Shown here: one piece after another, positions 1 to 64,000 of the stretch
Position numbering within the stretch: the stretch's first letter is position 1
How the letters are laid out: every line of letters starts with the position of its first letter
Source of the DNA: Bradymonadales bacterium
GTDB lineage: Bacteria; Myxococcota_A; Bradymonadia; JAFGEP01
Direction: 5' to 3'
Assembly (NCBI GenBank): GCA_016931535.1
Contig: JAFGEP010000114.1
Location: forward strand, 26,412 to 90,411
DNA length: 64,000 nucleotides
Position numbers and translations under genes: made by a program
The notes under the pieces: generated by a model
Database searches by the model: none
The model's input: the letters and a program-made list of their open reading frames with translations, nothing else
What the model was told of the DNA's origin: nothing

Positions 1-136
1 CGAGTGAATCGGGTTGTTTTCCTGTGGCTGCGAACGGCTGAGCAGAGGACACAGCTGGGACCCCAGGATTTTCCCGGAGCCGGGCGATGCAGCCATCAAC
101 CAGCGGTCGCTGAGGTAGGTAGGTGACCTGGGTTTA

Positions 137-259
137 TTGTCAGGTTTGCGTTCACGATCAGGTTCACGGTCACGATCAGGTTCACGGTCACGGTTACGAT
201 CACGGTCAGGTTCACGGTCACGGTCACGGTCACGGTCACGGTCACGGTCACGTTGTGGA
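137..259. repeat. Near-perfect hexanucleotide microsatellite (GGTCAC)n, about 20 units with a few GATCAG/GGTTAC variants, immediately 3' of the DUF134 gene
   Basis: Direct reading: cacggtcacggtcacggtcacg... Repeat periodicity of 6 is obvious. On the + strand it would encode an HGHGHG tract, on the - strand RDRD or VTVT. Confidence 0.85.
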
Positions 260-269
260 AGCGGGGAGT

Positions 270-602
270 TCATGGGTCCTCCTCATCGTGACGGCGGCAG
301 TGCCGGTGTCCTTCCAGTTGGACGGGGCCGCCCTCGATGCGCAGCGCCTTTCCGTGTACCAGGACATCCGCCATCTTCCGGTGTGCCGAGTCGATGATCC
401 GACTGAAGGTCGGACGGGAGACGTTCATCCGATCGGCCGCCTGCTCCTGGTAGAGACCGTCGAGGTCAGCGAGCCGCATCGCCTCGAACTCGTCGAGGGT
501 CATCACCACCTCTTCGAGATCGAGCAGGGGAACGCTCAACGGCTTGAACACCGAAGCCCCGGGTCTTCCGGCGATGCGTCGACGGCAGAATGGTCTCGGC
601 AC
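270..602 (-). CDS. DUF134/UPF0251-family putative DNA-binding protein (sigma70 region-4-like HTH) with a His-rich C-terminal tail; GTG start
   Basis: Translation VPRPFCRRR...KPLSVPLLDLEEVVMTLDEFEAMRLADLDGLYQEQAADRMNVSRPTFSRIIDSAHRKMADVLVHGKALRIEGG matches the conserved DUF134 core from memory. The start is GTG (cac at 600-602). Confidence 0.7.
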   Translation of the reverse strand: MPRPFCRRRIAGRPGASVFKPLSVPLLDLEEVVMTLDEFEAMRLADLDGLYQEQAADRMNVSRPTFSRIIDSAHRKMADVLVHGKALRIEGGPVQLEGHRHCRRHDEEDP

Positions 603-848
603 CTTTCATCACCTCCGCCCTTCATTATTGACATATGTTCATAACTGTCAAGCGGGGGCGAAGATAGCGGACGAGAGCTGTTGGGGGGAGACGTGTCAGG
701 GAGTGCGGCGGGGAGTGCCAATTTGGCGGCAGAGACGGCGGACGAGAGATGTTTGGATAAGACGGGACCCTCGAGGGACTGACTCCAGGACAACAGGGCG
801 GGACAGGTGGAAGCGAGGACAGCAGACGATCCCGATGAGTGCGCCGTT

Positions 849-1394
849 TCAGGGATACGGCAGGGTGTAGCGAAGATGAACAGACCAGGCGCCTTCTCCC
901 CATTCGTCGCTGGCGCTGTCGGCTTCGCTGGTGATGTCGGTTGCCCAGAAGGGCACCTGGGCCAGCAGGTTGTCGATGGCTTCCTGAGCGGTGTCGGCGA
1001 ACTGGATGTCGGTTTCGTCGATGGTCTTCGGGGTCTGCCGGAGCAGGTTTTGCTGGAACCGTTCCTCAAGTTGGTCGGTCACACGCGCTATCCAGTGCAG
1101 GACCTGGTCATCGGTGTGGTCCTGCCCTTCCATGCCGGGATGGTTGCCCAGCACCAGCGTGCCCTTGGCGGCTTGTCTCAGCCGCTCGGCAAGGTTTTCC
1201 GGAGGGTTGGCCAGCAGCTCGCGGAGGCAGAAGAGGGCGTCGTCGGCGTACCACATGGCCGTCCGCAGCTGTTCCTCCCACAGACCGTAGGACTGGTCTG
1301 GGGTCATGTAGTGTCCGAACAGCTCGGCGAGCACCTTCAGGGCGAAGTCGACAGGTTGGGCGCGGTGCGCCTGGGATTCACTGTTGATCGACAC
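849..1394 (-). CDS. Hypothetical 181-aa cytoplasmic protein, 13 bp downstream of the 372-aa ORF on the same strand; candidate immunity or partner protein
   Basis: ORF with good GC3 bias. It is tightly linked (1394 to 1408) to the upstream gene. No recognisable domain. Confidence 0.5.
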   Translation of the reverse strand: MSINSESQAHRAQPVDFALKVLAELFGHYMTPDQSYGLWEEQLRTAMWYADDALFCLRELLANPPENLAERLRQAAKGTLVLGNHPGMEGQDHTDDQVLHWIARVTDQLEERFQQNLLRQTPKTIDETDIQFADTAQEAIDNLLAQVPFWATDITSEADSASDEWGEGAWSVHLRYTLPYP

Positions 1395-1407
1395 CGTGCT
1401 TCTCCGG

Positions 1408-2526
1408 TCAGCTGCAGGGGTAGGCGGTCAGCACGTACCAGCCGCCGTCGGTGGACGAGTCCACCCGGATGACGACGTGTACCTTGCTCAGGCTTCCGAC
1501 GGCATCCTTGGTGAGGGGGTTGGCCTTGGCGGTGTCGGAGTAGCTCGCCTTCTCGTTTTCCGGGGCACTCCCCTTGGCGGAGTCCCATTCCGGTTCGCCG
1601 GGGTACAGGGGCCGGTAACTATTGCCGCCCCGGTACTTGGGCTTGGCGGTGTCCGCATAGGCGGTTCCGACCGGATCGTCCGTTTTTTGCAGGGCCTCGA
1701 TATTGCCGGGCAGAGGGACGTCGATGGCGTCGATCTGGCTTCCTCGGGCGATCTTCAGGCGCAGCGTCTTCCAGTTGGCGACCAGGGTGCCGGTGATGGC
1801 CGAGCTGACGGCCGAGTTGGCCGTCGCGATGTTCTTGAAGGCGGAGGCGACGCCGTCTGCGCCCGGAGCGAAGGGGATGCGCCAGCCGGCGCGGTAGGCG
1901 AGGGCGACCCGGTCGCCGATGGTGCCGGCACCGTACACGTGTCGGTCGTGGCAGTGGGCGTGGTTGTTCTTGCCGTACTCGTCCAGCACGCTGGTGAAGG
2001 CGCGAGGAGCGTCGCCGTTGTTGTGAGCGAGCACCTGCTTCATGGCGGCCTCCACCACACCCAACCTCCGGCGTGCCATCTCGATCCGCCTGGTCTTGTC
2101 CGACTTGGCGACGTCCGGAACATCGACGGTCTCGGGGCCATAGGAGGTGGTCTCGAGGCAGGCGTTCCAGAGCTGATCCTCGCTGAGACCCGACCAGTCG
2201 TTGGCGATGAACCTCTTGGCCTCGGGGATGTACATGTAGGGTCCCATCTGGGCTTCCGGGATCAGGCTGGAGATGTCGCCGTGGGTCTTGACGGGCTTCA
2301 TCTGCACTACCGGCCCTGCCATCATCTGGACTGGGGGGGTAGCGATATTGGCCGCATCGGATTCGAGGTGGAGCTGTACGGGAGCGGCAGGAGCCAGGTA
2401 TGACTCCTGCTGTGGGTAGTCCATGCCGGCCAGCTTCGACGCCATGGAGAGGTCACCCGTGCTCGAACGGGAAACGCTTGCAGGGGATCGCTGGACGTTT
2501 CGGTGCGATGAGCTGAGGTCTTTCAT
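1408..2526 (-). CDS. Hypothetical 372-aa protein with no signal peptide and a His/Cys cluster (NNHAHCHDRHVYGAGTIGD); candidate effector-like protein
   Basis: Long ORF with coding-like composition, preceded by a roughly 230-bp lower-GC intergenic region. No domain recognised by eye. Confidence 0.5.
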   Translation of the reverse strand: MKDLSSSHRNVQRSPASVSRSSTGDLSMASKLAGMDYPQQESYLAPAAPVQLHLESDAANIATPPVQMMAGPVVQMKPVKTHGDISSLIPEAQMGPYMYIPEAKRFIANDWSGLSEDQLWNACLETTSYGPETVDVPDVAKSDKTRRIEMARRRLGVVEAAMKQVLAHNNGDAPRAFTSVLDEYGKNNHAHCHDRHVYGAGTIGDRVALAYRAGWRIPFAPGADGVASAFKNIATANSAVSSAITGTLVANWKTLRLKIARGSQIDAIDVPLPGNIEALQKTDDPVGTAYADTAKPKYRGGNSYRPLYPGEPEWDSAKGSAPENEKASYSDTAKANPLTKDAVGSLSKVHVVIRVDSSTDGGWYVLTAYPCS

Positions 2527-2757
2527 GTGGCTCTTGTCCTCTGTTGACTACAGAAAGGTAAGATGCTGAGCGCCCGTTCGCAAGATGAACGGAGCACGGA
2601 TTTGCCTGGCCCAGACTGTGAGGATTGCGGCCGAAGAAAACCACGGGAAGTGGACAGGAACGCGCCACAGTAACAGCGGAAGTGCCGTGTAGACAGAGGG
2701 GAAGGAGCAGATGGGGAACGCCGAGCGGTTGCCGGCCCGCAGTAGTCGGAGAGCCGC

Positions 2758-3279
2758 ATGATGCGCAAAAGAAGCCTTGCTGTGGTCCAACTGACCGATC
2801 GAAAAAGGGAGCCTTTGCCGGACGAGGGGTCGCGCTGCATGCCCGGAGAGGTCGGGAGAGCTGGATATGGCCGTCTGGGCCGGGCTCTGCTGGTGGCGGC
2901 GGGCACGTTGTTCGTGCTACTCGGCCTGATCGGGGTGGTGGTTCCGGTGTTGCCGACCACGCCATTTCTCCTGCTGGCGGGGGGCTGCTACCTGCGAAGC
3001 TCCCGGCGGCTGTACCGATGGCTCTACACCAACCGGGTCTTCGGCGAGTACCTGAGACGTTATCGAGATGGGGAAGGGCTGCCGCTGGCCACCAAGATCT
3101 GGACGCTGCTGTTGCTCTGGGTGACCCTCGCCACCTCGGCATTTTTGGTTGTGCCGGCCGGTTTGTGGTGGGTGCGCCTGCTGCTGTTGGCTGTGGGGCT
3201 GGGGGTGACCATCCACCTCGCGCGGATCAGGACCTGTCGAAAAGTCGATAGGCCAGCTCAGCAGCCCCAAGGCTCTTGA
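2758..3279 (+). CDS. ybaN: DUF454/YbaN-family inner-membrane protein
   Basis: The motif GLIGVVVPVLPTTPFLLLAGGCYLRSSRRLYRWL matches the YbaN signature (LGVVLPVLPTTPFLLLA). There are two TM segments. The true start may be an internal Met near 2836. Confidence 0.7.
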   Translation: MMRKRSLAVVQLTDRKREPLPDEGSRCMPGEVGRAGYGRLGRALLVAAGTLFVLLGLIGVVVPVLPTTPFLLLAGGCYLRSSRRLYRWLYTNRVFGEYLRRYRDGEGLPLATKIWTLLLLWVTLATSAFLVVPAGLWWVRLLLLAVGLGVTIHLARIRTCRKVDRPAQQPQGS

Positions 3280-3531
3280 CCGCCGTTGTCCTGCCAGCGA
3301 AACCGGGCCATCCGCAGGTGGGATGGGGTGGACATCCGGTGATCGGTCGGCTCGACTTGGGCGATCCCTGTTGGCCATTCGCCGGAAACCAAAACGATAT
3401 CGAGGTGCTCTTCCCCGCCTTGGTGTATCGCGGCTCAACCACCGTCCAAGCGAGTCGCTGTCCGGTCGAAGGCTGCCTTTCAAGGAGTGAGGGTGCCGGC
3501 CATCGCTGTGCACCCGCAGACCACCAGTCGC

Positions 3532-4383
3532 TCAGGGATCCGTTCCCACGGTCACCTCGGCGATTCCCGACACTCGGATGATCGAACCGTAGTATGTCGG
3601 GCTCGGGGTCTGGTGGGTCACGGTGACATGAACGAACGAGCCGGTGCTGGCCGGCTTGGCCACCAGGTAGAGGACCTTGTCACCATTCGTGTCCAGCTCG
3701 ATGTCGGACAGCACCGTGAGCCAGGCCGGCGGTTGTGGCCAGATGTCGTCCACCCCGTCTGGAAGTGAGGAGAAGAGACCCGCCCGGAGGTCCTGATCCC
3801 AGGGGGCGGAGAGACTCACGGTTATGGGATAGGTTGCGTTCAGACCGTCGATGACCAGCCTGGTGATGTTACCACCCGTAAGGGAGCCCGACCAGACATG
3901 GGTCTCGTCGAAGAGGTAGTCGGGCTCCAGCACGAACCGCTCGTAGCTGACCTGAGGGCCTGCCGTTTCGAGAGGGGCCGTTTCGACCCAGAGGTTCTGG
4001 CGGGAGCCGCTTACCACCTGGATATTGTCGGCGAGGCCTTGATCCATCAGGTGATAGGTCACCGTCGGAAATCCCGCGCCCGAGGGGATGATCAGGTTGT
4101 AGGAGGCCACCACCAACCGTGAGGCGTTTTCGCTGACGTGGCCCAGATGTGCCCGGGCGATGCCGCCAGAGGCGCTCACCCGGGCGCCCACCGGCGATCC
4201 GTTCAATCCCATGAAGTACAGGCCGAACACCGCATAGTCCGCCTCGGAGGAGAGCGGGCCCGCTGCCACGCTCAGCCCGTCATCGAGTGCCAGATCTATG
4301 GTCTGTTGGCAGGCGAAGCCGACACCCGCCATTCCGGTGACAAAACTGACCAACAGTACAATCCGGTTCCGTATAGTTCGCAT
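3532..4383 (-). CDS. Secreted lipoprotein of unknown function (paralog A)
   Basis: The N-terminus MRTIRNRIVLLVSFVTGMAGVGFAC has a lipobox. It shares the motifs DYLFD...GSLxGGNITRLVIDxL...DKVLYLVAKP with the downstream paralog. Confidence 0.65.
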   Translation of the reverse strand: MRTIRNRIVLLVSFVTGMAGVGFACQQTIDLALDDGLSVAAGPLSSEADYAVFGLYFMGLNGSPVGARVSASGGIARAHLGHVSENASRLVVASYNLIIPSGAGFPTVTYHLMDQGLADNIQVVSGSRQNLWVETAPLETAGPQVSYERFVLEPDYLFDETHVWSGSLTGGNITRLVIDGLNATYPITVSLSAPWDQDLRAGLFSSLPDGVDDIWPQPPAWLTVLSDIELDTNGDKVLYLVAKPASTGSFVHVTVTHQTPSPTYYGSIIRVSGIAEVTVGTDP

Positions 4384-4413
4384 TGCGGTCTCCGTTCTCA
4401 GCGTACGGGTGTC

Positions 4414-5259
4414 CTACCGCGCCTCAACCGCCAGGCTGGCCAGGCCGGAGGTGCGGACGTACAGGTACAGGATGGTCCCCGAGTTGGGAGCTAGCGTCAC
4501 GTGGTCCACGAAGCCGGCGGTTCCCGGCTTGGCGACCAGGTAGAGGACCCGGTCGCCACCGTTCAGGGGCACGTTGGAAACCGTGGAGGGCCAGGTGGAG
4601 GGGTCGGGCCAGAACTGTCCCGAGCTCACGTCCGGCAGGGTGGTAAACAGGCCATTGCTGTTGGATCCCATGCCGTCGGGGGATCTCACGGTGACGGTGA
4701 CGCTGGTAGCGCCGGTCAGGTCATCGATCACCAGGCGGGTGATGTTGGAGCCGTCCAGCGAGCCGGCATGAAGACCGGTCGCGTCGAACAGGTAGTCGGC
4801 GTTTAGGATCGGCCGTTCCGCACTGAACGCACTGGTGCCTCCGGCGTCTGAGGTCGTGATCTGGATCCCTTGCTGGGTGCCGCTGGTGACGTGCAGTGGC
4901 TGCACTCCCGCATCGGTGGACTGGAAGCTCCATTCCGAAAATCCGGTGACGCTGGGCGTGAAGAACCGCCAGGCGTAGGCCTCGGCCCGGACCGCATCCT
5001 CGGCGATGCGGGGGAAGGTTGCCCGCGCCACCCTGGTGGATCCATCCAGGGTGGTCTCCACCAGGGTACCCACTGGACATAGCTCCGGGTTACCAAGAAA
5101 GGCGAGGCAGATCACCGCGTGGGTGGCGGCGGAATCCAAGGGGCCGGCCGTCACGGAGAAGCCCACTTCCGGTTCCGGTTGGACCACGGTGTCCGAACAG
5201 CCGGAGATCCAAAGGAACATGCTCGCGATGAACAGCAGGGAAGCGTAAAAGCGACTCAT
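4414..5259 (-). CDS. Secreted lipoprotein of unknown function (paralog B)
   Basis: Start chosen at MSRFYASLLFIASMFLWISGC (lipobox), with a GAGGAGG RBS 7 nt upstream. Paralogous to 3532-4383. Confidence 0.65.
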   Translation of the reverse strand: MSRFYASLLFIASMFLWISGCSDTVVQPEPEVGFSVTAGPLDSAATHAVICLAFLGNPELCPVGTLVETTLDGSTRVARATFPRIAEDAVRAEAYAWRFFTPSVTGFSEWSFQSTDAGVQPLHVTSGTQQGIQITTSDAGGTSAFSAERPILNADYLFDATGLHAGSLDGSNITRLVIDDLTGATSVTVTVRSPDGMGSNSNGLFTTLPDVSSGQFWPDPSTWPSTVSNVPLNGGDRVLYLVAKPGTAGFVDHVTLAPNSGTILYLYVRTSGLASLAVEAR

Positions 5260-5339
5260 CGATGAGACCTCCTCGGTATACGAAACCGCCCATCGCTCGC
5301 CGGCCAGGTCGATGGCCGCTGGGCGTTCGCGATTGGATG

Positions 5340-5450
5340 TCCGTTTGAAACCGTCCAGAGTCCATAGCGTACAAATAAACAATATCCTTCATACTAGATC
5401 GACGTAGTAAGTCAATAGCAGTCACATAGGAATGTGGCATCGGTCACTTT
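5340..5450. promoter_or_regulatory. AT-rich island in the divergent intergenic region between lipoprotein paralog B (-) and the Cys-rich lipoprotein (+); likely bidirectional promoter
   Basis: The sequence gtacaaataaacaatatccttcatactagatcgacgtagtaagtcaatagcagtcacatagg has strikingly low GC against a roughly 68% background. Confidence 0.45.
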
Positions 5451-5666
5451 GGTGCCGGATGTCCAAAACCCCCACCCAATCGCCAGCCGACTGGCGCTAC
5501 TCCATTGGCTTTCTTCCGTGAAGGAGCCGCGAGCTTCGCCGTGGTGTCGGGGCTGGTTGAGCCTTCAAGTGGCCTGGTGTATTGTGCAAAGACGTTTCTA
5601 TCCGCAAGGAATCGGACACCCCAGAGGATCGACACCTTGAGGCGTCTGGGGAGAAGTGAGGTGACG

Positions 5667-6281
5667 ATGAAGAAGCATCCTGGTCCCCGTTGTTGGCGTT
5701 TCCCCTTTGATCTGTGGCTGGCAGCCATGGTGCTGACGGCATCCACCTGTGGGGACGATGACCAAAACGACGGGCCGTCCGTGGATGCCGCGGTGGACGC
5801 AGAGATTGAGGGGCTTGCGGAAGCGGGTGATGTCCCGACAGGCCACGACTGTGACACCGCCTGCTACCTGGCCTACCTCGAGGGCAACATCACCTGCGAG
5901 GACGAGTACCAGAGTTGCGCTGCCGGTTGTGATGGAGAAGTCACCTGCCTCAATGGCTGCGCCGGACCCAGGGCAACCTGTGTCCTCGGGTACCTGGGAA
6001 CCTTCTACGACTGCGCCCAAGGCTGCGACGACTGCATCAAGGCCTACTACGCCGAGGTGGCGCGCTGCGAAGAGGAGTACCCCGAGGGATCCATGCGGGA
6101 GGGGTGCATGGATGGGGCCATGAGCGACATGGTAGACTGCCTCGGTTGGGATGCGGTCTGCTTTGAGACCGTTGAGACCGAGTACGGCTCCTGCCTGGCC
6201 GGATGCCAGACCGATGCGCTGTGCCATTCGGGCTGTCGGGAGACCTGGTACGATCGGCAGCGGGGTTGTCTACAGGAATGA
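5667..6281 (+). CDS. Cys-rich secreted lipoprotein (about 24 Cys in about 180 mature residues)
   Basis: MKKHPGPRCWRFPFDLWLAAMVLTASTCGDD signal with lipobox. RBS gaggtga lies upstream of ATG 5667. Repeated CxxGC/GCDDC motifs. Confidence 0.65.
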   Translation: MKKHPGPRCWRFPFDLWLAAMVLTASTCGDDDQNDGPSVDAAVDAEIEGLAEAGDVPTGHDCDTACYLAYLEGNITCEDEYQSCAAGCDGEVTCLNGCAGPRATCVLGYLGTFYDCAQGCDDCIKAYYAEVARCEEEYPEGSMREGCMDGAMSDMVDCLGWDAVCFETVETEYGSCLAGCQTDALCHSGCRETWYDRQRGCLQE

Positions 6282-6387
6282 ACCCCAGCGCAGCAGGTGG
6301 AAACACCCTGGACCTCGAGCGAGAAGGAGCTCAGTCAAGCTGGAGTCAGTGGGCAGAGGAGATCTGGAAGAGAGAGGGAGGACAGTC

Positions 6388-6708
6388 ATGAGATACCTGG
6401 TTGCAGCATGTTTGCTCGTTGTGAACGCCGTCATCGGCGCGGCGCTCGGGTTCGGGCTTGGGGCGGCGATCCTCAGGATCTACGAGAACCATGCTCAAGA
6501 TATGAGCCACAAGACCGGTGATACCATCATCGGAGTGACGACCGTCGTCGTCTGCATTGTCGTGGTGTTTGTTCTGGCACTTGTAGAATGGCGTTTCTAC
6601 AAGAAGAACTACAAGGAGTGTGTCCAGTGTGCCTCACTGATCCGTGCCCGGGCGACCAAGTGTCCCCGGTGCGGCAGCGAGCAGACCACCGCTTCGGCCC
6701 AGTCCTGA
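6388..6708 (+). CDS. Small membrane protein with two TM helices and a C-terminal zinc-ribbon (CVQC...CPRC)
   Basis: MRYLVAACLLVVNAVIGAALGFGLGAAIL ... VVVCIVVVFVLALVEW ... KECVQCASLIRARATKCPRCGSEQ. RBS gagggagga upstream. Confidence 0.55.
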   Translation: MRYLVAACLLVVNAVIGAALGFGLGAAILRIYENHAQDMSHKTGDTIIGVTTVVVCIVVVFVLALVEWRFYKKNYKECVQCASLIRARATKCPRCGSEQTTASAQS

Positions 6709-6737
6709 CGGTCGACAATAGAGCGAAGGACCAGCCG

Positions 6738-8051
6738 TCACCAATCCCGCCCCAGGGCCGCCAGGAGCCTGGCTCGTGCCGAGGCCAGGTTGTAGTCGGC
6801 CTGAACCATGTCGGCCCGGGCGGTGGTGAGCCTGAGCTGGGCGTCGGAAAGCTCGATGGCGCTGCCCACGCCGTTCTCGTATCGTCCCTCGGCAAGACGC
6901 AGCTGCTCTTCAGCCAGCGCGACCGATTCCCGGGCGGCCTCCACCGCGCTCAGGGCGGCCCGGATCGCCAGGCGGGCCTGCTCCACCTCGCTGTGAACCT
7001 GCTGGCGCACCAGGTCTCGCTGGAACTGAAGAGCGGAGAGCTCGGCGTCCGCCTCCCGTACCTGAGCCCGCAGTCGCCCTCCCTGGTAGAAAGACCAGTT
7101 CAGGTTGACCCCGACACCGAAGTTCCAGGCCATCTCATCGAACTGGGAACCGGCTTCGCTCATGCTGGCAACGGCGGAGAGAGTGGGCCAGTAGGCCGCC
7201 CGGGCTGCCCTGCGTTGGTGGTCCTGGGATTGGATGCGCAGGTCGACAACGGACAGGTCGAGGCGGGAGGCCAAGGCTTCCTCGAGCAACTGGCCGGAGG
7301 AATCGTTTTCGCCCTCCAGCGGTGGCATCACATCGCCGGCCAATCGGTAGTCGGTCGGACCGGTCACTCCCATGGCCAGGTTGAGATCCAGGCGAGCCAG
7401 CTCAAAAGCGTTCTCCGCGTTGATGAGTAACAGGCGGGCATTGGCCAGATCGGAACGGGCCTGGATCAGATCGATCTGGGGGCGGGTCCCCATCTCGACG
7501 AAGGCCTCGATCTGTTCCAGGTGCCGCTGCTGGTTGGCGACGGAATCCAGGGCCACTTGCACCATGGCCTGGGTAGCGGTGGCGTTGAAGTAGGCCAGGC
7601 GGGTGTCGAGCAACGCCTGCTGGATGGTCAGATCGCGGTTGTCCCGCTCGATCTCCTCCGTCGTCTCGGTCGCACGGCGGCGGTTGTTGGTCTGACCGAA
7701 GTCCCAGAGGAGCTGGCTGGCCGACAGGCCGAACCGGAAGGAGTTGAAGGTGTCGAACAGGCCGTGGGACTCTCCGGTCACACCGTTCGCCTGGGAGGGG
7801 GAGTTGGCGCTTGACCGCTCGTAGCCGATGGAGGCGCTGACCTGGGGGAGCAAGGAGGAGAAGGCCTGGTCGGACCGGGCCTGGGCCGAACGGAGCGAGG
7901 CCTCCGCCTGTCCGAGCGAGGGGTGGTTGGCCAGCGTGGTAGCCAGCGCCTGCTCCAGGGTGAGCAGCGAGGGTTCTTCCGTCTCCTGGGCCGAACCAGG
8001 CAGGGCCACCAGACAGAGGAGAAGGGCCAGGGACGCTCGCGCGATGCGATT
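6738..8051 (-). CDS. TolC-family outer membrane efflux protein; start uncertain. The listed ORF runs to 8387 but would overlap the MacB permease gene
   Basis: Signal peptide RIARASLALLLCLVALPGSAQE, then an LTLEQALATTLANHPSL...AEA.LR.A.A OEP repeat architecture. No ATG/GTG immediately before the signal peptide; the nearest candidate start (MMPEY, c. 8255) would give a c. 70-aa extension; start unresolved. Confidence 0.6.
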   Translation of the reverse strand, partial: NRIARASLALLLCLVALPGSAQETEEPSLLTLEQALATTLANHPSLGQAEASLRSAQARSDQAFSSLLPQVSASIGYERSSANSPSQANGVTGESHGLFDTFNSFRFGLSASQLLWDFGQTNNRRRATETTEEIERDNRDLTIQQALLDTRLAYFNATATQAMVQVALDSVANQQRHLEQIEAFVEMGTRPQIDLIQARSDLANARLLLINAENAFELARLDLNLAMGVTGPTDYRLAGDVMPPLEGENDSSGQLLEEALASRLDLSVVDLRIQSQDHQRRAARAAYWPTLSAVASMSEAGSQFDEMAWNFGVGVNLNWSFYQGGRLRAQVREADAELSALQFQRDLVRQQVHSEVEQARLAIRAALSAVEAARESVALAEEQLRLAEGRYENGVGSAIELSDAQLRLTTARADMVQADYNLASARARLLAALGRDW

Positions 8052-8251
8052 CCCGAGCGCTGGTGGCCCGATCGGTTTTCTGCGTGTCGATGGATGCCGT
8101 TGGAGGTTGTCTTTAAGCAGTCTGCCATCTGTCCCATGGTCGAGAGGGCGACTGGTGGTAGGGCCGACAGGTGTTGTGCCACCCGGTGATCGGTTGTGGG
8201 TGATCTGTGCAGGCGCGCCACCACCCGTCGGGGGTTGGGAATATTCTGGCA

Positions 8252-10302
<2,051 letters not shown>

Positions 10303-10314
10303 TCCGACACCCCT

Positions 10315-11706
10315 TCACAAGATCCGAAACCCGGGCCGCCGGTTGCCAGTAGAGGACGGATCCTGATTCGCTTCGTTGGCGAGGCCGGTGATGACCTCAT
10401 CTGTCTCTCGGAGATCCCCTCCGACTACCTCGGAGCGGCTGCCGTCGGAGATGCCGAGTCGCACGGAGATCTGCTGGGGGATCCCGTTGGAGATCACCCA
10501 GATGGTGCGCATGCCGGGCTGGTTGTGGCTGCTCGCGGCATCGGGGCGATTGGAGCTGCCGGAATCCTCTGGATCGGTCTGCTGTAGGCCGGAGGCCAGG
10601 CTGTTGGCGGAATTGCGTCGACTGCGGGATGGCTCGCTGCTGTCGAGTCCCACACTGGGGCCGGCCGTTGCGATCCGGGGCTGCGGTATCTCCTGGGCAG
10701 CAGGACGGTTTTTGGCCCACTGCTCCAGCAGCGCCTGAGAGGGGCGGAATCGCAGGGCGGAGTTGGGGATGAGCAGGGCGTTCTCGGCGGTTGCAACCAG
10801 GAAGGTGACGTTGGCGGTCATGCCGGGCAGCAGCTTGATCTCGTCGTTGGACACGTCGATGACGGCGTTGTAGGTGACCACGTTCTGAACCGTCTGGGCT
10901 GCATTGCGGATCTGGCGGACCATTCCCTCGAACTGCTCTTCGGGGTAGGCATCCACCGTGAAGAGGGCCCGCATTCCGGCCTGCAGCCGTCCCACATCGG
11001 ACTCGGCCACCGAGGTGTCCACCTGCATCCGGCGCAGATCTTCGGCCAACACGAAGAGCGTCGGCGCCTGCAGGGAGGCGGCGACCGTCTGACCCACGTC
11101 CACGTCGCGGGAGATGACGACGCCGTCGATGGGCGAGACGATGGTCGTGTACTCGAGGTTCAGGCGTGCCTGGTCTCGCCTGGCCCGGGCTTGTCGTACA
11201 CTGGCCTGGGCCGATTGAACGCGGGCTCGGGCCACCTCGGCGCTCGCCTGGGCGGTGTCGGCTTCCGCCTGGGCGATGAGGTTGCGCTGCGCCAGGTTGG
11301 TGGACCGTTGCGCCTGCCGCTCCGCCTCGGCGACCTGGGCCTCGGCTTCGGCCAGCTGTGCCCTGGCGGCGGCGTAGTTGGCCTCTTCCTGTTGGAGTGC
11401 GGCCTCGAAAAGCTGGGTGTCGAGTCGTGCGAGGACCTGCCCTTGCTCGACCGCGGAGTTGAAGTCGGCATACAGCTCCTGGATCCGCCCCGAGACCTGG
11501 CTGCCCACATCCACGGTGACGAGGGCCGAGAGGGTTCCCGTGGCGGTGACACTCGAGGTGATCGTCCCTCGCTGGGCGGGTGTGGTGATGAGCTGCTGCT
11601 GGTCGTGCTCTGCCTTGTCGAGGAAGCGGTAGCTCAGGATCCCTCCCACCAACAGGAGCAGGATGGTGATCCAGAAGAAGAGTCGTCGTCTGGGGTGTCT
11701 GGCCAT
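10315..11706 (-). CDS. HlyD/MacA-family periplasmic adaptor (membrane fusion protein)
   Basis: N-terminal TM FFWITILLLLVGGIL, a long Ala/Gln-rich coiled coil, and the TIVSPIDGVV lipoyl/beta-barrel motifs. Confidence 0.8.
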   Translation of the reverse strand: MARHPRRRLFFWITILLLLVGGILSYRFLDKAEHDQQQLITTPAQRGTITSSVTATGTLSALVTVDVGSQVSGRIQELYADFNSAVEQGQVLARLDTQLFEAALQQEEANYAAARAQLAEAEAQVAEAERQAQRSTNLAQRNLIAQAEADTAQASAEVARARVQSAQASVRQARARRDQARLNLEYTTIVSPIDGVVISRDVDVGQTVAASLQAPTLFVLAEDLRRMQVDTSVAESDVGRLQAGMRALFTVDAYPEEQFEGMVRQIRNAAQTVQNVVTYNAVIDVSNDEIKLLPGMTANVTFLVATAENALLIPNSALRFRPSQALLEQWAKNRPAAQEIPQPRIATAGPSVGLDSSEPSRSRRNSANSLASGLQQTDPEDSGSSNRPDAASSHNQPGMRTIWVISNGIPQQISVRLGISDGSRSEVVGGDLRETDEVITGLANEANQDPSSTGNRRPGFRIL

Positions 11707-11913
11707 GGTGTGTCCCATTTCAGTTCGCTTTGGCCGGTCCTCGGTGGAAATCCGGGGGCCGAGTCAGCATATAGAAAGACACATCCAGCCCGGGACAGTG
11801 AGTTAAGTTTCGGAAAGGAAATGCAAAGTTTTGTAAAGAAGCGCACGAGGTCGCTTTACCTTCGCTCAGGGCGGTTTTACCCTGAAGTGGTGATGCGAGG
11901 ACGACAAGGGGTC

Positions 11914-12615
11914 ATGCGAAACCGCAGTCAGATACTGGTCATCGACGACGACACGGAGCTGTGTGATCTGCTCGCCGACTACCTGGGGGCGGAGGGGTTT
12001 TCGGTGGAAGCGGTCCATCGAGGCGACCAGGGGCTGGCCAGAGCCAGCTCTGGTGATCACGACCTCATCCTGCTGGACGTCATGCTGCCCGGACAGAACG
12101 GGTTCGATGTTCTTCGACGCATCCGGGAGGTTTCCCAGGTGCCGGTGGTGATGTTGACGGCGCGAGGGGAGGATGTCGACCGGATCGTCGGGTTGGAGAT
12201 CGGGGCCGATGACTACCTGCCCAAGCCGTTCAATCCGCGCGAGCTGGTGGCCAGGATCCGAGCCATAAAACGACGGGTCGAGCGGGAGGCGGGCGAGCGG
12301 TCGCACGAGGAAGGCCTGGTCCGGGTGGGGGATGTCGAGATCCGCCTGGCCACTCACACCGTCCTGTGCCAGGGGCGCGACATCGCCCTGACCAATGCGG
12401 AGTTCGATCTGCTCGCGTTGCTCCTGCGTTCGGCCGGTCGGATCGTCAGTCGAGAGGAGATCTCGGAGACCGTCCTGCAACGCCGCTTTTTCCCCACCGA
12501 CCGCGCCATCGACGTGCATATCAGCAGCCTCAGGAAGAAGCTGGGTCGCCTACCTGGCGGGGGAGACCGGATCCGGTCGGTCCGTTCGGTCGGTTACCTC
12601 TACGTGGTCGGCTGA
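11914..12615 (+). CDS. OmpR/CpxR-family two-component response regulator
   Basis: ILVIDDDTELCDLL...DLILLDVMLPGQNGFDVLRRIR...MLTARGEDVDRIVGLEIGADDYLPKPFNPRELVARI plus a winged-helix C-terminus. An alternative ATG lies at 11893. Confidence 0.85.
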   Translation: MRNRSQILVIDDDTELCDLLADYLGAEGFSVEAVHRGDQGLARASSGDHDLILLDVMLPGQNGFDVLRRIREVSQVPVVMLTARGEDVDRIVGLEIGADDYLPKPFNPRELVARIRAIKRRVEREAGERSHEEGLVRVGDVEIRLATHTVLCQGRDIALTNAEFDLLALLLRSAGRIVSREEISETVLQRRFFPTDRAIDVHISSLRKKLGRLPGGGDRIRSVRSVGYLYVVG

Positions 12616-12629
12616 CCGGGTCTCCGGAT

Positions 12630-14006
12630 ATGCGCAGCCTCTTCATCAAGCTGTTACTCTCCTTCTGGTTCGTCATGATCCTGACCGCGGTGGCCTTCAC
12701 CCTGATCTACGAGACGACCCGGCCAACCGAGTGGATCGATCGGCAACGGCAGATCACCAGCCTGGCTCTGCGCCAGTTTGGCGAGATGGCGGTGGACCGG
12801 GTGCGCCAGGATGGTCCTCAAGCCTATGCGCCCCTGGCCGAGGAGCTGCAGCGAAGCACGCGGTTCATCGCCACGCTGGTGGTTCAAGGGCAGTTTCTGG
12901 GGTTGGAGACGGAGATCTCCAAGGAGGTGGAAGATCTGGCTCGAGAGGTGCTGGAGACCGGGGTGGCGGCGGTTCGAACGACGGGCAACAGCACGATCAC
13001 TGCCGAGCCATTGTCATTTGGAACGGGGGAACCAGCGGTGATCGTGGGGGAACAGCGGTTCCCTCCAACCTGGTGGAGGTGGATCCGTCCGGAAACGCTG
13101 GAGCTACGGCTCTTGGTGGTCGTGCTCATCTCCGGGCTGGCCTCCCTGCTCCTGGCTCGCTACCTCTCGATGCCGATCCGTAAGCTCCGCAAGGCCACCC
13201 ATCGACTGGCAGCCGGCGACCTGGGAGTGCGGGTGGGACCGAGCCTAGGCAGGCGCAAGGACGAGACCGCCGATCTGGGCCGGGATTTCGACTACATGGC
13301 GGCGCGGATCGAAGAGCTGCTGGGGGCGCAACGCAGGCTGGTGCGCGACATCTCGCACGAGCTTCGATCTCCCCTGGCGCGACTGAACGTGGCACTGGAG
13401 CTGAGCCGGCGACAGGCTGGGGATCTGGCTCCCACCTCTCTCGATCGGATCGAGCGGGAATCGGAGCGTCTCAACGAGCTCATCGGACAGCTACTGACCA
13501 TCGCGCAGCTGGAGCACCAGGAGACCCGCATCGCCATGGAGCAGGTCGATCTCGACGCGCTGGTGGACGAGGTGGTCAAGGACTCCGACTTCGAGGCTCA
13601 GGGTCGTGGCCGCCGCGTCCTGTACCCCATCCGGGAGCGGGTCGAGGTGGTGGGAAACAAGGATCTGCTGCGCCGGTCGGTGGAGAACGTGGTCCGCAAC
13701 GGGATCCGCTTCACACCGGAAGGGACGGCGGTCGAGGTGGAACTGACGGCTGAAAGCGCCGACGGCGGTCCGGTCGCACGGATCGTGGTCCGGGACCAGG
13801 GACCAGGAGTCGAGCCGGAGGCGATGGGGGAGATCTTCCGCCCCTTCTATAGACTGGAAGAGGCCCGCGATCGGGTCAGCGGTGGGACCGGTCTGGGGTT
13901 GGCCATCACCGAGAGCTCCATCAGGGTGCATGGCGGCACGGTCAACGCCCGCAATCGACCGGAGGGTGGGCTGGAGGTGACCCTGGAGATTCCGCGGATG
14001 GCGTAG
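12630..14006 (+). CDS. Sensor histidine kinase (CpxA/EnvZ-like: periplasmic sensor, HAMP, HisKA, HATPase)
   Basis: Two TM segments, H-box DISHELRSPLARL, N/G boxes VRNGIRFT, RDQGPGVE, GGTGLGLAI. Confidence 0.85.
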   Translation: MRSLFIKLLLSFWFVMILTAVAFTLIYETTRPTEWIDRQRQITSLALRQFGEMAVDRVRQDGPQAYAPLAEELQRSTRFIATLVVQGQFLGLETEISKEVEDLAREVLETGVAAVRTTGNSTITAEPLSFGTGEPAVIVGEQRFPPTWWRWIRPETLELRLLVVVLISGLASLLLARYLSMPIRKLRKATHRLAAGDLGVRVGPSLGRRKDETADLGRDFDYMAARIEELLGAQRRLVRDISHELRSPLARLNVALELSRRQAGDLAPTSLDRIERESERLNELIGQLLTIAQLEHQETRIAMEQVDLDALVDEVVKDSDFEAQGRGRRVLYPIRERVEVVGNKDLLRRSVENVVRNGIRFTPEGTAVEVELTAESADGGPVARIVVRDQGPGVEPEAMGEIFRPFYRLEEARDRVSGGTGLGLAITESSIRVHGGTVNARNRPEGGLEVTLEIPRMA

Positions 14007-14272
14007 CGGGCGGAGGGGGCGATCCTAGCCGCTGGCCGAACTCTCCTCCCCCGAGACGGAGTCCGGGGGAGGTGTCGCGGAGCGACGGAGGGGGCGATCC
14101 TAGCCTCTGGCCGGGCGATCCTCCTCCCCCGAGGCAGCGCCCGGGGGAGGTGCCTGCGTAGCGGGCGGAGGGGGCGATCCTAGCCGCTGGACAAGCGATC
14201 CTCCCCCGAGGCAGCGCCCGGGGGAGGTGCCTGCGTAGCAGGCGGAGGGGGCGACTCTAGCCTTTGCTGTGT
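14004..14272. repeat. About 3.4 tandem copies of a roughly 78-bp unit, each with a perfect 9-bp GC hairpin (CCTCCCCCG-loop-CGGGGGAGG), between convergent genes; likely a bidirectional terminator/REP-like element
   Basis: Units run 14004-14080, 14081-14158, 14159-14235 and a partial 14236-14272. Each starts (t)agcgRgcggagggggcgatcctagcc. Confidence 0.8.
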
Positions 14273-14282
14273 TTTCCCCCTC

Positions 14283-16112
14283 CTACTCCTCACACAGCGT
14301 CCGTGCCGGGAAACCGCAATAGACAGGCAACCAGTCTCCACTCTCCAGCATGACCGCGCAGCGACCGCCGTACTGCTCTTCTTCCGGCTCCTCGGCCCAG
14401 GGGGTGTACTCGGGAGGGGTGCCGTCAGGCCAGAGATACTGGTCGCTGTCTGAATCGAGAGGGACCATCAGCCCGATCCAGTATCGGCCGGGCCGGATGG
14501 CCTGCGCCTGCTCGGCAAGCCACAGGTTTTCTTCTTGGGTCTCCACCTTGACCAGGTGCATTCCATCCTCGAGACAGCGGTCAGCCGCTTCCGGCCGGGG
14601 TCGGAAGCGGGTGCAGACCAGGTAGTCGTGGCCATTTCGTTCGAGACGGGTACAGTCGGGGCATTCCGGCCGGTCGTCCGGTTCCCCGTTGCAGTCCTGG
14701 TCGATGCCGTCGCAAAGCTCGGCGGCGCCGACGTGGATGTCGGGATCGTCATCGTTGCAGTCCATGTCGCAGATGTAGCCGTCGGAGTCCCGATCTGGAA
14801 TGGAGCCGTCCAGGCAGGGGGTCTGATCGAGCAGGAATCGGGTGCGATCGGAGAGGAAATCGTGGAGACCAGCGAGGCCCTCCTGGACCTCCTGGTCGGA
14901 AAACGGTTTGCGGCGATCGGCTGCGATGGGGTCGGCCAGAGATTCGGCCAGCGATTCCGCTCTGGCCGCCAGAGCGGCCTCGTCGAGCAGCTCCTGCAGT
15001 TCGAGCAGGGTCTGGTTGTACCGTTCGAGGCAGGCCAGATCGGCCATGCAGCGGCGCAAGAGGACGCTTTGACCCCGGTGGAGATCCATGGGCTGGGTGA
15101 AGGCCTGATCGGCGCCCCAGGGGATCAAGCTGAAACGGCCGTCCTCGTCTTCATGGAAGAAGTAGTTGTTGGCCGACGGCGCATAGGCATCCCAGTGGCC
15201 GCTCCAGATCTCGATGGCCATCATGCGCAAGACCTCGTCCCAATCGACGAGCTGCCCGGTGGCGGTCAGGACGTCGTCGGGAGGGGACGAGGCCAGAGCG
15301 GAGACCAGAGCGTCATAGCCGGTGTGGTCGTTTTCATCGCCCACATCCACCTCGAAGGCATCGATCCCATTTGGCCTGAGGTCTGCGCCGTACTCGCCCT
15401 CGTAGAGATGAGCGGTGGAATCGAACCAGCGAGAGAGAAAGGTGCGGTCCGGGGTTTCGACGTTGGCGTAGAGTCCATAGTCCTGGTCGTTGAGCGTGAT
15501 CTGGAGGTACCCGATCCGGGGGGCGGGCACCTCGAAGTCCCGAAACAGGCCATAGACCAGCGCCTCGCGGATCATGGTCGGGTCCTGCACCAGGTTGTTG
15601 AGGGTCAACCGCTTCAGGCCGAACAGGCGCTGGTCGTCCACGGAGAAGTCCATCAGCACCTTGAAAGCGGGCTTGTCCTCCAGGGGCCGAAAGGAACCGG
15701 CTCCACCCTTGAGGCGCAGACCGACATCGAACGGCCCCTGGGTTTCTCCATCGGGCGAGATGTAGCTCAGGGTAGCGGAGACGTACTCGCGGGGTTCCAC
15801 CTGCAGCTGCTCGAGTGCGTCGGGGTCCAAGGTCAGCTCCATTCGGCCGACGCGATCGGGATCGAAAAGCTGATCGGTGAGATCGACGCCGAGGAGGTCG
15901 CTCCCATCGGCCTGGTCTACCTCCACGGTGTCAGCGGACCGATCGGTCAGATCGGCGTCCTCGGCTTGGGGAGGGAAGCCCGAGGATCCCTGCAGGATGC
16001 AGGCCTGCAGCATCAAGAGCAAGGGCCAGACCAGCGGGTGCAAAAAGGGGGTCTTCTGGAAAATCGATTGGAAAACAGTGCATTGGAGGTCAGCCAACAT
16101 GGGTCCAGTCAT
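14283..16112 (-). CDS. CotH-kinase-family lipoprotein fused to a MopE-like Cys-rich metal-binding motif and a C-terminal C-type lectin domain
   Basis: CotH core DKPAFKVLMDFSVDDQRLFGLKRLTLNNLVQDPTMIREALVYGLFRDFEVPAPRIGYLQI. ICDMDCNDDDPDIHVGAAELCDGIDQDCNG is a myxobacterial MopE-type motif. The C-terminus WIGLMVP...YLWPDG...GRCAVM...WLPVYCG resembles a C-type lectin. Lipobox LMLQAC. Start estimated. Confidence 0.65.
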   Translation of the reverse strand: MTGPMLADLQCTVFQSIFQKTPFLHPLVWPLLLMLQACILQGSSGFPPQAEDADLTDRSADTVEVDQADGSDLLGVDLTDQLFDPDRVGRMELTLDPDALEQLQVEPREYVSATLSYISPDGETQGPFDVGLRLKGGAGSFRPLEDKPAFKVLMDFSVDDQRLFGLKRLTLNNLVQDPTMIREALVYGLFRDFEVPAPRIGYLQITLNDQDYGLYANVETPDRTFLSRWFDSTAHLYEGEYGADLRPNGIDAFEVDVGDENDHTGYDALVSALASSPPDDVLTATGQLVDWDEVLRMMAIEIWSGHWDAYAPSANNYFFHEDEDGRFSLIPWGADQAFTQPMDLHRGQSVLLRRCMADLACLERYNQTLLELQELLDEAALAARAESLAESLADPIAADRRKPFSDQEVQEGLAGLHDFLSDRTRFLLDQTPCLDGSIPDRDSDGYICDMDCNDDDPDIHVGAAELCDGIDQDCNGEPDDRPECPDCTRLERNGHDYLVCTRFRPRPEAADRCLEDGMHLVKVETQEENLWLAEQAQAIRPGRYWIGLMVPLDSDSDQYLWPDGTPPEYTPWAEEPEEEQYGGRCAVMLESGDWLPVYCGFPARTLCEE

Positions 16113-16337
16113 CCAGAAATCGAGCGGACGGTCAATATGGTACCAGAGCCCTGCACATTTTGGGCCAGTCTTTAAGGCACATCCCGCCTGAGGTCTTCCG
16201 CTCATCCGCAGGGATATGACCTGGGCGTCGCCAGGGCTCTCGACTGTGAATGCTCGTCCACACTGGATACGGTTGACAACCCCGTTGTGGCAGAGGAGAA
16301 AGAAAACCGATCCACTTCAAGACACAAGGAGGCCAAC

Positions 16338-16811
16338 ATGGCGATCCACCTGGAGAGTTCTGCGTTCGGGCATCAGGAGCGGGTTCCGGTCCGGTTCACC
16401 GGCGATGGGCCCAACCTCTCGCCTCCACTGACCTGGTCGGGGATACCGGAGAAGACCATGGAGCTGGCGCTGATCGTGGATGATCCGGACGCCCCCTCGC
16501 CGGATCCGTGGGTTCACTGGGTCATCTATGGCATTCCGGTGGGTACCGCAGCGTTGCCAGAAGGGGTGCCGAAGAAGGAGGAGCTGTTCGAGCCTGCGGG
16601 GGCGAGGCAGGGCACCAACGACTTCCGCAGAATCGGGTACAGCGGACCAGCGCCGCCCCGGGGCCATGGCACCCACCGTTACTTCTTCAAGCTGTACGCT
16701 CTCGACAAGAAGCTGGAGCTTCCGGTGGGAGTTCGCAAGCAGCGGTTGCTGGATGCCATGTCGGGCCACATCCTGGGGCAGGCCGAGCTGATCGGAACCT
16801 ACTCGAGGTAA
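16338..16811 (+). CDS. YbhB/YbcL-type PEBP-family protein (Raf kinase inhibitor-like)
   Basis: DDPDAPSPDPWVHWVIYGIP...GYSGPAPPRGHGTHRYFFKLYALD is the canonical PEBP signature. RBS caaggagg upstream. Confidence 0.85.
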   Translation: MAIHLESSAFGHQERVPVRFTGDGPNLSPPLTWSGIPEKTMELALIVDDPDAPSPDPWVHWVIYGIPVGTAALPEGVPKKEELFEPAGARQGTNDFRRIGYSGPAPPRGHGTHRYFFKLYALDKKLELPVGVRKQRLLDAMSGHILGQAELIGTYSR

Positions 16812-17010
16812 GTGGTCCAACGAGTTGGCGTCGCCCCCAGGTTGGAAGAATCCTTCCATGGGATGGCGTTACCGCTTGGAGCAAGCGGTGAGGGAGAACA
16901 GGCGCCCGCTCACGGTCGAGGCGTGCTTAGGGTTGGCGCGGCAGCCAGGTGGGAAGTAGAATCCTTTTTGTCTGTCGGCGGCGCGCATTGGCCCGAGGAA
17001 GGGAGAACAC

Positions 17011-18681
17011 ATGCTCAACTACAGATCGGTACTGGTTGCGATTCCATTCGTCTTTTGCACGCTGGCATCCGCCGCAACGGTTCAGGCAAACGGGGGGCCG
17101 GTTGGTGGAACCACGGTCACGGGGAGCGGGGGGGTAGCGCCGGTACGGCAGGAACAGATCCGCCTGGTCTCGGAGGATCTGGAGATCAGGATGAACGACG
17201 ACCTCGATACCTACCATGTCACCGCATACTACGTGCTGTCCAACCCGGGGCCGGAGACGGAGGTCCTGTTCGGGGTGCCGGTTACCTGGTCAACGACCGC
17301 CATTCACTTCGACGACCTGGAGGAGTACATGACGGTACCCGGGCCAGATATGGCCGGGTGGCGAAGGGCGCGGTACCCGCGGTGGGCCGAAGAGGCGGCC
17401 ACGGAGCTGGATCGGATCCGGGCGAACATCCAGATCCGGCTGGGAGATACGGCTTTCTCCTGCGAGATGCGGAATGACCTGCAGGCCTTGGAGAGCCAGG
17501 AGGAGGGCACGGGAGAGGAGGCTGCGCCATCGCCTGGGAATCGACCTCGTCGCCTGGATTGGGACGGTTGGCTGGACATTATTATCCCGGACGAACCCAC
17601 GGAATTTCAGCAGGACCAGATCGACCACCTGGCGGAGTACCCCATGGAGATCCAGCCGATCCGAGCCTGGTGTGTAGCGCCGATGGTGATCCCTCCTGGA
17701 GATTCGATCGAGCTGACCCTGAGCTATGACGGAGCCTTGTGGTTCTCCGATCTGCTGTGGAGCAAGGGCATCTACACCGACCATTCCCTCCGCCTCCTGA
17801 GCTACCTGTTGTTCCCTGCAGGCTACTGGGCTGGGCGGGTCGAGCGCCTGAATATCCGCGTCGACCTGGGGCCGCACAGCGACTACCTGGTGTTTTCTCC
17901 CCCCGGCAAGCAACGTGTGGACGACAGCCTGGTCTGGAGCCTCACCGATGTCGATCTCTCGGAGCTCTCCCAGCTGGTGATCACCTTTCGAACTGGACGT
18001 TTTCTCCACGTGCGGGAGATCGCCCGCTGGAACCGCACCAACCCCCATGGAACCAACTTCCGATTGCAGGCTAGCGCCACCAGCGAGCGGGCGGCCGAGC
18101 CGGATCGCGAGTTCGCTGCTGCCAACGTCATCGACGGTGATGAGCACACCGCCTGGTGCGAGGGGGTGGACGGCGCCGGGGTGGGCGAGTCGCTCACCTT
18201 GACCTTCGCTCTGCCCGAGGGTATGGCGGGATTCGATTCCTACTGCCGGGTTCACGGCATCGCCCTGGGGTACGGAGACACCCGCGACGCGACTACCTAT
18301 GGGGCCACCAACCGGGTCCGGCGGCTCACGGTCTTTCCCTGTGACCAGGAGGTCCCCTTGGGCAGCCTGGTGTTGCGCAATGAGCCGGCAACCGACCACC
18401 GCCTGGCCTTTACGGAAGGGCTCAGGTTCGTTGATGACCCGAGAGACCGCCGGGACGATGAGGAGGAGGAAGGGTCGGGATCGGTTGTGCAGACCGTGTC
18501 CCTCGATGAGCTGTTCGAACGGTTTCGGCTCCCGAGTTCCCACCGCCGATCTCAGCCAGCCGTTGCTGAGGACCAGCCCCCTCCGGAGCTCTGCCTGCGC
18601 TTCGCCATCGAGGAGGTCGTGGAGGGGACCAACGGCCACACCTGCATCTCCGAGATCATCCCCTTGGTGGGATGCCAGTGA
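17011..18681 (+). CDS. Secreted protein with a C-terminal F5/8-type C (discoidin)-like domain
   Basis: Signal MLNYRSVLVAIPFVFCTLASAATVQA. The segment AANVIDGDEHTAWCEGVDGAGVGESLTLTF resembles the discoidin DGxxxTxW motif. Confidence 0.55.
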   Translation: MLNYRSVLVAIPFVFCTLASAATVQANGGPVGGTTVTGSGGVAPVRQEQIRLVSEDLEIRMNDDLDTYHVTAYYVLSNPGPETEVLFGVPVTWSTTAIHFDDLEEYMTVPGPDMAGWRRARYPRWAEEAATELDRIRANIQIRLGDTAFSCEMRNDLQALESQEEGTGEEAAPSPGNRPRRLDWDGWLDIIIPDEPTEFQQDQIDHLAEYPMEIQPIRAWCVAPMVIPPGDSIELTLSYDGALWFSDLLWSKGIYTDHSLRLLSYLLFPAGYWAGRVERLNIRVDLGPHSDYLVFSPPGKQRVDDSLVWSLTDVDLSELSQLVITFRTGRFLHVREIARWNRTNPHGTNFRLQASATSERAAEPDREFAAANVIDGDEHTAWCEGVDGAGVGESLTLTFALPEGMAGFDSYCRVHGIALGYGDTRDATTYGATNRVRRLTVFPCDQEVPLGSLVLRNEPATDHRLAFTEGLRFVDDPRDRRDDEEEEGSGSVVQTVSLDELFERFRLPSSHRRSQPAVAEDQPPPELCLRFAIEEVVEGTNGHTCISEIIPLVGCQ

Positions 18682-18789
18682 TCGAACGTCCGTCCGCTTC
18701 CAATCAACCCGGTCTCCCACCAGAACAGGATCGAAGGTACCAACGGACACACCTGCACCCTGGAGATCGTCCCTTCGGCAAGATGCCGG
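18626..18789 (+). repeat. Imperfect roughly 52-bp direct repeat: the 3' coding end of the discoidin-protein gene (18626-18677) is duplicated in the downstream intergenic region (18737-18789)
   Basis: ggaccaacggccacacctgcatctccgagatcatccccttggtgggatgccag versus ggtaccaacggacacacctgcaccctggagatcgtcccttcggcaagatgccgg. Confidence 0.7.
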
Positions 18790-18830
18790 GGACCAGGCGA
18801 TCGTTTACTCCCCATCACCCGCTCATTGCG

Positions 18831-19907
18831 ATGGATATCAACTTGGTCACTGGCCAAGGCGGGATCCGCTTGGCACGATGGCTGCTTGCGGTGGCCATCA
18901 CCTGGACCATGCTGGGAAAGCCGATTCCCGCACGGGGAGAGCCGATATTCACCGAGGTGGCGCAAACCGTCGGATCGGAAGATCCGGAGGGGCCGGCACA
19001 ACCGCTCGGCATCGGCGTGGTCCAGCCGGACGGTTCGCTGGAGGTGTCGAACCAGCCGGTGTTCGTCAGACACGGCGATTCCATCCGGCTGGGGGTTTAC
19101 CGGTTGGGAGAGGAGGGCGGCTGCCTGTCGCCCTTCGAGGTGGTCGAGCTGTACGGACGGCGCAGGTTGTGCTCCCCCCCTGAAGAGTCGGAGGTGTCCG
19201 GCACGATCCGCTGGCTGGAATGGCGACCGATGGCGCGCGACTACGACAACAGCGAGCGCTGCAGGCCGGGATCCGATCTCGAATGTCCGCAACCCATCGA
19301 GTATCGAGCGGTCGAGCTGGTAGCGCTCCGGGATCGCTGGACGGTAGCCCTCACATCGGTTCCGACGCTATCCGGGCTTGGGACCCACCGGCTGGAGGTG
19401 CGCTGGATGGAGGCGAACCACCCGGTGATCGAGGAGCTGCGCACGCTCTCTCTCGATGAGATCACTCGGCTCTTCGAGCTGGTCTTGCGACGGGACGACA
19501 CCTATGTCGGCTATTTGACCGAGCTGTTGGGGCTCCCCTTTGTCTACTGGCCGGTGGAGATCGAGGGCGCCGGCCACCAGACCGATCTGCGGCTGGGTGC
19601 CGACTGCGTGGCGCTGGTCATCTACGGTCGGCGTCGCCTGGGAGAGCGACTCCCCTACCTGGCGCCGCCGGCGCTTCGTCGCCTGGCCTGGCGGGTTGGC
19701 GGCAGCCAGGAGGAAAAGCTGGCGATCCGACCGGGCGACATCCTTCACTTTGGCTTCCAGACCGCGGTCATCTCCCGGGACAACGAGCCCGAGGGGCAGT
19801 TGAACGAAGAGGACCTGATCATTCACACTTATCATGGCCTGGCGGAAGAGGTTCCCTTCCACCAGCTGCCATATCGCCAGCATCCCTTCGATCTGTTGCG
19901 CTGGTAA
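18831..19907 (+). CDS. Putative NlpC/P60-like papain-fold hydrolase domain protein (secreted)
   Basis: LGADCVALVIYG resembles the NlpC/P60 catalytic Cys motif (DCSGLV). The downstream RPGDILHFG...IIHTYHG resembles the PGDLvFF...HVGIY His motifs. Signal-like N-terminus after MDINLV. Confidence 0.4.
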   Translation: MDINLVTGQGGIRLARWLLAVAITWTMLGKPIPARGEPIFTEVAQTVGSEDPEGPAQPLGIGVVQPDGSLEVSNQPVFVRHGDSIRLGVYRLGEEGGCLSPFEVVELYGRRRLCSPPEESEVSGTIRWLEWRPMARDYDNSERCRPGSDLECPQPIEYRAVELVALRDRWTVALTSVPTLSGLGTHRLEVRWMEANHPVIEELRTLSLDEITRLFELVLRRDDTYVGYLTELLGLPFVYWPVEIEGAGHQTDLRLGADCVALVIYGRRRLGERLPYLAPPALRRLAWRVGGSQEEKLAIRPGDILHFGFQTAVISRDNEPEGQLNEEDLIIHTYHGLAEEVPFHQLPYRQHPFDLLRW

Positions 19908-19926
19908 TCGGGAGGTATGGACCAGT

Positions 19927-21093
19927 ATGGCAGCGAGTCCTGTCATCAACAACGTGAGAGCACTGACCTGGTCGTCCTACACCGCCATGTTCTTTTTAGG
20001 GGTGGGGATCACCCTGGTCGGGGCGGTCGCTCGGACAATCGGGCTCGAGGCTCACCAGATCGGGCTGTTGATCTCGGTGCAACATCTAGGGTTCGCCATC
20101 GCCGTGGTGGTTTCGGGTACTCTGGCGGACGTGGTGGGGAAAACCAGGCTGTTGCTGGCGGGCAGTATCTTGCTGGGGCCAGTTTTCTTGTTTCTGTTCG
20201 GAGGCTCTGTTTTCTGGGTCAACCTGGTGCTCATGCTGGTGATGGGCGCCGGGATCGGAGTGTACGAGGGGGTGACCGACGCCTGGCTGATCGACCTGCA
20301 CCGGGAGCGGCAGAGCCGATACGTGAGCATCAACCATTTCTTCGTCACCATCGGGGAGATCGGCATCACCCTCTACCTGGTCTTTTGGGCGGTCGGGTGG
20401 CGCGGATCGCTGGTGGGATCGGGGGTGGCCGTCCTGCTACTGGCGGCTTTTTTCGCCCTTGCAGATCAAAGGCCGCGGACCCAGGCGAACACCTCGTTTC
20501 TGGGGCAATGGCGCATCCTGCGCAATCGGCGCCCGTTGATCCTTTTGTTTGTCATCGCCATTCTGACCGTGGGGATCGAGCTGGGGACAATGGGGTACTT
20601 GACCACCTACCTGGGGGAGATCAGGGGATTTGGTCATGCGGAAAGCCAGATGGGGCTGGTCTTGTTCTTGCTGGGCGTTGCGGTGGGCAGGTTGATCATC
20701 GGCCTGGTGGTCCGGGAGGATCAGGTGATGCGATGGGTCGCCTTGCTGTTCGCGGTGGCCAGCGGGGCTTTTGTGCTGCTGTACACCACCGACCTGGGGC
20801 GGTTGTCCTTTGTCGTCGTGTTCCTGTCCGGATTTTCGGTTTCGGCGACCTTTCCCCTCCTCATCTCGCTGGTGGCCCGAGCGGCGCCGGAGGCATCGGG
20901 TGCTGCCATCGGCCTCTTGAAGGTGACCATTCCCCTGGGAGGGATGGTGGTCGCCTTTCTGATCTCCCGACTCTCCCGGACCATGCCCCTCCAGATGGCG
21001 TTGCTGGCCATCCCCGCTGCCGCTCTGCTGGGGTTGTTGGTGGTATTGGCCCTCTCCGGCCTGGACCGCCGTTTCAGCATCCGATGTAGGTGA
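19927..21093 (+). CDS. MFS transporter (12 TM segments)
   Basis: Hydrophobic periodicity throughout, the MFS-like GTLADVVGKTRLLL (loop 2-3 G-x-LaD-r-GrR-like) motif, and a duplicated 6+6 TM layout. Confidence 0.75.
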   Translation: MAASPVINNVRALTWSSYTAMFFLGVGITLVGAVARTIGLEAHQIGLLISVQHLGFAIAVVVSGTLADVVGKTRLLLAGSILLGPVFLFLFGGSVFWVNLVLMLVMGAGIGVYEGVTDAWLIDLHRERQSRYVSINHFFVTIGEIGITLYLVFWAVGWRGSLVGSGVAVLLLAAFFALADQRPRTQANTSFLGQWRILRNRRPLILLFVIAILTVGIELGTMGYLTTYLGEIRGFGHAESQMGLVLFLLGVAVGRLIIGLVVREDQVMRWVALLFAVASGAFVLLYTTDLGRLSFVVVFLSGFSVSATFPLLISLVARAAPEASGAAIGLLKVTIPLGGMVVAFLISRLSRTMPLQMALLAIPAAALLGLLVVLALSGLDRRFSIRCR

Positions 21094-21487
21094 TGGCATC
21101 GAGCAGCAGCTCGCCGACCATCACCTGGACGGCAACGGGTTTCCGCAGGTTGCCTTCCAGCTCCAGGGTCTCGACGGCGCGAACCTCCGATCCGGACAGG
21201 TCGAGCCAGACGACGCCGGTGAGCACGCGGGATGGATTGCCGAGGTCAGCTACCATCAGCGGCACCTCCCGGTCTCCCACTCGCCTGGTGATGCGGCGAA
21301 ATCCGAGGCAGACAGCAGGGGCGAACGGGATGCTCCTTCCCACCAGGGCGGACATCCGGGCGGGGTCCTGCAGAGCGCCGCACACGAACAGGTTGACCTT
21401 CCCTGCCAGGTAGTCTGGGGCGGGGTCCGCGGGGCCGTCGATAAAGAGGAGCGCGCTGATCTGGGGTTGGTAGCGGGGCTGATACAT
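21074..21487 (-). CDS. Gamma-glutamylcyclotransferase/AIG2-like family protein
   Basis: NLFVCGALQDP matches the YGTL/GGCT N-terminal motif, with a conserved downstream Glu region. Weak. Confidence 0.4.
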   Translation of the reverse strand: MYQPRYQPQISALLFIDGPADPAPDYLAGKVNLFVCGALQDPARMSALVGRSIPFAPAVCLGFRRITRRVGDREVPLMVADLGNPSRVLTGVVWLDLSGSEVRAVETLELEGNLRKPVAVQVMVGELLLDAITYIGC

Positions 21488-21562
21488 GGCAGTTTCACCG
21501 AGAGAGTACGGGAGTGGTCAGCAACTGTCGATTCCAGGCTCCATTGGACAAGAGTGGGCGAA

Positions 21563-23068
21563 TCACGAGGTGGCTTCGGTTGGCAGCACCCGTTCACTTT
21601 GGGCGGCCCGGTAGCAGATCTCTCTGAGCTCCAATGCGGCAACCAGGTCGTCGGGCCGGATCGGGGACAGCAGACGGCCCCGCAGGAGCTCGAGGAACTG
21701 CTCGGCCCCATGGCGGTAGACACAATCCCAGGCTGCCTCCAGGCCGGACTCCACGCCCAGCGAGTAGGCCTGACGCCCGACCCGGACGAAGATGGGCGCG
21801 GCCTGAGTGCGTCGGGCCATTCCTCTTCTGAGCCAGATGATGCCATCGGAACCCGCGACTTCGGCCTCCAGGTCATAGGGCAGATGCTTGGTCTCAAGCC
21901 AAAGCCCGGGGGCGAAGGTGACCTCCAGATGCCCGAAACAGCCGGGGTTTTTCCACTTGCAGGCGATCAGACCCTGTCCACCACGAAGCGGATCCATGGG
22001 GTTCAGGTAGGCGGCCACCCGCTCCACCGGACCGCCGAAAAAGAGCAGCAGCAGTAGCTGGTCGAAGGCCGGATGGGCCAGGTATCGCTCGGCGGGAGGT
22101 CGGCTGTCCCATGAGTGCGCAGTCTTCTTGTCGGGCGGATCGCCGGAACCGATCTCCTGGTGGATCGATGGGGTCAAGCCGTCATCGATCTGCGTCGATC
22201 TCGGTCGGTTCCCTTCGTGGAGGAGCTCTCCAGGGATGGCGGACAGGGGTGCGCCGTCCTGTGGTGGGGTCGCCGTCCCCAGGGTGGCCCGGATCCGCAG
22301 GCCGCAGATCTCGCCGATCTCGCCGGCTGCGAGCAGCCGCTTCACCTCGTGCACGGGGGGGTAGAAGAGGTAGGGATGGTATAGCCGGATCGGGTTGCCC
22401 AGCTGTTGGGCCGCATCGAGCAGACGTCTCAGGGTCCGGGGATCGTCGAGGCAGCTCGCATGGAGGGAGAGGCCGAGTCCCTGTCTTAGGGCGGCGACGG
22501 AAAGCTCCTCATCGAGGGGGCCCGGCCCGCCGATCTCCAGCCCATCGAGGTGCGCAAGCGAGAGGGCTGACTGATCCTGGCACGAAACGACCTGGACCTC
22601 CGGGGAGCTCTGGTAGATCTCGTGCAGCCTCTGCAGATCGTAGCTGTCACCCACCAGCGCGATCCGAAAAGGCTCTTCGGGTTTCCGGGGGCCCCTGACC
22701 GATCGATCGGCCCGATGGGCCGTGATGAAGGGGGTTCTCCGTGGATTGACCTGGTGGGTCAGGATCCCCTGGATGAGGGCCTTGAGCTGTGCGGGTCGGC
22801 ATTTGAGGACCATTCGCCGCAAGGCGTCCCAGCCGCGGGGATCGTTGCGGATCAGATCCTCGACGTCCTCGAGGGCCACAGCGCGCAGCGGTCCACCCAG
22901 CTTGAACAGGCGCAGGAACCAGCCCAAAAAAGAGAGACCGGCCAGAAGGAGCCGCTTCGGGAGCCGGACCACCAACCTGGCGGCCTTCATGGCGATCCAG
23001 GAGAGCAGGCGTCGGTACAGGGGGCTGGTTGGCTTGACCTTTTCGATCGGGAGGACGGGCTGCATCAT
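21563..23068 (-). CDS. Hypothetical protein with N-terminal hydrophobic segment and a possible divergent Rossmann/Gfo-Idh-MocA-like region
   Basis: LLLAGLSFLGWFLRLF, then FRIALVGDSYDLQRLHEIYQSSPEVQVVS. Weak similarity only. Confidence 0.35.
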   Translation of the reverse strand: MMQPVLPIEKVKPTSPLYRRLLSWIAMKAARLVVRLPKRLLLAGLSFLGWFLRLFKLGGPLRAVALEDVEDLIRNDPRGWDALRRMVLKCRPAQLKALIQGILTHQVNPRRTPFITAHRADRSVRGPRKPEEPFRIALVGDSYDLQRLHEIYQSSPEVQVVSCQDQSALSLAHLDGLEIGGPGPLDEELSVAALRQGLGLSLHASCLDDPRTLRRLLDAAQQLGNPIRLYHPYLFYPPVHEVKRLLAAGEIGEICGLRIRATLGTATPPQDGAPLSAIPGELLHEGNRPRSTQIDDGLTPSIHQEIGSGDPPDKKTAHSWDSRPPAERYLAHPAFDQLLLLLFFGGPVERVAAYLNPMDPLRGGQGLIACKWKNPGCFGHLEVTFAPGLWLETKHLPYDLEAEVAGSDGIIWLRRGMARRTQAAPIFVRVGRQAYSLGVESGLEAAWDCVYRHGAEQFLELLRGRLLSPIRPDDLVAALELREICYRAAQSERVLPTEATS

Positions 23069-23156
23069 CGGAGTCCTCTGTGCCTGGCTTCAGGTCCTGC
23101 TTGTTGTCCAATCGGTGCGGTCCCCGCGGCGACTGCACTCGAGAGGATCCCCCATC

Positions 23157-24260
23157 TCACGGCGATAGCTCCAGCTCGCGACGGACCAGGTCGTCGGTGA
23201 CCTCGTCGGGCCGGATCTCGCGGCCCGTCCTGGCGGCGACGATCAGCGCGTAGGCGAACTTCAGGAGTTCCAGCGCCCTGGCTGCCGAGATCAGCGTTTC
23301 ACGCCCCTCGACCAGGGCTCGGGGAAAATCGCGGATGCCGGCGGTGAAGCTGGCCTGCCAGTCGGTTTCCAGATCGTCGAGCTCGATCCGTTGCCCACCC
23401 CGAACCAGGATGAGCGGCGCCTCGTCCACCAGCCGGCCGGTACATCCGGTGAGCTGCATCATCCCCTCGGTGCCCACGAGATCGATGCGCTCGTCGGCCG
23501 GGAAGTAGGCGGAGTGGGTATAGAGGTTGGGGGAGAAGGCCAGGTCGAAGCTTCCCAGGGTGTCGGAGTCCCGGTACCGCCAGATGAGCTGGCCCGGCTC
23601 GTCGATGAACTCGAAGGAGCGATCGATGAACCCCTTGACGGCCTCGATCGGTCCGATGAAATGAACCGCCAGGGAAAGCTTGTGGTAGCCGTCGTCGAAG
23701 ACCGCCTGGCCCATGCCCTTCTCCGACTCCATCAGGTGCCAAAGCTCGCTTTTCAGCGGGATCCAGCGCGAGCCGAACAGGCTGGAACCCAGCTTGAAGC
23801 GGATGGTCAAGGGCCGTCCGATCGCTCCCGCGTCGAGCAGCTCCTTGGCCTTGACGTAGGGGGGGTAGAAGACGAAGTTCTCGAGGATCCGGAGCCGGCC
23901 TGGGCTTCGGCGCTCTGCCTCGATCATCGCTTGGGCGTCGGCGACGGTGGTGGCGATCGGCTTCTGGCAGGCCACGTGCTTGCCGGCGTCGAGCGCCTCG
24001 ACCACCACCTGGCGATGGAGGTGGTGAGGCAGGTTGATCTCCACGATGTCGATCTCGGGATCCTCCAGGATCTGGGCATAGTCCCGGCAGGTGCGGTCGA
24101 TCCCCCACTGGGCGGCTCGCCGGGCCAGCAGGGTCTCATCGACGTCGCACAGGGCGACGAGCCGGGCCAGCTCGAAATCCCGGTAGGCGGGACGATGGAG
24201 CGCCGTGATGTCCCCGACCCCGATCATGGCGACCTGGAAGGTCCTCGATGGCGTACTCAT
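23157..24260 (-). CDS. Gfo/Idh/MocA-family NAD(P)-dependent oxidoreductase
   Basis: MSTPSRTFQVAMIGVGDITALHRPAYRDFELARLVALCDVDETL...EPEIDIVEINLPHHLHRQVVVEALDAGKHVACQKPIA is the canonical Gfo/Idh/MocA N-terminal domain. RBS aggaaag before the ATG. Confidence 0.8.
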   Translation of the reverse strand: MSTPSRTFQVAMIGVGDITALHRPAYRDFELARLVALCDVDETLLARRAAQWGIDRTCRDYAQILEDPEIDIVEINLPHHLHRQVVVEALDAGKHVACQKPIATTVADAQAMIEAERRSPGRLRILENFVFYPPYVKAKELLDAGAIGRPLTIRFKLGSSLFGSRWIPLKSELWHLMESEKGMGQAVFDDGYHKLSLAVHFIGPIEAVKGFIDRSFEFIDEPGQLIWRYRDSDTLGSFDLAFSPNLYTHSAYFPADERIDLVGTEGMMQLTGCTGRLVDEAPLILVRGGQRIELDDLETDWQASFTAGIRDFPRALVEGRETLISAARALELLKFAYALIVAARTGREIRPDEVTDDLVRRELELSP

Positions 24261-24636
24261 GGTCTTTCCTACAGATGTCCGGAGTGAACGAGCAAGCCAT
24301 ACCAGATCGGAGCGAATCCGGCATCTGGATCGTGGGCGGCGGGCCCAGCGAGAACCGATGAGGCGCAGATCTTCAGGGCGAGCAACGAGCGGGGGGTTGT
24401 TTTCACTCACCATCGAACCCCTCCCGGAACCGCCGAATGCCGAGGCATGCTCCATGCCTCCCGTGCGGATGGGGCCTTTGGCGACAGGGAACCCGGGGGT
24501 GAGAAGGCCGGTCCACCAGCAGATGCGCGAGAGATCGGAGAGGCGGGGCCCGGCCTCCCGGTTGTTGCCCGCTTGCACACATGCTAAGTTCTGGCTGGCT
24601 AAAAATATCGAGATCCGAACACAAAAGAAGGTCGAC

Positions 24637-25224
24637 ATGGACGAGCAGCCAAAGATCTCTTCAAGCGCCCTGGACAAGGAATCGCGGATCAACCTGATCA
24701 ACCGGCGGTCGGTCGCCTGGCTGCTGGAGGTGGCAGCGATCAACGCCGTGGTCGCGCCGGTGGTGCTGGCTGTGTACTTCCACGCCCGGCCAGTGGTCCT
24801 GGCGGAGCTGGCCCAGGGCACTACCGCCGTGCTATTCCCCATCCAGCTGGCCATCTGGGGTGTCTACCTGGCCATCCGCGATCTCGTGGGAGCCACCAGT
24901 TTCGGGAAATACCTGGTCGGATTGGGGCTTGCGCCTTCTGGGGATTCCGCCGGAAGAGTGCCGATCGGATCGCGGGTGCTGCGGAACCTCCCGCTGATCA
25001 TCCCATTCGTGCCGGTGATCGAGTTTGTGATCGCCTACTATGGAAACGACCAGATGCAGAGGCTGGGAGACAAGCTGGCCAAGACGCAGGTGGTCGACCT
25101 CGACACCAGAAAGAGCCTGGGAAGCTGGAGCGGTATGCTGTTGCTCGCCTTCCTGCTATTTCTGGGTATCAACTTCTTGCTTGTGCCCAGGCTGATCGCG
25201 CTCTACCTCGGCTGGCTTGGATGA
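24637..25224 (+). CDS. Small polytopic membrane protein (RDD-family-like)
   Basis: Three to four TM helices. The GATSFGKYLVGLGLAP region resembles the RDD family. Confidence 0.45.
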   Translation: MDEQPKISSSALDKESRINLINRRSVAWLLEVAAINAVVAPVVLAVYFHARPVVLAELAQGTTAVLFPIQLAIWGVYLAIRDLVGATSFGKYLVGLGLAPSGDSAGRVPIGSRVLRNLPLIIPFVPVIEFVIAYYGNDQMQRLGDKLAKTQVVDLDTRKSLGSWSGMLLLAFLLFLGINFLLVPRLIALYLGWLG

Positions 25225-25656
25225 TCCGGGGGACAGGTTGACGGTTGATCGGTTCGCCCTCCTGGCGCCTGCAACTCAGTTCCAGCCAGCCTCTCCCTGA
25301 GATCCTGGAGCAACCTGCCTGCTGCCACGCGTTGGACCGCCCGCCGCATCGACCACGGATCCGTTCCCAGGACGGTCTTCTTTTCCGCCGCCTCCTGTCG
25401 GCCGACAGCCCAGCGCGATCGGTCGATCCGGTCAGAGACCCCGACAGCGCCCATCAAATAACTGTCGGGGCATGGCGCCCATGTCGCGATCGAGGGTTTT
25501 TCGGGAGGCTTCCCAACCAGCGGAACCGGGAGTCGCTTTGTCCAAAGGCGGCTCCAACCGGGGGGTATGGATTTTGGCAAGGCACTTGCTAGAGTGATCG
25601 GGCAGCCTGATGGAATCGCCAGTGTGAACAGCCCCATCGAGAGGGAGGAAATAGCC

Positions 25657-26829
25657 ATGATGCGACGAGCTGGTTTGGTGTCTGTTTTTGCTTTGGTCTT
25701 GGGAGGACTCACCGGCCTGGCCTGGGCCGAGGGGGAGGAGTGCACTGCCGACTCGGAGTGCGCGGAGGGTGAGGCATGCATCATGATGCCTTGTGCCATG
25801 CCCTGCGATCCAGACGAGGCGGGAGCTTGCGAGGAGACCTGCGACCCGGTCGGGATGTGCATGGTGGTGGAGGAAGACCCCTTCTGGTCGGAGTGCCAGG
25901 TAGACGAGGACTGCCCCTCTGGTTTTGTCTGCGAGGAGATCGGGGGTGTCGGCTGTTTGGTTCCTCCCTGTCCCGAGGGAGAGGAGTGCCCCGTGCCGCC
26001 GGAATGCGAGGAGGAGACGATCTACGGCTGCGTGCCGGCGCCTTGCCTGAGCGATGCCGACTGCGCGCCGGGTCTGGTCTGCCTGTCGGTCACCTACGAG
26101 ATGTGCGAGGGGATGGCACGACCTGACTGCGACCCGGAGGATGACGATTGCGACGGCGGTTCGGAAGGGGGGGAAGAGGTCACCTGCGAAACTTACAGCG
26201 AGAGCTTCTGTGCTCCGCCCTACCTGGCCCCCTGTGCCGAGGACGCCGATTGCGGGGAGGGCTTCCGCTGTGTCGAGGCCGAAGAATGCGTCTGTGAGGC
26301 CAACGCGGTCGTGCGCGATGAGACCACAGGAGAGGGAAGCAGCGACTCCAGCGGTTCCGAGGGCGGTGGTGCGACCGACGAGGAGGAGCCGGAGTTCGAC
26401 TGCACCTGCGAGCCCAGCGGCCAGTTCTACTGCGAACCCCAGCAGATCGCCTGCGAGGACAACGAGGACTGCCCCGAAGGATGGATCTGTGAGGATATCC
26501 CTGACATGACCACCCCTTGCGAATGGGACGAGGAGCTCCAGGACCTGGTCTGCGAGGAGCCGGCCGAGGAGATGCCCGATCTCTGCATGCCTCCCTTCTG
26601 GAATGCCTGGGGAGCCTCCAGCGATGGATCGGGGTACACCGAGGCGCTCGATGAGGCCAGTGGGGGTAACGAATCCCGCGCCATGCCGGTCGTCGTGGCG
26701 GATCCCGACGATCAAACGCCCCACGTAGGTGGAGGCTCCGGTTGCCAGGTGGCGACCGGTCGAGGTACCTGGGCCGCCTCCCTGCTGGGCCTGTTCGCAC
26801 TGGTGCTGGCCGTGCGGCGCCGGAAGTGA
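25657..26829 (+). CDS. Highly acidic Cys-rich secreted protein with a MYXO-CTERM-type C-terminal sorting signal
   Basis: Signal MMRRAGLVSVFALVLGGLTGLAWA. More than 50 Cys in repeated DxDCPxGxxC/EECxCE motifs. The C-terminus GGGSGCQVATGRGTWAASLLGLFALVLAVRRRK is a MYXO-CTERM signature. Confidence 0.75.
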   Translation: MMRRAGLVSVFALVLGGLTGLAWAEGEECTADSECAEGEACIMMPCAMPCDPDEAGACEETCDPVGMCMVVEEDPFWSECQVDEDCPSGFVCEEIGGVGCLVPPCPEGEECPVPPECEEETIYGCVPAPCLSDADCAPGLVCLSVTYEMCEGMARPDCDPEDDDCDGGSEGGEEVTCETYSESFCAPPYLAPCAEDADCGEGFRCVEAEECVCEANAVVRDETTGEGSSDSSGSEGGGATDEEEPEFDCTCEPSGQFYCEPQQIACEDNEDCPEGWICEDIPDMTTPCEWDEELQDLVCEEPAEEMPDLCMPPFWNAWGASSDGSGYTEALDEASGGNESRAMPVVVADPDDQTPHVGGGSGCQVATGRGTWAASLLGLFALVLAVRRRK

Positions 26830-26834
26830 ATCGC

Positions 26835-26856
26835 CAGCGGGCCGCAAACCGCTGAA
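26835..26856 (+). terminator. GC hairpin (cagcgg-gccgcaaa-ccgctg) 6 nt after the stop of the MYXO-CTERM protein gene; no T-tract
   Basis: Seen directly. Myxobacterial intrinsic terminators often lack U-tracts. Confidence 0.35.
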
Positions 26857-27138
26857 GTCCTATCGACGATCGCTACCTCACAAACCACAACACGCACCCT
26901 GCAGCCCGCAATCTGCACCCTGCAGCCCGCAATCCGCAACCTGCGCGCATCGCTTCCTTGGGGAACTTTCTGCACCGCAGCGCGAGCCCGGGCTTGAAAG
27001 ACTTGAAAGGTGAAGCCGACGAGCGGATGCAGGGCAAGAATTGCGACCCCTGCTGCGCTGATCGCTCGCGCTCACTCTCATGCTCAGGTACAGGTCGAGG
27101 GGAACCACTCCCGGGAGGTTGCCCCCTGCTCCTTCTCC

Positions 27139-28047
27139 CTACAGCCCCAACCTGCGGACTTCCATGGCGCTGGTGAAATGCTCGTCGGACTCGCCGGGGT
27201 AGCTGGTGGCTCGGGCCACCTCGCCGTAGCACTCGAACAGGAAGGAGACCATCCTCTGGGAAGTGGCGGTTCCCACGGCCGGACTGAGCACGGTGTGCGT
27301 GCGCACCAGGAGAGCCTGGGTGAAGGTCAGATCGGGAAGGAGCAGGCGCCCTGACCCGTCCACAACCACCTGGTAGGTGTCCCTGCCCGCGTAGGGCAAC
27401 CCCCGGTACAGCCCGTCCGTGATCTCTGCTGTCGCAATCCAGGTGTCACCGGGCTTCAGGGGAAACCGATAGAGCAATATGGGCGTATCGTACACGAGAA
27501 GGGTACGGCCTTCGGGGGGATCGGGGTCGGTGGAGGCCACTCCGAGAAGGTAGAGACCGGTGGAGTCGTGAAGATAGACCGCTTCGGTTGCTCCGTCGGC
27601 GTCGAAGGCGGTGACGAACTGCCCGGTCGGGAAAGAGGCGGCGTACCACCTGCCGGTCAGCAGGGAGGCGCTGAGTCGGACCACCTGGTCGCTGGCGTAG
27701 TCGGCGCCCCAGTCCCACACCCGCCTGTCGGATGGGTCCAGCGCACCGATGCTGTCGATGGCACGCGCCTGACCGGCAGGCGAGATCAGGTAGGAGATGG
27801 GGACATCAACCGCGGGCTGGAGCTCGTCGGCATCGATCTGGCCATCGAGGTTGGGGATGCAGGTGAGCGGAGGTAGCAGCTCCGGCTCGTACTCCTGGCG
27901 ATCGGGGGGAAAGGACAGGTTGTCGGAACAGGCGAGAGTGGTGATCCAGAGCAGTGCGGCGAGGAGCGGCAGGAAAGAGGCCCCAGGTCGAGATCCGGGT
28001 CGACTGTCGGCCCCAAATCCCCGGGCTCGGTGCTCAGGATCAACCAC
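27139..28047 (-). CDS. Secreted lipoprotein (paralog of 30913-31923); start uncertain (GTG near 28047 preferred over the listed 28266)
   Basis: ASFLPLLAALLWITTLACSDN lipobox. Shares CIPNLDGQIDADE... and a C-terminal EVRRLGL with the paralog, which has CIPNHDGLIDRSE...EIRRLAP. Confidence 0.6.
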   Translation of the reverse strand: MVDPEHRARGFGADSRPGSRPGASFLPLLAALLWITTLACSDNLSFPPDRQEYEPELLPPLTCIPNLDGQIDADELQPAVDVPISYLISPAGQARAIDSIGALDPSDRRVWDWGADYASDQVVRLSASLLTGRWYAASFPTGQFVTAFDADGATEAVYLHDSTGLYLLGVASTDPDPPEGRTLLVYDTPILLYRFPLKPGDTWIATAEITDGLYRGLPYAGRDTYQVVVDGSGRLLLPDLTFTQALLVRTHTVLSPAVGTATSQRMVSFLFECYGEVARATSYPGESDEHFTSAMEVRRLGL

Positions 28048-28173
28048 ATCTTGGTGATTCCTCTTGATGAGAGCAGTAGGGACAGGTCTTGCCCTGCCCT
28101 CGTCTTCGGGGAAACGGGGCGCAGCAAGTGCCGCCCCTACGTCTTGGTATGTGGCCCGGGACAGGGATGGTGG

Positions 28174-28272
28174 CATGTCAGGTCTCGCTCGCATGATCAG
28201 GTCTCCAGCGTGTGCGTCTTGGGATTGCGCCATTGGGGATGGCGGCATGTCAGGTCTCGCTCGCATGATCAG
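28174..28272. repeat. 37-bp direct repeat, two copies 61 bp apart, spanning the OMP-gene stop and the lipoprotein 5' region
   Basis: gggatggtggcatgtcaggtctcgctcgcatgatcag (28174-28200) and ggggatggcggcatgtcaggtctcgctcgcatgatcag (28235-28272). Confidence 0.75.
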
Positions 28273-29849
28273 AATCCATAGACCAGGCGCACGCGGAGAA
28301 GCTGCGCGGGTTTGGCGGGCAGCTCGGCGGTCGGGTTGTCCAGGCCGGACAACGGGAACAGCACCGCGTGCTCGAGTGCCGCCGAGAAGCTGGAGTACCG
28401 AAACAACAGGGTGGGATCGATCTCCACTCCAAGGGGATTGTCCCCTCCCGGCGTGGAAGCGCTCTGTACGGCCCAGGATGCGACGGCTGCCACGGCGAGC
28501 TCGAGGTCCCCCGGTCCGAAACGGGCCACCCGCCAGCGCAGGTGAGGTCGGAGATAGAAGGCATCGGTGACGGTGCCGACGATCTCCCGGAAGAGGATTC
28601 GATCCACCCGGTAATCGGGGTGAAACCGGAAGTTGTCGATCCGGTTGTCATGGGGAGGAGCCGCCTGGGGGCCGTCGAGGTCGCCCGGCCGAGGGGCCGC
28701 GCCGGTCTCGTCGGGAAAAGCCCCGAAACCGGGGGTCGGATCGCCGCTGGCCATCCCGAGGTCGATTCCGAAGGAGAAGGCGGCTTGAGGTTCGCCGATC
28801 TCACTCTCCACAGCCAGGCCATACTGGGTGCCCGAGACCGGCTCATGCAGCAACACCCCGGGGATCAGCGAAGGCTGGTCGAAGCGGGCCAGCATCAAAG
28901 CCCCTTCGGCCTCGATCCTCAGGCTGGGCAAGGTCAGCCGAAGCCAGGCATCAAAGGCGGTGGCGGTGAACCCTCGAGCCATGACCTGAGTCGGGCCGAT
29001 CTGAGCCGAGGTAGCCAGCGGCAGGTAGCTGGCCGGGATGTCGTTCGTCTGCCAGCGGTGACTGACGTAGGCTCCATACTCGAAGGATGGCCTGTGGGCG
29101 CGGAGCCGTCTCAGGATGGCCAGGTCGTTGTAGTGTCGGAGCAGGGCGAAGGTCAGGGTGCGCACGTCGTCGGTGGGCTCCAGGTCGAGAGTCCGCGCGG
29201 GGTTCTGCCGCCGTGCGCTGGGGCCGGTTGCCGAGAAGTCGTAGGCGACAGCCCAGAGGTGGCCGATGAGCGGCGTGATCAATGCGATCCGGTCGCCGGC
29301 GTCCCCGCTGTCACAGTCGGCACAATCTCCACCATTGGTGAGCATGCCCAGACCCCAGTGACACCCCATGCGACCGGCTGCCAACAAGCCGAAAGGAAGC
29401 AGCATCTCTCCGTAGGCACGTCGGATGGTCACCCCGGCCAGCGGTGGCTGCTGGGTAGTGGTGCCCGCCGGGGGTCCTTCCGGAAGGCTGCCCAGCTCCA
29501 GGTTGTCCAAGAGGTCGAGGCGAAGCTTCACGGCGAGGCCGGCCGCCGGGACATAAGCCGACAGGTCCATGCGCAGCCGCATGTCGGCATGGGTCAACGA
29601 CTGGGCGGTCGGATCGGCCAGCGGGACGGGAAACAGCAGATCCCCCGAAGGGGTCGGCCCGCGGTCGAGGTCTAGGTTGTACAGATCCTCTCCCCGGATC
29701 CGAAAGAAGCCCCCCAGCTCCAGGGTGGTTTCCGAGCGCCCCTCGATGTCCTGACCGAACTCGGTGAAGCCGGTGGCATGACCTGCGAGGGGCCAAAGGA
29801 GGGCAAGCAGGGAAAACGCCAACGGCCAGCTCTGGAGAATCGGCTTCAT
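28269..29849 (-). CDS. Putative outer-membrane beta-barrel protein (C-terminal Phe)
   Basis: Signal MKPILQSWPLAFSLLALLWPLAGHA. Alternating amphipathic strands. The C-terminus ...LLRVRLVYGF ends in the typical OMP aromatic residue. The ATG overlaps the hydrolase stop (ATGA). Confidence 0.55.
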   Translation of the reverse strand: MKPILQSWPLAFSLLALLWPLAGHATGFTEFGQDIEGRSETTLELGGFFRIRGEDLYNLDLDRGPTPSGDLLFPVPLADPTAQSLTHADMRLRMDLSAYVPAAGLAVKLRLDLLDNLELGSLPEGPPAGTTTQQPPLAGVTIRRAYGEMLLPFGLLAAGRMGCHWGLGMLTNGGDCADCDSGDAGDRIALITPLIGHLWAVAYDFSATGPSARRQNPARTLDLEPTDDVRTLTFALLRHYNDLAILRRLRAHRPSFEYGAYVSHRWQTNDIPASYLPLATSAQIGPTQVMARGFTATAFDAWLRLTLPSLRIEAEGALMLARFDQPSLIPGVLLHEPVSGTQYGLAVESEIGEPQAAFSFGIDLGMASGDPTPGFGAFPDETGAAPRPGDLDGPQAAPPHDNRIDNFRFHPDYRVDRILFREIVGTVTDAFYLRPHLRWRVARFGPGDLELAVAAVASWAVQSASTPGGDNPLGVEIDPTLLFRYSSFSAALEHAVLFPLSGLDNPTAELPAKPAQLLRVRLVYGF

Positions 29850-30916
29850 CGGCTTCCTCCCCGATCGGCCAGGAAGCGCAGCAGGTCTCGATTGGAAGCA
29901 GCGGTGGCCTCGATCATCGGGAAGTGGCCGCAACGAGGGTACACGACCAGCTCGGCGCCGGGGAGATCGCGAACGAGGCGTTCGCCGTAGGGTAGCGGGG
30001 TGGTGGTATCCTCCCGGCCCCACAAGAGCAGCACGGGCTGACGGATCGTCCGGTACCGCTCCTCCAGCTCCGCCAGGCTGCGATCCCGAGCGGTTGCCAG
30101 CGCCGCCGCCCGGGTGCCCGGGCGATCGAGCGCGCGACCCACCCGGTCTGCCAGGTCCTGAGTCATCCGTTCGGGGTCGTAGAACGCCAATGCCATGCGC
30201 TCATCCGGCCGCTCGCCATAGAACAGCCCGAACAAAATCTCTCCCAGGACCGGTGCGGAAGCCCAGTGAATGAAAAGAGGGGTTTGATCCTCGTACACCC
30301 AGGCGTCGTACAGCGCCAACCGATCGATCCGATCCGGTGCGCGCAGCGCCATGGCCAACGCCACCGAGGATCCCCAGGAGTGGGCCACCACCGAGACCTC
30401 GTTCAGCCCGAGGCGATCGAGCAAAGCCAGCACCAGGTCGGCCTGGGCCAAGGGCGAATAGTCGCCTGGCGGCCTGTCGGTCCAACCGAACCCCTTGAGA
30501 TCCAGGGCGATGGTTCGGTGTGTTCGGGAAAGATCGGGCAGGACCGTCTCCCAGGTCTCCAGAGAAGAGGCGTAGCCGTGCAGGAGCACTACCGGCGGTC
30601 CTTCTCCGATATCCAGATAGCGGATCCGGACGCCGTCTACGGTCAAGAACGTGGCGTCCGCCGGCTCCAAGGGCATGGGACCCTGGTGAAAGGAGAGGCA
30701 GCCGACGATGTTGGCCAGTATAAACAGGTAGCAACAGAGGGCGAGCGCTACGTGGGTTGCAGCGGGAGTACCTGGCGAGATGCCCTGGCTACCAACATCG
30801 CGATGAGTCCGGCGTTTCTTTCCGCAGTCGGGGAGTGACCGATCACTCGGGCAGTTCTGTCGGAAATAGCGACAGAAGTCGGGGAGTGAACCGTGGCTGC
30901 CACCTGACTCCCTCAT
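29846..30916 (-). CDS. Alpha/beta-hydrolase-fold protein (lipase/esterase-like), possibly with an N-terminal lipoprotein signal
   Basis: VVLLHGYASSLETWE, the nucleophile elbow VVAHSWGSSVAL, and a C-terminal YPRCGHFPMIE. Start taken at the ATG overlapping the upstream gene's TGA (30913-30916). An alternative start is MPLEP, c. 30670. Confidence 0.7.
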   Translation of the reverse strand: MRESGGSHGSLPDFCRYFRQNCPSDRSLPDCGKKRRTHRDVGSQGISPGTPAATHVALALCCYLFILANIVGCLSFHQGPMPLEPADATFLTVDGVRIRYLDIGEGPPVVLLHGYASSLETWETVLPDLSRTHRTIALDLKGFGWTDRPPGDYSPLAQADLVLALLDRLGLNEVSVVAHSWGSSVALAMALRAPDRIDRLALYDAWVYEDQTPLFIHWASAPVLGEILFGLFYGERPDERMALAFYDPERMTQDLADRVGRALDRPGTRAAALATARDRSLAELEERYRTIRQPVLLLWGREDTTTPLPYGERLVRDLPGAELVVYPRCGHFPMIEATAASNRDLLRFLADRGGSR

Positions 30917-31923
30917 GGCGCCAGCCTCCGGATCTCGTCCGCCCGGGTGAACTCCATCTCGGCCTCGTTCTGCTCGGAGGTGATGGCCGCCACCGTGCCG
31001 AAGCACTCGGTCACGAAGTAGAAGGAACGGATCTCGGTCAGCAGCACCCCCTGGAGGCGGGAGAGGTGGACGCGGACCCTGAGCACCGGGAAGGTTCCGT
31101 AGGGGGTTTTCAGGGTCCCATGGGCATCCACTCGGGACTCGTAGTCCTCCCAGTAGACCCCCCAGACGCCGACCAGGGTGCCCTCGACGGTGGAGTCGGT
31201 GGTCCAGCTTTTATCCAGCTCGAGCGGGAGGGAGAGCACCACGATCGGGGGATCGTAGGTCAGCTCTGTAGTGAAGAGGGTTTCTTCCGGGGAGACCACG
31301 CCCAGCAAGAGGAGGGCCTCGTCGGTGACCTGGAAGACGCCCAGGAGGTCGGCCTTGTCGCTCAAGGGGGTGAAGTAGGTGGCGTCAGGAAAATCGTCGG
31401 CGAACCACTGGCCGGTCGGAGGGCGCAGCTCGACCAGGACCGAATGATCTCCCTCCAGCGGTCCGGAGAGGTCCCAGGTCCGGCTGTCGTCCGGGAGAGT
31501 GGTTCCAGCGGTGTCCACGTCGACGTCGCCGGTGACCCGGAAGGTGGCCCGAAGCCCAGCCTGGAGAGGGATTTCCGATCGATCGATGAGGCCGTCGTGG
31601 TTGGGGATGCACAAAAGCGGACCGCTGTCGCCGTCGCGCTCCAGGTCGGCGGATCCGTCCGGTAGCGTTTGGTCGGGCATGCCCTGGTCGCCCGGGTCGG
31701 TGGTCGTATCGCCGTTCGGGTCTTGCCCGCAGTCGTCCACTGTCAAGGCGTCATCATTCTGTCCCATGTCGGCATCGCCCTCGAGGGGAGCGCAGCGGCC
31801 ATTGGAGAGGCAGATGCCGGAGGCGCAATCGGCACCGGCCCGGCACTCCACCGCCTGGTCGTCTCCGCAGCCCGACAGGGCGACAAGAGCAAGACAGGCC
31901 AACCGGGTAAGCGGTTTTCTCAT
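30913..31923 (-). CDS. Secreted lipoprotein (paralog of 27139-28047) with an N-terminal Cys-rich CRAGADCASGICLSNGRC motif
   Basis: MRKPLTRLACLALVALSGC lipobox, paralogy described above. Confidence 0.65.
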   Translation of the reverse strand: MRKPLTRLACLALVALSGCGDDQAVECRAGADCASGICLSNGRCAPLEGDADMGQNDDALTVDDCGQDPNGDTTTDPGDQGMPDQTLPDGSADLERDGDSGPLLCIPNHDGLIDRSEIPLQAGLRATFRVTGDVDVDTAGTTLPDDSRTWDLSGPLEGDHSVLVELRPPTGQWFADDFPDATYFTPLSDKADLLGVFQVTDEALLLLGVVSPEETLFTTELTYDPPIVVLSLPLELDKSWTTDSTVEGTLVGVWGVYWEDYESRVDAHGTLKTPYGTFPVLRVRVHLSRLQGVLLTEIRSFYFVTECFGTVAAITSEQNEAEMEFTRADEIRRLAP

Positions 31924-31991
31924 GTTGGCACCACGCCTTGGGCAGATGGGATGAATGGTGCTGGTTCGCAGGGTGCGAGGGGTCGAGGTTC

Positions 31992-33512
31992 TCATGTCGC
32001 CACCATGCCGTTCGAACTGTGGCTGGAGCGCCCAGCCGGTCTGGGGACGAGCGCTCGGCGGGCCAGGGTGGTGAGGCCGAACACCAGGCTTCCTGTGAGG
32101 ATGCCCACGCTGGCCAGGAAAGCCGGGTTGTTGGCCATGAAGCTGATCTTAAACAGGGCGGTCACCAGGTAGCCCACGCCGGCGGCGATCGTGCCGGCGA
32201 CCACCGCCGATCGGCTGGCGTTTCTAAGGAACATGCCGGAAGCCAGGGGGATGAGGCTGGTGGTGATGATCAGGTAGACGCCGTACTGGGCGAAGATGGC
32301 CACCGAGCCGCCGGTCGGATTGGCGATTTGCCAGCGGGCCAGAAAGAAGGTGGCGACCCCCAGAAGGACGATGGACCCTCGGCCGACCGCCAAGGCCGAG
32401 CGGCTTTTTCGCTCTCCAGTCCAGCTCTTCAAGCGGTGGTCGCCCAGGATTCCCAGGTACAGGTCGGTGGAGATGATGGTGGAGAGGGCCAGCAGGATCC
32501 CCTCCAGGGTGGAGATTCCGGCGCACAGGATGCCGATGGAGATCAACACCTGCAGGCCGGACGAGAAGTGGCTGGCGATGTAGGTGGGGACCACCAGGTC
32601 CATGGCGGTGTTGGCCGGGAGCTCCAGGCGGGCGAACAGCCCCACCCACATGACCATCACGAACACCGTGCCGGTGGCGATGGCCACCAGGAGATACTGA
32701 CGGAGGTCCCTGTCCTGTTTCAGGTAGAGCGACTTGGACAGGACGTGAGGCTGGCAGACGAGTGCCAGGCCGACCAGCAGGTTGGCGCCAAACACCTCGA
32801 AGAGGTTCCGAAAGTAGAGGCTATGCGGATTGACAACCCGCACGAGCATCGGATCGGAGGCCGCCAACCTGGCAAACAGCCCCTCTCCCTCCCAGAGCGA
32901 GGGTAGACCGGATGCCAGCAGGATGACGGCCACCACCAGCATGACGACCGCCTGCACGGCGTTGGTGTAGGCATGGGTGTTGACCCCGCCCAGTAACACG
33001 TAGCCGTAGACGAACAGGATCAGCGCCAACGCCAAGGTCCAGGCGGGTATCCCCAAGAGGGCGTGCAGGACATGAGAGATCGCCACCACGATCAGCACGG
33101 CGAAGCTGAGCAGGGCCATCGAGAGGACCGCAAAGGCCAAAGAAAGCCCTCGGCTCCGAAATCGCGCGCCGATCCACTGGGGTACGGTCAAGGCCGTCAC
33201 GGTGGTGCCGAACCGGCGGAAGGCGCTGGAGAAGATCACCAGGCCGGCGGTGATGCCGATCGCGGCGGCCACCCCGTAGCCCATCAGGCCAGCCAGCCCA
33301 TAGGAGAAGACCAGCCCCGGGTTGACCACAAAGGTGGCCACGCTGGTGAGCTGAGCGGCAAGCGAAAGCCCGACGATGGCGGGGTGGATGGTGCGATTGC
33401 CGATGGCGAAGGACTCCAGCGTCTTGGTCCGTCGCCAGCCGCGATAGGCCAGGTAGGCGGTGATCAGTACGTAGGTGGCGAGCGCGAAGCAGGCCAGGGT
33501 GAGCTTGTCCAT
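31992..33512 (-). CDS. Sodium:solute symporter (SSS) family transporter
   Basis: MDKLTLACFALATYVLITAYLAYRGWRRTKTLESFAIGNRTIHP is the typical SSS N-terminus. 13 TM segments. Confidence 0.8.
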   Translation of the reverse strand: MDKLTLACFALATYVLITAYLAYRGWRRTKTLESFAIGNRTIHPAIVGLSLAAQLTSVATFVVNPGLVFSYGLAGLMGYGVAAAIGITAGLVIFSSAFRRFGTTVTALTVPQWIGARFRSRGLSLAFAVLSMALLSFAVLIVVAISHVLHALLGIPAWTLALALILFVYGYVLLGGVNTHAYTNAVQAVVMLVVAVILLASGLPSLWEGEGLFARLAASDPMLVRVVNPHSLYFRNLFEVFGANLLVGLALVCQPHVLSKSLYLKQDRDLRQYLLVAIATGTVFVMVMWVGLFARLELPANTAMDLVVPTYIASHFSSGLQVLISIGILCAGISTLEGILLALSTIISTDLYLGILGDHRLKSWTGERKSRSALAVGRGSIVLLGVATFFLARWQIANPTGGSVAIFAQYGVYLIITTSLIPLASGMFLRNASRSAVVAGTIAAGVGYLVTALFKISFMANNPAFLASVGILTGSLVFGLTTLARRALVPRPAGRSSHSSNGMVAT

Positions 33513-33523
33513 GGCGCGGCTCC

Positions 33524-33988
33524 CTATCGGTCGGTGGGAGAAGAACCCGGTGTGCCTTGCCCGGTTCCATCCGGATCCTGCAGATGCTCGAACAGGCGGG
33601 TGACCGTATCGGCCAGCACCCGGATCTGTGCTTCGACGGTCTTCAGGCGGCCATCGAGAGACTCGATGGCGGTGGCCAGCTTGGCCGGATCGAAGGGAGG
33701 ATCGGCAGTGGGCTGGCCGGCCGAGGAGGCGATCCGGGTCTCGATGGCCTGGATCCGCTGCTCGATCAGCTCCAGGGCGCGCACCAGGGGAGCCAGGTCC
33801 AAAGAAGGGGTCCGGTTGTCTTTGGACCGGGTGGGGTGGAGCCTGCCCAGCTCGCCCGCCAGCTCGGCGAGGCGGTTGGGGTCGTTCAACAGGGCGCGCC
33901 ACCAGGCTTCCAGGGTACGTTGCCAGACCTGGGCGATCTGGCCGCCCAGGGTGAGGAGGTTGGTGGTGGCGAAGGGGTCCTGGTTCAT
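33524..33988 (-). CDS. Small helical protein, possibly phasin/PHA-granule-associated (context-based)
   Basis: Start taken at MNQDPFATTNLL. Predicted all-alpha. Adjacent to phaR. Confidence 0.35.
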   Translation of the reverse strand: MNQDPFATTNLLTLGGQIAQVWQRTLEAWWRALLNDPNRLAELAGELGRLHPTRSKDNRTPSLDLAPLVRALELIEQRIQAIETRIASSAGQPTADPPFDPAKLATAIESLDGRLKTVEAQIRVLADTVTRLFEHLQDPDGTGQGTPGSSPTDR

Positions 33989-34167
33989 GGGAGCTCCTGA
34001 GGGTCCCGGCCGTTTACGCGTTTGCACAATGCGGTCAGGGTTAGCAAGATAGCGAAGCTGGAGATAACAGTCAAGGGAATTTTGCGTTTGCAACACCGGT
34101 CGATGTTGCGATGCCGCCAAGGATGGGGTATCCTGGCGGAGTCCCCTGGGCGAGGGAGGAGTGAACG

Positions 34168-34851
34168 ATGGCCAGTTCGACAGGAGCGGGTGACGGTCCG
34201 GTGCTCATCAAGAAGTACAGCAACCGGCGGTTGTACGATACGAGGCAGAGCCGCTATATCACGCTGGGAGAGCTGGCGGGCATCGTGGCGTCCGGCAGCC
34301 CGGTGAAGGTGGTGGATGCGGCCAGCGGGGAGGATCTGACCCGCCAGGTGCTGGTTCAGGTGATCCTGGAGCAACAGGATCGACTGGACCTGCTACCGGT
34401 CGAGCTGTTGCATGCGGTGATCCGCATCCAGGGGACATTCCAGCAAGCGCCATTTGCGGCTTTTCTGGCGGCTGCCACCCAGCAGTTCCTCTCGGCCGGA
34501 TCGATGTGGGCCCGGCAGATGGCGAACCTGGTGGGGGGGGTTCCCGGGATGGGGACGGGCGTCTTCTCCGGTTTTCCGGGCGGAGGGGGGATGGGCGGTT
34601 TTCCCGGGTTCGCTCCTTTCGCGGCAGGTGTCGGATCCGGCGCGACGGGCGGACCGGACCCCTCTGGAGCTCCGGGCCCCCCGAGTGATCCGGCCCAGGA
34701 CCGGGGGTTTTCGAACGGCGCCGCTGGTGAGGAGGGCGCCCCCCCTCCTGGCGGCGACCATCTCTCCGATTCGGCAGAATCCAAAGCAGAGGTCGAGGAA
34801 CTCCGGCAGCGGATGGAAGAGCTGCTCCGGCGTTTGGACCGGTCCCAGTAA
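34168..34851 (+). CDS. phaR: PHA synthesis repressor PhaR (PHB_acc_N / PHB_acc)
   Basis: VLIKKYSNRRLYDTRQSRYITLGELAGIV...DLTRQVLVQVILEQQ is the hallmark PhaR N-terminus, followed by a Gly-rich C-terminal tail. RBS gggaggag upstream. Confidence 0.85.
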   Translation: MASSTGAGDGPVLIKKYSNRRLYDTRQSRYITLGELAGIVASGSPVKVVDAASGEDLTRQVLVQVILEQQDRLDLLPVELLHAVIRIQGTFQQAPFAAFLAAATQQFLSAGSMWARQMANLVGGVPGMGTGVFSGFPGGGGMGGFPGFAPFAAGVGSGATGGPDPSGAPGPPSDPAQDRGFSNGAAGEEGAPPPGGDHLSDSAESKAEVEELRQRMEELLRRLDRSQ

Positions 34852-35091
34852 CTAGCCGTTTGGTATCGCCATTCACATTCATGCAGCAGCCGGCGCCTCT
34901 CCGAACGGGTCAGCCGGAGATCTGTTTCCGGTTACCACCGAGGGCTCAGGGGGAGAACCCGGCAGATGGAGGACTGCCCAGCCCCAGGGGCCCGGTGGCC
35001 GGTGTGAGGGCGGGAGATCCCGGCGGGTGGGGGATTACCTGGGGCGACCGGAGATCCGCTCCCCGCCATCCCTGAGCGCAACGGGTGGGGC

Positions 35092-36714
35092 TCAGGTTGC
35101 CGAGGGGGCCTCCCGATCCAGCAGGAAATCGGACATGCGGTTCCAGAGCGGCCGGGCTTTGCGGTCGATCATGATCCCGACGTGGGCGCCGTCGATGAGC
35201 ACAAAGCGGTTGTCCTGGCTGGAGACCAGCTGGTTGAGGATCTCGACCGATTGGGGGGGGACGATCCAGTCCTTGCTGGCGGCCAGGTTCATCAAGGGAC
35301 AGCGGATGGACGTCAGATCTACCGGTCGCCCGTGGATGCGGGTCTCCCCGCGGCGGAAGCGGTCGGCGTGAAACACCTCCTTGATGAAGGCCCGGAAGAC
35401 CTCGCCAGGGATATCCACATTGTCGTTGGCCCAGCGGTCCACCGGGTAGAACAGGGCCATCACCTGGTCGTCGCCCAGGTTCTCGTAGAACATCTTCCAC
35501 TTCATGATCTCGTAGTAGGGCTTGAGTGCCATGAAGGTGTAACGGATGAGCTTGGCGGGCATGAGGCCGAAGGCATCGATGATGGCGTCGATGGGTAGCA
35601 GCTCCTTGTCGGTCCACAAGGACACCACGCCGCCTTGTGCCGAGGTGATGGGAGTGGTCAGGGTGACCAGTCGGGAGACGGTGTCGGGGTAGAGGGCGGT
35701 GAGCATCAAGGCCAGGTTGCCGCCGATGCAATGGCCGAGCAGGGCGACCCGCGAGGCCCCCGTCCGTTGTCGGATGACCTCGATGCAGCCGGTCAGCCCG
35801 GGATCGACATAGCTGTCCAGGGTGGTGGTCCGATCGCCGGCCTGGGCGGCGCCCCATTCCACGAGGTACACGTCGGCCCCCTGTTGGAGCAGATGCTCGA
35901 CGAAGGAGTTGCCCGGCAGCAGATCGAGGATATAGGAACGGTTGATCACCGAGTAGACCAGCAGTATCGGGTCCCCTTGTCTCTCTCCCGCTTCGGTGGC
36001 GGGCAGATAGTGATACAGCTCGACCTGGTCCTGCCGGTGGATCAGCTCGCGCGGTGTCTGGCCGACAGAGGTCAGGTCGGGGTCGGCGTAGTACTCCATG
36101 CCGTAGCGGGTTTTCACCGAGTAAGCCTGCAGGAAACGCTCCACGATGCGGGTGGCGTGCTCGTCGGCCTGCCCGGTGAGCATCTGGGTCCAGGCCTCGA
36201 CCAGGGGCCGAGTGTTCAGCTTGAAGGCGGCATCGTCCAGGCTCTTCAGGTCATCGGTGTACTCCTGGATCATGGACTCGAACCGGCTGGCCAGCCGCTG
36301 AGGGTCGAGCTGGGCGGCGCGTTGACTCCACTCGACAGGGAGCCTGGAAAGGCGCCGGGCCTCCTGCTCCCAGTTGGAGGCCACCAGGCGATCGAGCTGG
36401 GAGAAGGTCTGAGCGTGGAGGCGCTGTTGGCCGGCCTGAGGCAGCGTTTCCAGCCAGTGCTGCATCGTCTGGGATTGGAGGTGGGTCAGCTGGGTGAGCC
36501 CCAGGAATAGGCGATCTGCGAACTGTTCGAACTGCCGGGCGGGATCGTCGGGCGGGTCGGTGGCGCCGGAGGCGCCCGAGTCGCCAGGGCTCGCCGGTGT
36601 GGCAGGCGTCTTTCCGGCCGCATCGAGGAAGGCCTGCATGGTGGTGGTCCAGGAGCTGGCCCCCTCGGACCAGAGCCTCAGCAACTTCGAGAAGGGGTCG
36701 AACGGGTCGTTCAT
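35092..36714 (-). CDS. phaC: Poly(3-hydroxyalkanoate) synthase PhaC
   Basis: Lipase-box LLGHCIGGN. C-terminal ...NLAASKDWIVPPQSVEIL...DGAHVGIMID. Start at MNDPFDPFSKLL, overlapping the upstream stop (ATGA). Confidence 0.85.
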   Translation of the reverse strand: MNDPFDPFSKLLRLWSEGASSWTTTMQAFLDAAGKTPATPASPGDSGASGATDPPDDPARQFEQFADRLFLGLTQLTHLQSQTMQHWLETLPQAGQQRLHAQTFSQLDRLVASNWEQEARRLSRLPVEWSQRAAQLDPQRLASRFESMIQEYTDDLKSLDDAAFKLNTRPLVEAWTQMLTGQADEHATRIVERFLQAYSVKTRYGMEYYADPDLTSVGQTPRELIHRQDQVELYHYLPATEAGERQGDPILLVYSVINRSYILDLLPGNSFVEHLLQQGADVYLVEWGAAQAGDRTTTLDSYVDPGLTGCIEVIRQRTGASRVALLGHCIGGNLALMLTALYPDTVSRLVTLTTPITSAQGGVVSLWTDKELLPIDAIIDAFGLMPAKLIRYTFMALKPYYEIMKWKMFYENLGDDQVMALFYPVDRWANDNVDIPGEVFRAFIKEVFHADRFRRGETRIHGRPVDLTSIRCPLMNLAASKDWIVPPQSVEILNQLVSSQDNRFVLIDGAHVGIMIDRKARPLWNRMSDFLLDREAPSAT

Positions 36715-38444
36715 GCGGGGTTCCTCATCGCGAGGGCGCGTTGGACGAGGTCGGTCCTGAGTATCTTTCCCGATGGCCCTTTGGGCAAGCTCTCGAGCAC
36801 GGTGAGGTACTTGGGCACCTTGTAACGGGCCAGCTCCTCTCTCAACAGGGCGATGATCTCGGTGGTCGAAGGCGCGGCGCCCACCCCACCCTCGAAGGCC
36901 AGGAAGGCATGGCCCACCTCTCCCCACTTCAAATCGGGTACGCCCACCGAGGCCGCCTCGATCACGCCCGGGATCCGGTAGAGCGCTCCCTCGACCTCGG
37001 CGGGGTAGATGTTCTCGCCGCCGCTGATGTACATCTCCTTGAGCCGTCCCACCACGTAATGGTAACCCTCCTCATCTTGGCGGAAGAGGTCGCCGGTGGT
37101 GAACCAGCCGTCGCCGGTTCGAGAGGAGCGGGTGGCTCGAGGGTCGTTCCAGTAGCCAGGGCTGACGGTGGGGCCGCGCAGCTGCAGCTCTCCCACCTCT
37201 CCCGGCCTGACCGGTGTTCCGCCCGCATCCACGATGCGGGTGTCCAGGTGCAGGACGGGGAACCCCACCGACCCCGCCTTGCAGATGGCGTCAGCCGGGT
37301 GGAGCGCAAAGCAGTTGGGGCCCACCTCGGTGAGGCCGTAGCCTTGCTTGAACACGATCCCCCGCGCCTGGTACGCCTCGATGAGGGGAAGGGGACAGGC
37401 CGCTCCCCCGCTGACGAAAAACCGGACCGCCCCCAAGTCAGCCTTTTGCAGCACTTCGCACTCCAGCATCATCTGGAACATGGTGGGCACGGCGAACAGG
37501 ATGGTCCCCCGGTATCGCTCCAGAGCCCGGATGGTCCTTGTAGCATCGAAACCGGGCATCAGGACCACCGTGCCTCCCCGGTGAAGCAGCGGGAGGGTCA
37601 ACACGTTCCAGCCTCCCGTGTGAAAAAACGGGGTATGAGTGAGGGTGACGTCGTCCTGGTGCAGGTCCCAAGAGGTGGCGGTATTGATCGCGTTCCAGGT
37701 CACGGTCCCGTGGGTGAGGATGGCCCCTTTCGGCCGGCCGGTGGTGCCGCTGGTATACAGCAACATCAGCGGCGTATCCTCCTCGATCTCCTCGGTGACG
37801 ACTGGGTCGTCCACTGTGGCGTCTCGGAGGTGGGCATAGGATTGGTGGACGCAAATGGCCGTTTCTTCCCGGGTGCCCCGCTGGGTTGTCGCGATCGCAC
37901 CGCAGCCTTGCTCGTCCAACGCTACCGGGGTTTCCCCGCGCCTTCGCTTGGTCGCCTCGGGGTCATCCGGGCTGGCGGGCCAAGCGCGCTCACCGGATGG
38001 AAGAGGTCGCTCCAGGCCTGTTTGCGGCGGACCATCGGCGAGACCAGGGGGATCGAAGGGGACGACCGGTCCTGGCCAGAGGCCGGCGGCCAGCGTCTGG
38101 ACCGTCCCAGCCACGTCGGCGCCGAAAAAGAGGACCCGGGGAGAAGAGTCTTCCAGGATATGGGCCACCTCCCGGGCGGTGAGCCGCCAGTTGATCGGCA
38201 CCAGGATGGCCCCCAGCTTCGCTACTGCAAAAAACAGCTCCACCTGCTCGATCCGGTTGGCGCCGAGCAGGGCGACCCGGTCGCCCGGTTGCACTCCGAA
38301 CCGATCGGCCAGCAGGCGAGCCGCCTGGTCTGCCCGCCGGTCCAGCTGGGCATAGGTCAAGCTGTGCCCGCTGTCGGCATCGACCAGGGCTGCCTTGTTG
38401 CCGATGACCGGGGCCCACTTGGCCAGCCAGCTCCCGTGTATCAT
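36711..38444 (-). CDS. AMP-dependent acyl-CoA synthetase/ligase with a roughly 90-aa insertion before the AMP-binding motif
   Basis: LLYTSGTTGRPKGAILTHG, YGLTE, GELQLRGPTVSPGYW, TGDLFRQDEEGYHYVVGRLKEMYISGGENIYPAEVE, and a C-terminal PKGPSGKILR. RBS aggaga before the ATG. Confidence 0.85.
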   Translation of the reverse strand: MIHGSWLAKWAPVIGNKAALVDADSGHSLTYAQLDRRADQAARLLADRFGVQPGDRVALLGANRIEQVELFFAVAKLGAILVPINWRLTAREVAHILEDSSPRVLFFGADVAGTVQTLAAGLWPGPVVPFDPPGLADGPPQTGLERPLPSGERAWPASPDDPEATKRRRGETPVALDEQGCGAIATTQRGTREETAICVHQSYAHLRDATVDDPVVTEEIEEDTPLMLLYTSGTTGRPKGAILTHGTVTWNAINTATSWDLHQDDVTLTHTPFFHTGGWNVLTLPLLHRGGTVVLMPGFDATRTIRALERYRGTILFAVPTMFQMMLECEVLQKADLGAVRFFVSGGAACPLPLIEAYQARGIVFKQGYGLTEVGPNCFALHPADAICKAGSVGFPVLHLDTRIVDAGGTPVRPGEVGELQLRGPTVSPGYWNDPRATRSSRTGDGWFTTGDLFRQDEEGYHYVVGRLKEMYISGGENIYPAEVEGALYRIPGVIEAASVGVPDLKWGEVGHAFLAFEGGVGAAPSTTEIIALLREELARYKVPKYLTVLESLPKGPSGKILRTDLVQRALAMRNPA

Positions 38445-38476
38445 GACGGCGTCTCCTGTCGAGGCGGCTTGGGCCT

Positions 38477-38505
38477 ATTTATGCACATGCACAAAAATTC
38501 GTCAA
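38477..38505 (-). promoter_or_regulatory. Sigma70-like promoter (TTGACG-17-ATAAAT on the minus strand) in an AT-rich island, driving the acyl-CoA synthetase-phaC operon; flanked by a TGCACA/TGTGCA inverted repeat
   Basis: The minus strand reads ttgacgaatttttgtgcatgtgcataaat, about 30 nt upstream of an AGGAGA RBS and the ATG at 38444. Confidence 0.5.
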
Positions 38506-38647
38506 GTCGAATTGTGCAGAAGCATATCGAGGGCCGCCGGAAAGGCAGGAGGTCAGGCCGGTTACTCGGCTTTCCAGAAGGCCGGCTCGGGGCGCGACAT
38601 GCCGGGAGAGATGCGTGTTGTGCGCCGCACCAAGAAGGCGGCCTGGC

Positions 38648-39118
38648 CTACCGGATCCGGAGGATGATGTGCCAGCCGTAGTTGGTCATGACCAATCCGG
38701 CCTCGCCCACCTGGAGCCGCAGGCTGAGCTCCTTGAAGGGAGGGACCAGCCCGGCCTCGGGGGTGGCGGTATAGCTTTCCCCGGTGCTGGCGCTGCCGGG
38801 ATCCTCCGAGTACTGGGCCATCAGCCGTTCGATGGGATCTCCTGCGCGGACCTGGAGCAGAAGGGCGGTGGCGAGCTGATCGGCCTGTTCCCGGGAGCGT
38901 GCAGCCGCCCGGGGATCTGCCTGGCTGCCACGCGTGGAGGCGAGATCCGCCCAGCCGATCAAGATGTGCTTGACCTCGGCGTTGTCGGTCACCGGGTCGC
39001 GAGCGAGGATCTGCTGGGACGCGGGATCGATGGTCTCGAAGGCGGTCTGTTGGGCCATCAGGACGGAGGTCAAAGACAGGATGACCACAAGCGGAAACAA
39101 GGAAGAGATGCGCAACAT
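38648..39118 (-). CDS. Secreted parvulin-type peptidyl-prolyl cis-trans isomerase (PpiC family)
   Basis: Signal MLRISSLFPLVVILSLTSVLMA. Parvulin motifs EVKHILIGW, GESYTATPEAGLVPPFKE, GWHIILR. Confidence 0.8.
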   Translation of the reverse strand: MLRISSLFPLVVILSLTSVLMAQQTAFETIDPASQQILARDPVTDNAEVKHILIGWADLASTRGSQADPRAAARSREQADQLATALLLQVRAGDPIERLMAQYSEDPGSASTGESYTATPEAGLVPPFKELSLRLQVGEAGLVMTNYGWHIILRIR

Positions 39119-39619
39119 AGGTACTCCTGGTCTTGCATGCACTTTGGCGATGCAGGATGCCTCAGCTGTGCACAGGGTACAAGGTGTTGGTGGCCTGAAT
39201 AGCAGAGCGGATCGCGGCGACCGGGGGCCATGGAGAGCGCCGAGGACGCAGAGTCGGGCTTCTGGATGAAGGAGGTGTGGAAGAAGCGACCGGTCAATCC
39301 GTGTTGTGGTCGTCCTCAGGAACTGCACAATGCAGCTCCTGGGGTTGGTCGAAAGCCTGAGGAGGGCTCAGGGGGCGGTTCTGGACTGTCCGTTCACTCC
39401 TTGTTGCGAGTCAAGCGGTTACGTTGCAGAAAGGAGCTTCCCTTGCTCTCTGCGTCCTCGGCGCTCTCCATGGACCTGCCGGTCACCTGCACTGGAGAGG
39501 ATCGTCGGTTCGAGGGACTGGCCGGCTTTCCGACCGCCAGGCCGGATGCCGGTGTGCCGTCGGGATTCACCGAGGCACCATGTCCCACCGCAGTTTCAGT
39601 CCCGATTGGGGTGGGAACG

Positions 39620-40273
39620 TTACAGGCTCTTCTTGGAGAAGTACCAGTCGACGACCTCGTACTCCGGGTGCTTCATGCGTGCCTCGGCATCCTTGGTGGT
39701 GACAGGCGAGGGTACGATGACCTTGTCGCCGGGCCTCCAGTCGGCTGGGCAAGCGACGGCGTTGGCGTCCACCGTCTGCAGGGCGTCCACCGCCCGCAGG
39801 ATCTCGTCGAAGTTCCGGCCCACGTTGAGCGGGTAGTAGATCATGGCACGCAGGCGCCGCTTGGGGTCGATGAAGAAGACGGCCCGGACCGCGGCGGTGC
39901 TGGAGCTGGCCTCGTGCACCATGTGGAAGGCCTTGGAGACCTTCATGTCCAGGTCGGCGATGATGGGGAATTGGATGTCCACATCGAACTTCTCCTTGAT
40001 GTTGCGGACCCAGGCGATGTGGCTATGCACGGAATCGATGGAGTTGCCGAGCAGGGCCACGCCGCGCTTCTCGAACTCCGCGTTCATCTTGGCGAAGGCG
40101 ATGAACTCGGTGGTGCAGACCGGGGTGAAGTCGGCCGGGTGGGAGAACAAGATCACCCACTTGTCCTTGTTCCATTCGGACAGCCTGATCTTGCCATGAG
40201 TGGTGACGGCCTCGAAATCCGGTACCGGTGCATTGAGCTCGAGCAGGGTGTACTCCTCTTTCATGGTCTCCAT
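39620..40273 (-). CDS. 1-Cys peroxiredoxin (Prx6-like)
   Basis: WVILFSHPADFTPVCTTEF peroxidatic Cys motif, and the conserved RNFDEILRAVDALQ region. Confidence 0.9.
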   Translation of the reverse strand: METMKEEYTLLELNAPVPDFEAVTTHGKIRLSEWNKDKWVILFSHPADFTPVCTTEFIAFAKMNAEFEKRGVALLGNSIDSVHSHIAWVRNIKEKFDVDIQFPIIADLDMKVSKAFHMVHEASSSTAAVRAVFFIDPKRRLRAMIYYPLNVGRNFDEILRAVDALQTVDANAVACPADWRPGDKVIVPSPVTTKDAEARMKHPEYEVVDWYFSKKSL

Positions 40274-40547
40274 CGTGTCGCTCCTTTTTTGGTGAGTTTG
40301 CCGCTGCGCGCGGCGATTTCGGGTCCTGTCGGTCGATGCTCAGTCACGCAGAGTGCGACAAACGTTACAGCCAGGGCCGGTTCTTTGGACAGCAGGAGGG
40401 CCAGTGAGCCGGCCGGTATCCCCAATTTGCAGGGAGGATACCAGAACTACCGGCCAGGTACAGCATGCTGGTTCCGTCAACGTGGATATCGATGGTGGGG
40501 CGCGACGAAAGCACCTGTTGGGCGGCGAAAACGGCGTTAACTTGAAC

Positions 40548-42920
40548 TCACTGGCCGTAACCGGACAACTGGGAGAAGGCATCGGCCAGCGTCGACCCGA
40601 GCTGGCTCCAGAGGGCCGAGAGACCCTCGAAGTCGATCTCCTCCTCGTGAGGTGAAATGGCTTCGGTGATGGCGTCGATGAGGACGCCGAAGATGTCTCC
40701 GAAGCCTTCGGCCTGTGCGATGGCCTGGGAGAACTCCTCGACCTTTGCCGAAGCCTCGGCGATCATCTCGTCGAGCATGGCGCCGTAGTCCTCGAGCCAC
40801 TCAAGGACACTGTCGACCATACCCAGGACCTCATCCAGGGCCGCAATGATGGTGGTCTTGGCAAAATCGATGGCCTGTTGAAGCTGGTCGCGTACCCATT
40901 GCATGGTCGAGGCAGCCGCATTCTGTGCCGTGTCCGACACCCATTCGGCGGCGTTTGCCAGCCAGCTATCGCCATAGTCGGACGGCTGCGGATCGGGAAT
41001 GTTGGGCAGGGTGAGGCCCAAGATGGTGTTCTTGGCCGAATCCATCCCCTCCTTGGCTCCCTCGTTGGCCTCCTTGGCCTGCTGGATGAGCTCCTGGAAT
41101 CGAGCGAATCCTGCGAGCTCCTCGCTGAACTGCTGGACACCCTCGGCGAGCTTGTTCTTCAGCCAGGTGAAGGGTTCCTCGCCTTCGGTCACCTCCATGA
41201 TCATCGACTGGATCCCTTCTCGGGCAGCATCGATGGTGCCGCTGATGCCATCGACGATCGTCTGGCCAATGCCGTACACTTCCTGGACGATGCTGAGCTC
41301 TTCCCCGACCTGGGCGGCCCCTTCGGGCAGGACCACCTCTGTTGGGCTGGCTGGTTCATCGGCAGTTTGTACGGCCTTGCGACTGATCGGCCCCGTGTAC
41401 TCCCTGCCCTCTGAGCTTGCTCCCAGGCCTCCGAACCATATGGTCAGGTTCTGAAGAATGAAGGCGTCTGCCGCTTTGGCGAACTCTTTTGCCGCTTTGG
41501 CGCCGCCCTTGGCCCCCAGGAAGAACGTTCTCAGGGTCTCGGCGTTGGAGAACCCACCGGTGCACAGGTCGAAGATGTTGACCAACGCTCCGATGGTGTC
41601 GGCGACCGCGTTACAGATGAAGTTGTTGCGGATGTTCATGAGATCCGCGTACTCGGCGGATTCGGTCGGGAAATTGGCGGCCAGCTTCTGGGCCTCCAGC
41701 GCAACGCTGATGTCAATTCCAATCGTGACGCCGCTGAGCACGCTCTGGACGATGTCCAGAACCTCGGATATCCCAGCAGTCAGAGGGGTGAACTCGACGG
41801 TGACGACGGCCACCGTGATTCCATCCTGGACGAGCTGGTCGACGTATTGAACATGCCCGATGATGTTGTTCAGGCCGTTCACTAACGTTCGCGCGATGAT
41901 CAGGGCCTCGATCGGCCCGGCTCCCTGGACCTTTCGAAGTGTTTCCAGGTACTGCCCCATCTCGATGCCATCAGCCACCGCGCCGGCGTACATCCCATAG
42001 CCGGGAACGAGTCGGCCAACTTCCAACACAGCACGCGCGACGTTGCTCTCGACGCCGCTGAAGAAGGAGTGCCAGTCGTATGCCTGGGGAGATACCCCGG
42101 CGGAGGTCACCGAGGTCTCCACCGCATACTCCTGGCCCTGTGCCACGGCGGCGCCAGCCTTGTCTGCCTCGACCTCGTGACGCCTCGCAGGTGGACCCCC
42201 TGAATCCTTGGCTTGAACGGCGCCGGTGTGCTTGGCTCCCTCTTCCTTGGCTTGAACCCGGTCGCCCTTGGCCTGTGCCGTGTCTCTCTTGGCCTGTACC
42301 GTTTCCTTCTTGGCCTGTGCCGTGTCTTTCTTGGTCTGTGCCGTGTTTTTCTTGGTCTGTGCCGTGTTTTTCTTGGTCTGTGCCGTGTCGCTGTCGGCTT
42401 GTGCCGTGTTTCTCTTGGTCTGTGCCGTGTCGCTGTCGGCTTGTGCCGTGTCTTTCTTGGTCTGTGCCGTGTCGCTGTCGGCTTGTGCCGTGTCTTTCTT
42501 GGTCTGCTTGGCTTGAACCGACGGACCTGCAGAACCCTGCTGAATCACGTGAGCCAGCTCGTGCCCCATCAGCTCGACGTCGGTTGGGCTGGCCTGGGCG
42601 GCGACGTGAATGTCGCTGCCCATGGTGACGGCCTTGGCCTGATAGGACTCGGCGACGCCATCGCCGTGATGTACGCGAACCCCGGAGAAATCGGCATGCA
42701 GAGAGTTCTCGGCCTTGGCCTGAACCGCCGAGTCCAAGGATTGCGAGGTGCCTGAGGCCTTTGGCGGTGGTACCGGCACATCCGGTTTCAACATGGCGGC
42801 CTGTTTATGGGGTGGCAAGTTGGCAAGATCCCGCTTGAACTGCGTTGTTTGAGGACGATCGGTGGTCTTTCGCTGGGCTGTGCGGGTGTGCTCGACTGAT
42901 TTGCTCTTTGACTGGTGCAT
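40548..42920 (-). CDS. DUF4157 (zincin-like HExxH) domain protein with internal KKDTAQT tandem repeats and a roughly 500-aa acidic helical C-terminal domain; effector/toxin-like
   Basis: ADFSGVRVHHGDGVAESYQAKAVTMGSDIHVAAQ...DVELMGHELAHVIQQG is the DUF4157 hallmark. No signal peptide. Start at MHQSKSKS (42920). Confidence 0.75.
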   Translation of the reverse strand: MHQSKSKSVEHTRTAQRKTTDRPQTTQFKRDLANLPPHKQAAMLKPDVPVPPPKASGTSQSLDSAVQAKAENSLHADFSGVRVHHGDGVAESYQAKAVTMGSDIHVAAQASPTDVELMGHELAHVIQQGSAGPSVQAKQTKKDTAQADSDTAQTKKDTAQADSDTAQTKRNTAQADSDTAQTKKNTAQTKKNTAQTKKDTAQAKKETVQAKRDTAQAKGDRVQAKEEGAKHTGAVQAKDSGGPPARRHEVEADKAGAAVAQGQEYAVETSVTSAGVSPQAYDWHSFFSGVESNVARAVLEVGRLVPGYGMYAGAVADGIEMGQYLETLRKVQGAGPIEALIIARTLVNGLNNIIGHVQYVDQLVQDGITVAVVTVEFTPLTAGISEVLDIVQSVLSGVTIGIDISVALEAQKLAANFPTESAEYADLMNIRNNFICNAVADTIGALVNIFDLCTGGFSNAETLRTFFLGAKGGAKAAKEFAKAADAFILQNLTIWFGGLGASSEGREYTGPISRKAVQTADEPASPTEVVLPEGAAQVGEELSIVQEVYGIGQTIVDGISGTIDAAREGIQSMIMEVTEGEEPFTWLKNKLAEGVQQFSEELAGFARFQELIQQAKEANEGAKEGMDSAKNTILGLTLPNIPDPQPSDYGDSWLANAAEWVSDTAQNAAASTMQWVRDQLQQAIDFAKTTIIAALDEVLGMVDSVLEWLEDYGAMLDEMIAEASAKVEEFSQAIAQAEGFGDIFGVLIDAITEAISPHEEEIDFEGLSALWSQLGSTLADAFSQLSGYGQ
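42200..42520. repeat. In-frame 21-bp tandem repeats (about 15 units) inside the DUF4157 gene, encoding (K/R)(K/N)DTAQ(T/A)/ADSDTAQT repeats
   Basis: ggtctgtgccgtgtttttctt / ggcttgtgccgtgtcgctgtc units are visible on the + strand. Confidence 0.75.
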
Positions 42921-43181
42921 CTTCAACTTCCGGCTGTTGACTGACCCTAAACGCCTATAAACGTAAGGTTGACTTGTCTGCTGACAATCCCGATTTGTGC
43001 GGTTTTTTTGATCGGTTGCGGTGAGCTGCTGGCAGTTGGAAGGTAAACCAGCTAACATTCAGACAGGTGGCTGTCGAGGAGGGGAAAGGCTGGGTAAAAC
43101 ACAGGGTGGGCTCAACGGAACTTTCTTCTATTTCTGTATTCTTCTTGTCGGGAATTGTGGTAATCCAAGGGGGAGCGGCAG

Positions 43182-45341
43182 ATGACGACAGCTCAATCGT
43201 TGGATGGCCAGGGCGCCCTTCGGTTCGAAAACAATCGAGAGTATATATCCTGGGAGTTCGGCAGGCTTCGGCGGCAGATGGAGGCCTACATTCGCCTCCA
43301 AAATGACCACAGTTTTGCCGATGAGTACTATGATCTTCTGGGGCGTCTGGCAGTCGAGCGACAGGTTGCCGTTCAGGCTCGGAGGGAAGCGGTGTCTCGA
43401 GGGGTATCGATTCCCTTCGAGCAGTTGTCCCGTCGTTTTCACTTGACCGGCGAGGATGAAGAGATCCTCCTGTTCTGTTTGACACCCCAGCACAGTCACA
43501 CGGTCTGGAACGTGCTCGTCGCTGCTCAGGGCAACCTGCTGAAACCCTACCTGGAGGTCGGTTTCGTTGCTGAGCGGGTGAGACCTGCAGCCGACCTGGT
43601 GACCGACAGGCCGTGGTACAAGCCCAACTCGGCTCTGGTAAGGAACGGCCTCATCATGATCGAGGCTCCAGAGGACGGAAGCTCGGCGGGTATATTGTGC
43701 CATTCGGTCCGCGTTCCCTACTTCGTGGCGTCCATCATCATGGGTCGGGATTCCCTGGAGAACCGCTTGACGGATTTCTGCGAGTTGACCTCTCCCACTA
43801 CGGAGCCCTTCGAGGTAGTGCTTCCCGAACAGACTCGACAAACGGTCGACGGGTTCATCAAGTCCTTCTACCGCGGCCAGATCCCACTCGAACTGGAGCA
43901 GAAACCGCGTACCATACTCATCAACGGGCCGGCTCAGTGTGGCAAGACGACGCTGGCCAGGTCTTTGGCCTGGGCCTTCCGTCGTCCTCAGCTCACGGTA
44001 TACCTCGATCGGCTTCCCAAGCAGTCTGATGGCGCACAGATGCTCCAGCTTGCTTTTCACAATGCGCGGCTCCTGGGGGCCATTCTGCACATGAACCGCC
44101 CGGAACAGCTCTTGGAGATCGACCCTCAGCTGATCGGTTGTCTGTGTAATTTCGTGGACCAATATCAAGGATTGGTAGTGTTCGAGTCACAGCAGCCGGA
44201 GAAATTGGGTGTTCTGCTCAAACTGGTCGATCTTGTGATACACCTCGATTATCCCGAATTTGAGGAGCGGGAGCAGCTGTGGGAGTCGCTCATTCCGCCA
44301 GATGTCCAGCTGGCCCGTTCACCCGGGCTCAAGGAGTTGGCGAGTGTGTATGAGCTGACGGGTGGCCAGATCAAGCGGGCCATCGAGTGGGCGAAGCAGC
44401 TCGCTGACGCCCGGGATGACCAGCAGGTCTACCATGACGACTTGCTGGCGGGAGCCCAGAGCCAACTGAGATCGCGGATCGGTGATTTCGCCGTGCCGAG
44501 CAAGGCGAGGCTCACCTTGGACGACCTGGTGCTTCCCCAGGGTTCGCTGGATCTCGTCAAGGAGTTGCTGCAAGCGTGCAGATATAATCAAAAGGTCATG
44601 AGCGAGTGGGGATTCAGCAAGCGTTTGGTGACCGGGCGGGGTCTGGTGGCCTTGTTCACTGGAGATCCGGGTACGGGAAAGACACTGTGTGCTGAAATTC
44701 TTGCCCAGGAATTGGGATTATCACTTCACATCGTGAGTATCCCCAAGATCGTGAGCAAATGGGTGGGGGAGACCGAGCAGCACATCCGCGAGGTGTTTCA
44801 GCAAGCCAGGGCACAGAATTCCATGCTGCTTTTCGACGAGGCCGACTCCCTTTTCAGCAAGCGGGTGCAGGTGGAGCGTTCTCAGGACCACTACTTGAAC
44901 ATGGAGGTCAACATGTTCCTCCAGGAGATCGAGCGGTTCGAAGGCATCACCTTGCTCACCACCAACCTGGAGACCAACATCGACCGCGCCTTTCAAAGGC
45001 GGATCCTCTTCAAGATCGAGTTCCTCATGCCCGGCCAGAAGGAGCGAGAGAAAATCTGGCGGAGACTCATTCCCCAGGAAACACCTCTGGAACAGGGCAT
45101 TGACTTCGAGTTTCTCGCTGAAGCGTTCGAGCTTTCGGGTGGTCAGATCAAGAATGCCATTATCCGTGCTGCCTACCAAAGCTGCGGTGATGGCGGTGTG
45201 GTATCTCAGGGGCACCTGGAGAAAGCTGCACAACAGCAAGCGAGAGCCGACGGAAAGCTGACTCGGAGCATGGAAACCATGAAAAAGGAAAGAGATGCAA
45301 AACGGGCTGGCAAGGACCTCCACCCCACAAGCAGTAAATGA
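43182..45341 (+). CDS. Double-domain AAA+ ATPase (CDC48-like), transcribed divergently from the DUF4157 gene
   Basis: D1 Walker A ILINGPAQCGKTTLARSLA. D2 ALFTGDPGTGKTLCAEILAQELGLSLHIVSIPKIVSKWVGETEQHIREVF...LLFDEADSLF (Walker B) ...TTN (sensor-1). RBS aagggggag before the ATG. Confidence 0.85.
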   Translation: MTTAQSLDGQGALRFENNREYISWEFGRLRRQMEAYIRLQNDHSFADEYYDLLGRLAVERQVAVQARREAVSRGVSIPFEQLSRRFHLTGEDEEILLFCLTPQHSHTVWNVLVAAQGNLLKPYLEVGFVAERVRPAADLVTDRPWYKPNSALVRNGLIMIEAPEDGSSAGILCHSVRVPYFVASIIMGRDSLENRLTDFCELTSPTTEPFEVVLPEQTRQTVDGFIKSFYRGQIPLELEQKPRTILINGPAQCGKTTLARSLAWAFRRPQLTVYLDRLPKQSDGAQMLQLAFHNARLLGAILHMNRPEQLLEIDPQLIGCLCNFVDQYQGLVVFESQQPEKLGVLLKLVDLVIHLDYPEFEEREQLWESLIPPDVQLARSPGLKELASVYELTGGQIKRAIEWAKQLADARDDQQVYHDDLLAGAQSQLRSRIGDFAVPSKARLTLDDLVLPQGSLDLVKELLQACRYNQKVMSEWGFSKRLVTGRGLVALFTGDPGTGKTLCAEILAQELGLSLHIVSIPKIVSKWVGETEQHIREVFQQARAQNSMLLFDEADSLFSKRVQVERSQDHYLNMEVNMFLQEIERFEGITLLTTNLETNIDRAFQRRILFKIEFLMPGQKEREKIWRRLIPQETPLEQGIDFEFLAEAFELSGGQIKNAIIRAAYQSCGDGGVVSQGHLEKAAQQQARADGKLTRSMETMKKERDAKRAGKDLHPTSSK

Positions 45342-45433
45342 GGCTCAATGAATGATCGGGTAAATCGTGCAGGTTCCGCTTTTCGTGGTCAGCCTGTCTG
45401 CTCTTTTTCGAAGCGTTGCTATCAGCTGGCGCT

Positions 45434-47893
45434 TCACGAGTGGGGAGTCAGCTCCAGGCGAACCTGCCGGAAATCGCCCACGACCAGGCGGTTTTCCCGC
45501 ACTTCGGCTGGAGCGCCGTCCACGACAGCGCTCTTCAGCTCGGCGCCGTGGAGGACCACCTGGGCATTGGAGTGGTCGGGGTCGAACTCACCTCGGCTGG
45601 AACGCTCGAGCAGCAGCGTGTCGCCCTGGCGCATAAGCTGGAAGCGATCGAGCCGGAACGGGCCGTACCCGTCGCCGGCGTCGCGGTAGAGCGATCCCGA
45701 TTCCTGGGCGGAAGGCTCACCGGTTGCGCCGACCGGTACCCCCTCCTGCGCATGGTTGCTCGATTCGTTGCCCTCAGGAAGCGGTGCATAGAGGTGCAGA
45801 ACCAGGCGATCCGCTTTTTCGGTGGGGAGAACCGCGCCGCTTCGGACGAAAAGGCCGATCCGCTCCAGCGGGGTATCCACCTGATGGGGGCCGGGGCCAG
45901 AGAGTAGGCGGTCGTTCCAGAAGCTGTACCAATCGCCGTTCGGGAAGAGCACCTGCCGGCGCTGGCAGCCGGGTTGGAGGACCGGGGCGACGAGCAGCGA
46001 GGGCCCCAGCAAGAAGGTATCGTCGATGGTCCAGTGCTGCGGCGACTCGGGTTGCTCCCAGAACAGGGGGCGCACCAGCGGGTGGCCGGTCTGGCTGGCC
46101 TGGTAGGCCAGGGTGTAGAGGTAGGGGAGCAACCGGTAGCGAAGAGACAGAAACTCTCGGAGGATGGCCTGGGTGGCGGTGCTGTGGCACCAGGGCTCGC
46201 GATGGGCGGTGAAGCCGGCCGAATGGACACGAAAGAACGGTAGCAATGCGGCCAGCTGGAACCAGCGCACGAACAGCTCCTCGTCGGGGTTTCCGCTGAA
46301 CCCTCCGATATCGGGCCCGCTGTAGGGTACACCCGACAACCCCATCGACAGGGCGATGCGGAGGGACTGAGCCAGACTCCACCAGTTGGTCTCGCAATCG
46401 CCGGTCCAGGTCCAGGCATAGCGCTGCAGGCCGGCCCAGCCCGACCGGGTCAAAAGCCAGGGCCGCCGGTCGGGTCGCAACCGCTGCAAAGCCTGGAACG
46501 CGGACTGGCATTCCAGCTGGCCGTAGAGATTGTGGGCCTCCAGGTGATCTCCCCCTCTTTTCTCCAGGTCATGGCGAGTCACGGTAGGCAGAGTGGTGGC
46601 GCCCCAGGCGGTGAAGGCGGCCGGCTCGTTCATGTCGTGCCAGAAGCCGTGGGCGCCCTGCTCCAGGAGAAACTCGTACTGCTCGCCCCACCAGTCTCGC
46701 ACCTCGGGGTCGGTGAAGTCGGGGAACAGGCAGTTACCGGGCCAGACCGGCGCCACCACCGGCTCGCCGCCGGGCAGCTTGCAGAAGGTGCCGCGGGCTA
46801 TACCGTCCTGGTAGAGGTCGTAGGCGGGATCCCGCTTCACCCCCGGGTCGAGGATCACGACCGTGTGGATGCCCTTGGCGGCCAGCTCGGCGGTCAGTCC
46901 AGGCAGGTCGGGGAAGCGCTGGCCATCCACCGTGAACACCCGGTAGCCGTCCATGTAATGGATGTCGAGGTGCACGGCGCTCAGTGGCAGCCGGTGGTCC
47001 GAAAATCCCTGCACCAGGTCTCTGACCTCCCCCTCGTCTCGATAGCTCCAGCGAGACTGGTGGAACCCCAGCGCCCATCGGGGGGGCAACGGCGGCCGTC
47101 CGGTGAGCTCGCCATAGCACTCCAGCAGGCGCGCCGGGGGGCCGACCGCCAGGTAGTATCGCAGAGCGCCGCCCTCGAACGAGGCGTGGACTTCGTCGCT
47201 GAAGGAGATGGTGGCATCGAACGGGTTCTCGAAGAAGGTGAGGTGGCTCCCCCCGGGATGGATGGCCAGGTAGACGGGGATGCCGATGTAGAGGGGGTCG
47301 TCGCCGGGTCCATACTGTCCCTTGGGCTCCCGGTTCCACATCCGGAATCGGCCGCCTTTCAGGTCGAGTGGTGCCGTGCGTTCACCCAGCCCGAAGTAGT
47401 GGTCGTCGGGATTGGCCTCAAAGCGGGCCAGCCAGCGGCCGCCGGTGTGTTTCGGGGGGAGATCGTGGCGGAGCAGGGATCCCTCGGGTCGGATCCAACG
47501 CAAGGATCCATCGGTGCCGAGCTGCAGGGTGATCTCTGCGGTATCCAGTCTCCAGCCATCGGGGGTCTCGGTTGTCTTTACCGGCACATCCGCCCACTCT
47601 GTTCTCTGGATGGCGTAGGGGATGGGGAGAGATCCCGGTTGCCAGGTGATCCGGACGAAATCTGGTGCCAGAAAGCGGATCTCCAGCTCGGACTCGGCAT
47701 AGTGGCAGCGAAGGCCGCTGGATTCAGGCGTCAGGCTGATAAGCGGTCCGGGCTCCGATGAGGGGGCAGGCCGCGGCTTGTTTCGACCGGCCCGCCGTTC
47801 CAGGGCGCCCAGTCGGATGGTGTACCTCAGGGCGGCGACCAGGTTGCTCCACCCGATGTAGCTCAGCCCTCTGATCTTGGAGAGAAGGTCCAT
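45434..47893 (-). CDS. Glycoside hydrolase family 31 (alpha-glucosidase/alpha-xylosidase-like)
   Basis: GFWHDMNEPAAF (catalytic nucleophile region WiDMNEp), and RPWLLTRSGWAGLQRYAWTWTGD (the general acid/base region). Confidence 0.85.
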   Translation of the reverse strand: MDLLSKIRGLSYIGWSNLVAALRYTIRLGALERRAGRNKPRPAPSSEPGPLISLTPESSGLRCHYAESELEIRFLAPDFVRITWQPGSLPIPYAIQRTEWADVPVKTTETPDGWRLDTAEITLQLGTDGSLRWIRPEGSLLRHDLPPKHTGGRWLARFEANPDDHYFGLGERTAPLDLKGGRFRMWNREPKGQYGPGDDPLYIGIPVYLAIHPGGSHLTFFENPFDATISFSDEVHASFEGGALRYYLAVGPPARLLECYGELTGRPPLPPRWALGFHQSRWSYRDEGEVRDLVQGFSDHRLPLSAVHLDIHYMDGYRVFTVDGQRFPDLPGLTAELAAKGIHTVVILDPGVKRDPAYDLYQDGIARGTFCKLPGGEPVVAPVWPGNCLFPDFTDPEVRDWWGEQYEFLLEQGAHGFWHDMNEPAAFTAWGATTLPTVTRHDLEKRGGDHLEAHNLYGQLECQSAFQALQRLRPDRRPWLLTRSGWAGLQRYAWTWTGDCETNWWSLAQSLRIALSMGLSGVPYSGPDIGGFSGNPDEELFVRWFQLAALLPFFRVHSAGFTAHREPWCHSTATQAILREFLSLRYRLLPYLYTLAYQASQTGHPLVRPLFWEQPESPQHWTIDDTFLLGPSLLVAPVLQPGCQRRQVLFPNGDWYSFWNDRLLSGPGPHQVDTPLERIGLFVRSGAVLPTEKADRLVLHLYAPLPEGNESSNHAQEGVPVGATGEPSAQESGSLYRDAGDGYGPFRLDRFQLMRQGDTLLLERSSRGEFDPDHSNAQVVLHGAELKSAVVDGAPAEVRENRLVVGDFRQVRLELTPHS

Positions 47894-48087
47894 GGGACAT
47901 CTCGCTTTGGCGGAAAGGGTCCAAGGATAGCAGGATAGACGCCGGGGGCCACGCTCCCAACCCCGCGCCGATCACCCCACCCGCTGTGGCTCGCCATCTC
48001 GATCCGGAAGAGCAGCTCCATGGGGAACCTCGCGAAAAAGACAGCGCGGTGGGATGTCGGATCACCAACGCCTTGAGCCCCGGCTGG

Positions 48088-48894
48088 CTACTGGGAGGTC
48101 AGCGTGACCCGGGTGGCGGTGTAGGTTCCGATAAAATGCCAGGCGTCTTCCCTCCCGTCCTCATCGGTGTCCAGGTCCATCGGGATCTGCATGGTGTTGA
48201 AGAAGGTGACGAAGTCGCTGCCCATGATGGAGATCTGAGCGGCGTCCTCGGCAGTCAGGGCACCGTCCAGGACCCCCTCGGCGATGGCCGATCCGTCGGC
48301 CTCGAACCACCCAGACAGATGAAGGAACTTGATGGGCAAGGTGGGCGGGTCCAGCAGGTCGTTGGGGAACACCAGCGAGGCGGGTTCGATCGTATGGAAG
48401 TAGCGCCCCGACAGGTTGCACCCCAGCTCGCTCGTCTCGTCCGAGAAGGAGTAGGACTCGCCCGAGGCCTCCCCGGAGCCGATCACCAGGCCAAGCTCGC
48501 CATTGGTGCGGTTGTCTTCGCTCACCTGGATCAAGACGTTGAGCAGTCCGTCACCGATCTGCTCGGAAAAGTAGCTGTTGAGGCTATCTCCCATGAACCC
48601 CGTGAGGGGGGCGGTGAGGATCAAGCTGTCGAAGCGGTATCCCATCGAGGTCAGGTCATCGGCGGTCATCTGGCCGTAGTCGGCCTGCTGGCTGTCGCCC
48701 GTGCCGGCATCGCACGACGGGCAGGGGCCGCAGTCCACGATCACGACGGGGGTGTTGGGCCGGAGTGGGTCGCCGGGCAGTGCGGATTGACCCATTCCGG
48801 TGTACTGCTCGTCGATCCCGCATACCGACAACAACATGGCCAGGAGCAAGGATCCTGCCACAAGCAGGGCCACAGGAAAAAGCCGGTGGTGCAT
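48088..48894 (-). CDS. Acidic secreted lipoprotein of unknown function
   Basis: MHHRLFPVALLVAGSLLLAMLLSVCG lipobox, CGPCPSCDAG motif. Confidence 0.55.
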   Translation of the reverse strand: MHHRLFPVALLVAGSLLLAMLLSVCGIDEQYTGMGQSALPGDPLRPNTPVVIVDCGPCPSCDAGTGDSQQADYGQMTADDLTSMGYRFDSLILTAPLTGFMGDSLNSYFSEQIGDGLLNVLIQVSEDNRTNGELGLVIGSGEASGESYSFSDETSELGCNLSGRYFHTIEPASLVFPNDLLDPPTLPIKFLHLSGWFEADGSAIAEGVLDGALTAEDAAQISIMGSDFVTFFNTMQIPMDLDTDEDGREDAWHFIGTYTATRVTLTSQ

Positions 48895-49019
48895 CGCGGT
48901 TCTCCCCTCGGGTTGCGACCGGAGATAGGGACACTCAACCAGGGGTTTGGGCGCAAGTCAACGGTCTGTTGTCGAGGGAAGGGTGATAGGGCGCCTTTGG
49001 GGGCATCCCGCCCAGCATT

Positions 49020-49125
49020 TCGCGAATATTGGAAATTTTACACCATTGCGTTTGACAAACTAATCCTTATCATTAAACAAACTGCCGAGTATATACGGCA
49101 TATTGTTTTATAAAAGACGAGGTTC
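49020..49125 (+). promoter_or_regulatory. Strongly AT-rich island upstream of the second DUF4157 gene, with sigma70-like hexamers (TTGACA at about 49053; TATCAT at about 49068; TATAAA at about 49109)
   Basis: cgcgaatattggaaattttacaccattgcgtttgacaaactaatccttatcattaaacaaactgccgagtatatacggcatattgttttataaaagacgagg is far below the genomic GC. Confidence 0.5.
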
Positions 49126-51057
49126 ATGATGCAGAAGAACCACAAAGATGAGTCAGCTTATTCTGCAGGCAATGAGCTAGAAAACTCGATCGCCTCTGCA
49201 ATGGGGTCTCCCGTGCAGCTTCGGCAGGACATGGTGGGGCTCACCCCGGGCGAGCAGAACGAGCGGCTGAAGCCGAGCCGTCCGGTGATGATGGTCCAGG
49301 CCTCGGGTGGAGCGGGAGAGGCGGACAGCCAGCAGATCAAGTCGGCGGCGGCCACGGGTCTCCAGCAGCCCTCCAGTCCAATGCCGCACCTGGAGGCGAT
49401 CCAGCAGAGCTTCGGTGGTCACGATATCGGCGGGGTGAAGGCGCATGTCGGCGGTCTGGCCGCTCAGGCCAGCACCTCGATGGGTGCCAGCGCCTACACG
49501 ACCGGCAACGACATCGGATTCAAGAGCGCGCCCGATCTGCACACGGCGGCTCACGAGGCGGCTCACGTGGTTCAGCAGAGAGCCGGCGTCAACCTGTCTG
49601 GTGGTGTCGGAAGGGTGGGTGACGCCTACGAGAAGCACGCGGACGCCGTGGCGGACCGGGTGGTCCAGGGCCGGTCCGCAGAGAGCCTGCTCAATACCCA
49701 TTCGGGGAGGTCAGCAAGCCAGAGCGGTGTCCAGCAAAGCTCGGTGCAGCGCGATCCGGATGACAAGGCTCCCCCCCAGCATTTCTTGAATGCCGATGGA
49801 AACATCATCTCCGACTGGGCGGCTGCGGTGTTTGCCACCGCCATTCGGTGGGAGCGGATCTGCAAGGCCCAGACCGACACCTGCAACACCTGGTACAACA
49901 TGGCCAAGGAAGAGGATCCTCCTCCGGCCTGGGTGGGCATTCTCAAGGCTGCGATCACCATTGGTGTCGGAGCCTTGACCGGAGGGATCGGGGCGGTTGT
50001 CGTGTCGGGGCTGGTCAACGCAACCACCAAGGTCGCCACCGAATTCATTATCAACGCTGCGGTGGAAGCGGGAAAGGGGATCGTGCAGAAGGCAGCGGAA
50101 GAAGGGGTCAACCTGGTCTCCCAGACCTGTGGGGGAGACGGGCTGTTGGCCTACGCTGCGGGTCAGCAGGAGACCATCAACAAGGTCGTCAACCAGGAGC
50201 AGCTCAAGACCTTGGCCACCATCAGCACCCTGGCCAAGCTCCCCGAAGACCAGAAATGGCAGGGGCTGAACGACCTGTACAAGGCGCTGGAGAAGAGCCG
50301 AGCAGATGCGGCCAAGCTGCAGATGGCGCAGTGCGTCGAGGGCTGGTTTTCCATGCTGGCCCAGAACAAGTATGGCAAGAATCTGACCATCGGCGGCGTC
50401 CGGGTGACCGACATTCCGGGGATTACCTATGGGGCGGCTTTGTTCATCGCCACGATCTACTCCAGTCAAGGCAGCCTCGATGGACTCTCCTCCTACTTCA
50501 CGGACATGCTGGACAAAGGGTTGGGGAAAAACTGGCGCAACATGGGGGTCGGCTATTCGGTCTCGACCGGCACCCTGGTTGATGAATGGGCGACCTCTTC
50601 GGTAGGGACGATCGGGTTTCATCTCAAAACCTCTTACGACCCCACCCAGAGTGTCACGGTCCAGTACTGCGAGATGGAGTCCAGCAAGGGCAACAACAAG
50701 GCGATCCGGACCTACTTTCTCAACAGCCCGAAGCCGGTCAAGGATTACAAGATGCCCAAGGTGGTGATCGCGGAGGAAATGTGGACCAGGCAGCATAGCT
50801 TTCTCGGCAACTTTTCTCTGGCCTGGGACGAGTCCAGCAAGGGGCTCAAGATAAATACGTATGGAGGCGGAGCGATCAAAGACGATTCGGATGACAACGC
50901 GGGCAGGTCCTGGATTGCCATGCATGGGAAGAACACCAAGTCCAAGATGTCCGCCTCGGAGGTTTCGGCCTATCTCTGGTCTGGAGTGGCACGGATCGAG
51001 AAGGACGTGCTGGGCAAATCCCTGAAGGGGTTGGGGGTCGGCTCCATCGACACCTAG
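49126..51057 (+). CDS. DUF4157 (zincin-like) domain protein with a roughly 430-aa unique C-terminal domain; effector/toxin-like
   Basis: [23 protein letters not shown]...[31 protein letters not shown] is the DUF4157 hallmark. The first roughly 25 codons are AT-rich. No signal peptide. Confidence 0.75.
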
Positions 51058-51098
51058 CGGTCTTTCGTGTATTCCCTTGACAGACGGAGGGTTACAAC

Positions 51099-51710
51099 AT
51101 GGGTGACCGTGCCCTTTGGGATACCTTGCTTCGTGAAGCCGAGAACCTGGATGCGGCCGGGGAACGGGTGCGGGCCATCGAGGTGGCCAGAGAGGCCATC
51201 GCGGCAGCGAAAGATGAGCTGCCTCCCACCGATCTCCGACTGGCTGAGGCCTATCATACGCTATCGAGCCTCCTGGTCGATCCCTCCGAGGTCGCGGACG
51301 CCCTGCAACAGGAGATCGAGATCCTGGCTGCCCAACGACCGGCGTCCGACCCCGCCATCGGTCGCATTCTCTCCGCCCTGAGTCGGGCGTTGTTAGCCGC
51401 TAAGCGCTTCGATGAGGCTGGTCCCGTCATGGAGCGCGCCATCGGGCGGATCAAGGCCACCGAAGGGCCGAACAGCGAGTCCTTGGGGCTGGAGCTCTTG
51501 GTGATGGGCGACTTTCTGCGGTACGGCGGACGGCTGGAGGACGCCGAGCTCCGCTATCGCCAGGCGCTATCGGTAACCGAACAGCTTCGGGGGGCTGATC
51601 ATCCGGATGTGGCCGACATCCTCGATCGACTGGTGGACATCTTGGCCGAACGCGGGCAAAGCGACGAGGCCCAACTCTTGTTGGATCGGATCCACCAGAT
51701 CCGCGGTTGA
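51099..51710 (+). CDS. Small TPR-repeat protein immediately downstream of DUF4157 gene 2; candidate immunity/chaperone
   Basis: Three to four TPR-like helical hairpins (AEAYHTLSSLL, ALSRALLAAKRFDEAGPVMERAI, LVMGDFLRYGGRLEDAELRYRQAL). 41 bp after the upstream stop. Confidence 0.6.
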   Translation: MGDRALWDTLLREAENLDAAGERVRAIEVAREAIAAAKDELPPTDLRLAEAYHTLSSLLVDPSEVADALQQEIEILAAQRPASDPAIGRILSALSRALLAAKRFDEAGPVMERAIGRIKATEGPNSESLGLELLVMGDFLRYGGRLEDAELRYRQALSVTEQLRGADHPDVADILDRLVDILAERGQSDEAQLLLDRIHQIRG

Positions 51711-51959
51711 CCCAACCGCCGTTTTTCGGTCCCTCTCCTTCATCGGTCCATACTAAGGAGTGCTCATGCTTCGCTGCCGGGCAGGTGTCGGAGCTTGTAG
51801 CACCGGGGTTTTCAATCGATCTGCCCCATGGCAGATCGGGCGAGGGCTCCAGCCGGTTCACATCGGGAACCGGTAGTCCGAGGGGTGCCAGGCGAATTCG
51901 AATCCATCCAGGGAACAAGTCGGAAACCGGCTCTCCGGCGCGTTGTAGCCCGATGCGAC

Positions 51960-54900
51960 TCAATCCAGGTAAGCGGACAGCAGATCGTGCCAGGGGGGAG
52001 AGGCACCGTCGGGATGCAGGTTGATTCTGCCTTTCAGCGTGCCGACCAACCGTCTATCGGACGGTTTGTGAGGGCTGCAGCGCCTCGCCGATTCTCGTGC
52101 CCTTTCCAAATGGTCGAGTGAGAGGGCGATGTGGCCTGTGGTGCAATGGCCGGCCACCAGGTAGAAAGGACTGTTAACCAGGTTTTCCGCCACGTTCAGG
52201 GCATCGGTCCATCGGCCGACGCCGAACTCGGAACGGCATGCAAGCCACCATCCTTGAGGCCAGGAGGGCTCCAAGGCGCAGATCTCTTCTGCGCAGGTCC
52301 GCACAAGCCCCCAGAGCCCCTCGCCTGCCAGGGCGGCGCCGGTCAAGAACAGCAGGACCGGATGGTGGCCGAAGGCTTTCATGGCTTCGTTACCCTGACG
52401 AATGGCCTCGCCGTACTGGTGAGAAGCCACCAGCGCCTTCAACGATTCCTCGGTGCCGGCTTGCGGATTCGCCTCCCGTGCCAGCATGTGGGCCGTCTCG
52501 ATCGCTCTGTCATACTGCCCCAGGCCACGGAAGGCTTGGCACAGTCGTCGGCGAAAGGGCAGGCTGCCAACTTCGGCCGGTAGGGCCGATCGCTCGACAA
52601 AGGCGACCAGCTCGGCCCAGGACTCGGCCTCGGCACAGGTGGTGAGATAGAGCTCGCGAGGTCGCAATCCCTCCATGGAGTGCAGCTGGTATTGCCGGGC
52701 CGCCTGGTGGGCTTTGAGGGGCTGACCCAGATCGAGCAGGGCCAGGACGCTGGCGATCTGCTCGGCGGGTTGCTCACCGGCCAGCTCGTTCAGCAGCGCT
52801 TCCAGTTGCCCGGCGGCCGCGTATGCTCCCCGTAGAGCCCAGCCCAGTATAGGGTCGGAGGGGGTCAGTTCGACCGCTTTTTCGACGGAGGCGATGGCGG
52901 TTCCGTGGTCTTTGGTCCGGCTGGCGGCGTCGGCGAGCAGCAGAAGGTCATCCACCTGGGGCTCGCCGGGTCCCAGACCCTCCTGGGCGAGTCGCAGGGC
53001 CTGGTCGTTCCGATCCTGGCGGATCAGCAGGTGGTAGAGTAGCTGGCGCCACCAGCGATCCCCAGGGAAAAGCCTCAGCATCTCCTGGGCGAGTCGTTCG
53101 ACGGGAGGGAGGGACAGCGCATCCGCCTTCAATGCGAGCTTTCTCAGGGGTTCTCGCAGGGCGAGGGGAGGTTCGTCGAGCGGGCGGATCATCTCTGCAA
53201 GGTCTGACAGCTGGGTTTCCGACAACACGTCGAGGGCGGTGAGCGCTTCGACCGCCTCTTCGAGGGAATCCGCGGCCTTGGCGGCCCGGAAGAGCAGGCG
53301 AGCCTGTGGGGGCGAGCTGGACAACCCAAAGGCTGTCCGGGCCGCCTCGATCGCCTCCTGTGGCCTGGCGGAGTGCAGCAAGGAGCGGGCCAAAGCGTTG
53401 GTGCAGGACACCGTCTCCGGATGGGCCTGTACCGCCGCCTTGGCGGCCTCCACGGCTTTTTGCACGTCGTTGCTGGCGAGGAGGGCCAAGGCGCGGATCG
53501 CAACCAGATCGGGGCGGGCTTGCAGTTCGGGTGGAAGATGGCCCAGGGCATCGAAAACGACCTCCGGTTTCCCGGTCATCACGCCAACCTGTGCCCGGGC
53601 CACCCAGGCTTGCGGCGAGGCGGCCGGCGTGGCGACCAGGGACTGGCTTCGTTGCAGTGCCAGTGCGGCTCGGCCAAACTCCAAGATGGCCATCCAGTGT
53701 GCCGTTGGAGGGGAGGCGATCTCCTCTGCGGTGAGGGACAACAGCTCTCGCGCCACCTGGAACCCTCCCAGCGAGAAGGTTCGAGCCGCCTCGGCCAGGG
53801 CGCTGTCGAGATCACCAAGCTCGAAGAGGGCACCGGTCAAGGCGGCTCCAGCCCGCGTGCCGATGTCTGCTCCTGCCTGCCGGACGATTTGGACGGCCTC
53901 GATGGCGAGGTGGAGCAAGGTGGCAGAAAGCATCGAGGCGTCCTGTGGTTGTAGACAAGCCAACAGAAAGCTGTCGATGGCGATCGACTCCAGGTCCTCT
54001 ATAATCGGTTCCTTCCAGTTACGGGCCAAGAGCCGGTCGATCCGCTCCTTCAGGAGGGTCACACCGAGGCTGGGCGACCGATCGATCAGCTCGAGGCAGT
54101 CGGCGTGGGAGAACGGTGGCGGCAGCAGGTGGAGCTTGCAGCGGGTGAGCTCCAGGAGGCATTCCGGACTGTTCGGGAAGGTGGCCACCGCCTCTTCTGC
54201 CACCGATAGCGCTTCGTCGTAACGCTGCTGGAGACGGAGCGTACGAACCAGGAGCTGGCGGGCTTCCCAGCGATCCGGCTCTTTCGCTGTGATCCCACGC
54301 AGGATCTCCTCGGCCGATGCGAGACGTTCGAGGTCGATCAATAGGCGGGCTCGAGTCAGTAGAACAGCGGTCGAGCGTCCTTTTTCCAGCAGCTCCAGTA
54401 TTTGTGCGGCTGCCGGGAGCTCGCCTCTGTCGAGCAACTGTGTCGCCAGCAAAACCGCCTGATCCACGGAGTCTTGCTGTGACAGGGCCACCGAGTAGAT
54501 GCTTCGCACCCCCATGGATCCGAGAGGGAGCACGTCACCGGTTGGTGGCTGTTTTGGCGGCAGCGGAGCACCTTGCAGCGCTTCGGCAACGGCCGCGGAG
54601 GAGGCGAAGCGGTCATCGGGATGCCTCTGCAGCAGTCGATCCACCACATCGACAAGTTTCTTGGGAGCCTGGGGACAAAAAGTGGCCAGCGACGGTGCCG
54701 GCTGTAGCACATGCTGACCGGAAGGGTGCGCCTCGGGAAATGGCAGGCGACCCGCCGCCAAACGAAACAGGATGACCCCCAGGGAGTACAGGTCGGCGCG
54801 CGGATCCACCAGGCGATCGACATGATTGGCCAGGGCGATGGTTTCCGGCGCTTTGAAATGGGAGGTGCCGATCGGCCCGATCGAGCGCTGTTCATGCAGG

Positions 54901-55406
54901 CTGGCCAGCTCCCAGTCGATGATGGCGGTCGACAGTTGCCCCTGGGAAGAGCGGTGCAGGATGATATTTCCAGGGGCAAGATCCCGATGGATGACTCCGC
55001 GCTCGTGTGCCTCGGCCAAGATCCGGCTCGCCAGGATGCCGATCTCGGACACCACGGCAAAGCGGTCGACCTCATCGACAGGGAAGAAAGTGGCGGAGAC
55101 CCCTTCCAGCCACTGCATGGCGACGTATGGCCTGCCCTCGTCGACCCCGTACTCCACCAGGCGGGGCGTGCCTTGGCCGTCCAGGCGTTCCAGGACTCTG
55201 GCCTCGTGAGCGCGCAGGCATCCCACGGCCCCAGCGCCCCAGAGAATCGGCGCCAGCTCTTCCAGCTTGATCTTTCCCAGGGCGCGGGACATGGGGGTCA
55301 GCTTCAGGGAGACCATCTGCCCCGAGGGCTCGTGAATCGCGCGGTAGACGTGGCACCCCGGTTTCAGGCGGACGGTTTCTTCGATCTGGAAGGAGGCGAT
55401 CTTCAT
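51960..55406 (-). CDS. Eukaryotic-like Ser/Thr protein kinase fused to a roughly 850-aa TPR-repeat region
   Basis: VSLK (VAIK-like), HRDLAPGNIIL (catalytic loop), DWELAS (DFG variant), GTSHFKAPE, DLYSLGVILFRL, then long TPR-like helical repeats. Confidence 0.85.
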   Translation of the reverse strand: MKIASFQIEETVRLKPGCHVYRAIHEPSGQMVSLKLTPMSRALGKIKLEELAPILWGAGAVGCLRAHEARVLERLDGQGTPRLVEYGVDEGRPYVAMQWLEGVSATFFPVDEVDRFAVVSEIGILASRILAEAHERGVIHRDLAPGNIILHRSSQGQLSTAIIDWELASLHEQRSIGPIGTSHFKAPETIALANHVDRLVDPRADLYSLGVILFRLAAGRLPFPEAHPSGQHVLQPAPSLATFCPQAPKKLVDVVDRLLQRHPDDRFASSAAVAEALQGAPLPPKQPPTGDVLPLGSMGVRSIYSVALSQQDSVDQAVLLATQLLDRGELPAAAQILELLEKGRSTAVLLTRARLLIDLERLASAEEILRGITAKEPDRWEARQLLVRTLRLQQRYDEALSVAEEAVATFPNSPECLLELTRCKLHLLPPPFSHADCLELIDRSPSLGVTLLKERIDRLLARNWKEPIIEDLESIAIDSFLLACLQPQDASMLSATLLHLAIEAVQIVRQAGADIGTRAGAALTGALFELGDLDSALAEAARTFSLGGFQVARELLSLTAEEIASPPTAHWMAILEFGRAALALQRSQSLVATPAASPQAWVARAQVGVMTGKPEVVFDALGHLPPELQARPDLVAIRALALLASNDVQKAVEAAKAAVQAHPETVSCTNALARSLLHSARPQEAIEAARTAFGLSSSPPQARLLFRAAKAADSLEEAVEALTALDVLSETQLSDLAEMIRPLDEPPLALREPLRKLALKADALSLPPVERLAQEMLRLFPGDRWWRQLLYHLLIRQDRNDQALRLAQEGLGPGEPQVDDLLLLADAASRTKDHGTAIASVEKAVELTPSDPILGWALRGAYAAAGQLEALLNELAGEQPAEQIASVLALLDLGQPLKAHQAARQYQLHSMEGLRPRELYLTTCAEAESWAELVAFVERSALPAEVGSLPFRRRLCQAFRGLGQYDRAIETAHMLAREANPQAGTEESLKALVASHQYGEAIRQGNEAMKAFGHHPVLLFLTGAALAGEGLWGLVRTCAEEICALEPSWPQGWWLACRSEFGVGRWTDALNVAENLVNSPFYLVAGHCTTGHIALSLDHLERARESARRCSPHKPSDRRLVGTLKGRINLHPDGASPPWHDLLSAYLD

Positions 55407-55720
55407 GAGTCCATTACAGGTCCTTGGCAAGCCCTCGTGCCTGGTGATCATCCACGAATCACCGGTCGAGTTCAAGGTCTACAAGGCAAGCGGGTTTTCA
55501 AGACCGTTCAACGTCGGAAGGGTTGAAGCTTTCGGTGTAGGGGCGGTTGGGGCGGCTGTCGCCTGTTGTCTCCGTAGGAAAAGACTGGAACAATGAGCAA
55601 GCCCGGTCAGGCGGAGCCCGACGAGCCCGCAAGGTCGCCTCGCCGGATCGGCCGGCTGATGGCCTGTGTCACCCTCAACCGGTTTTGGGGGTTACCCTGT
55701 CGAATGGAGTGATGCTGATG

Positions 55721-58540
55721 CAGTTCCGCCCGTTACTGGTGACCGCTCTGGTCATGGGGGTTATCTGGTTCGGTTGCCCGGACGAATCCGCCGAGGAAGC
55801 GGACGGCTTAAGGGGGGACCTCGACCTCGCTGAGCTGCAGCCGGAAGACGCCGAGATCGATCCGGCGGAAGAGGCGGGGCTGGACGGCGAGGATCCTCTC
55901 GATCTCCCGATCGACCAGGGGTCGGACGCTACCGACCTTGCACCGGAGGGAGGTGACCTGGCCGTGGATCTCTTCCCCTGGGACTGGGATCCCGATTCGG
56001 CGCCGGAGTGGCCGACCATCGAGCCGGGCACCCTGGAGGCGGGGGCCGCCTCGGGGACGCTGGACCTGCCGGTCGGCGTGCCGCTGGCCTGCTATACGGG
56101 TCGAGCGCGTTTCGGAGGGGGGCGGGTGGAGGATGGGCGATCCGCACCCTACGCGGTCAGCTTCATCCCCAGTACGGGGGTTCAGACGCGCATCCCGATG
56201 CATGTCGTCTGGTTGGAGGCGGCGGGGCAGCATGCGGTGCTGGTCAAGATCGACCTGGGGTACGCCTTCGACGGTCTGACGCGGGCACTGGAGGCCGCGG
56301 TGGCGGAGGAAACGGGGGTCGATGTCTCCCACCGGCTGTTTCTGACCACAAGCCACAGCCACTCCTCCTACGGCGACTTCAGTCAGGCCCACATGCTGTT
56401 TTTGGGCCATGACCGTTACAACCGGGAGATCCTGGAGCGGATCGCCGAGCAGGGGGGACGGCTGGCGGCAACCGCCTACCAGGCCATGGAACCGGCAGCC
56501 ATCGGGGTGGGGATCGACCCGGCGTACGACCCGGATCACCGGATCTTTCGCAGCCGACGAGGCGAGCATCATGGCCTGGTGGACGACTTCGGCGTGGTGG
56601 TCGGCCCCGGGTACAAGGACCCCAACCTCTACCTGCTCCGGATCGACGCCAGCCAGGGAACGGCCGATCCGGACGATGACGAGCCGCTGGCCATCCTGTT
56701 CGGGTTCGGCATCCACGGCACCATCATGAGCATCGACAACCCCCTGCTCTCCAGCGAATCCAGCGGTGCCATCGAGCTGAAGCTGGAGAATCTCTTCGAC
56801 CGGCCGGTCTCGGCGGTCCACCTGCAAACCAGCGTGGGCGACATGTCACCCGCCGGGGTCCAGGACCGGTTCGCCCGGATGGAGTCGGTAGGGGAGCTAG
56901 CCGCGCCCCGCATCCACGCGTTGTGGGAAGCGACCCGGACGAGCAGCGATCCGTTGCGGCTGGAGGCGCTGGTCCGGACCGTCCCGATGGGGCGGGACAT
57001 CCGGGTTTCTCGGAGCGGCGCGGTCGACCTCTACTACCTGCCGTATGATCCGGAGTACCGGCCCGACCTGGTGGTCTTCGGGGAGGACGGCCTGTCGCTC
57101 AACCCATACGACGAGTTCATCGCCCAGCATGGGGCGGCCATGTGCGGCGATCCGGAGCTGGTGATCCCGGTGGCCAACATGGGGGTCGATGTCAGGCCCT
57201 ACTCCTCCTGTGCGCTGATCGAGCGGGTCGTCTCCCTGTTTCCCATATTGTTCGAGACCGACCAGTATTACCCCATGGAGCATCCGCTGTGGGAGATCCG
57301 CTCCACCATGATCGGGGCGCTGGGGCTGACCTCGATCCCGGTGACGGTCCTGGGAGAGGATGCGCACAGCGAGCCGGTGGCGATCGGTTTTTTCCCTGGG
57401 GAGGTGTGTACCCTGCTGGGCCGTTCCTTCCAGGCGCGCATGGAGGAGGAGCTGGGCATCCACACTTCGATTGCCGTGGGGGTGTCGCTGGACCACGAGG
57501 GGTATCTTCTGACGGTGGAAGACTGGATGCGGGGTGGCTACGAGCCGGCGATCAACGCCTGGGGGCCGCTGCAGGGCGAGTACATCCTGGACCGCTTGCT
57601 GGAGCTGGCCGAGCTGCTGCAGACCGAGCAGGCGGAGCATCCGGCCTTCCCGGACTATCGGCACCAGGAGTACCCCGACTGGCCGCTGGAGCCGGTGGTG
57701 CCCGATGTCTCGACCGGTTGCGGCACCGTTCCCGAGGCGCTGCCGGCCTACCTCTGGACGCGGGACGACTGGCGGCCCGGGGGGGTGCAGCCCGCTCCGG
57801 CGGTTCGCCGGGTCTCGGACATCGCGCACTTTGTGTGGCTGGGGGGTGATCCGGCGGTCGACCTGCCGGTGGTCACCCTGCAGCGGGAGTCGGCTCCCGG
57901 CAGCGACGAGTTTGTCGATGTACTGCTGCCCAACGGGGAACCGCTGACCGACCGGGGTTACGACATGATCCTGAGCTATACCCCCGATCCGCTGATGGCG
58001 GGCGAGGAGGGGGCGAGCCGGCATCACTACTGGATGGTGGAGTGGCAAGCGGTGACCGACCGCCCCTCGCTGGACCACATGGCGGGCTTGGCCGAGGGTC
58101 GATACCGCCTGGTGGCCCGCGGGCTGTGCCCCGATCCCGAGGATGACGAGTACCCCTTCGATGGGCTGGGGTACCAGGTGGCCAGCGCACCTTTCGAGGT
58201 GACGGGGGAAGATGGGCTGGAGGTGTCCATCGCCAGCCAGGACGGCAACCTGTTGACGCTGGGTGTGTCCTATCGGGCCAGCTCCCGCGGCTTTCGCTTG
58301 CTGCACATGGCCAGCGATTTTCGGACGCCGACCCCCCTGGTGGGGGGCGAATCGGAGCCCACGGCGACCGTCGAGCTGCTGGCCGCCGACGGTCTGGGTG
58401 AACCGTTGCAGACCTGGCTTGATGTGCCGGCCGTCCGGAGCGGGGATGCCAGCCATCTCCAGGTCGACCTGGGAGAGGATGCTCCGGAGAGCTATCGCCT
58501 GAGGGTCACCGATGTGTTCGGGAACCGGGGGATGTACTGA
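55721..58540 (+). CDS. Large secreted lipoprotein, putative neutral/alkaline ceramidase-family hydrolase
   Basis: Lipobox VIWFGC. HRLFLTTSHSHSSYGD resembles the ceramidase xTHTHSGP zinc-site motif. The match is by eye only. Confidence 0.4.
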   Translation, partial: QFRPLLVTALVMGVIWFGCPDESAEEADGLRGDLDLAELQPEDAEIDPAEEAGLDGEDPLDLPIDQGSDATDLAPEGGDLAVDLFPWDWDPDSAPEWPTIEPGTLEAGAASGTLDLPVGVPLACYTGRARFGGGRVEDGRSAPYAVSFIPSTGVQTRIPMHVVWLEAAGQHAVLVKIDLGYAFDGLTRALEAAVAEETGVDVSHRLFLTTSHSHSSYGDFSQAHMLFLGHDRYNREILERIAEQGGRLAATAYQAMEPAAIGVGIDPAYDPDHRIFRSRRGEHHGLVDDFGVVVGPGYKDPNLYLLRIDASQGTADPDDDEPLAILFGFGIHGTIMSIDNPLLSSESSGAIELKLENLFDRPVSAVHLQTSVGDMSPAGVQDRFARMESVGELAAPRIHALWEATRTSSDPLRLEALVRTVPMGRDIRVSRSGAVDLYYLPYDPEYRPDLVVFGEDGLSLNPYDEFIAQHGAAMCGDPELVIPVANMGVDVRPYSSCALIERVVSLFPILFETDQYYPMEHPLWEIRSTMIGALGLTSIPVTVLGEDAHSEPVAIGFFPGEVCTLLGRSFQARMEEELGIHTSIAVGVSLDHEGYLLTVEDWMRGGYEPAINAWGPLQGEYILDRLLELAELLQTEQAEHPAFPDYRHQEYPDWPLEPVVPDVSTGCGTVPEALPAYLWTRDDWRPGGVQPAPAVRRVSDIAHFVWLGGDPAVDLPVVTLQRESAPGSDEFVDVLLPNGEPLTDRGYDMILSYTPDPLMAGEEGASRHHYWMVEWQAVTDRPSLDHMAGLAEGRYRLVARGLCPDPEDDEYPFDGLGYQVASAPFEVTGEDGLEVSIASQDGNLLTLGVSYRASSRGFRLLHMASDFRTPTPLVGGESEPTATVELLAADGLGEPLQTWLDVPAVRSGDASHLQVDLGEDAPESYRLRVTDVFGNRGMY

Positions 58541-58759
58541 CGGGCTTCAGGCCACTTCGAGTGCCTTGTACACCTGGCCGTGCTGCTGAAGCTAGGCGAC
58601 ATCCTCTTGCTCGGTTCTTAGGGCTTGAGCAGCTCTCCCATGGTCTTGTTCTCTTTCCAGGTAGGTGTTCCTTTCGGGTGGCTCATGTTCACTGTGCCTG
58701 GAGCGCCTATTGCACTGGGCCATCTTTTCCGGGAAGCCAGTATCTATTTGTGTGCCCGA

Positions 58760-60202
58760 TCACCCCGCGGCCAGGGCGGCCTCCTCCTGTTTGGAGAGCG
58801 ACTCGAGGATGCCAGAGAGGATGGTCTCCAGCTCGGCGCGGGTCTCGGCATCCGCCTTTTTCCCCTTCTTGTGGATCCGCTTGAAGAGGCGGGCGAGCTG
58901 CTTGCGATCCGAGTCTTCGAGGTTGGCGACCAGCCCGGGGTTTTGGGGGTCGTGGTCGAGATGGACGGTTTCTCGCCGGGCGTGAGCCCAGTCGCGGATG
59001 GTGAGCCAGTGGAGTAGCGCCCGGTCCAGGACGATCCAGGGGAAGTTGGGGTTTTTATGGGGGCCGATGCGGACCAGCTTGTGTCCGGACAGGCTGCGCA
59101 GGACATTGCGGGGGCTGGCGAGGCGCCGGGAGGCGTAGCGGAGCGAGGTGGCGCCGCCGGCCAGGGCGCCGATCAGAGTTCCGGTCAAAAACGAGGTCCC
59201 TCCGACGGCTGCATCGATGGCTCCACCGGTGACGGCGCCGGCGGTGACGCCGGTCCACAGCAGCTGCCCGGCGGTCAGCCCCAGGATCTTCCAGCTGGCC
59301 TCGGCGAAGAGGTCGCGTTCCCAGACCGGGGGTTCGATGGCGGTCTCCTCGCGTTTCAGGTCGTCGTGCTTGTAGAGCTTCTCCACGAAGCGCCTGGCCT
59401 CGTGCTCCTGGTCGCGCAGAGCCTGGTGGAAGCGGGTGACGAGACGTTCGCCGTGGTCTGTCGTCACATCCTGTTCGGAGACGGTCTCCTCCAGGACGAA
59501 GGTCAGCTGGTCGAGCAGCAGATCCACGATGACGCGGGTCACGGCCTGGCGCCGCTGGCGCCAGTCGTTGACCAGGTGCTCGATGGCCTCGTCCAGCGGG
59601 GCCCGCCAGTCCTCGCGCAGCTCCCGCATCCCGCGCAGCAGGCGGATCCGCTCCACGAAGCCGACCTTGTGGGCGTCGAAGGCACGGACGATGCTGAAGA
59701 ACTGGTCCAGCTCCTGGTTCCACTCGGCGATGTGGTCCTTGTCGGAGATGGTGTTGATCAGCGCCATCCGCGGCTGGCCGGTCCACTGGAGGATCTCCAT
59801 CTCGGCCCGGTACTGGCGCCGGAAGGGCTGTGACCCGTCCACCACGTAGAGGATGCCGGCCCCCTGGATGACGGGGGAGAGCAGCTCGCACTCCTGCTCG
59901 AACTCACCCGAGCCGCGGCAGCCGGCGACCAGCTGCCCGACCGCCTGGCGGCGGCTGCTTCCGCCTTCCTCCAGCTGGCGCAGCCGGGATAAAAACTCGC
60001 GGGCCTGCTCGAAGCCGGGGGTGTCCACCAGGATGAAGAGATCCTGTCCGTCCACCGCGATGGGGTACTGGCGACAGGCCTGGGTGGTACCCGGGTAGGT
60101 GTCGATGGCCACCTCGGGGTCCTCGGCGAGTGTGGAAACGATGCTCGACTTGCCCTTGTTGACATGGCCGACGACGGCAAAGACCGGTGGTGGCTGGCTC
60201 AT
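58760..60202 (-). CDS. GTPase (MMR_HSR1-like) fused to a DUF3482-like membrane domain
   Basis: G1 VVGHVNKGKSSIV, G3 LVDTPG, G4 NTISDKD. C-terminal hydrophobic Gly-rich TM region WTGVTAGAVTGGAIDAAVGG. Confidence 0.7.
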   Translation of the reverse strand: MSQPPPVFAVVGHVNKGKSSIVSTLAEDPEVAIDTYPGTTQACRQYPIAVDGQDLFILVDTPGFEQAREFLSRLRQLEEGGSSRRQAVGQLVAGCRGSGEFEQECELLSPVIQGAGILYVVDGSQPFRRQYRAEMEILQWTGQPRMALINTISDKDHIAEWNQELDQFFSIVRAFDAHKVGFVERIRLLRGMRELREDWRAPLDEAIEHLVNDWRQRRQAVTRVIVDLLLDQLTFVLEETVSEQDVTTDHGERLVTRFHQALRDQEHEARRFVEKLYKHDDLKREETAIEPPVWERDLFAEASWKILGLTAGQLLWTGVTAGAVTGGAIDAAVGGTSFLTGTLIGALAGGATSLRYASRRLASPRNVLRSLSGHKLVRIGPHKNPNFPWIVLDRALLHWLTIRDWAHARRETVHLDHDPQNPGLVANLEDSDRKQLARLFKRIHKKGKKADAETRAELETILSGILESLSKQEEAALAAG

Positions 60203-61929
60203 GTGTCCTCCACCAGGCGCTCGACGCGGAGGTAGGGGTCGCCCAAGGCAGCGAGCTTGGTATGCCAGATGTGCCAGTCCTCCTCGCCGGGCGGGATCCA
60301 GGTGCCCGGTTCGCCACGGTCCGCCACCAGCGGTGGCTCGATCGGTCCTTCGCCCCCCGGTGGGCGTTCCTCCAGGCCGGAGGCGATCGGTTGGGCAGGT
60401 TCCTCTTTGCCCGATCGGCTGGCGGGAAGGGGGCTTCCCTGTGGTCTACCACCCGCCGGATGGGTGGGGGCTTGTGGTTCCTGCAGGTCGAACAGCCCGA
60501 CCACGAGGGGGAACTCGAGACCGACGCTTTCCCGCAGCTTTCTCAGGAACTTCATGAGCTCGCGGGTGGGTGGCTCGAACGACTCGGCCAACAGGAGGAT
60601 GACCTCGACCCCCTGGCGCTTGGCCTCCTGCAGACTCTGGCAGGCGAGGGAGTCGATCTCATGCTCCAGCACCCCAGCCTGGACCATCTGCTTCACCTCC
60701 CAGCCGAATCGTCCCTCGAGAAGCTCTTCCAGGATCTGGTGGGCAACCGGAATGTCGCCCCAGACGGCTACTGCCGCCGGGATGGCGGGCCACTGGTCGA
60801 GCCCCGCCTGGCCACCAGTCGGGCTCACGGTAGCCGGTATCGTCACCCCTCTCTCGGGCTCTCTGGCCCTGGTGGTCACTACCGGCAGGACCAGCCGTTC
60901 GTACAAGGCGTCGAAGTCGCCGTGGCGCAGAGAGACATGGCGAAGTGCAGAGCGAAACTTGAGGCGGGCCGTGATCCACAGCAGCAGCCGCGGCAGTAGC
61001 CCGTAGACCGCCAGACTGAGCAGTAAAAAGGCCCACCACCCTCCTACCAGGATGGGATCGGCCCCCTGCGCGGTCGGTCCGGCACCCAGGTAGCTGCCGT
61101 CCAGGCGAAAGTACCGGCTCGCCTCCACCATCTCGAGCGAGGGACTACCCTGGTCGAGAACCCAGGACCAGGGGGCGGCCACGATCGAGACCAGCGAATG
61201 GAACGCCTGGCTGTCCAGGTCGAGGGTCGTGCTCCAGGCGAAGGCGAGGTCGGAGAAGGCGATCAGGTAGAGGGAGGTGGCCAGCGCACCCAGGTTGAAG
61301 GCCAGGCCGAAGCGCTTTTGCAGCTCCAGTAGCAGCCATTTCTCGGCGGGAAGATGGACCCCGACCAGCGATCGGATCTGGCCCTGGGCGGCCAGCAAGT
61401 TCTGCCGCCGGTCGCCGGGTAGCTTCTGTAGTAGGCGTCTCGATCCTCGGCTCAACCGCTCGCCCAGCCAGCGTAGCAGGGAGTAGAAGCCGAACAGGCC
61501 GCCCTGACGCTCGCCTCTGCGCCAGATCAGCACGGTGGCGGGGAACAAAAGCAGCAACCCCAACTGGAGGAAGACGAACACGGCCAGGAAATGAACCACG
61601 TTGACCGGAGTCGTCCCGTCGAAGTGAAGGACCAGGGAGGCGGTGCTGCTCCCGCTGACCAGGCCTAAAATGGCCAGCACCCAGCCGATGGTGCGGTACG
61701 CCGACTCGATCTGGTGTCCTGGAAATAGCTCCGGCGTCGAAGAACGGCGGCGGTCGAGCCATCCCAAGAAGAGGCGGCGGCGGAAGGCCGGAGTGCCCGG
61801 CCTTTCGGTAGAAAGAGCGGGTACCAGCGTGCGCCCGAGCTCTCGGTCGCGCGACCGGAGCTCATCGGGTTGGCTCGATCGATCCAGCAGGCAGCCCATC
61901 TCGAGATCGATGAGGTCAGCGAGCTTCAC
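60199..61929 (-). CDS. DUF2868-like polytopic membrane protein, ATGA-coupled to the GTPase gene
   Basis: Multiple TM segments, and a conserved pairing with DUF3482 GTPases. Its stop overlaps the start of the GTPase gene. Confidence 0.55.
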   Translation of the reverse strand: MKLADLIDLEMGCLLDRSSQPDELRSRDRELGRTLVPALSTERPGTPAFRRRLFLGWLDRRRSSTPELFPGHQIESAYRTIGWVLAILGLVSGSSTASLVLHFDGTTPVNVVHFLAVFVFLQLGLLLLFPATVLIWRRGERQGGLFGFYSLLRWLGERLSRGSRRLLQKLPGDRRQNLLAAQGQIRSLVGVHLPAEKWLLLELQKRFGLAFNLGALATSLYLIAFSDLAFAWSTTLDLDSQAFHSLVSIVAAPWSWVLDQGSPSLEMVEASRYFRLDGSYLGAGPTAQGADPILVGGWWAFLLLSLAVYGLLPRLLLWITARLKFRSALRHVSLRHGDFDALYERLVLPVVTTRAREPERGVTIPATVSPTGGQAGLDQWPAIPAAVAVWGDIPVAHQILEELLEGRFGWEVKQMVQAGVLEHEIDSLACQSLQEAKRQGVEVILLLAESFEPPTRELMKFLRKLRESVGLEFPLVVGLFDLQEPQAPTHPAGGRPQGSPLPASRSGKEEPAQPIASGLEERPPGGEGPIEPPLVADRGEPGTWIPPGEEDWHIWHTKLAALGDPYLRVERLVEDT

Positions 61930-62046
61930 CGGTGTCCATCCTCCCGGTCGGCCGTCCGGAGCCTGTCGGGCTGGATCGATCGATCCGCCGAAGAGCCCCG
62001 CTTGAGATCGATGAGGTCAGCGAGCTTCACCGCTGTCCATCCTTTG
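61898..62046. repeat. Roughly 45-bp direct repeat (two copies about 100 bp apart) covering the start codon region of the DUF2868 gene and its upstream leader
   Basis: gagatcgatgaggtcagcgagcttcaccggtgtccatcct (61900-61941) and gagatcgatgaggtcagcgagcttcaccgctgtccatcct (62003-62044). Confidence 0.75.
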
Positions 62047-62133
62047 GTCACGTGGTTTCAGGAAGTGCCGAGCCGATGCGTTGGGCAATCCGGCTCGACG
62101 TCCATGAGGGTGTTGCGCCTCATGATTTCCTTT

Positions 62134-64000
62134 CTACGACGGCCGTCTCCGATTGGCCAGAAAACAGGCCAGCAGCATCAGGGCGATCCAGGGAGCCTGT
62201 GGGTTGCCTCTTGCCGGTACGGAACCACAATTGCATCCGTCATCTTGCGGTGGTTCCGTCCCGCCGGCCTGGTCCCCGCCGGCCTGGTCCCCGCCGGCCT
62301 GGTCTGTTGCTCCCCCCCGATCATCCTCCCCATCCACCTGGACGGTCGAATCTTCCCCTGCATCCGTCGGACTGTCCGGCGCCAGGTCCCCGGCATCGGG
62401 CAGTTCCGGGCCTCGGTCGCCGGCGTCGGGAGAACTGTCCGGGTAGGGATCCCAGTCGGCCTCGAACGGCTCCACCGGCACCTGGTCGGAGATGGGGATG
62501 TGGTAGTCGCTGCCGCCGTTGTTGTCCCAGGTGTTGTCGGGGTGACGGATGACGAAGTCCACCACGGTGACGTTCGATCCGGCGGTGAAAGGCCCGATGT
62601 CGGCCTGGTAGAAGCCGTCGCCATCGGGGCCGGTCAGCGGGGTTTCCACCGACTGGTCGTCCCCGAACGCCTCGCTACCGGCGGGCCAGTAGACCTCGTC
62701 GGGCTCCTGCCAGCCGTTGATGCCCCAGTGGAGCCAGCCGGCCTCGGGCGAGTAGACGGTCACCACGTCGTTCTTGGAGGGGTTGGTCGGCTCCCAGTGC
62801 ACCCCTTGGGGGGTGCCGCCGCCTCCTTCGCCGACGTAGACGTGCTGGATCGGGGATCGGGAGCTGTTGCCCTCGGTATCGGTGGCCTCTACGAAGTAGT
62901 CGAGCAGCACGTCGGAATAGCCGGTGACCTGGACGAAGTACAGGTCGGCGATAGCGGTGGGCAGGATGGAGGTATCGATCTGGGGGTTCGGGTAGGGTGG
63001 AGCGGCCGGGAAATCGCGGAAGGTCATGGGGTATCCCAGCCAGGAGCCGACGCCCGGTCCGCCGAAGAAGGTCTGGTTGTCATCGTCGGACAGCGGGTCG
63101 GAGCCGTCGTGATCCTCCCGGATCCACAGGGTGACGGTCTGGATATCGGAAAGGTCATAGGCGAAGGTCCAGACCCAGAAGTCACTGGAGGTGGTGGTCT
63201 CGCGATAGCCGTAGAGGGGCCCGGCGTTGATGCCGCCCGGGTTGTCGGGGTAGCGCTGGGGCAGCCAGACGGTCGGCCCGACCGGATCCTGGCCGCCGGC
63301 AAGGATCGGCTGGGCGCGGGCGATGGCTTCGTTGCAGGCCACCACCGGTTTGAGCTCCATGTCGAGCGAGCTGCCGTAGTACATGTAGCCGCTGTTGAGC
63401 GATCCCAGCAGGTAGTGCCAGGCGCGCTCCAGGGCGGTGGTCCCGTCGGTATCGGGGTGGAGCACTTTGGCCAGGTCGGGCGGTCCCGCCAGGGCGTCGG
63501 CGGTAAGGACGTGGTTGGTCGCCGCGGTGATGATGGCCCAGTTGCGCTCGTCCTCGGCCCAGCCGTTGGCCAGGTCGAACTGGCCGGAGCTGTTGACCAA
63601 CGGCCAGTTCCAGTTGAGAAAGCTGGGGGCGCCGAAATCTCCGTCGGCGTTGACCCAGGCGCCCGACTCCACGTGGACGATGTCGTCGACGGCGGGGGGG
63701 TGGTCGTCAAGGTACTGCTGGACCGTGGTGGGGGTGTAGCCGGCGGAGGAAGCGGCGTTCACCAGGTTGGGTGTGCACTCCATGTAGTAGCTGTAACCAC
63801 CGCCGAAGGCGTTATCGCCGTCATGGGCCAACAGGACCAGGATCGGCTGGGAGGTTTCATTGTAGGGGGCCAGGGCGTCCAGCGGTCCGAGGCCGAAGCA
63901 GGAGTAGCCGTCCTGCCAGGACTCGGACTGAGCGGCGGGTACGACGATGATGCGGGACTCGGCGCCGTTGTGGGGGTCCACGTATCGGGCGAAGTGGGGC
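62134..64000 (-). CDS. Partial (5'-truncated by window edge) secreted glycoside-hydrolase-like protein with two CBM25/26-like starch-binding-type domains, a DQAGG repeat and a MYXO-CTERM tail
   Basis: The C-terminus DDGCNCGSVPARGNPQAPWIALMLLACFLANRRRPS is MYXO-CTERM-like. It contains W/Y-rich beta-sandwich segments (VVTVYSPEAGWLHWGINGWQEP; TLWIREDHDGSD...YFVQVTGYSD). The ORF runs off the end of the window. Confidence 0.5.
   Translation of the reverse strand, partial: PHFARYVDPHNGAESRIIVVPAAQSESWQDGYSCFGLGPLDALAPYNETSQPILVLLAHDGDNAFGGGYSYYMECTPNLVNAASSAGYTPTTVQQYLDDHPPAVDDIVHVESGAWVNADGDFGAPSFLNWNWPLVNSSGQFDLANGWAEDERNWAIITAATNHVLTADALAGPPDLAKVLHPDTDGTTALERAWHYLLGSLNSGYMYYGSSLDMELKPVVACNEAIARAQPILAGGQDPVGPTVWLPQRYPDNPGGINAGPLYGYRETTTSSDFWVWTFAYDLSDIQTVTLWIREDHDGSDPLSDDDNQTFFGGPGVGSWLGYPMTFRDFPAAPPYPNPQIDTSILPTAIADLYFVQVTGYSDVLLDYFVEATDTEGNSSRSPIQHVYVGEGGGGTPQGVHWEPTNPSKNDVVTVYSPEAGWLHWGINGWQEPDEVYWPAGSEAFGDDQSVETPLTGPDGDGFYQADIGPFTAGSNVTVVDFVIRHPDNTWDNNGGSDYHIPISDQVPVEPFEADWDPYPDSSPDAGDRGPELPDAGDLAPDSPTDAGEDSTVQVDGEDDRGGATDQAGGDQAGGDQAGGTEPPQDDGCNCGSVPARGNPQAPWIALMLLACFLANRRRPS
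62255..62300. repeat. 15-bp tandem repeat x3 (ggcctggtccccgcc) encoding DQAGG x3 in the linker before the MYXO-CTERM tail
   Basis: Seen directly. Confidence 0.8.

What the first reader, a model, noticed from the sequence alone, without database searches (positions are those of the whole stretch)
27139..31923. Four-gene envelope operon with translationally coupled ATGA overlaps, bracketed by paralogous lipoproteins
The genes run in order on the minus strand: lipoprotein (CIPNHDGLIDRSE...EIRRLAP), alpha/beta hydrolase (nucleophile elbow AHSWG), predicted outer-membrane beta-barrel (C-terminal ...LVYGF) and a second paralogous lipoprotein (CIPNLDGQIDADE...EVRRLGL). Both the lipoprotein-to-hydrolase and hydrolase-to-OMP junctions are ATGA overlaps. 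The combination of a paired lipoprotein, a lipase-like enzyme and an OM barrel suggests a dedicated lipid- or polymer-handling or export unit in the outer membrane. I do not recognise this architecture as a described system.
Basis: partly seen in the sequence, partly recalled or inferred. Interest (0 to 1): 0.6.

Follow-up and report, generated by a model that had tools for sequence, protein, structure and literature searches.

The report
Outer-membrane module inside a PHA locus
The four genes are a real, tightly conserved operon (an 18-stranded outer-membrane barrel, a lipid-anchored esterase and two related lipoproteins) that in about 80 myxobacterial genomes sits inside the gene cluster for the storage polyester PHA, behind a PhaR-type control site, so polyester storage seems to have a cell-envelope branch that I found described nowhere.

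Summary
LP1 (30913-31923), an alpha/beta hydrolase (29846-30916), a barrel (28269-29849) and LP2 (27139-28047) lie on the minus strand. The first two junctions are ATGA overlaps, and LP1 and LP2 are paralogs (33% identity).

The barrel scores as TIGR04551, a catalogued family with no known function. Its model has 18 strands and is closest to AlgE. The hydrolase is also a lipoprotein, with an intact Ser-Asp-His triad.

The block LP-HYD-OMP-LP is present in every one of 80 Polyangia and Bradymonadales genomes where the contig allows it to be seen. NTGA start/stop overlaps are conserved at the junctions.

The block is always next to a divergent phaR. Its promoter is flanked by PhaR-type boxes, enriched 17-fold. 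In 53 of 64 loci it runs straight into a PhaE-like gene, an acyl-CoA ligase and PhaC. In this window the operon also includes a coiled-coil gene and a sodium:solute symporter.

My best reading (about 0.4) is a PhaR-controlled outer-membrane uptake and periplasmic ester-hydrolysis module that feeds PHA synthesis in these predators. Export, envelope housekeeping and lipoprotein display are not excluded. No function has been tested, and I found no literature on it.

The parts
27139..28047 (-). LP2, the 'LP-down' type lipoprotein (302 aa). Lipobox TLAC with Cys codon at 27930, a short 20-aa linker, then an all-beta domain with a PNxDGxIDxxE loop.
   Evidence: paralog of LP1. (962 homologs; P0001 is the identical 302-aa model). 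(orthologous group, 53% mean identity). (pLDDT 93.8, all-beta). (weak YmcC-like matches). (weak EF-hand match). (lipobox in 72 of 78 orthologs).
28048..28268 (-). Unusually long OMP-LP2 spacer carrying a 37-nt direct repeat (28164-28199 and 28236-28272). It is a lineage-specific insertion.
   Evidence: 393 nt from the OMP stop to the LP-down domain, against a median of 128 in other genomes. (two exact 26-mers; none in any of 100 shuffles). (unique, with no other copies in the window or the loci).
28269..29849 (-). Outer-membrane 18-stranded beta-barrel of the TIGR04551 family (526 aa), with a signal peptide and a C-terminal ...LVYGF.
   Evidence: TIGR04551 339.5 bits, cutoff 300. (1317 homologs at about 60% identity). 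(pLDDT 86.6, pTM 0.84, 18 strands). (AlgE E 7.5e-15, TM 0.51/0.62). (20 lumen-facing Arg; lumen and loops L1, L3, L7 most conserved).
29846..30916 (-). Alpha/beta-hydrolase lipoprotein (HYD). Lipobox IVGC with Cys codon at 30700, followed by the conserved LSFHxGPMPGEP. Triad Ser (AHSWG), Asp (GRED), His (CGH). In this genome about 55 extra residues lie between the ATG and the signal-peptide core.
   Evidence: (lipobox in nearly all orthologs). (closest PDB: CumD, DxnB2, HsaD). (S102, D225, H253 and the HG motif at least 95% conserved in 71 orthologs; 61% mean identity). (natural HYD-barrel fusion proteins).
30913..31923 (-). LP1, the 'LP-up' type lipoprotein (336 aa). Lipobox LSGC, a small Cys-knot (ECRAGADCASGICLSNGRC), a long acidic linker, then the same beta domain as LP2. 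An alternative start at 31995 would overlap the symporter stop (ATGA).
   Evidence: P0002 is the identical 336-aa model; lipobox in 61 of 72 orthologs; median linker 66 aa; conserved CRVGADCASGxC knot.
31992..33512 (-). Sodium:solute symporter family transporter (506 aa, about 12 TM segments) inside the operon, 11 nt after the coiled-coil gene.
   Evidence: PF00474 3.7e-26.. (start, spacing, TM count). (an SSS gene lies in the cluster in 11 of the 81 distinct sequences, this window included, in three different arrangements).
33524..33988 (-). Small coiled-coil protein (154 aa), first gene of the operon. Probably a PHA-synthase accessory or phasin-like protein (inferred only).
   Evidence: 43-44% identity to the 125-aa gene that precedes a PhaC-like gene in L001. 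(no family, only coiled-coil noise).
34018..34092 (-). Operon promoter TTGACT-17-TATCTT (34074-34046), flanked by two copies of GCGTTTGCA (34018-34026 and 34084-34092). These are candidate PhaR operators in the phaR/operon divergent region.
   Evidence: the only sigma-70-like site in 26800-34400.. (TGC-N3-GCA boxes at 7.6 per kb against 0.45 per kb background; at least one in 61 of 67 loci). (S. meliloti PhaR motif YGCRNYGCR, two copies flanking the -35 of phasin promoters; PMC12542648).
34168..34851 (+). phaR, the PHA-granule-binding transcriptional regulator, divergent from the operon.
   Evidence: PF07879 2.9e-26. (TIGR01848 100.4 bits, cutoff 109.45). (divergent phaR found in 67 loci).
35092..36714 (-). 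PhaC-type PHA synthase (540 aa) with a Cys lipase box GHCIGG and a roughly 200-aa N-terminal extension. Its start overlaps the ligase stop (ATGA).
   Evidence: (TIGR01836 class III PhaC 271 bits, cutoff 365)..
36711..38444 (-). Fatty-acyl-CoA ligase-like AMP-binding enzyme (577 aa).
   Evidence: long-chain-fatty-acid--CoA ligase subfamily 426.6 bits, below its cutoff of 476. (a ligase is present in 67-68 of 81 loci).
38450..38640 (-). Promoter-like TTGACG-18-TAAATA upstream of the ligase-phaC pair, with PhaR-type boxes (TGCACATGCA at 38482, TGCAGAAGCA at 38515, TGCGCCGCA at 38621).

Best explanation
The four genes encode an outer-membrane module: an 18-stranded, arginine-lined barrel (TIGR04551 family) and three lipoproteins. 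The lipoproteins are an active Ser-Asp-His esterase, which sits on the periplasmic side of the barrel, and two paralogous all-beta proteins, one on a short tether and one on a long tether. The module belongs to the PhaR regulon and is co-transcribed with, or lies next to, the PHA synthase genes.

Proposed mechanism:
1. When PHA granules form and titrate PhaR away from its operators, the operon is de-repressed.
2. The barrel admits anionic ester substrates from outside. The most likely candidates are (R)-3-hydroxyalkanoate oligomers or other acyl esters released from lysed prey.
3. The tethered esterase cleaves them at the periplasmic mouth of the barrel.
4. The two lipoproteins bind or hand on the products.
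5. The products cross the inner membrane. In this genome that step would use the operon-encoded sodium:solute symporter.
6. The acyl-CoA ligase activates them and PhaC polymerises them into storage PHA.

Shown: the gene content, the folds, the lipoboxes, the intact triad, the synteny, the translational-coupling geometry, the operator-like boxes, and the HYD-barrel fusions.

Inferred: the direction of transport, the substrate, the roles of the lipoproteins, and actual PhaR control.
For: - Conservation: LP-up/HYD/OMP/LP-down is present in every locus where the contig allows it. That is 76 LP-up and 82 LP-down of 85 sequences, with all the missing ones cut by contig ends. HYD ends next to the barrel in 75 of 77 loci; in the other two a HYD ORF is present but offset or run together.
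- NTGA start/stop overlaps occur at 65 of 72 and 65 of 71 junctions.
- PHA linkage: phaR is divergent in 67 loci, and PhaR-type boxes are enriched 17-fold around a -35/-10 promoter. This matches the experimentally defined S. meliloti motif and its promoter layout (PMC12542648). The same boxes lie upstream of the ligase-phaC pair in the window.
- In 53 of 64 loci, LP-down is followed on the same strand by a PhaE-like gene, an acyl-CoA ligase and PhaC, with a median gap of 35 nt. These PhaC-like proteins carry the Cys lipase box.
- Barrel: 18 strands and AlgE-like. It has 20 lumen-facing Arg, and the lumen is more conserved than the lipid face.
- Esterase: lipobox in orthologs and an invariant triad.
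- Fusion proteins P0243 and P0273 read lipobox-HYD-linker-barrel with no second signal peptide. This places HYD at the periplasmic N-terminus of the barrel.
- Uptake direction: SSS symporters were recruited into the cluster in three different arrangements. In the window the symporter sits inside the operon. An acyl-CoA ligase is conserved in the locus.
- Bradymonabacteria accumulate PHA during predation (PMC7460792).
Against: - No experiment exists, and neither direction nor substrate is established.
- The hydrolase scores far below the cutoff of every PHA-depolymerase model (71 against 300 bits for NF050089). Its closest solved relatives are C-C bond hydrolases.
- Only 11 of the 81 distinct sequences, this window included, carry a symporter in the cluster.
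- The same barrel family in Myxococcia has no LP, HYD or PhaR neighbours. There it sits next to lptM-like, lysA and dapAB genes, so the barrel may have a general envelope role.
- AlgE, the best structural match, is an exporter.
- The lipoprotein fold matches are weak (E about 0.01, TM about 0.4).
- The two operator boxes in this window are a TGC-N4-GC variant rather than the N3 form.
Confidence: 0.4

Rival explanations
1. General envelope or housekeeping complex. TIGR04551 would be a Myxococcota-wide porin or envelope-biogenesis barrel. In Polyangia and Bradymonadia it would have gained accessory lipoproteins and an esterase for outer-membrane lipid or lipoprotein maintenance. Its position in the PHA locus would then reflect co-regulation with storage physiology rather than substrate flow.
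For: - Myxococcia members (33% identity, most lumen arginines shared) lie in an fpg / barrel / lptM-like / lysA-dapA-dapB context with no PHA genes.
- They score higher on TIGR04551 than the window protein.
- Loops L3 and L7 are conserved across both subfamilies, so they are features of the family rather than of this system.
Against: - Translational coupling with HYD and the LPs, and co-directional packing with PhaE-like, ligase and PhaC genes, persist across two classes.
- PhaR-type operators flank the promoter.
- Putting a housekeeping barrel under a storage-polymer repressor would be odd.
Confidence: 0.22
2. Export module. The AlgE-like barrel, with lipoprotein partners and a polymer-modifying esterase, would work like the AlgE/AlgK/AlgX or PgaA/PgaB outer-membrane ends of synthase-dependent secretion systems. 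It would export an anionic polymer or PHA-derived oligomers.
For: - The best structural match is the alginate exporter AlgE.
- The architecture of barrel plus lipoprotein plus lipoprotein enzyme parallels PgaA-PgaB and PelB-PelC (from my own knowledge of those systems).
- The LP fold weakly resembles YmcC/GfcB-like lipoproteins of capsule operons.
- PhaR regulons can include exopolysaccharide export genes in S. meliloti.
Against: - No inner-membrane synthase, glycosyltransferase, TPR scaffold or exporter is conserved in about 20 kb around 80 loci.
- The recurrent inner-membrane partner is a sodium-coupled importer.
- The conserved acyl-CoA ligase fits scavenging of free acids.
Confidence: 0.15
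3. Lipoprotein translocon or surface display. The barrel would move the three cognate lipoproteins to the cell surface (Slam-like). There they would form a Sus-like capture-and-degradation complex acting on prey material.
For: - Three lipoprotein genes are locked to one barrel gene.
- The predicted extracellular loops L1, L3 and L7 are very strongly conserved.
- LP-up has a Cys-knot and a long acidic linker typical of exposed proteins.
- Conserved residues directly follow the lipid Cys of HYD and LP-down.
Against: - The natural fusions put HYD at the barrel's N-terminus, which is periplasmic in even-stranded barrels.
- The conserved loops are shared with Myxococcia homologs that have no partner lipoproteins.
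- There is no similarity to Slam or DUF560 barrels or to SusC/SusD.
Confidence: 0.07

Closest known systems
TIGR04551 family (NCBIfam), as found in Myxococcia (Archangium, Stigmatella, Corallococcus)
   Same: Same protein family by HMM score (339.5 against a cutoff of 300). It shares the motifs GRMxxHWGLG, NxGxCxxCDxGD, ASGDxxPGFG and NFRFxxxYxVDxIL, and most of the lumen arginines.
   Different: Myxococcia members are about 615 aa with an N-terminal coiled coil and only 33% identity to the window protein. They sit between fpg and lptM-like/lysA/dapAB, with no LP, HYD or PhaR neighbours. No function is published for either branch.
AlgE and the outer-membrane ends of synthase-dependent exopolysaccharide systems (AlgE/AlgK/AlgX, PgaA/PgaB, PelB/PelC)
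   Same: An 18-stranded, arginine-rich barrel fold (Foldseek E 7.5e-15). A barrel working with lipoproteins and a periplasmic polymer-modifying hydrolase.
   Different: No sequence membership (no Pfam hit). No TPR scaffold and no inner-membrane synthase. The neighbours are PHA genes, not sugar genes. The likely direction of transport is inward.
Substrate-specific anion or carboxylate channels (OccK/OprD family, OprP/OprO, DcaP)
   Same: Barrels of 16-18 strands with basic ladders for anionic solutes. They appear among the structural matches, with TM-scores of 0.33-0.45 normalised to the query and 0.39-0.61 normalised to the target.
   Different: Those channels have no dedicated lipoprotein or enzyme partners, and there is no sequence relationship.
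Sus-like polysaccharide utilisation loci, and the FadL-FadD pathway
   Same: The same logic. An outer-membrane channel, binding lipoproteins and a lipoprotein enzyme are co-regulated with the cytoplasmic pathway. An acyl-CoA ligase traps the imported acid.
   Different: SusC is a TonB-dependent 22-stranded barrel with surface-exposed partners, and FadL is a 14-stranded hatch barrel (TM 0.25). Here the enzyme is on the periplasmic side, and the sink is a storage polyester.
PhaR-repressed phasin and depolymerase promoters (S. meliloti, R. eutropha)
   Same: YGCRNYGCR/TGC-N3-GCA boxes, typically two, flank the -35 element next to a divergent phaR.
   Different: Known PhaR targets are cytoplasmic PHA proteins, sRNAs, and metabolic or exopolysaccharide genes. 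I found no report of an outer-membrane barrel/lipoprotein operon as the primary divergent target.
GfcB/YmcC-like lipoproteins encoded with the GfcD barrel in group 4 capsule operons
   Same: The best, though weak, fold matches of LP2 are 'YmcC-like fold' proteins 3fzx and 4fvs (prob 0.95-0.99, TM about 0.4). Like LP2, these are lipoproteins encoded beside a barrel.
   Different: E-values are only about 0.01, there is no Pfam match, and there is no capsule machinery nearby.

Membership tests
TIGR04551 family (NCBIfam) | Whole-protein HMM score at or above the curated cutoff of 300 bits | tested here: met
   339.5 bits, E 3.8e-101, full-length match 43-526. Public annotation of the identical protein also says TIGR04551.
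TIGR04551 family (NCBIfam) | Architecture and context of the best-scoring (Myxococcia) members: about 615 aa, an N-terminal coiled coil, a neighbouring lptM-like/lysA/dapAB block | tested here: not met
   The window protein is 526 aa with no coiled coil. Its context is LP, HYD and PhaR. Myxococcia members score 450-550 bits. This is a divergent subfamily.
Outer-membrane beta-barrel protein | Signal peptide, even number of antiparallel strands closing a barrel, C-terminal aromatic residue | tested here: met
   Signal peptide and a terminal ...YGF. 18 strands at pLDDT 86.6. 261 PDB barrel matches at E <= 0.001.
AlgE / alginate export family (Pfam Alginate_exp) | Sequence-profile match | tested here: not met
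   No Pfam family at E <= 0.1. No PDB sequence hit with the family profile at E <= 10.
AlgE / alginate export family (Pfam Alginate_exp) | 18-stranded barrel fold | tested here: met
   AlgE chains are the top 16 Foldseek hits, E 7.5e-15, TM 0.51/0.62.
AlgE / alginate export family (Pfam Alginate_exp) | Operon with an inner-membrane synthase and a TPR lipoprotein | tested here: not met
   None in the gene tables of the 7 loci that come with gene calls (L001-L004, L085-L087) or among the conserved neighbours of the roughly 80 loci compared.
Alpha/beta hydrolase fold (Abhydrolase_1) | Pfam match plus a nucleophile-acid-His triad and an oxyanion HG motif | tested here: met
   PF00561 118.3 bits. 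S102, D225, H253 and H35-G36 are at least 95% conserved in 71 orthologs.
PHA depolymerase / 3HB-oligomer hydrolase families | Score above the cutoff of a depolymerase model (NF050089, TIGR02240, TIGR01849) | tested here: not met
   71.2 against 300 bits and 33.6 against 250.6 bits. This is generic alpha/beta-fold similarity only. Substrate cannot be tested with these tools.
Bacterial lipoproteins (LP1, LP2, HYD) | Signal peptide ending in a lipobox with an invariant Cys | tested here: met
   LSGC, TLAC and IVGC in the window. Lipobox in 61 of 72 LP-up orthologs, 72 of 78 LP-down orthologs and nearly all HYD orthologs. Cys1 is invariant in alignment A4. Actual lipidation cannot be tested here.
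PhaR regulon | A PhaR protein encoded nearby | tested here: met
   PF07879 91.7 bits against a cutoff of 25. TIGR01848 100.4 bits against 109.45, just under the equivalog cutoff.
PhaR regulon | PhaR operator motif (YGCRNYGCR) at the promoter | tested here: inconclusive
   Across loci, TGC-N3-GCA boxes are enriched 17-fold and flank the -35/-10 elements. In this window the two boxes at the operon promoter are an N4 variant (GCGTTTGCA twice). Canonical boxes occur at the ligase-phaC promoter. Binding has not been tested.
Sus-like (SusC/SusD) utilisation system | TonB-dependent 22-stranded barrel with a plug, and a SusD-family lipoprotein | tested here: not met
   An 18-stranded barrel with no plug or TonB box domain and no Pfam hits. 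The LP fold is all-beta, not the helical SusD fold.
GfcB/YjbF (YmcC-like) lipoproteins | Profile match or a clear fold match | tested here: inconclusive

The most novel reading that the evidence does not exclude
Polyester chemistry is not confined to the cytoplasm in these bacteria. On this reading, the PhaC/ligase genes and the barrel/esterase/lipoprotein genes form one trans-envelope pathway. It would place, export or covalently attach oligo-(R)-3-hydroxyalkanoates at the outer membrane or cell surface, with the periplasmic alpha/beta-fold enzyme acting as an acyl or oligo-ester transferase rather than a hydrolase. That would be a secretion-type system for a polyester, built on an AlgE-like barrel.
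Probability: 0.07. Interest if true: 0.9.

Novelty: new variant of a known kind. Interest (0 to 1): 0.62.

Why it matters
PHA metabolism is treated as a purely cytoplasmic process built from a synthase, phasins, PhaR and a depolymerase. Here an outer-membrane barrel, a periplasmic lipoprotein esterase and two lipoproteins form a fixed, translationally coupled part of the PHA locus across two classes of predatory Myxococcota. They lie behind PhaR-type operators and are usually in one operon with PhaC.

If the uptake reading is right, it explains how metabolically deficient predators such as Bradymonadales fill PHA granules during predation. They would harvest ester-linked hydroxy acids from prey and polymerise them directly.

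It would also give a first functional handle on TIGR04551, a family found only in Myxococcota and present in hundreds of genomes. And it would supply candidate parts (channel, esterase, ligase, synthase) for engineering the uptake and recycling of polyester oligomers.

Tried and rejected
1. My first tblastn queries for HYD and the coiled-coil protein were cut in the wrong reading frame. They still produced 'conserved' hits, because the overlapping frames of conserved high-GC genes are themselves conserved. I corrected this. The HYD and CC columns should be ignored.
2. An all-against-all BLAST of every ORF in the loci timed out. I replaced it with reference-gene tblastn.
4. Pfam and NCBIfam give nothing for LP1 or LP2. 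The profile search against PDB gives only a weak EF-hand/lanmodulin match to the PNxDGxIDxxE loop.
5. I tested whether the coiled-coil protein is related to the N-terminal extension of the window's PhaC. It is not significantly related. The phasin and PhaE Pfam models are not hit above threshold.
6. I tested whether the two insertions in this genome (the HYD N-terminus and the OMP-LP2 spacer) are copies of a mobile element. No other copies exist in the window or in any locus.
7. Literature searches found no description of the system. I searched for TIGR04551, PhaR with outer membrane or porin, myxobacterial PHA, and 3HB-oligomer uptake.
8. Reading the barrel as FadL-like is rejected (TM 0.25). 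So is the SusC-like reading.

Full report

- LP1 (30913-31923) starts MRKPLTRLACLALVALSGC.
- The hydrolase (29846-30916) is Pfam Abhydrolase_1 at 5.7e-34 and carries AHSWG.
- The barrel (28269-29849) has a signal peptide and ends LVYGF.
- LP2 runs from a GTG at 28047 to 27139. That gives 302 aa, the same length as the public model P0001.
- Both ATGA overlaps are in the sequence, at 30913-30916 and 29846-29849.
- LP1 and LP2 align at 33% identity over 242 residues, E 6e-28.
- The identical proteins are on record from a Bradymonadales metagenome-assembled genome, locus tags JW797_14780 to 14795.

**2. What each part is.**

*The barrel.* It is a member of NCBIfam TIGR04551, with 339.5 bits against a cutoff of 300. 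This family is named but has no assigned function, and it returned no papers. AlphaFold2 on an 80-sequence alignment gives pLDDT 86.6 and pTM 0.84 with 18 long strands. The top 16 PDB matches are all the alginate exporter AlgE (E 7.5e-15, TM 0.51/0.62). Porins, Occ channels and OprP follow. Assigning strand faces by hydropathy gives 20 lumen-facing arginines. Conservation is higher on the lumen face (about 0.8) than on the lipid face (about 0.6). Loops L1, L3 (NGGDCADCDSGD) and L7 (62 residues) are very strongly conserved.

*The hydrolase.* Its closest solved relatives are meta-cleavage-product hydrolases, which says nothing about substrate. Every PHA-depolymerase model scores far below its cutoff. 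Ser102, Asp225, His253 and the HG oxyanion motif are at least 95% conserved across 71 orthologs, with 61% mean identity. Nearly all orthologs begin with a classic lipoprotein signal such as ...LLAGC, followed by the invariant LSFHxGPMPGEP. The enzyme is therefore a lipoprotein.

In this window the lipobox (IVGC, Cys codon at 30700) is present. However, about 55 extra residues lie between the overlapping ATG and the hydrophobic core, and no alternative canonical start codon exists.

*The lipoproteins.* LP2 models at pLDDT 93.8 as an all-beta protein. Foldseek finds only weak matches, to 'YmcC-like fold' lipoproteins (E about 0.01, TM about 0.4). The conserved PNxDGxIDxxE segment weakly matches EF-hand loops. 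Two further cysteines besides the lipid Cys are invariant (C24 and C234), which suggests a disulfide.

**3. Synteny.** A scan of one genome per species found 270 relatives of the barrel, and I fetched the best 80. They come from Polyangia (Labilithrix, Minicystis, Sandaracinus, Byssovorax, Polyangiaceae) and from Bradymonadales.

- An LP lies upstream of the barrel in 76 of 85 sequences and downstream in 82 of 85. Every missing case is cut by a contig end.
- The upstream and downstream LPs form two orthologous groups. Identity is 50-53% within a group and 31% between groups. The duplication is therefore ancient and both copies have been retained.
- After I corrected a frame error of my own, a hydrolase ORF ends next to the barrel in 75 of 77 loci. 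The other two loci have a HYD ORF that is offset or run together with its neighbour.
- The LP-up stop and the HYD stop have the form NTGA, an overlapping start, in 65 of 72 and 65 of 71 cases.
- The 221-nt OMP-LP2 spacer in this window is an outlier. The distance from the OMP stop to the LP-down domain is 393 nt here against a median of 128. It contains a 37-nt direct repeat found nowhere else.

**4. Context: the block sits in the middle of a PHA locus.**

*In the window.* phaR (34168-34851, PF07879 at 2.9e-26) is divergent from a unit made of:

- a coiled-coil gene (33524-33988);
- after 11 nt, an SSS symporter (31992-33512);
- then LP1, with an ATGA overlap if the 31995 start is used;
- then HYD, OMP and LP2.

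Beyond phaR lie a PhaC-type synthase with the Cys lipase box GHCIGG (35092-36714) and a fatty-acyl-CoA ligase (36711-38444). These two are again joined by ATGA.

*In other genomes.* phaR is divergent in 67 loci. In 53 of the 64 loci with enough downstream sequence, LP-down is followed on the same strand by a 92-aa PhaE-like protein, an acyl-CoA ligase and a PhaC. The median gap is 35 nt. This looks like one seven-gene operon. Phasin-like genes and second PhaC-like genes are common nearby.

**5. Regulation (inferred).** The only sigma-70-like promoter in 26800-34400 is TTGACT-17-TATCTT at 34074-34046. It is flanked by two copies of GCGTTTGCA.

Across loci, the 200 nt upstream of phaR carry TGC-N3-GCA boxes at 7.6 per kb, against 0.45 per kb elsewhere. 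At least one box is present in 61 of 67 loci. The boxes are typically placed on both sides of a TTGAC -35 element.

This matches the motif defined for S. meliloti PhaR by EMSA (YGCRNYGCR). It also matches the layout of that organism's phasin promoters, with two copies flanking the -35 (PMC12542648). In the window, canonical boxes also surround a TTGACG-18-TAAATA promoter upstream of the ligase-phaC pair.

By the established PhaR model, such promoters are de-repressed when PHA granules sequester PhaR.

**6. Topology clue.** A profile search of 1.84 billion representative proteins found 1377 family clusters. Among them are proteins in which the hydrolase is fused to the N-terminus of the barrel. 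P0243 and P0273 read lipobox-HYD-linker-barrel with no second signal peptide. P0301 keeps an internal signal peptide and may be an artefact. The N-terminus of an even-stranded barrel is periplasmic, so the fusions place the esterase at the periplasmic mouth. That argues against a surface-exposed, Sus-like enzyme.

**7. Family breadth.** Myxococcia members (Archangium, Stigmatella, Corallococcus) are about 615 aa, carry an N-terminal coiled coil and are 33% identical to the window protein. They score higher on TIGR04551, at 450-550 bits. They lie between fpg and a small LptM-like lipoprotein followed by lysA-dapA-dapB, with no LP, HYD or PhaR neighbours. The window protein therefore belongs to a divergent Polyangia/Bradymonadia subfamily. 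The barrel's core properties predate its recruitment to the PHA locus.

**8. Mechanism.** My best reading, at a confidence of about 0.4, is a PhaR-controlled uptake and hydrolysis module.

1. An anion-selective 18-stranded channel admits ester substrates, most plausibly hydroxyalkanoate oligomers or acyl esters from prey.
2. The tethered esterase cleaves them on the periplasmic side.
3. The short-tethered and long-tethered beta lipoproteins (20-aa against about 66-aa linkers) bind or relay the products.
4. A symporter takes the products up. One lies in the operon here, and one lies in the cluster in 11 of the 81 distinct sequences, this window included, in three arrangements.
5. The ligase activates the acids and PhaC stores them.

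This fits reports that Bradymonabacteria accumulate PHA during predation despite metabolic deficiencies (PMC7460792). Direction, substrate and lipoprotein roles are all inferred.

The rivals are a general envelope role (0.22), export of the AlgE/PgaAB type (0.15) and lipoprotein surface display (0.07). The evidence for and against each is given in the structured fields.

**9. Novelty.** The components belong to known kinds: an AlgE-like barrel, an alpha/beta hydrolase and lipoproteins. TIGR04551 is catalogued. I found no description of the operon, of its tie to PhaR and PhaC, or of any outer-membrane branch of PHA metabolism. I rate it a new variant of a known kind, namely an outer-membrane channel with accessory lipoproteins and a periplasmic enzyme. 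Interest is 0.62.

Noticed in passing
window 28164-28199 and 28236-28272: A 37-nt direct repeat, with an exact 26-mer core ATCATGCGAGCGAGACCTGACATGCC, spaced 72 nt apart. It starts exactly at the barrel's stop codon, inside a spacer that other genomes lack. No other copies exist in the window or in about 85 related loci.
   Followed up: yes
window 30700-30916: The hydrolase has about 55 extra N-terminal residues (lower GC, with a 13-nt local repeat at 30826 and 30877) between the conserved overlapping ATG and its signal-peptide core. There is no alternative canonical start. Either the signal peptide has an unusually long n-region or the gene is impaired in this genome.
   Followed up: partly
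window 26893-26944 and 26971-26979: A 21-nt tandem repeat (2.5 copies, CGCACCCTGCAGCCCGCAATC) and a canonical PhaR-type box TGCACCGCA. Both lie in the gap between the convergent ends of LP2 and the Cys-rich gene.
   Followed up: no
window 25567-26829 (+): A secreted Cys-rich repeat protein with a MYXO-CTERM sorting signal (TIGR04201, TIGR03901), next to an RDD-family membrane protein (24205-25224). LP-up orthologs carry a related small Cys-knot, CRVGADCASGxCxxDGxC.
   Followed up: partly
L088 9001-11061; L089 6001-8052: In Myxococcia the TIGR04551 barrel has an N-terminal coiled coil. It is followed directly by a 66-68 aa lipoprotein (CGIKGPPRPP...) that nearly reaches the Pfam LptM_cons cutoff (24.1 against 27.3 bits), and then by lysA-dapA-dapB.
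   Followed up: partly
proteins P0243, P0273, P0301: Natural hydrolase-barrel fusion proteins. Two have only an N-terminal lipobox and a low-complexity or Pro-rich linker. The third keeps an internal signal peptide and may be a gene-calling artefact.
   Followed up: partly
LP-down orthologs, e.g. L001, L007, L013; window 27919-27930: The residues after the lipid Cys of LP-down are conserved as C-G/S-D/E-N-x-T/S, an N-x-S/T sequon. The hydrolase has the invariant C-LSFHxGPMPGEP. These could be sorting or docking signals.
   Followed up: no
window 36711-36714 and 31992-31995: Two more ATGA start/stop overlaps in the same locus: acyl-CoA ligase to PhaC, and symporter to the alternative LP1 start.
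   Followed up: yes
L086 12455-12733; L085 6898-7167: Small conserved ORFs in the Polyangia loci. One is a 92-aa protein with a PhaE/class IV PhaR-like C-terminus (LPTKRDQERSLHALNQLESRL), present in 65 of 81 loci. The other is an 89-aa phasin-like protein next to phaR. Neither hits any library model.
   Followed up: partly

Follow-up and report, generated by a model that had tools for sequence, protein, structure and literature searches.

The locus described here lies in a 64-kb stretch of Bradymonadales DNA, which we call the window. It contains two genes for proteins with a DUF4157 (eCIS_core) domain, each of which starts at a divergent region of low GC content. The genes and regions around which the analysis is built are the following.

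40548-42920, minus strand: DUF4157/eCIS_core gene 1, 790 aa from the ATG at 42920 (Pfam, E 2.1e-18)
42921-43181, no strand: second low-GC divergent region, 49.8% GC, between DUF4157 gene 1 and the AAA+ ATPase gene
43182-45341, plus strand: AAA+ ATPase with a winged-helix domain, 719 aa (Pfam AAA and WHD)
48088-48894, minus strand: divergent neighbour, 268 aa, with a signal peptide and a lipobox-like N-terminus, MHHRLFPVALLVAGSLLLAMLLSVC (sequence)
48895-49125, no strand: divergent intergenic region, 231 bp (ORF map, GC3-based gene calls and sequence)
49017-49190, no strand: AT-rich block, a compositional outlier (segmentation and window GC scan)
49126-51057, plus strand: DUF4157/eCIS_core gene 2, 643 aa (Pfam PF13699, AlphaFold model)
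51099-51710, plus strand: TPR protein, 203 aa (Pfam TPR_12), co-oriented with gene 2 and 41 nt downstream of it
51703-51719, plus strand: terminator-like hairpin and T-run at the end of the two-gene unit (terminator scan)

The subject of this work is the AT-rich block at the start of gene 2. A maximum-likelihood two-boundary segmentation places it at 49017-49190, where 174 nt have a GC content of 36.2%. The window has 64.1%, which is below the figure of about 68% that an initial sequence-only reading had given for the genome. The block is the GC minimum of the window at the 60, 100, 150 and 190 nt scales. The 100-nt minimum is 0.31, at 49016, about 6.5 standard deviations under the window mean (0.641, sd 0.051), and the 60-nt minimum is 0.28, with a runner-up of 0.40 among the 31 intergenic regions of the window. 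In other respects the sequence-only reading described the composition well. A sliding GC computation is non-uniform, with the block as the deepest dip of the 64 kb; the segment 49020-49125, for which 35% GC had been estimated, has 34.0%; and the divergent region at 42921-43181, which had been called similar but weaker, has a 60-nt minimum of 0.40. The broader interval 49020-49210 has 39.8% GC. An assembly artefact can be ruled out, as an independent assembly of run SRR13394437 is identical over the block.

The block spans the gene-2-proximal half of the 231-bp intergenic region together with the first ~22-25 codons of gene 2. Within 48895-49125 the left ~118 nt have ~60% GC and the right ~110 nt, adjoining gene 2, have ~34%. 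Gene 2 and its neighbour point away from each other, so this region must hold the gene 2 promoter and probably that of the lipoprotein-like gene as well. The placement of a promoter in the block, as first proposed, agrees with this. The following elements are relevant to how gene 2 may be expressed.

49046-49073, plus strand: best relaxed sigma-70-like candidate, TTGCGT-16 nt-TATCAT, with 3/6 and 5/6 matches (8/12) (relaxed scan)
49052-49057, plus strand: exact TTGACA (sequence)
49072-49111, no strand: imperfect 40-bp inverted repeat, ATTAAACAAACTGCCG-N8-CGGCATATTGTTTTAT (repeat search, fold and shuffles)
49119-49122, plus strand: GAGG Shine-Dalgarno (sequence)
49126-49212, plus strand: codons 1-29 of gene 2, the polar and predicted-disordered head of the N-terminal region (homologues, pLDDT and codon statistics)

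We infer promoter activity and a transcription start at gene 2, yet the boxes themselves are difficult to assign. The TTGACA and TATAAT-like hexamers that had been recognised earlier are indeed present, the latter as TATCAT (49068), TATATA (49090), CATATT (49099) and TATAAA (49109), but they do not have a functional -35/-10 spacing. None of the four is 16-18 nt from TTGACA, and the TAAACA that is found at 16 nt lacks the conserved T6. A sigma-70 consensus scan, with 16-18 nt spacing and with A2 and T6 in the -10 box, returned 0 pairs in 48500-49500. Over 20 kb the same scan found 2 pairs against 2.8 expected from shuffles, making it uninformative in this organism, and with no enrichment it was dropped as either proof or disproof of a promoter. 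The relaxed candidate at 49046-49073 would imply a transcription start near 49080, with a score under the usual threshold.

Sigma-54 was also considered. No match to its signature (TGGCAC-N5-TTGC; GG and GC 12 nt apart) with up to 2 mismatches is found on the plus strand of 48895-49125. A perfect sigma-54 site does occur upstream of the homologue in one related locus (L001). As a family rule sigma-54 was rejected, with an upstream site of at least 9/10 in just 3 of 81 related loci. Upstream of four cargo genes of the same organism no convincing shared motif was seen. An antisense ORF at 49038-49145 (35 aa, TTG start, no ribosome-binding site) was judged to be a by-product of the AT-rich composition.

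The sole candidate for a specific regulatory element in the block is the palindrome at 49072-49111, which could be an operator or a 5′-UTR hairpin. Its arms are complementary at 13 of 16 positions around an 8-nt centre, and when the AT-rich region was shuffled 2000 times, an equally good inverted repeat arose just 13 times. It is flanked by the best promoter candidates on one side and the ribosome-binding site on the other, and in a 76-nt RNA fold the base of the hairpin has the CCUU at 49065-49068 paired to the GAGG. Furthermore, the core of the palindrome (49083-49100) is terminator-like on both strands, with a hairpin and TATTGTTTTA, mirrored on the minus strand. These features would fit a regulatory switch. 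The palindrome may be the site at which a dimeric repressor or activator binds, an operator overlapping the transcription start, or, once transcribed, a weak A-U-rich hairpin, attenuator or thermosensor-like, that sequesters the ribosome-binding site and keeps the cargo gene off until it is needed. A switch of this kind would supplement a native promoter and not supplant it. We view it as possible, but doubtful. The RNA fold is marginal and barely above shuffles (dG -14.4, z -2.06, 8/200 shuffles for 76 nt; z -1.46 for 211 nt), and the Rfam 15 covariance models gave no match, the best scores being 12-25 bits against gathering scores of 40-97. Neither a further copy nor a similar motif turned up upstream of three other cargo-like genes of the organism (gene 1, P0051 and P0056) or in the rest of the window. 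In addition, pairing to the ribosome-binding site needs a transcription start upstream of 49065, in conflict with a TTGACA-based promoter. The palindrome core had no exact match in a metagenome scan.

The palindrome core can also be compared with bidirectional intrinsic terminators. It is like them in having a G+C-rich 5-bp stem (TGCCG/CGGCA), an 8-nt loop, an A-rich upstream side and a T-rich downstream side, but the hairpin and T-run do not stand at the 3′ end of a transcription unit. At 49083-49100 both neighbours start and no gene ends; the stem is short and the fold marginal. A more ambitious proposal is an on/off switch for a self-dangerous effector, in which an easily melted promoter would be shut by a palindrome-bound factor or by an A-U hairpin over the ribosome-binding site. 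We regard this as quite improbable. Such a switch, if real, would tie cargo production in a Bradymonadales predator to predation or to the building of a contractile injection system.

Where does translation of gene 2 begin? The GAGG is 3 nt before the ATG at 49126 and 6 nt before the adjacent ATG at 49129, and an independent gene call gives 642 aa from 49129. The NCBI annotation places the start at a GTG at 49213, and its protein (P0001, 614 aa) begins at the V30 position. If this were correct, the whole block would be non-coding, with translation from GTG 49213 (or from ATG 49201 or 49231) and a ~318-bp upstream region that holds a 174-nt AT-rich regulatory tract. In favour of this the annotation can be joined by the GC3 of the head, which is lower than is typical of coding DNA in this organism, and by the rough estimate that an open 29-codon frame is not improbable (~15%) in DNA of ~40% GC. 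However, nothing comparable to the GAGG precedes 49201 or 49213, and the independent gene caller begins upstream of both. A polar leader of 25-39 aa stands before the shared [VL]Q[LF][KRQ]...L.P..P motif in all of the paralogues and homologues compared. The residues just upstream of the annotated GTG are kept in P0008 and P0009 ('SPGHVQLKG' and 'SAPVQLRG'), and the head has the coding-like order GC3 > GC1 > GC2. A non-coding block is unlikely in our view; the AT-rich codons are coding, although the NCBI start falls after them.

The first 25 codons (49126-49200), which had been called AT-rich on first inspection, have 45.3% GC, the lowest value among 39 gene starts in the window (0.453 observed against 0.554 expected from window codon usage). 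Their GC3 of 0.52 is not unique, as other starts reach 0.48. Of the first 26 informative codons 13 are A/T-ending synonyms, a far higher share than the 20% of the gene body (p=7e-4), and the GC drop of the head is roughly half due to its amino-acid composition (K, N, E, S, D, H and Y) and half to A/T-ending codons. A 5′ bias towards A/T-ending codons, with weakly structured initiation, is well known in GC-rich genomes, and gene 2 shows both the codon excess and the weaker local folding. A 5′ GC3 drop of 0.14-0.21 is also found in gene 1, P0051, P0056 and P0009, and the drop is broad across the genes of the window. The start window (-30 to +40) folds with -10.6 kcal/mol, 4th weakest of 38 genes, against a mean of -19.0 in the body of gene 2; that of gene 1 is 2nd weakest. 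To this extent the suggestion of an unstructured translation start stands, but in longer transcript models the Shine-Dalgarno is predicted to be mostly, if weakly, paired (P unpaired 0.09-0.38), which makes the suggestion less clear-cut.

How unusual is a dip of this depth? Related DNA totalling 928 kb holds 7 islands that lie 25 GC points or more under the locus mean, about 1 per 130 kb, and the gene 2 block is the second deepest among these. Such islands are rare but recurrent. The upstream GC dips in 81 related DUF4157 loci have a median z of -2.0, with 6 of the 81 below -3, and on these figures an AT-rich upstream tract was rejected as a family-wide DUF4157 feature. Closer to home, upstream of gene 1, P0051 and P0056 the 100-nt minima lie at 0.41-0.46, and the gene at 1408-2526 has a 60-nt minimum of 0.50. 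The block is far deeper than these dips in front of other cargo-like genes of the organism, and deeper than those of the 81 related loci. The view that such a start is typical of tightly regulated toxin genes finds no backing here: the 81 loci show ordinary dips, and three cargo-like genes of the same organism have no island. The closest relatives share at most 45% protein identity, and a genome scan found no orthologue closer than 43%, which ruled out phylogenetic footprinting.

The sequence-only reading had also offered a foreign origin for the 5′ end of the cassette. On this account recombination or insertion would have brought in a piece of foreign or otherwise AT-rich DNA, with the promoter, the ribosome-binding site, the start codon and the first ~25 codons, and joined it in frame to the conserved N-terminal motif. 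The edges of the block, at ~49017 and ~49190, are sharp, and the right edge falls just before the first homologue-aligned residues (SPVQLR). The GC3 of the head is far under that of the body, and the upstream synteny (the lipoprotein-like gene and a GH31 gene) is absent from homologous loci, which do have the downstream kinase in common. Most of the block lies between the two halves of a 10-nt inverted pair (49040-49049 and 49198-49207). That said, this pair is the only bracket and is short enough to occur by chance, a reduction of 5′ GC3 is general, and a break in synteny is uninformative at 39% protein identity. The block DNA has no similarity to phage or plasmid records, and no copies of it were found in the window or in 85 other loci, nor any similarity in the 81 related loci; the metagenome scan for the palindrome core speaks against capture too. 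The 64-kb window has no tRNA gene or att site, the interval 48850-49260 has no target-site-duplication-like repeats, no strong repeat pair flanks the block, and no mobile-element families are among the Pfam matches of the 40 scanned ORFs, which are the large GC3-supported ORFs of the window. After the first ~30 codons the body of gene 2 has a native GC3 of 0.70-0.90. The N-terminal layout is shared with paralogues, and the leader is polar and falls into one length class (25-39 aa) both in paralogues and in distant homologues such as P0009, which argues for descent and against replacement. There is no positive evidence for a foreign 5′ end, and we take a replacement to be improbable.

Composition can be put to another use. 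The AT-rich tract might be a nucleation site for an H-NS-, Lsr2- or MvaT-like nucleoid-associated silencer that represses an effector gene which could harm its own cell. In GC-rich genomes these silencers act on AT-rich DNA, and the block resembles their targets in being AT-rich and in lying where an effector-type gene begins. It comprises the most AT-rich 174 nt in 64 kb, and A/T runs near 49036, 49058, 49078 and 49110 are, by eye, loosely in helical phase; the argument is one from composition. The block differs from xenogeneic silencer targets in being just 174 nt long, which is short for silencer spreading, and in having a native gene body and no sign of horizontal transfer. Other cargo-like genes have no such tracts, and no recognisable silencer candidate is encoded in the window. 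We know of no such silencer from Bradymonadales or Myxococcota, and consider this explanation highly unlikely.

AT-rich promoters, reduced GC3 and weak mRNA structure at start codons are general in GC-rich genomes. Since AT-rich promoter and start regions are to be expected there, composition per se matters little. The AT-rich patch is real, and it is best read as the promoter, leader and first codons of a cargo-type gene, extreme in degree but ordinary in kind; nothing points to an element of a new sort. We think it probable that the block is native and serves as the expression start of a unit of two genes, the DUF4157 cargo-type gene and the TPR gene downstream of it. The block shares with AT-rich start regions in general its place in a divergent intergenic region, its AT-richness and its ribosome-binding site and ATG, as well as the excess of A/T-ending codons, the weak folding at -30 to +40 and the 5′ GC3 drop that is seen in paralogues and window genes. 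It departs from them in its depth (31% against 64%) and in that no canonical -35/-10 pair can be called.

As a native expression-start region, the block would work as follows. About 110 nt of non-coding promoter and 5′-UTR would provide the region where RNA polymerase binds and melts the DNA, the 40-bp palindrome and then the GAGG, with exact boxes not callable, and translation would start at the adjacent ATGs at 49126 and 49129. The first ~22-25 codons would then give the polar, disordered head of the N-terminal region, which in characterised eCIS cargo is a loading signal, with an AAA+ ATPase helping. The A/T-ending codons near the start would represent the 5′ bias that keeps the initiation region weakly structured. 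A point against this reading is that a native promoter does not account for gene 2 being an outlier among cargo-like genes.

What kind of protein does this region serve? The match of gene 2 to PF13699 is strong (E 7.5e-14, 52 bits against a cut-off of 22). The protein has a disordered N-terminal region (1-66), a DUF4157 domain (~70-190), a linker and a C-terminal domain (220-643) that is helical, has a Gly-rich hydrophobic helix and belongs to no known family. In the AlphaFold model pLDDT is <50 for residues 1-39 and 43-66, and ~30 in the head. DUF4157 is a mark of eCIS-associated toxins (Geller et al. 2021, PMC8213781). Cargo of these systems begins with a disordered N-terminal region that is needed for loading, may then have a DUF4157 domain, and ends in a C-terminal domain that varies; its loading depends on an AAA+ protein (bioRxiv 10.64898/2026.05.27.728243).

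By analogy only, gene 2 may be called an eCIS cargo-type protein. It has the DUF4157 domain and a disordered N-terminal region that is shared with paralogues, and it resembles the AlgoCIS cargo of the Cgo1/Cgo2 type in its disordered residues 1-66, its DUF4157 domain and its C-terminal domain without a family. The N-terminal motif is common to gene 2, gene 1 (as seen in its translation), P0051, P0056, P0025 and others. The sharing of such a motif among same-organism paralogues also parallels AlgoCIS, where the same is reported for the cargo pairs of one system (bioRxiv 10.64898/2026.05.27.728243). The N-terminal region of gene 2 might then function as a loading signal, and the shared motif of the cargo-like proteins in one Bradymonadales genome is a possible loading tag. 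Unlike AlgoCIS cargo, gene 2 has no eCIS structural genes in its window: no sheath, tube, baseplate or spike Pfam family was found among the 40 scanned ORFs of the 64 kb, the AAA+ ATPase being the one related gene there. Its C-terminal domain gave no significant PDB match by sequence or fold, and has no known toxin fold.

This analysis has some practical consequences. The gene model can be corrected, as the public annotation omits 29 N-terminal residues of the disordered region that eCIS cargo uses for loading. Furthermore, the ~110 nt with the palindrome form a compact candidate control region that is relevant to effector-gene switching in predatory Myxococcota-like bacteria.

The neighbouring genes fit into this picture to varying degrees. 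The 268-aa lipoprotein-like neighbour has no Pfam family match. Gene 2 and the TPR gene are probably in one operon, and a gene of ~204 aa follows the gene 2 homologue in three related loci (L001-L003). Membership of a defence system was rejected for the ATPase and DUF4157 genes, the ATPase having just a generic AAA similarity to IetA (130 against a 510-bit cut-off). As in AlgoCIS, there is an AAA+ ATPase with a winged-helix domain nearby, 4 kb off and beside the other DUF4157 gene. The accounts of Alg15/Pvc15 in two sources (bioRxiv 10.64898/2026.05.27.728243; PMC11495950) describe an AAA+ loading role, and by analogy with them the ATPase at 43182-45341 may be of the protein type that loads eCIS cargo. 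Homologues of this ATPase are found near DUF4157 genes in 9 related loci.

The low-GC tract at the start of gene 2, a DUF4157/eCIS_core gene (eCIS, extracellular contractile injection system), is confirmed and statistically extreme. The sequence-only reading had estimated about 35% GC upstream of the ATG at 49126, and 49020-49125 is indeed 34.0% GC. The first 25 codons (49126-49200), which it called AT-rich, are 45.3% GC, the lowest among 39 gene starts in the window, and the full 49020-49210 range is 39.8% GC. Its genome figure of roughly 68% GC has to be lowered, the window average being 64.1%. Composition is not uniform: sliding windows of 60, 100, 150 and 190 nt all reach their 64-kb minimum here, with a 100-nt minimum of 0.31 at 49016 (window mean 0.641, sd 0.051), and the lowest 60-nt GC is 0.28 versus 0.40 for the runner-up among the 31 intergenic regions of the window. 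Maximum-likelihood segmentation delimits a block of 174 nt and 36.2% GC at 49017-49190, and its edges are fairly sharp. The region described as similar but weaker, 42921-43181, is also low, at 49.8% GC. An independent assembly of SRR13394437 has the same block sequence, which excludes an assembly artefact.

The block covers the half nearest gene 2 of a divergent intergenic region of 231 bp, and the first 22-25 or so codons of gene 2. The neighbourhood is as follows, with genes called from GC3 and Pfam matches.

Local feature map
40548-42920, minus strand: DUF4157/eCIS_core gene 1
43182-45341, plus strand: AAA+ ATPase with winged-helix domain
45434-47893, minus strand: GH31 glycosidase
48088-48894, minus strand: lipoprotein-like gene, 268 aa
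49126-51057, plus strand: DUF4157/eCIS_core gene 2
51099-51710, plus strand: TPR gene, 203 aa
51703-51719, plus strand: terminator-like hairpin
51960-55475, minus strand: Ser/Thr kinase-TPR gene

How much of the block is coding depends on the start codon. The NCBI protein P0001 (614 aa, 100% identical to the gene 2 product) begins at GTG 49213, just past the block, and if this were the true start the entire block would be non-coding. We consider this improbable, as five observations speak for the longer form, in which 49126-49212 is coding. ATG ATG is preceded at 3-6 nt by a GAGG ribosome-binding site, and an independent gene call gives 642 aa from 49129. Residues just upstream of the annotated start are conserved, 'GSPVQLRQ' here against 'SAPVQLRG' and 'SPGHVQLKG' in two distant homologues (P0009 and P0008). 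A polar leader of 25-39 aa is found in gene 1, in P0051 and P0056 from the same sample, and in the related proteins P0025, P0029, P0034 and P0047, followed in each by the motif [VL]Q[LF][KRQ]..(about 12 residues)..Q...L.P..P. Finally, the order of GC by codon position in the head is coding-like. The P0001 start is therefore likely a mis-annotation that misses 29 residues (49126-49212), part of the N-terminal region.

The AT-richness of these head codons has two sources. The 25-residue head peptide abounds in residues with AT-rich codons, and the window's usual codon usage would give it 55.4% GC rather than the 45.3% observed; of the 19-point deficit against the window mean, about 9 points come from amino-acid composition and about 10 from synonymous choice. 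Thirteen of 26 informative head codons end in A or T, versus 20% in the gene 2 body (p=7e-4). The GC3 drop over the first 25 codons, -0.28, is the strongest of those compared (gene 1 -0.17, P0051 -0.20, P0056 -0.21, P0009 -0.14). Because these relatives and many further window genes show the same drop, the head codon bias is best seen as the general 5' bias of GC-rich genomes. In an AlphaFold model built with 13 homologues, residues 1-39 and 43-66 have pLDDT below 50, and the DUF4157 domain (about 70-190) is modelled confidently. The suggestion of an unstructured translation start is only partly borne out: folding of -30..+40 is weak (-10.6 kcal/mol, fourth of 38 genes, with gene 1 second), but longer transcript models predict a mostly paired ribosome-binding site, in weak A-U-rich structures.

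Because the flanking genes diverge, the gene 2 promoter has to lie within the 231-bp intergenic region. This is the strongest promoter argument and is independent of consensus boxes. The recognisable -35 and -10 hexamers reported earlier exist individually, yet a sigma-70-type consensus scan of the region returned no -35/-10 pair. There is an exact TTGACA at 49052-49057, but 16 nt downstream of it stands TAAACA, without the conserved T6, and the remaining TATAAT-like hexamers (49068, 49090, 49099 and 49109) are wrongly spaced. The top hit of a relaxed scan, TTGCGT-16-TATCAT, implies a candidate transcription start near 49080. Over 20 kb the consensus scan found 2 sites versus 2.8 expected and therefore does not discriminate in this organism. 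Searches for a sigma-54 site in the gene 2 upstream region and for an Rfam match in the start region were negative. At the related locus L001 a perfect sigma-54 promoter consensus (TGGCACGTCTATTGC) occurs at 5932-5946, about 55 nt ahead of the P0009 start; comparable sites occur in only 3 of 81 related loci, so this is not a family rule.

On the most economical reading, the block would comprise a cargo-type gene's promoter, 5'-UTR and ribosome-binding site, together with the AT-biased codons of a disordered N-terminal head. This covers the nature of the block, not its greater depth compared with the paralogues. A foreign origin, with the 5' end of gene 2 replaced, had also been proposed, and an inverted 10-nt pair does bracket the block, though it is short enough for chance. 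Upstream synteny differs from the homologous loci L001-L005, which carries little weight at 39-43% protein identity. Against replacement, GC3 in the gene body is native (0.70-0.90 beyond the first 30 or so codons), the lower total GC of the 3' half coming from GC1, i.e. amino-acid content. The block has no similarity to the phage or plasmid records searched, the 64-kb window contains no tRNA gene, and Pfam matches of the scanned window ORFs include no mobile-element family. The length and composition of the leader match the paralogues, which argues for descent. We regard replacement as unlikely.

Is such an island a feature of the family? We measured the deepest 100-nt GC dip up to 700 nt upstream of the protein match in 81 DUF4157 loci from Myxococcota-like genomes. 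The median z is -2.0 and only 6 of the 81 fall below -3, the strongest being L071 (-5.4) and L082 (-4.4); the window itself scores -5.3 by this measure. In the same organism, 100-nt GC minima are 0.45 upstream of gene 1 and 0.46 and 0.41 around the P0051 and P0056 starts, and the cargo-like gene at 1408-2526 has no AT-rich island (lowest upstream 60-nt GC 0.50). An AT-rich start as a DUF4157-family feature was rejected on this median and on the lack of a comparable island at the same-organism cargo-like genes; the description 'typical of tightly regulated toxin genes' is likewise unsupported. Islands at least 25 GC points under their locus mean number 7 in 928 kb of window and related loci, about one per 130 kb, and ours is the second deepest. 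Such islands are rare but recurrent and not tied to the DUF4157 family, and the block is a fresh instance of an already known kind of feature. The deepest island of the related loci (L031, 3710-3887, 31% GC in a 69% GC locus) sits between two ORFs of the same orientation and has no relation to the DUF4157 gene of that locus.

The sole lead toward specific regulation of gene 2 is an imperfect 40-bp inverted repeat at 49072-49111, with arms 13/16 complementary, a TGCCG/CGGCA core and an 8-nt centre. When the AT-rich region was shuffled 2000 times, an equally good repeat arose only 13 times; as RNA it is marginal (-14.4 kcal/mol, z -2.06). A terminator-like signal is flagged on each strand, yet neither neighbouring gene ends there; the repeat could serve as an operator or form a hairpin at or close to the transcript 5' end. 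No related motif was found upstream of the organism's three other cargo genes or elsewhere searched, and the collections searched held no orthologous DNA of the junction. That the block acts as a switch dedicated to an effector gene seems to us unlikely.

DUF4157 is a marker of eCIS-associated toxins (Geller et al., PMC8213781). A recent AlgoCIS preprint describes eCIS cargo as having a disordered, system-specific N-terminal region that loading requires, followed by DUF4157 in some cases and by a variable C-terminal domain, and finds that loading depends on the AAA+ protein Alg15 (bioRxiv 10.64898/2026.05.27.728243). The gene 2 product similarly has a predicted disordered N-terminus, DUF4157 and a C-terminal domain, and an AAA+ ATPase adjoins gene 1. 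Unlike at an eCIS locus, no contractile-injection structural gene was found within the 64-kb window. In nine related loci (L015, L025, L051, L054, L061, L078, L079, L081 and L083), a homologue of the ATPase is encoded no more than about 6 kb from a DUF4157 gene, with identity of up to 50% in a Bradymonadales MAG.

The motif [VL]Q[LF][KRQ]x..Q...L.P..P recurs in four same-sample cargo-like proteins as well as in P0025, P0029, P0034 and P0047. By analogy, this motif, following its 25-39-aa leader, is a candidate system-specific loading signal.

N-terminal motif sites
49198-49300: gene 2
42770-42850: gene 1
2370-2450: gene at 1408-2526
4220-4300: locus L084
725-810: locus L085

The 372-aa protein at 1408-2526 (minus strand) carries a similar N-terminal motif (LAGMDYPQQESYLAPAAPVQ) without a DUF4157 domain. 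Its C-terminus resembles the CdiA-CT RNase A domain (PF18431, E 6e-6), and the protein may belong to the same system as a further effector. The gene 2 C-terminal domain (49780-51054, residues about 220-643) has no family match and is modelled with long helices, a Gly-rich hydrophobic helix and a beta-rich end; its fold resemblances, to apolipophorin-III and to ClyA-, PaxB- and AhlC-type pore-forming toxins, are insignificant (E at least 0.13).

Gene 1 contains a tandem repeat at 42261-42506 (period 21/42 nt, 5.9 copies of the 42-nt unit, 89% matches) that encodes a TAQ(A/T)KK(D/N)-type low-complexity linker from DUF4157 to the C-terminal domain and leaves the plus strand without A across about 200 nt. 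Downstream synteny is common to L001-L005: a DUF4157 gene, a gene of about 204 aa and an opposite-strand Ser/Thr kinase, an order kept in the window (51099-55475), L001 (7728-10708), L004 and L005. The DUF4157 proteins of loci sharing the kinase arrangement are only 29-42% identical, and the arrangement is a hint of a functional module to which the kinase also belongs. Elsewhere in the window, a CotH kinase protein that also has a C-type lectin domain (14283-16205, minus strand) and a second protein, bearing an NAD-glycohydrolase translocation (F5/8 type C) domain (17011-18681, plus strand), are further secreted or effector-like proteins.
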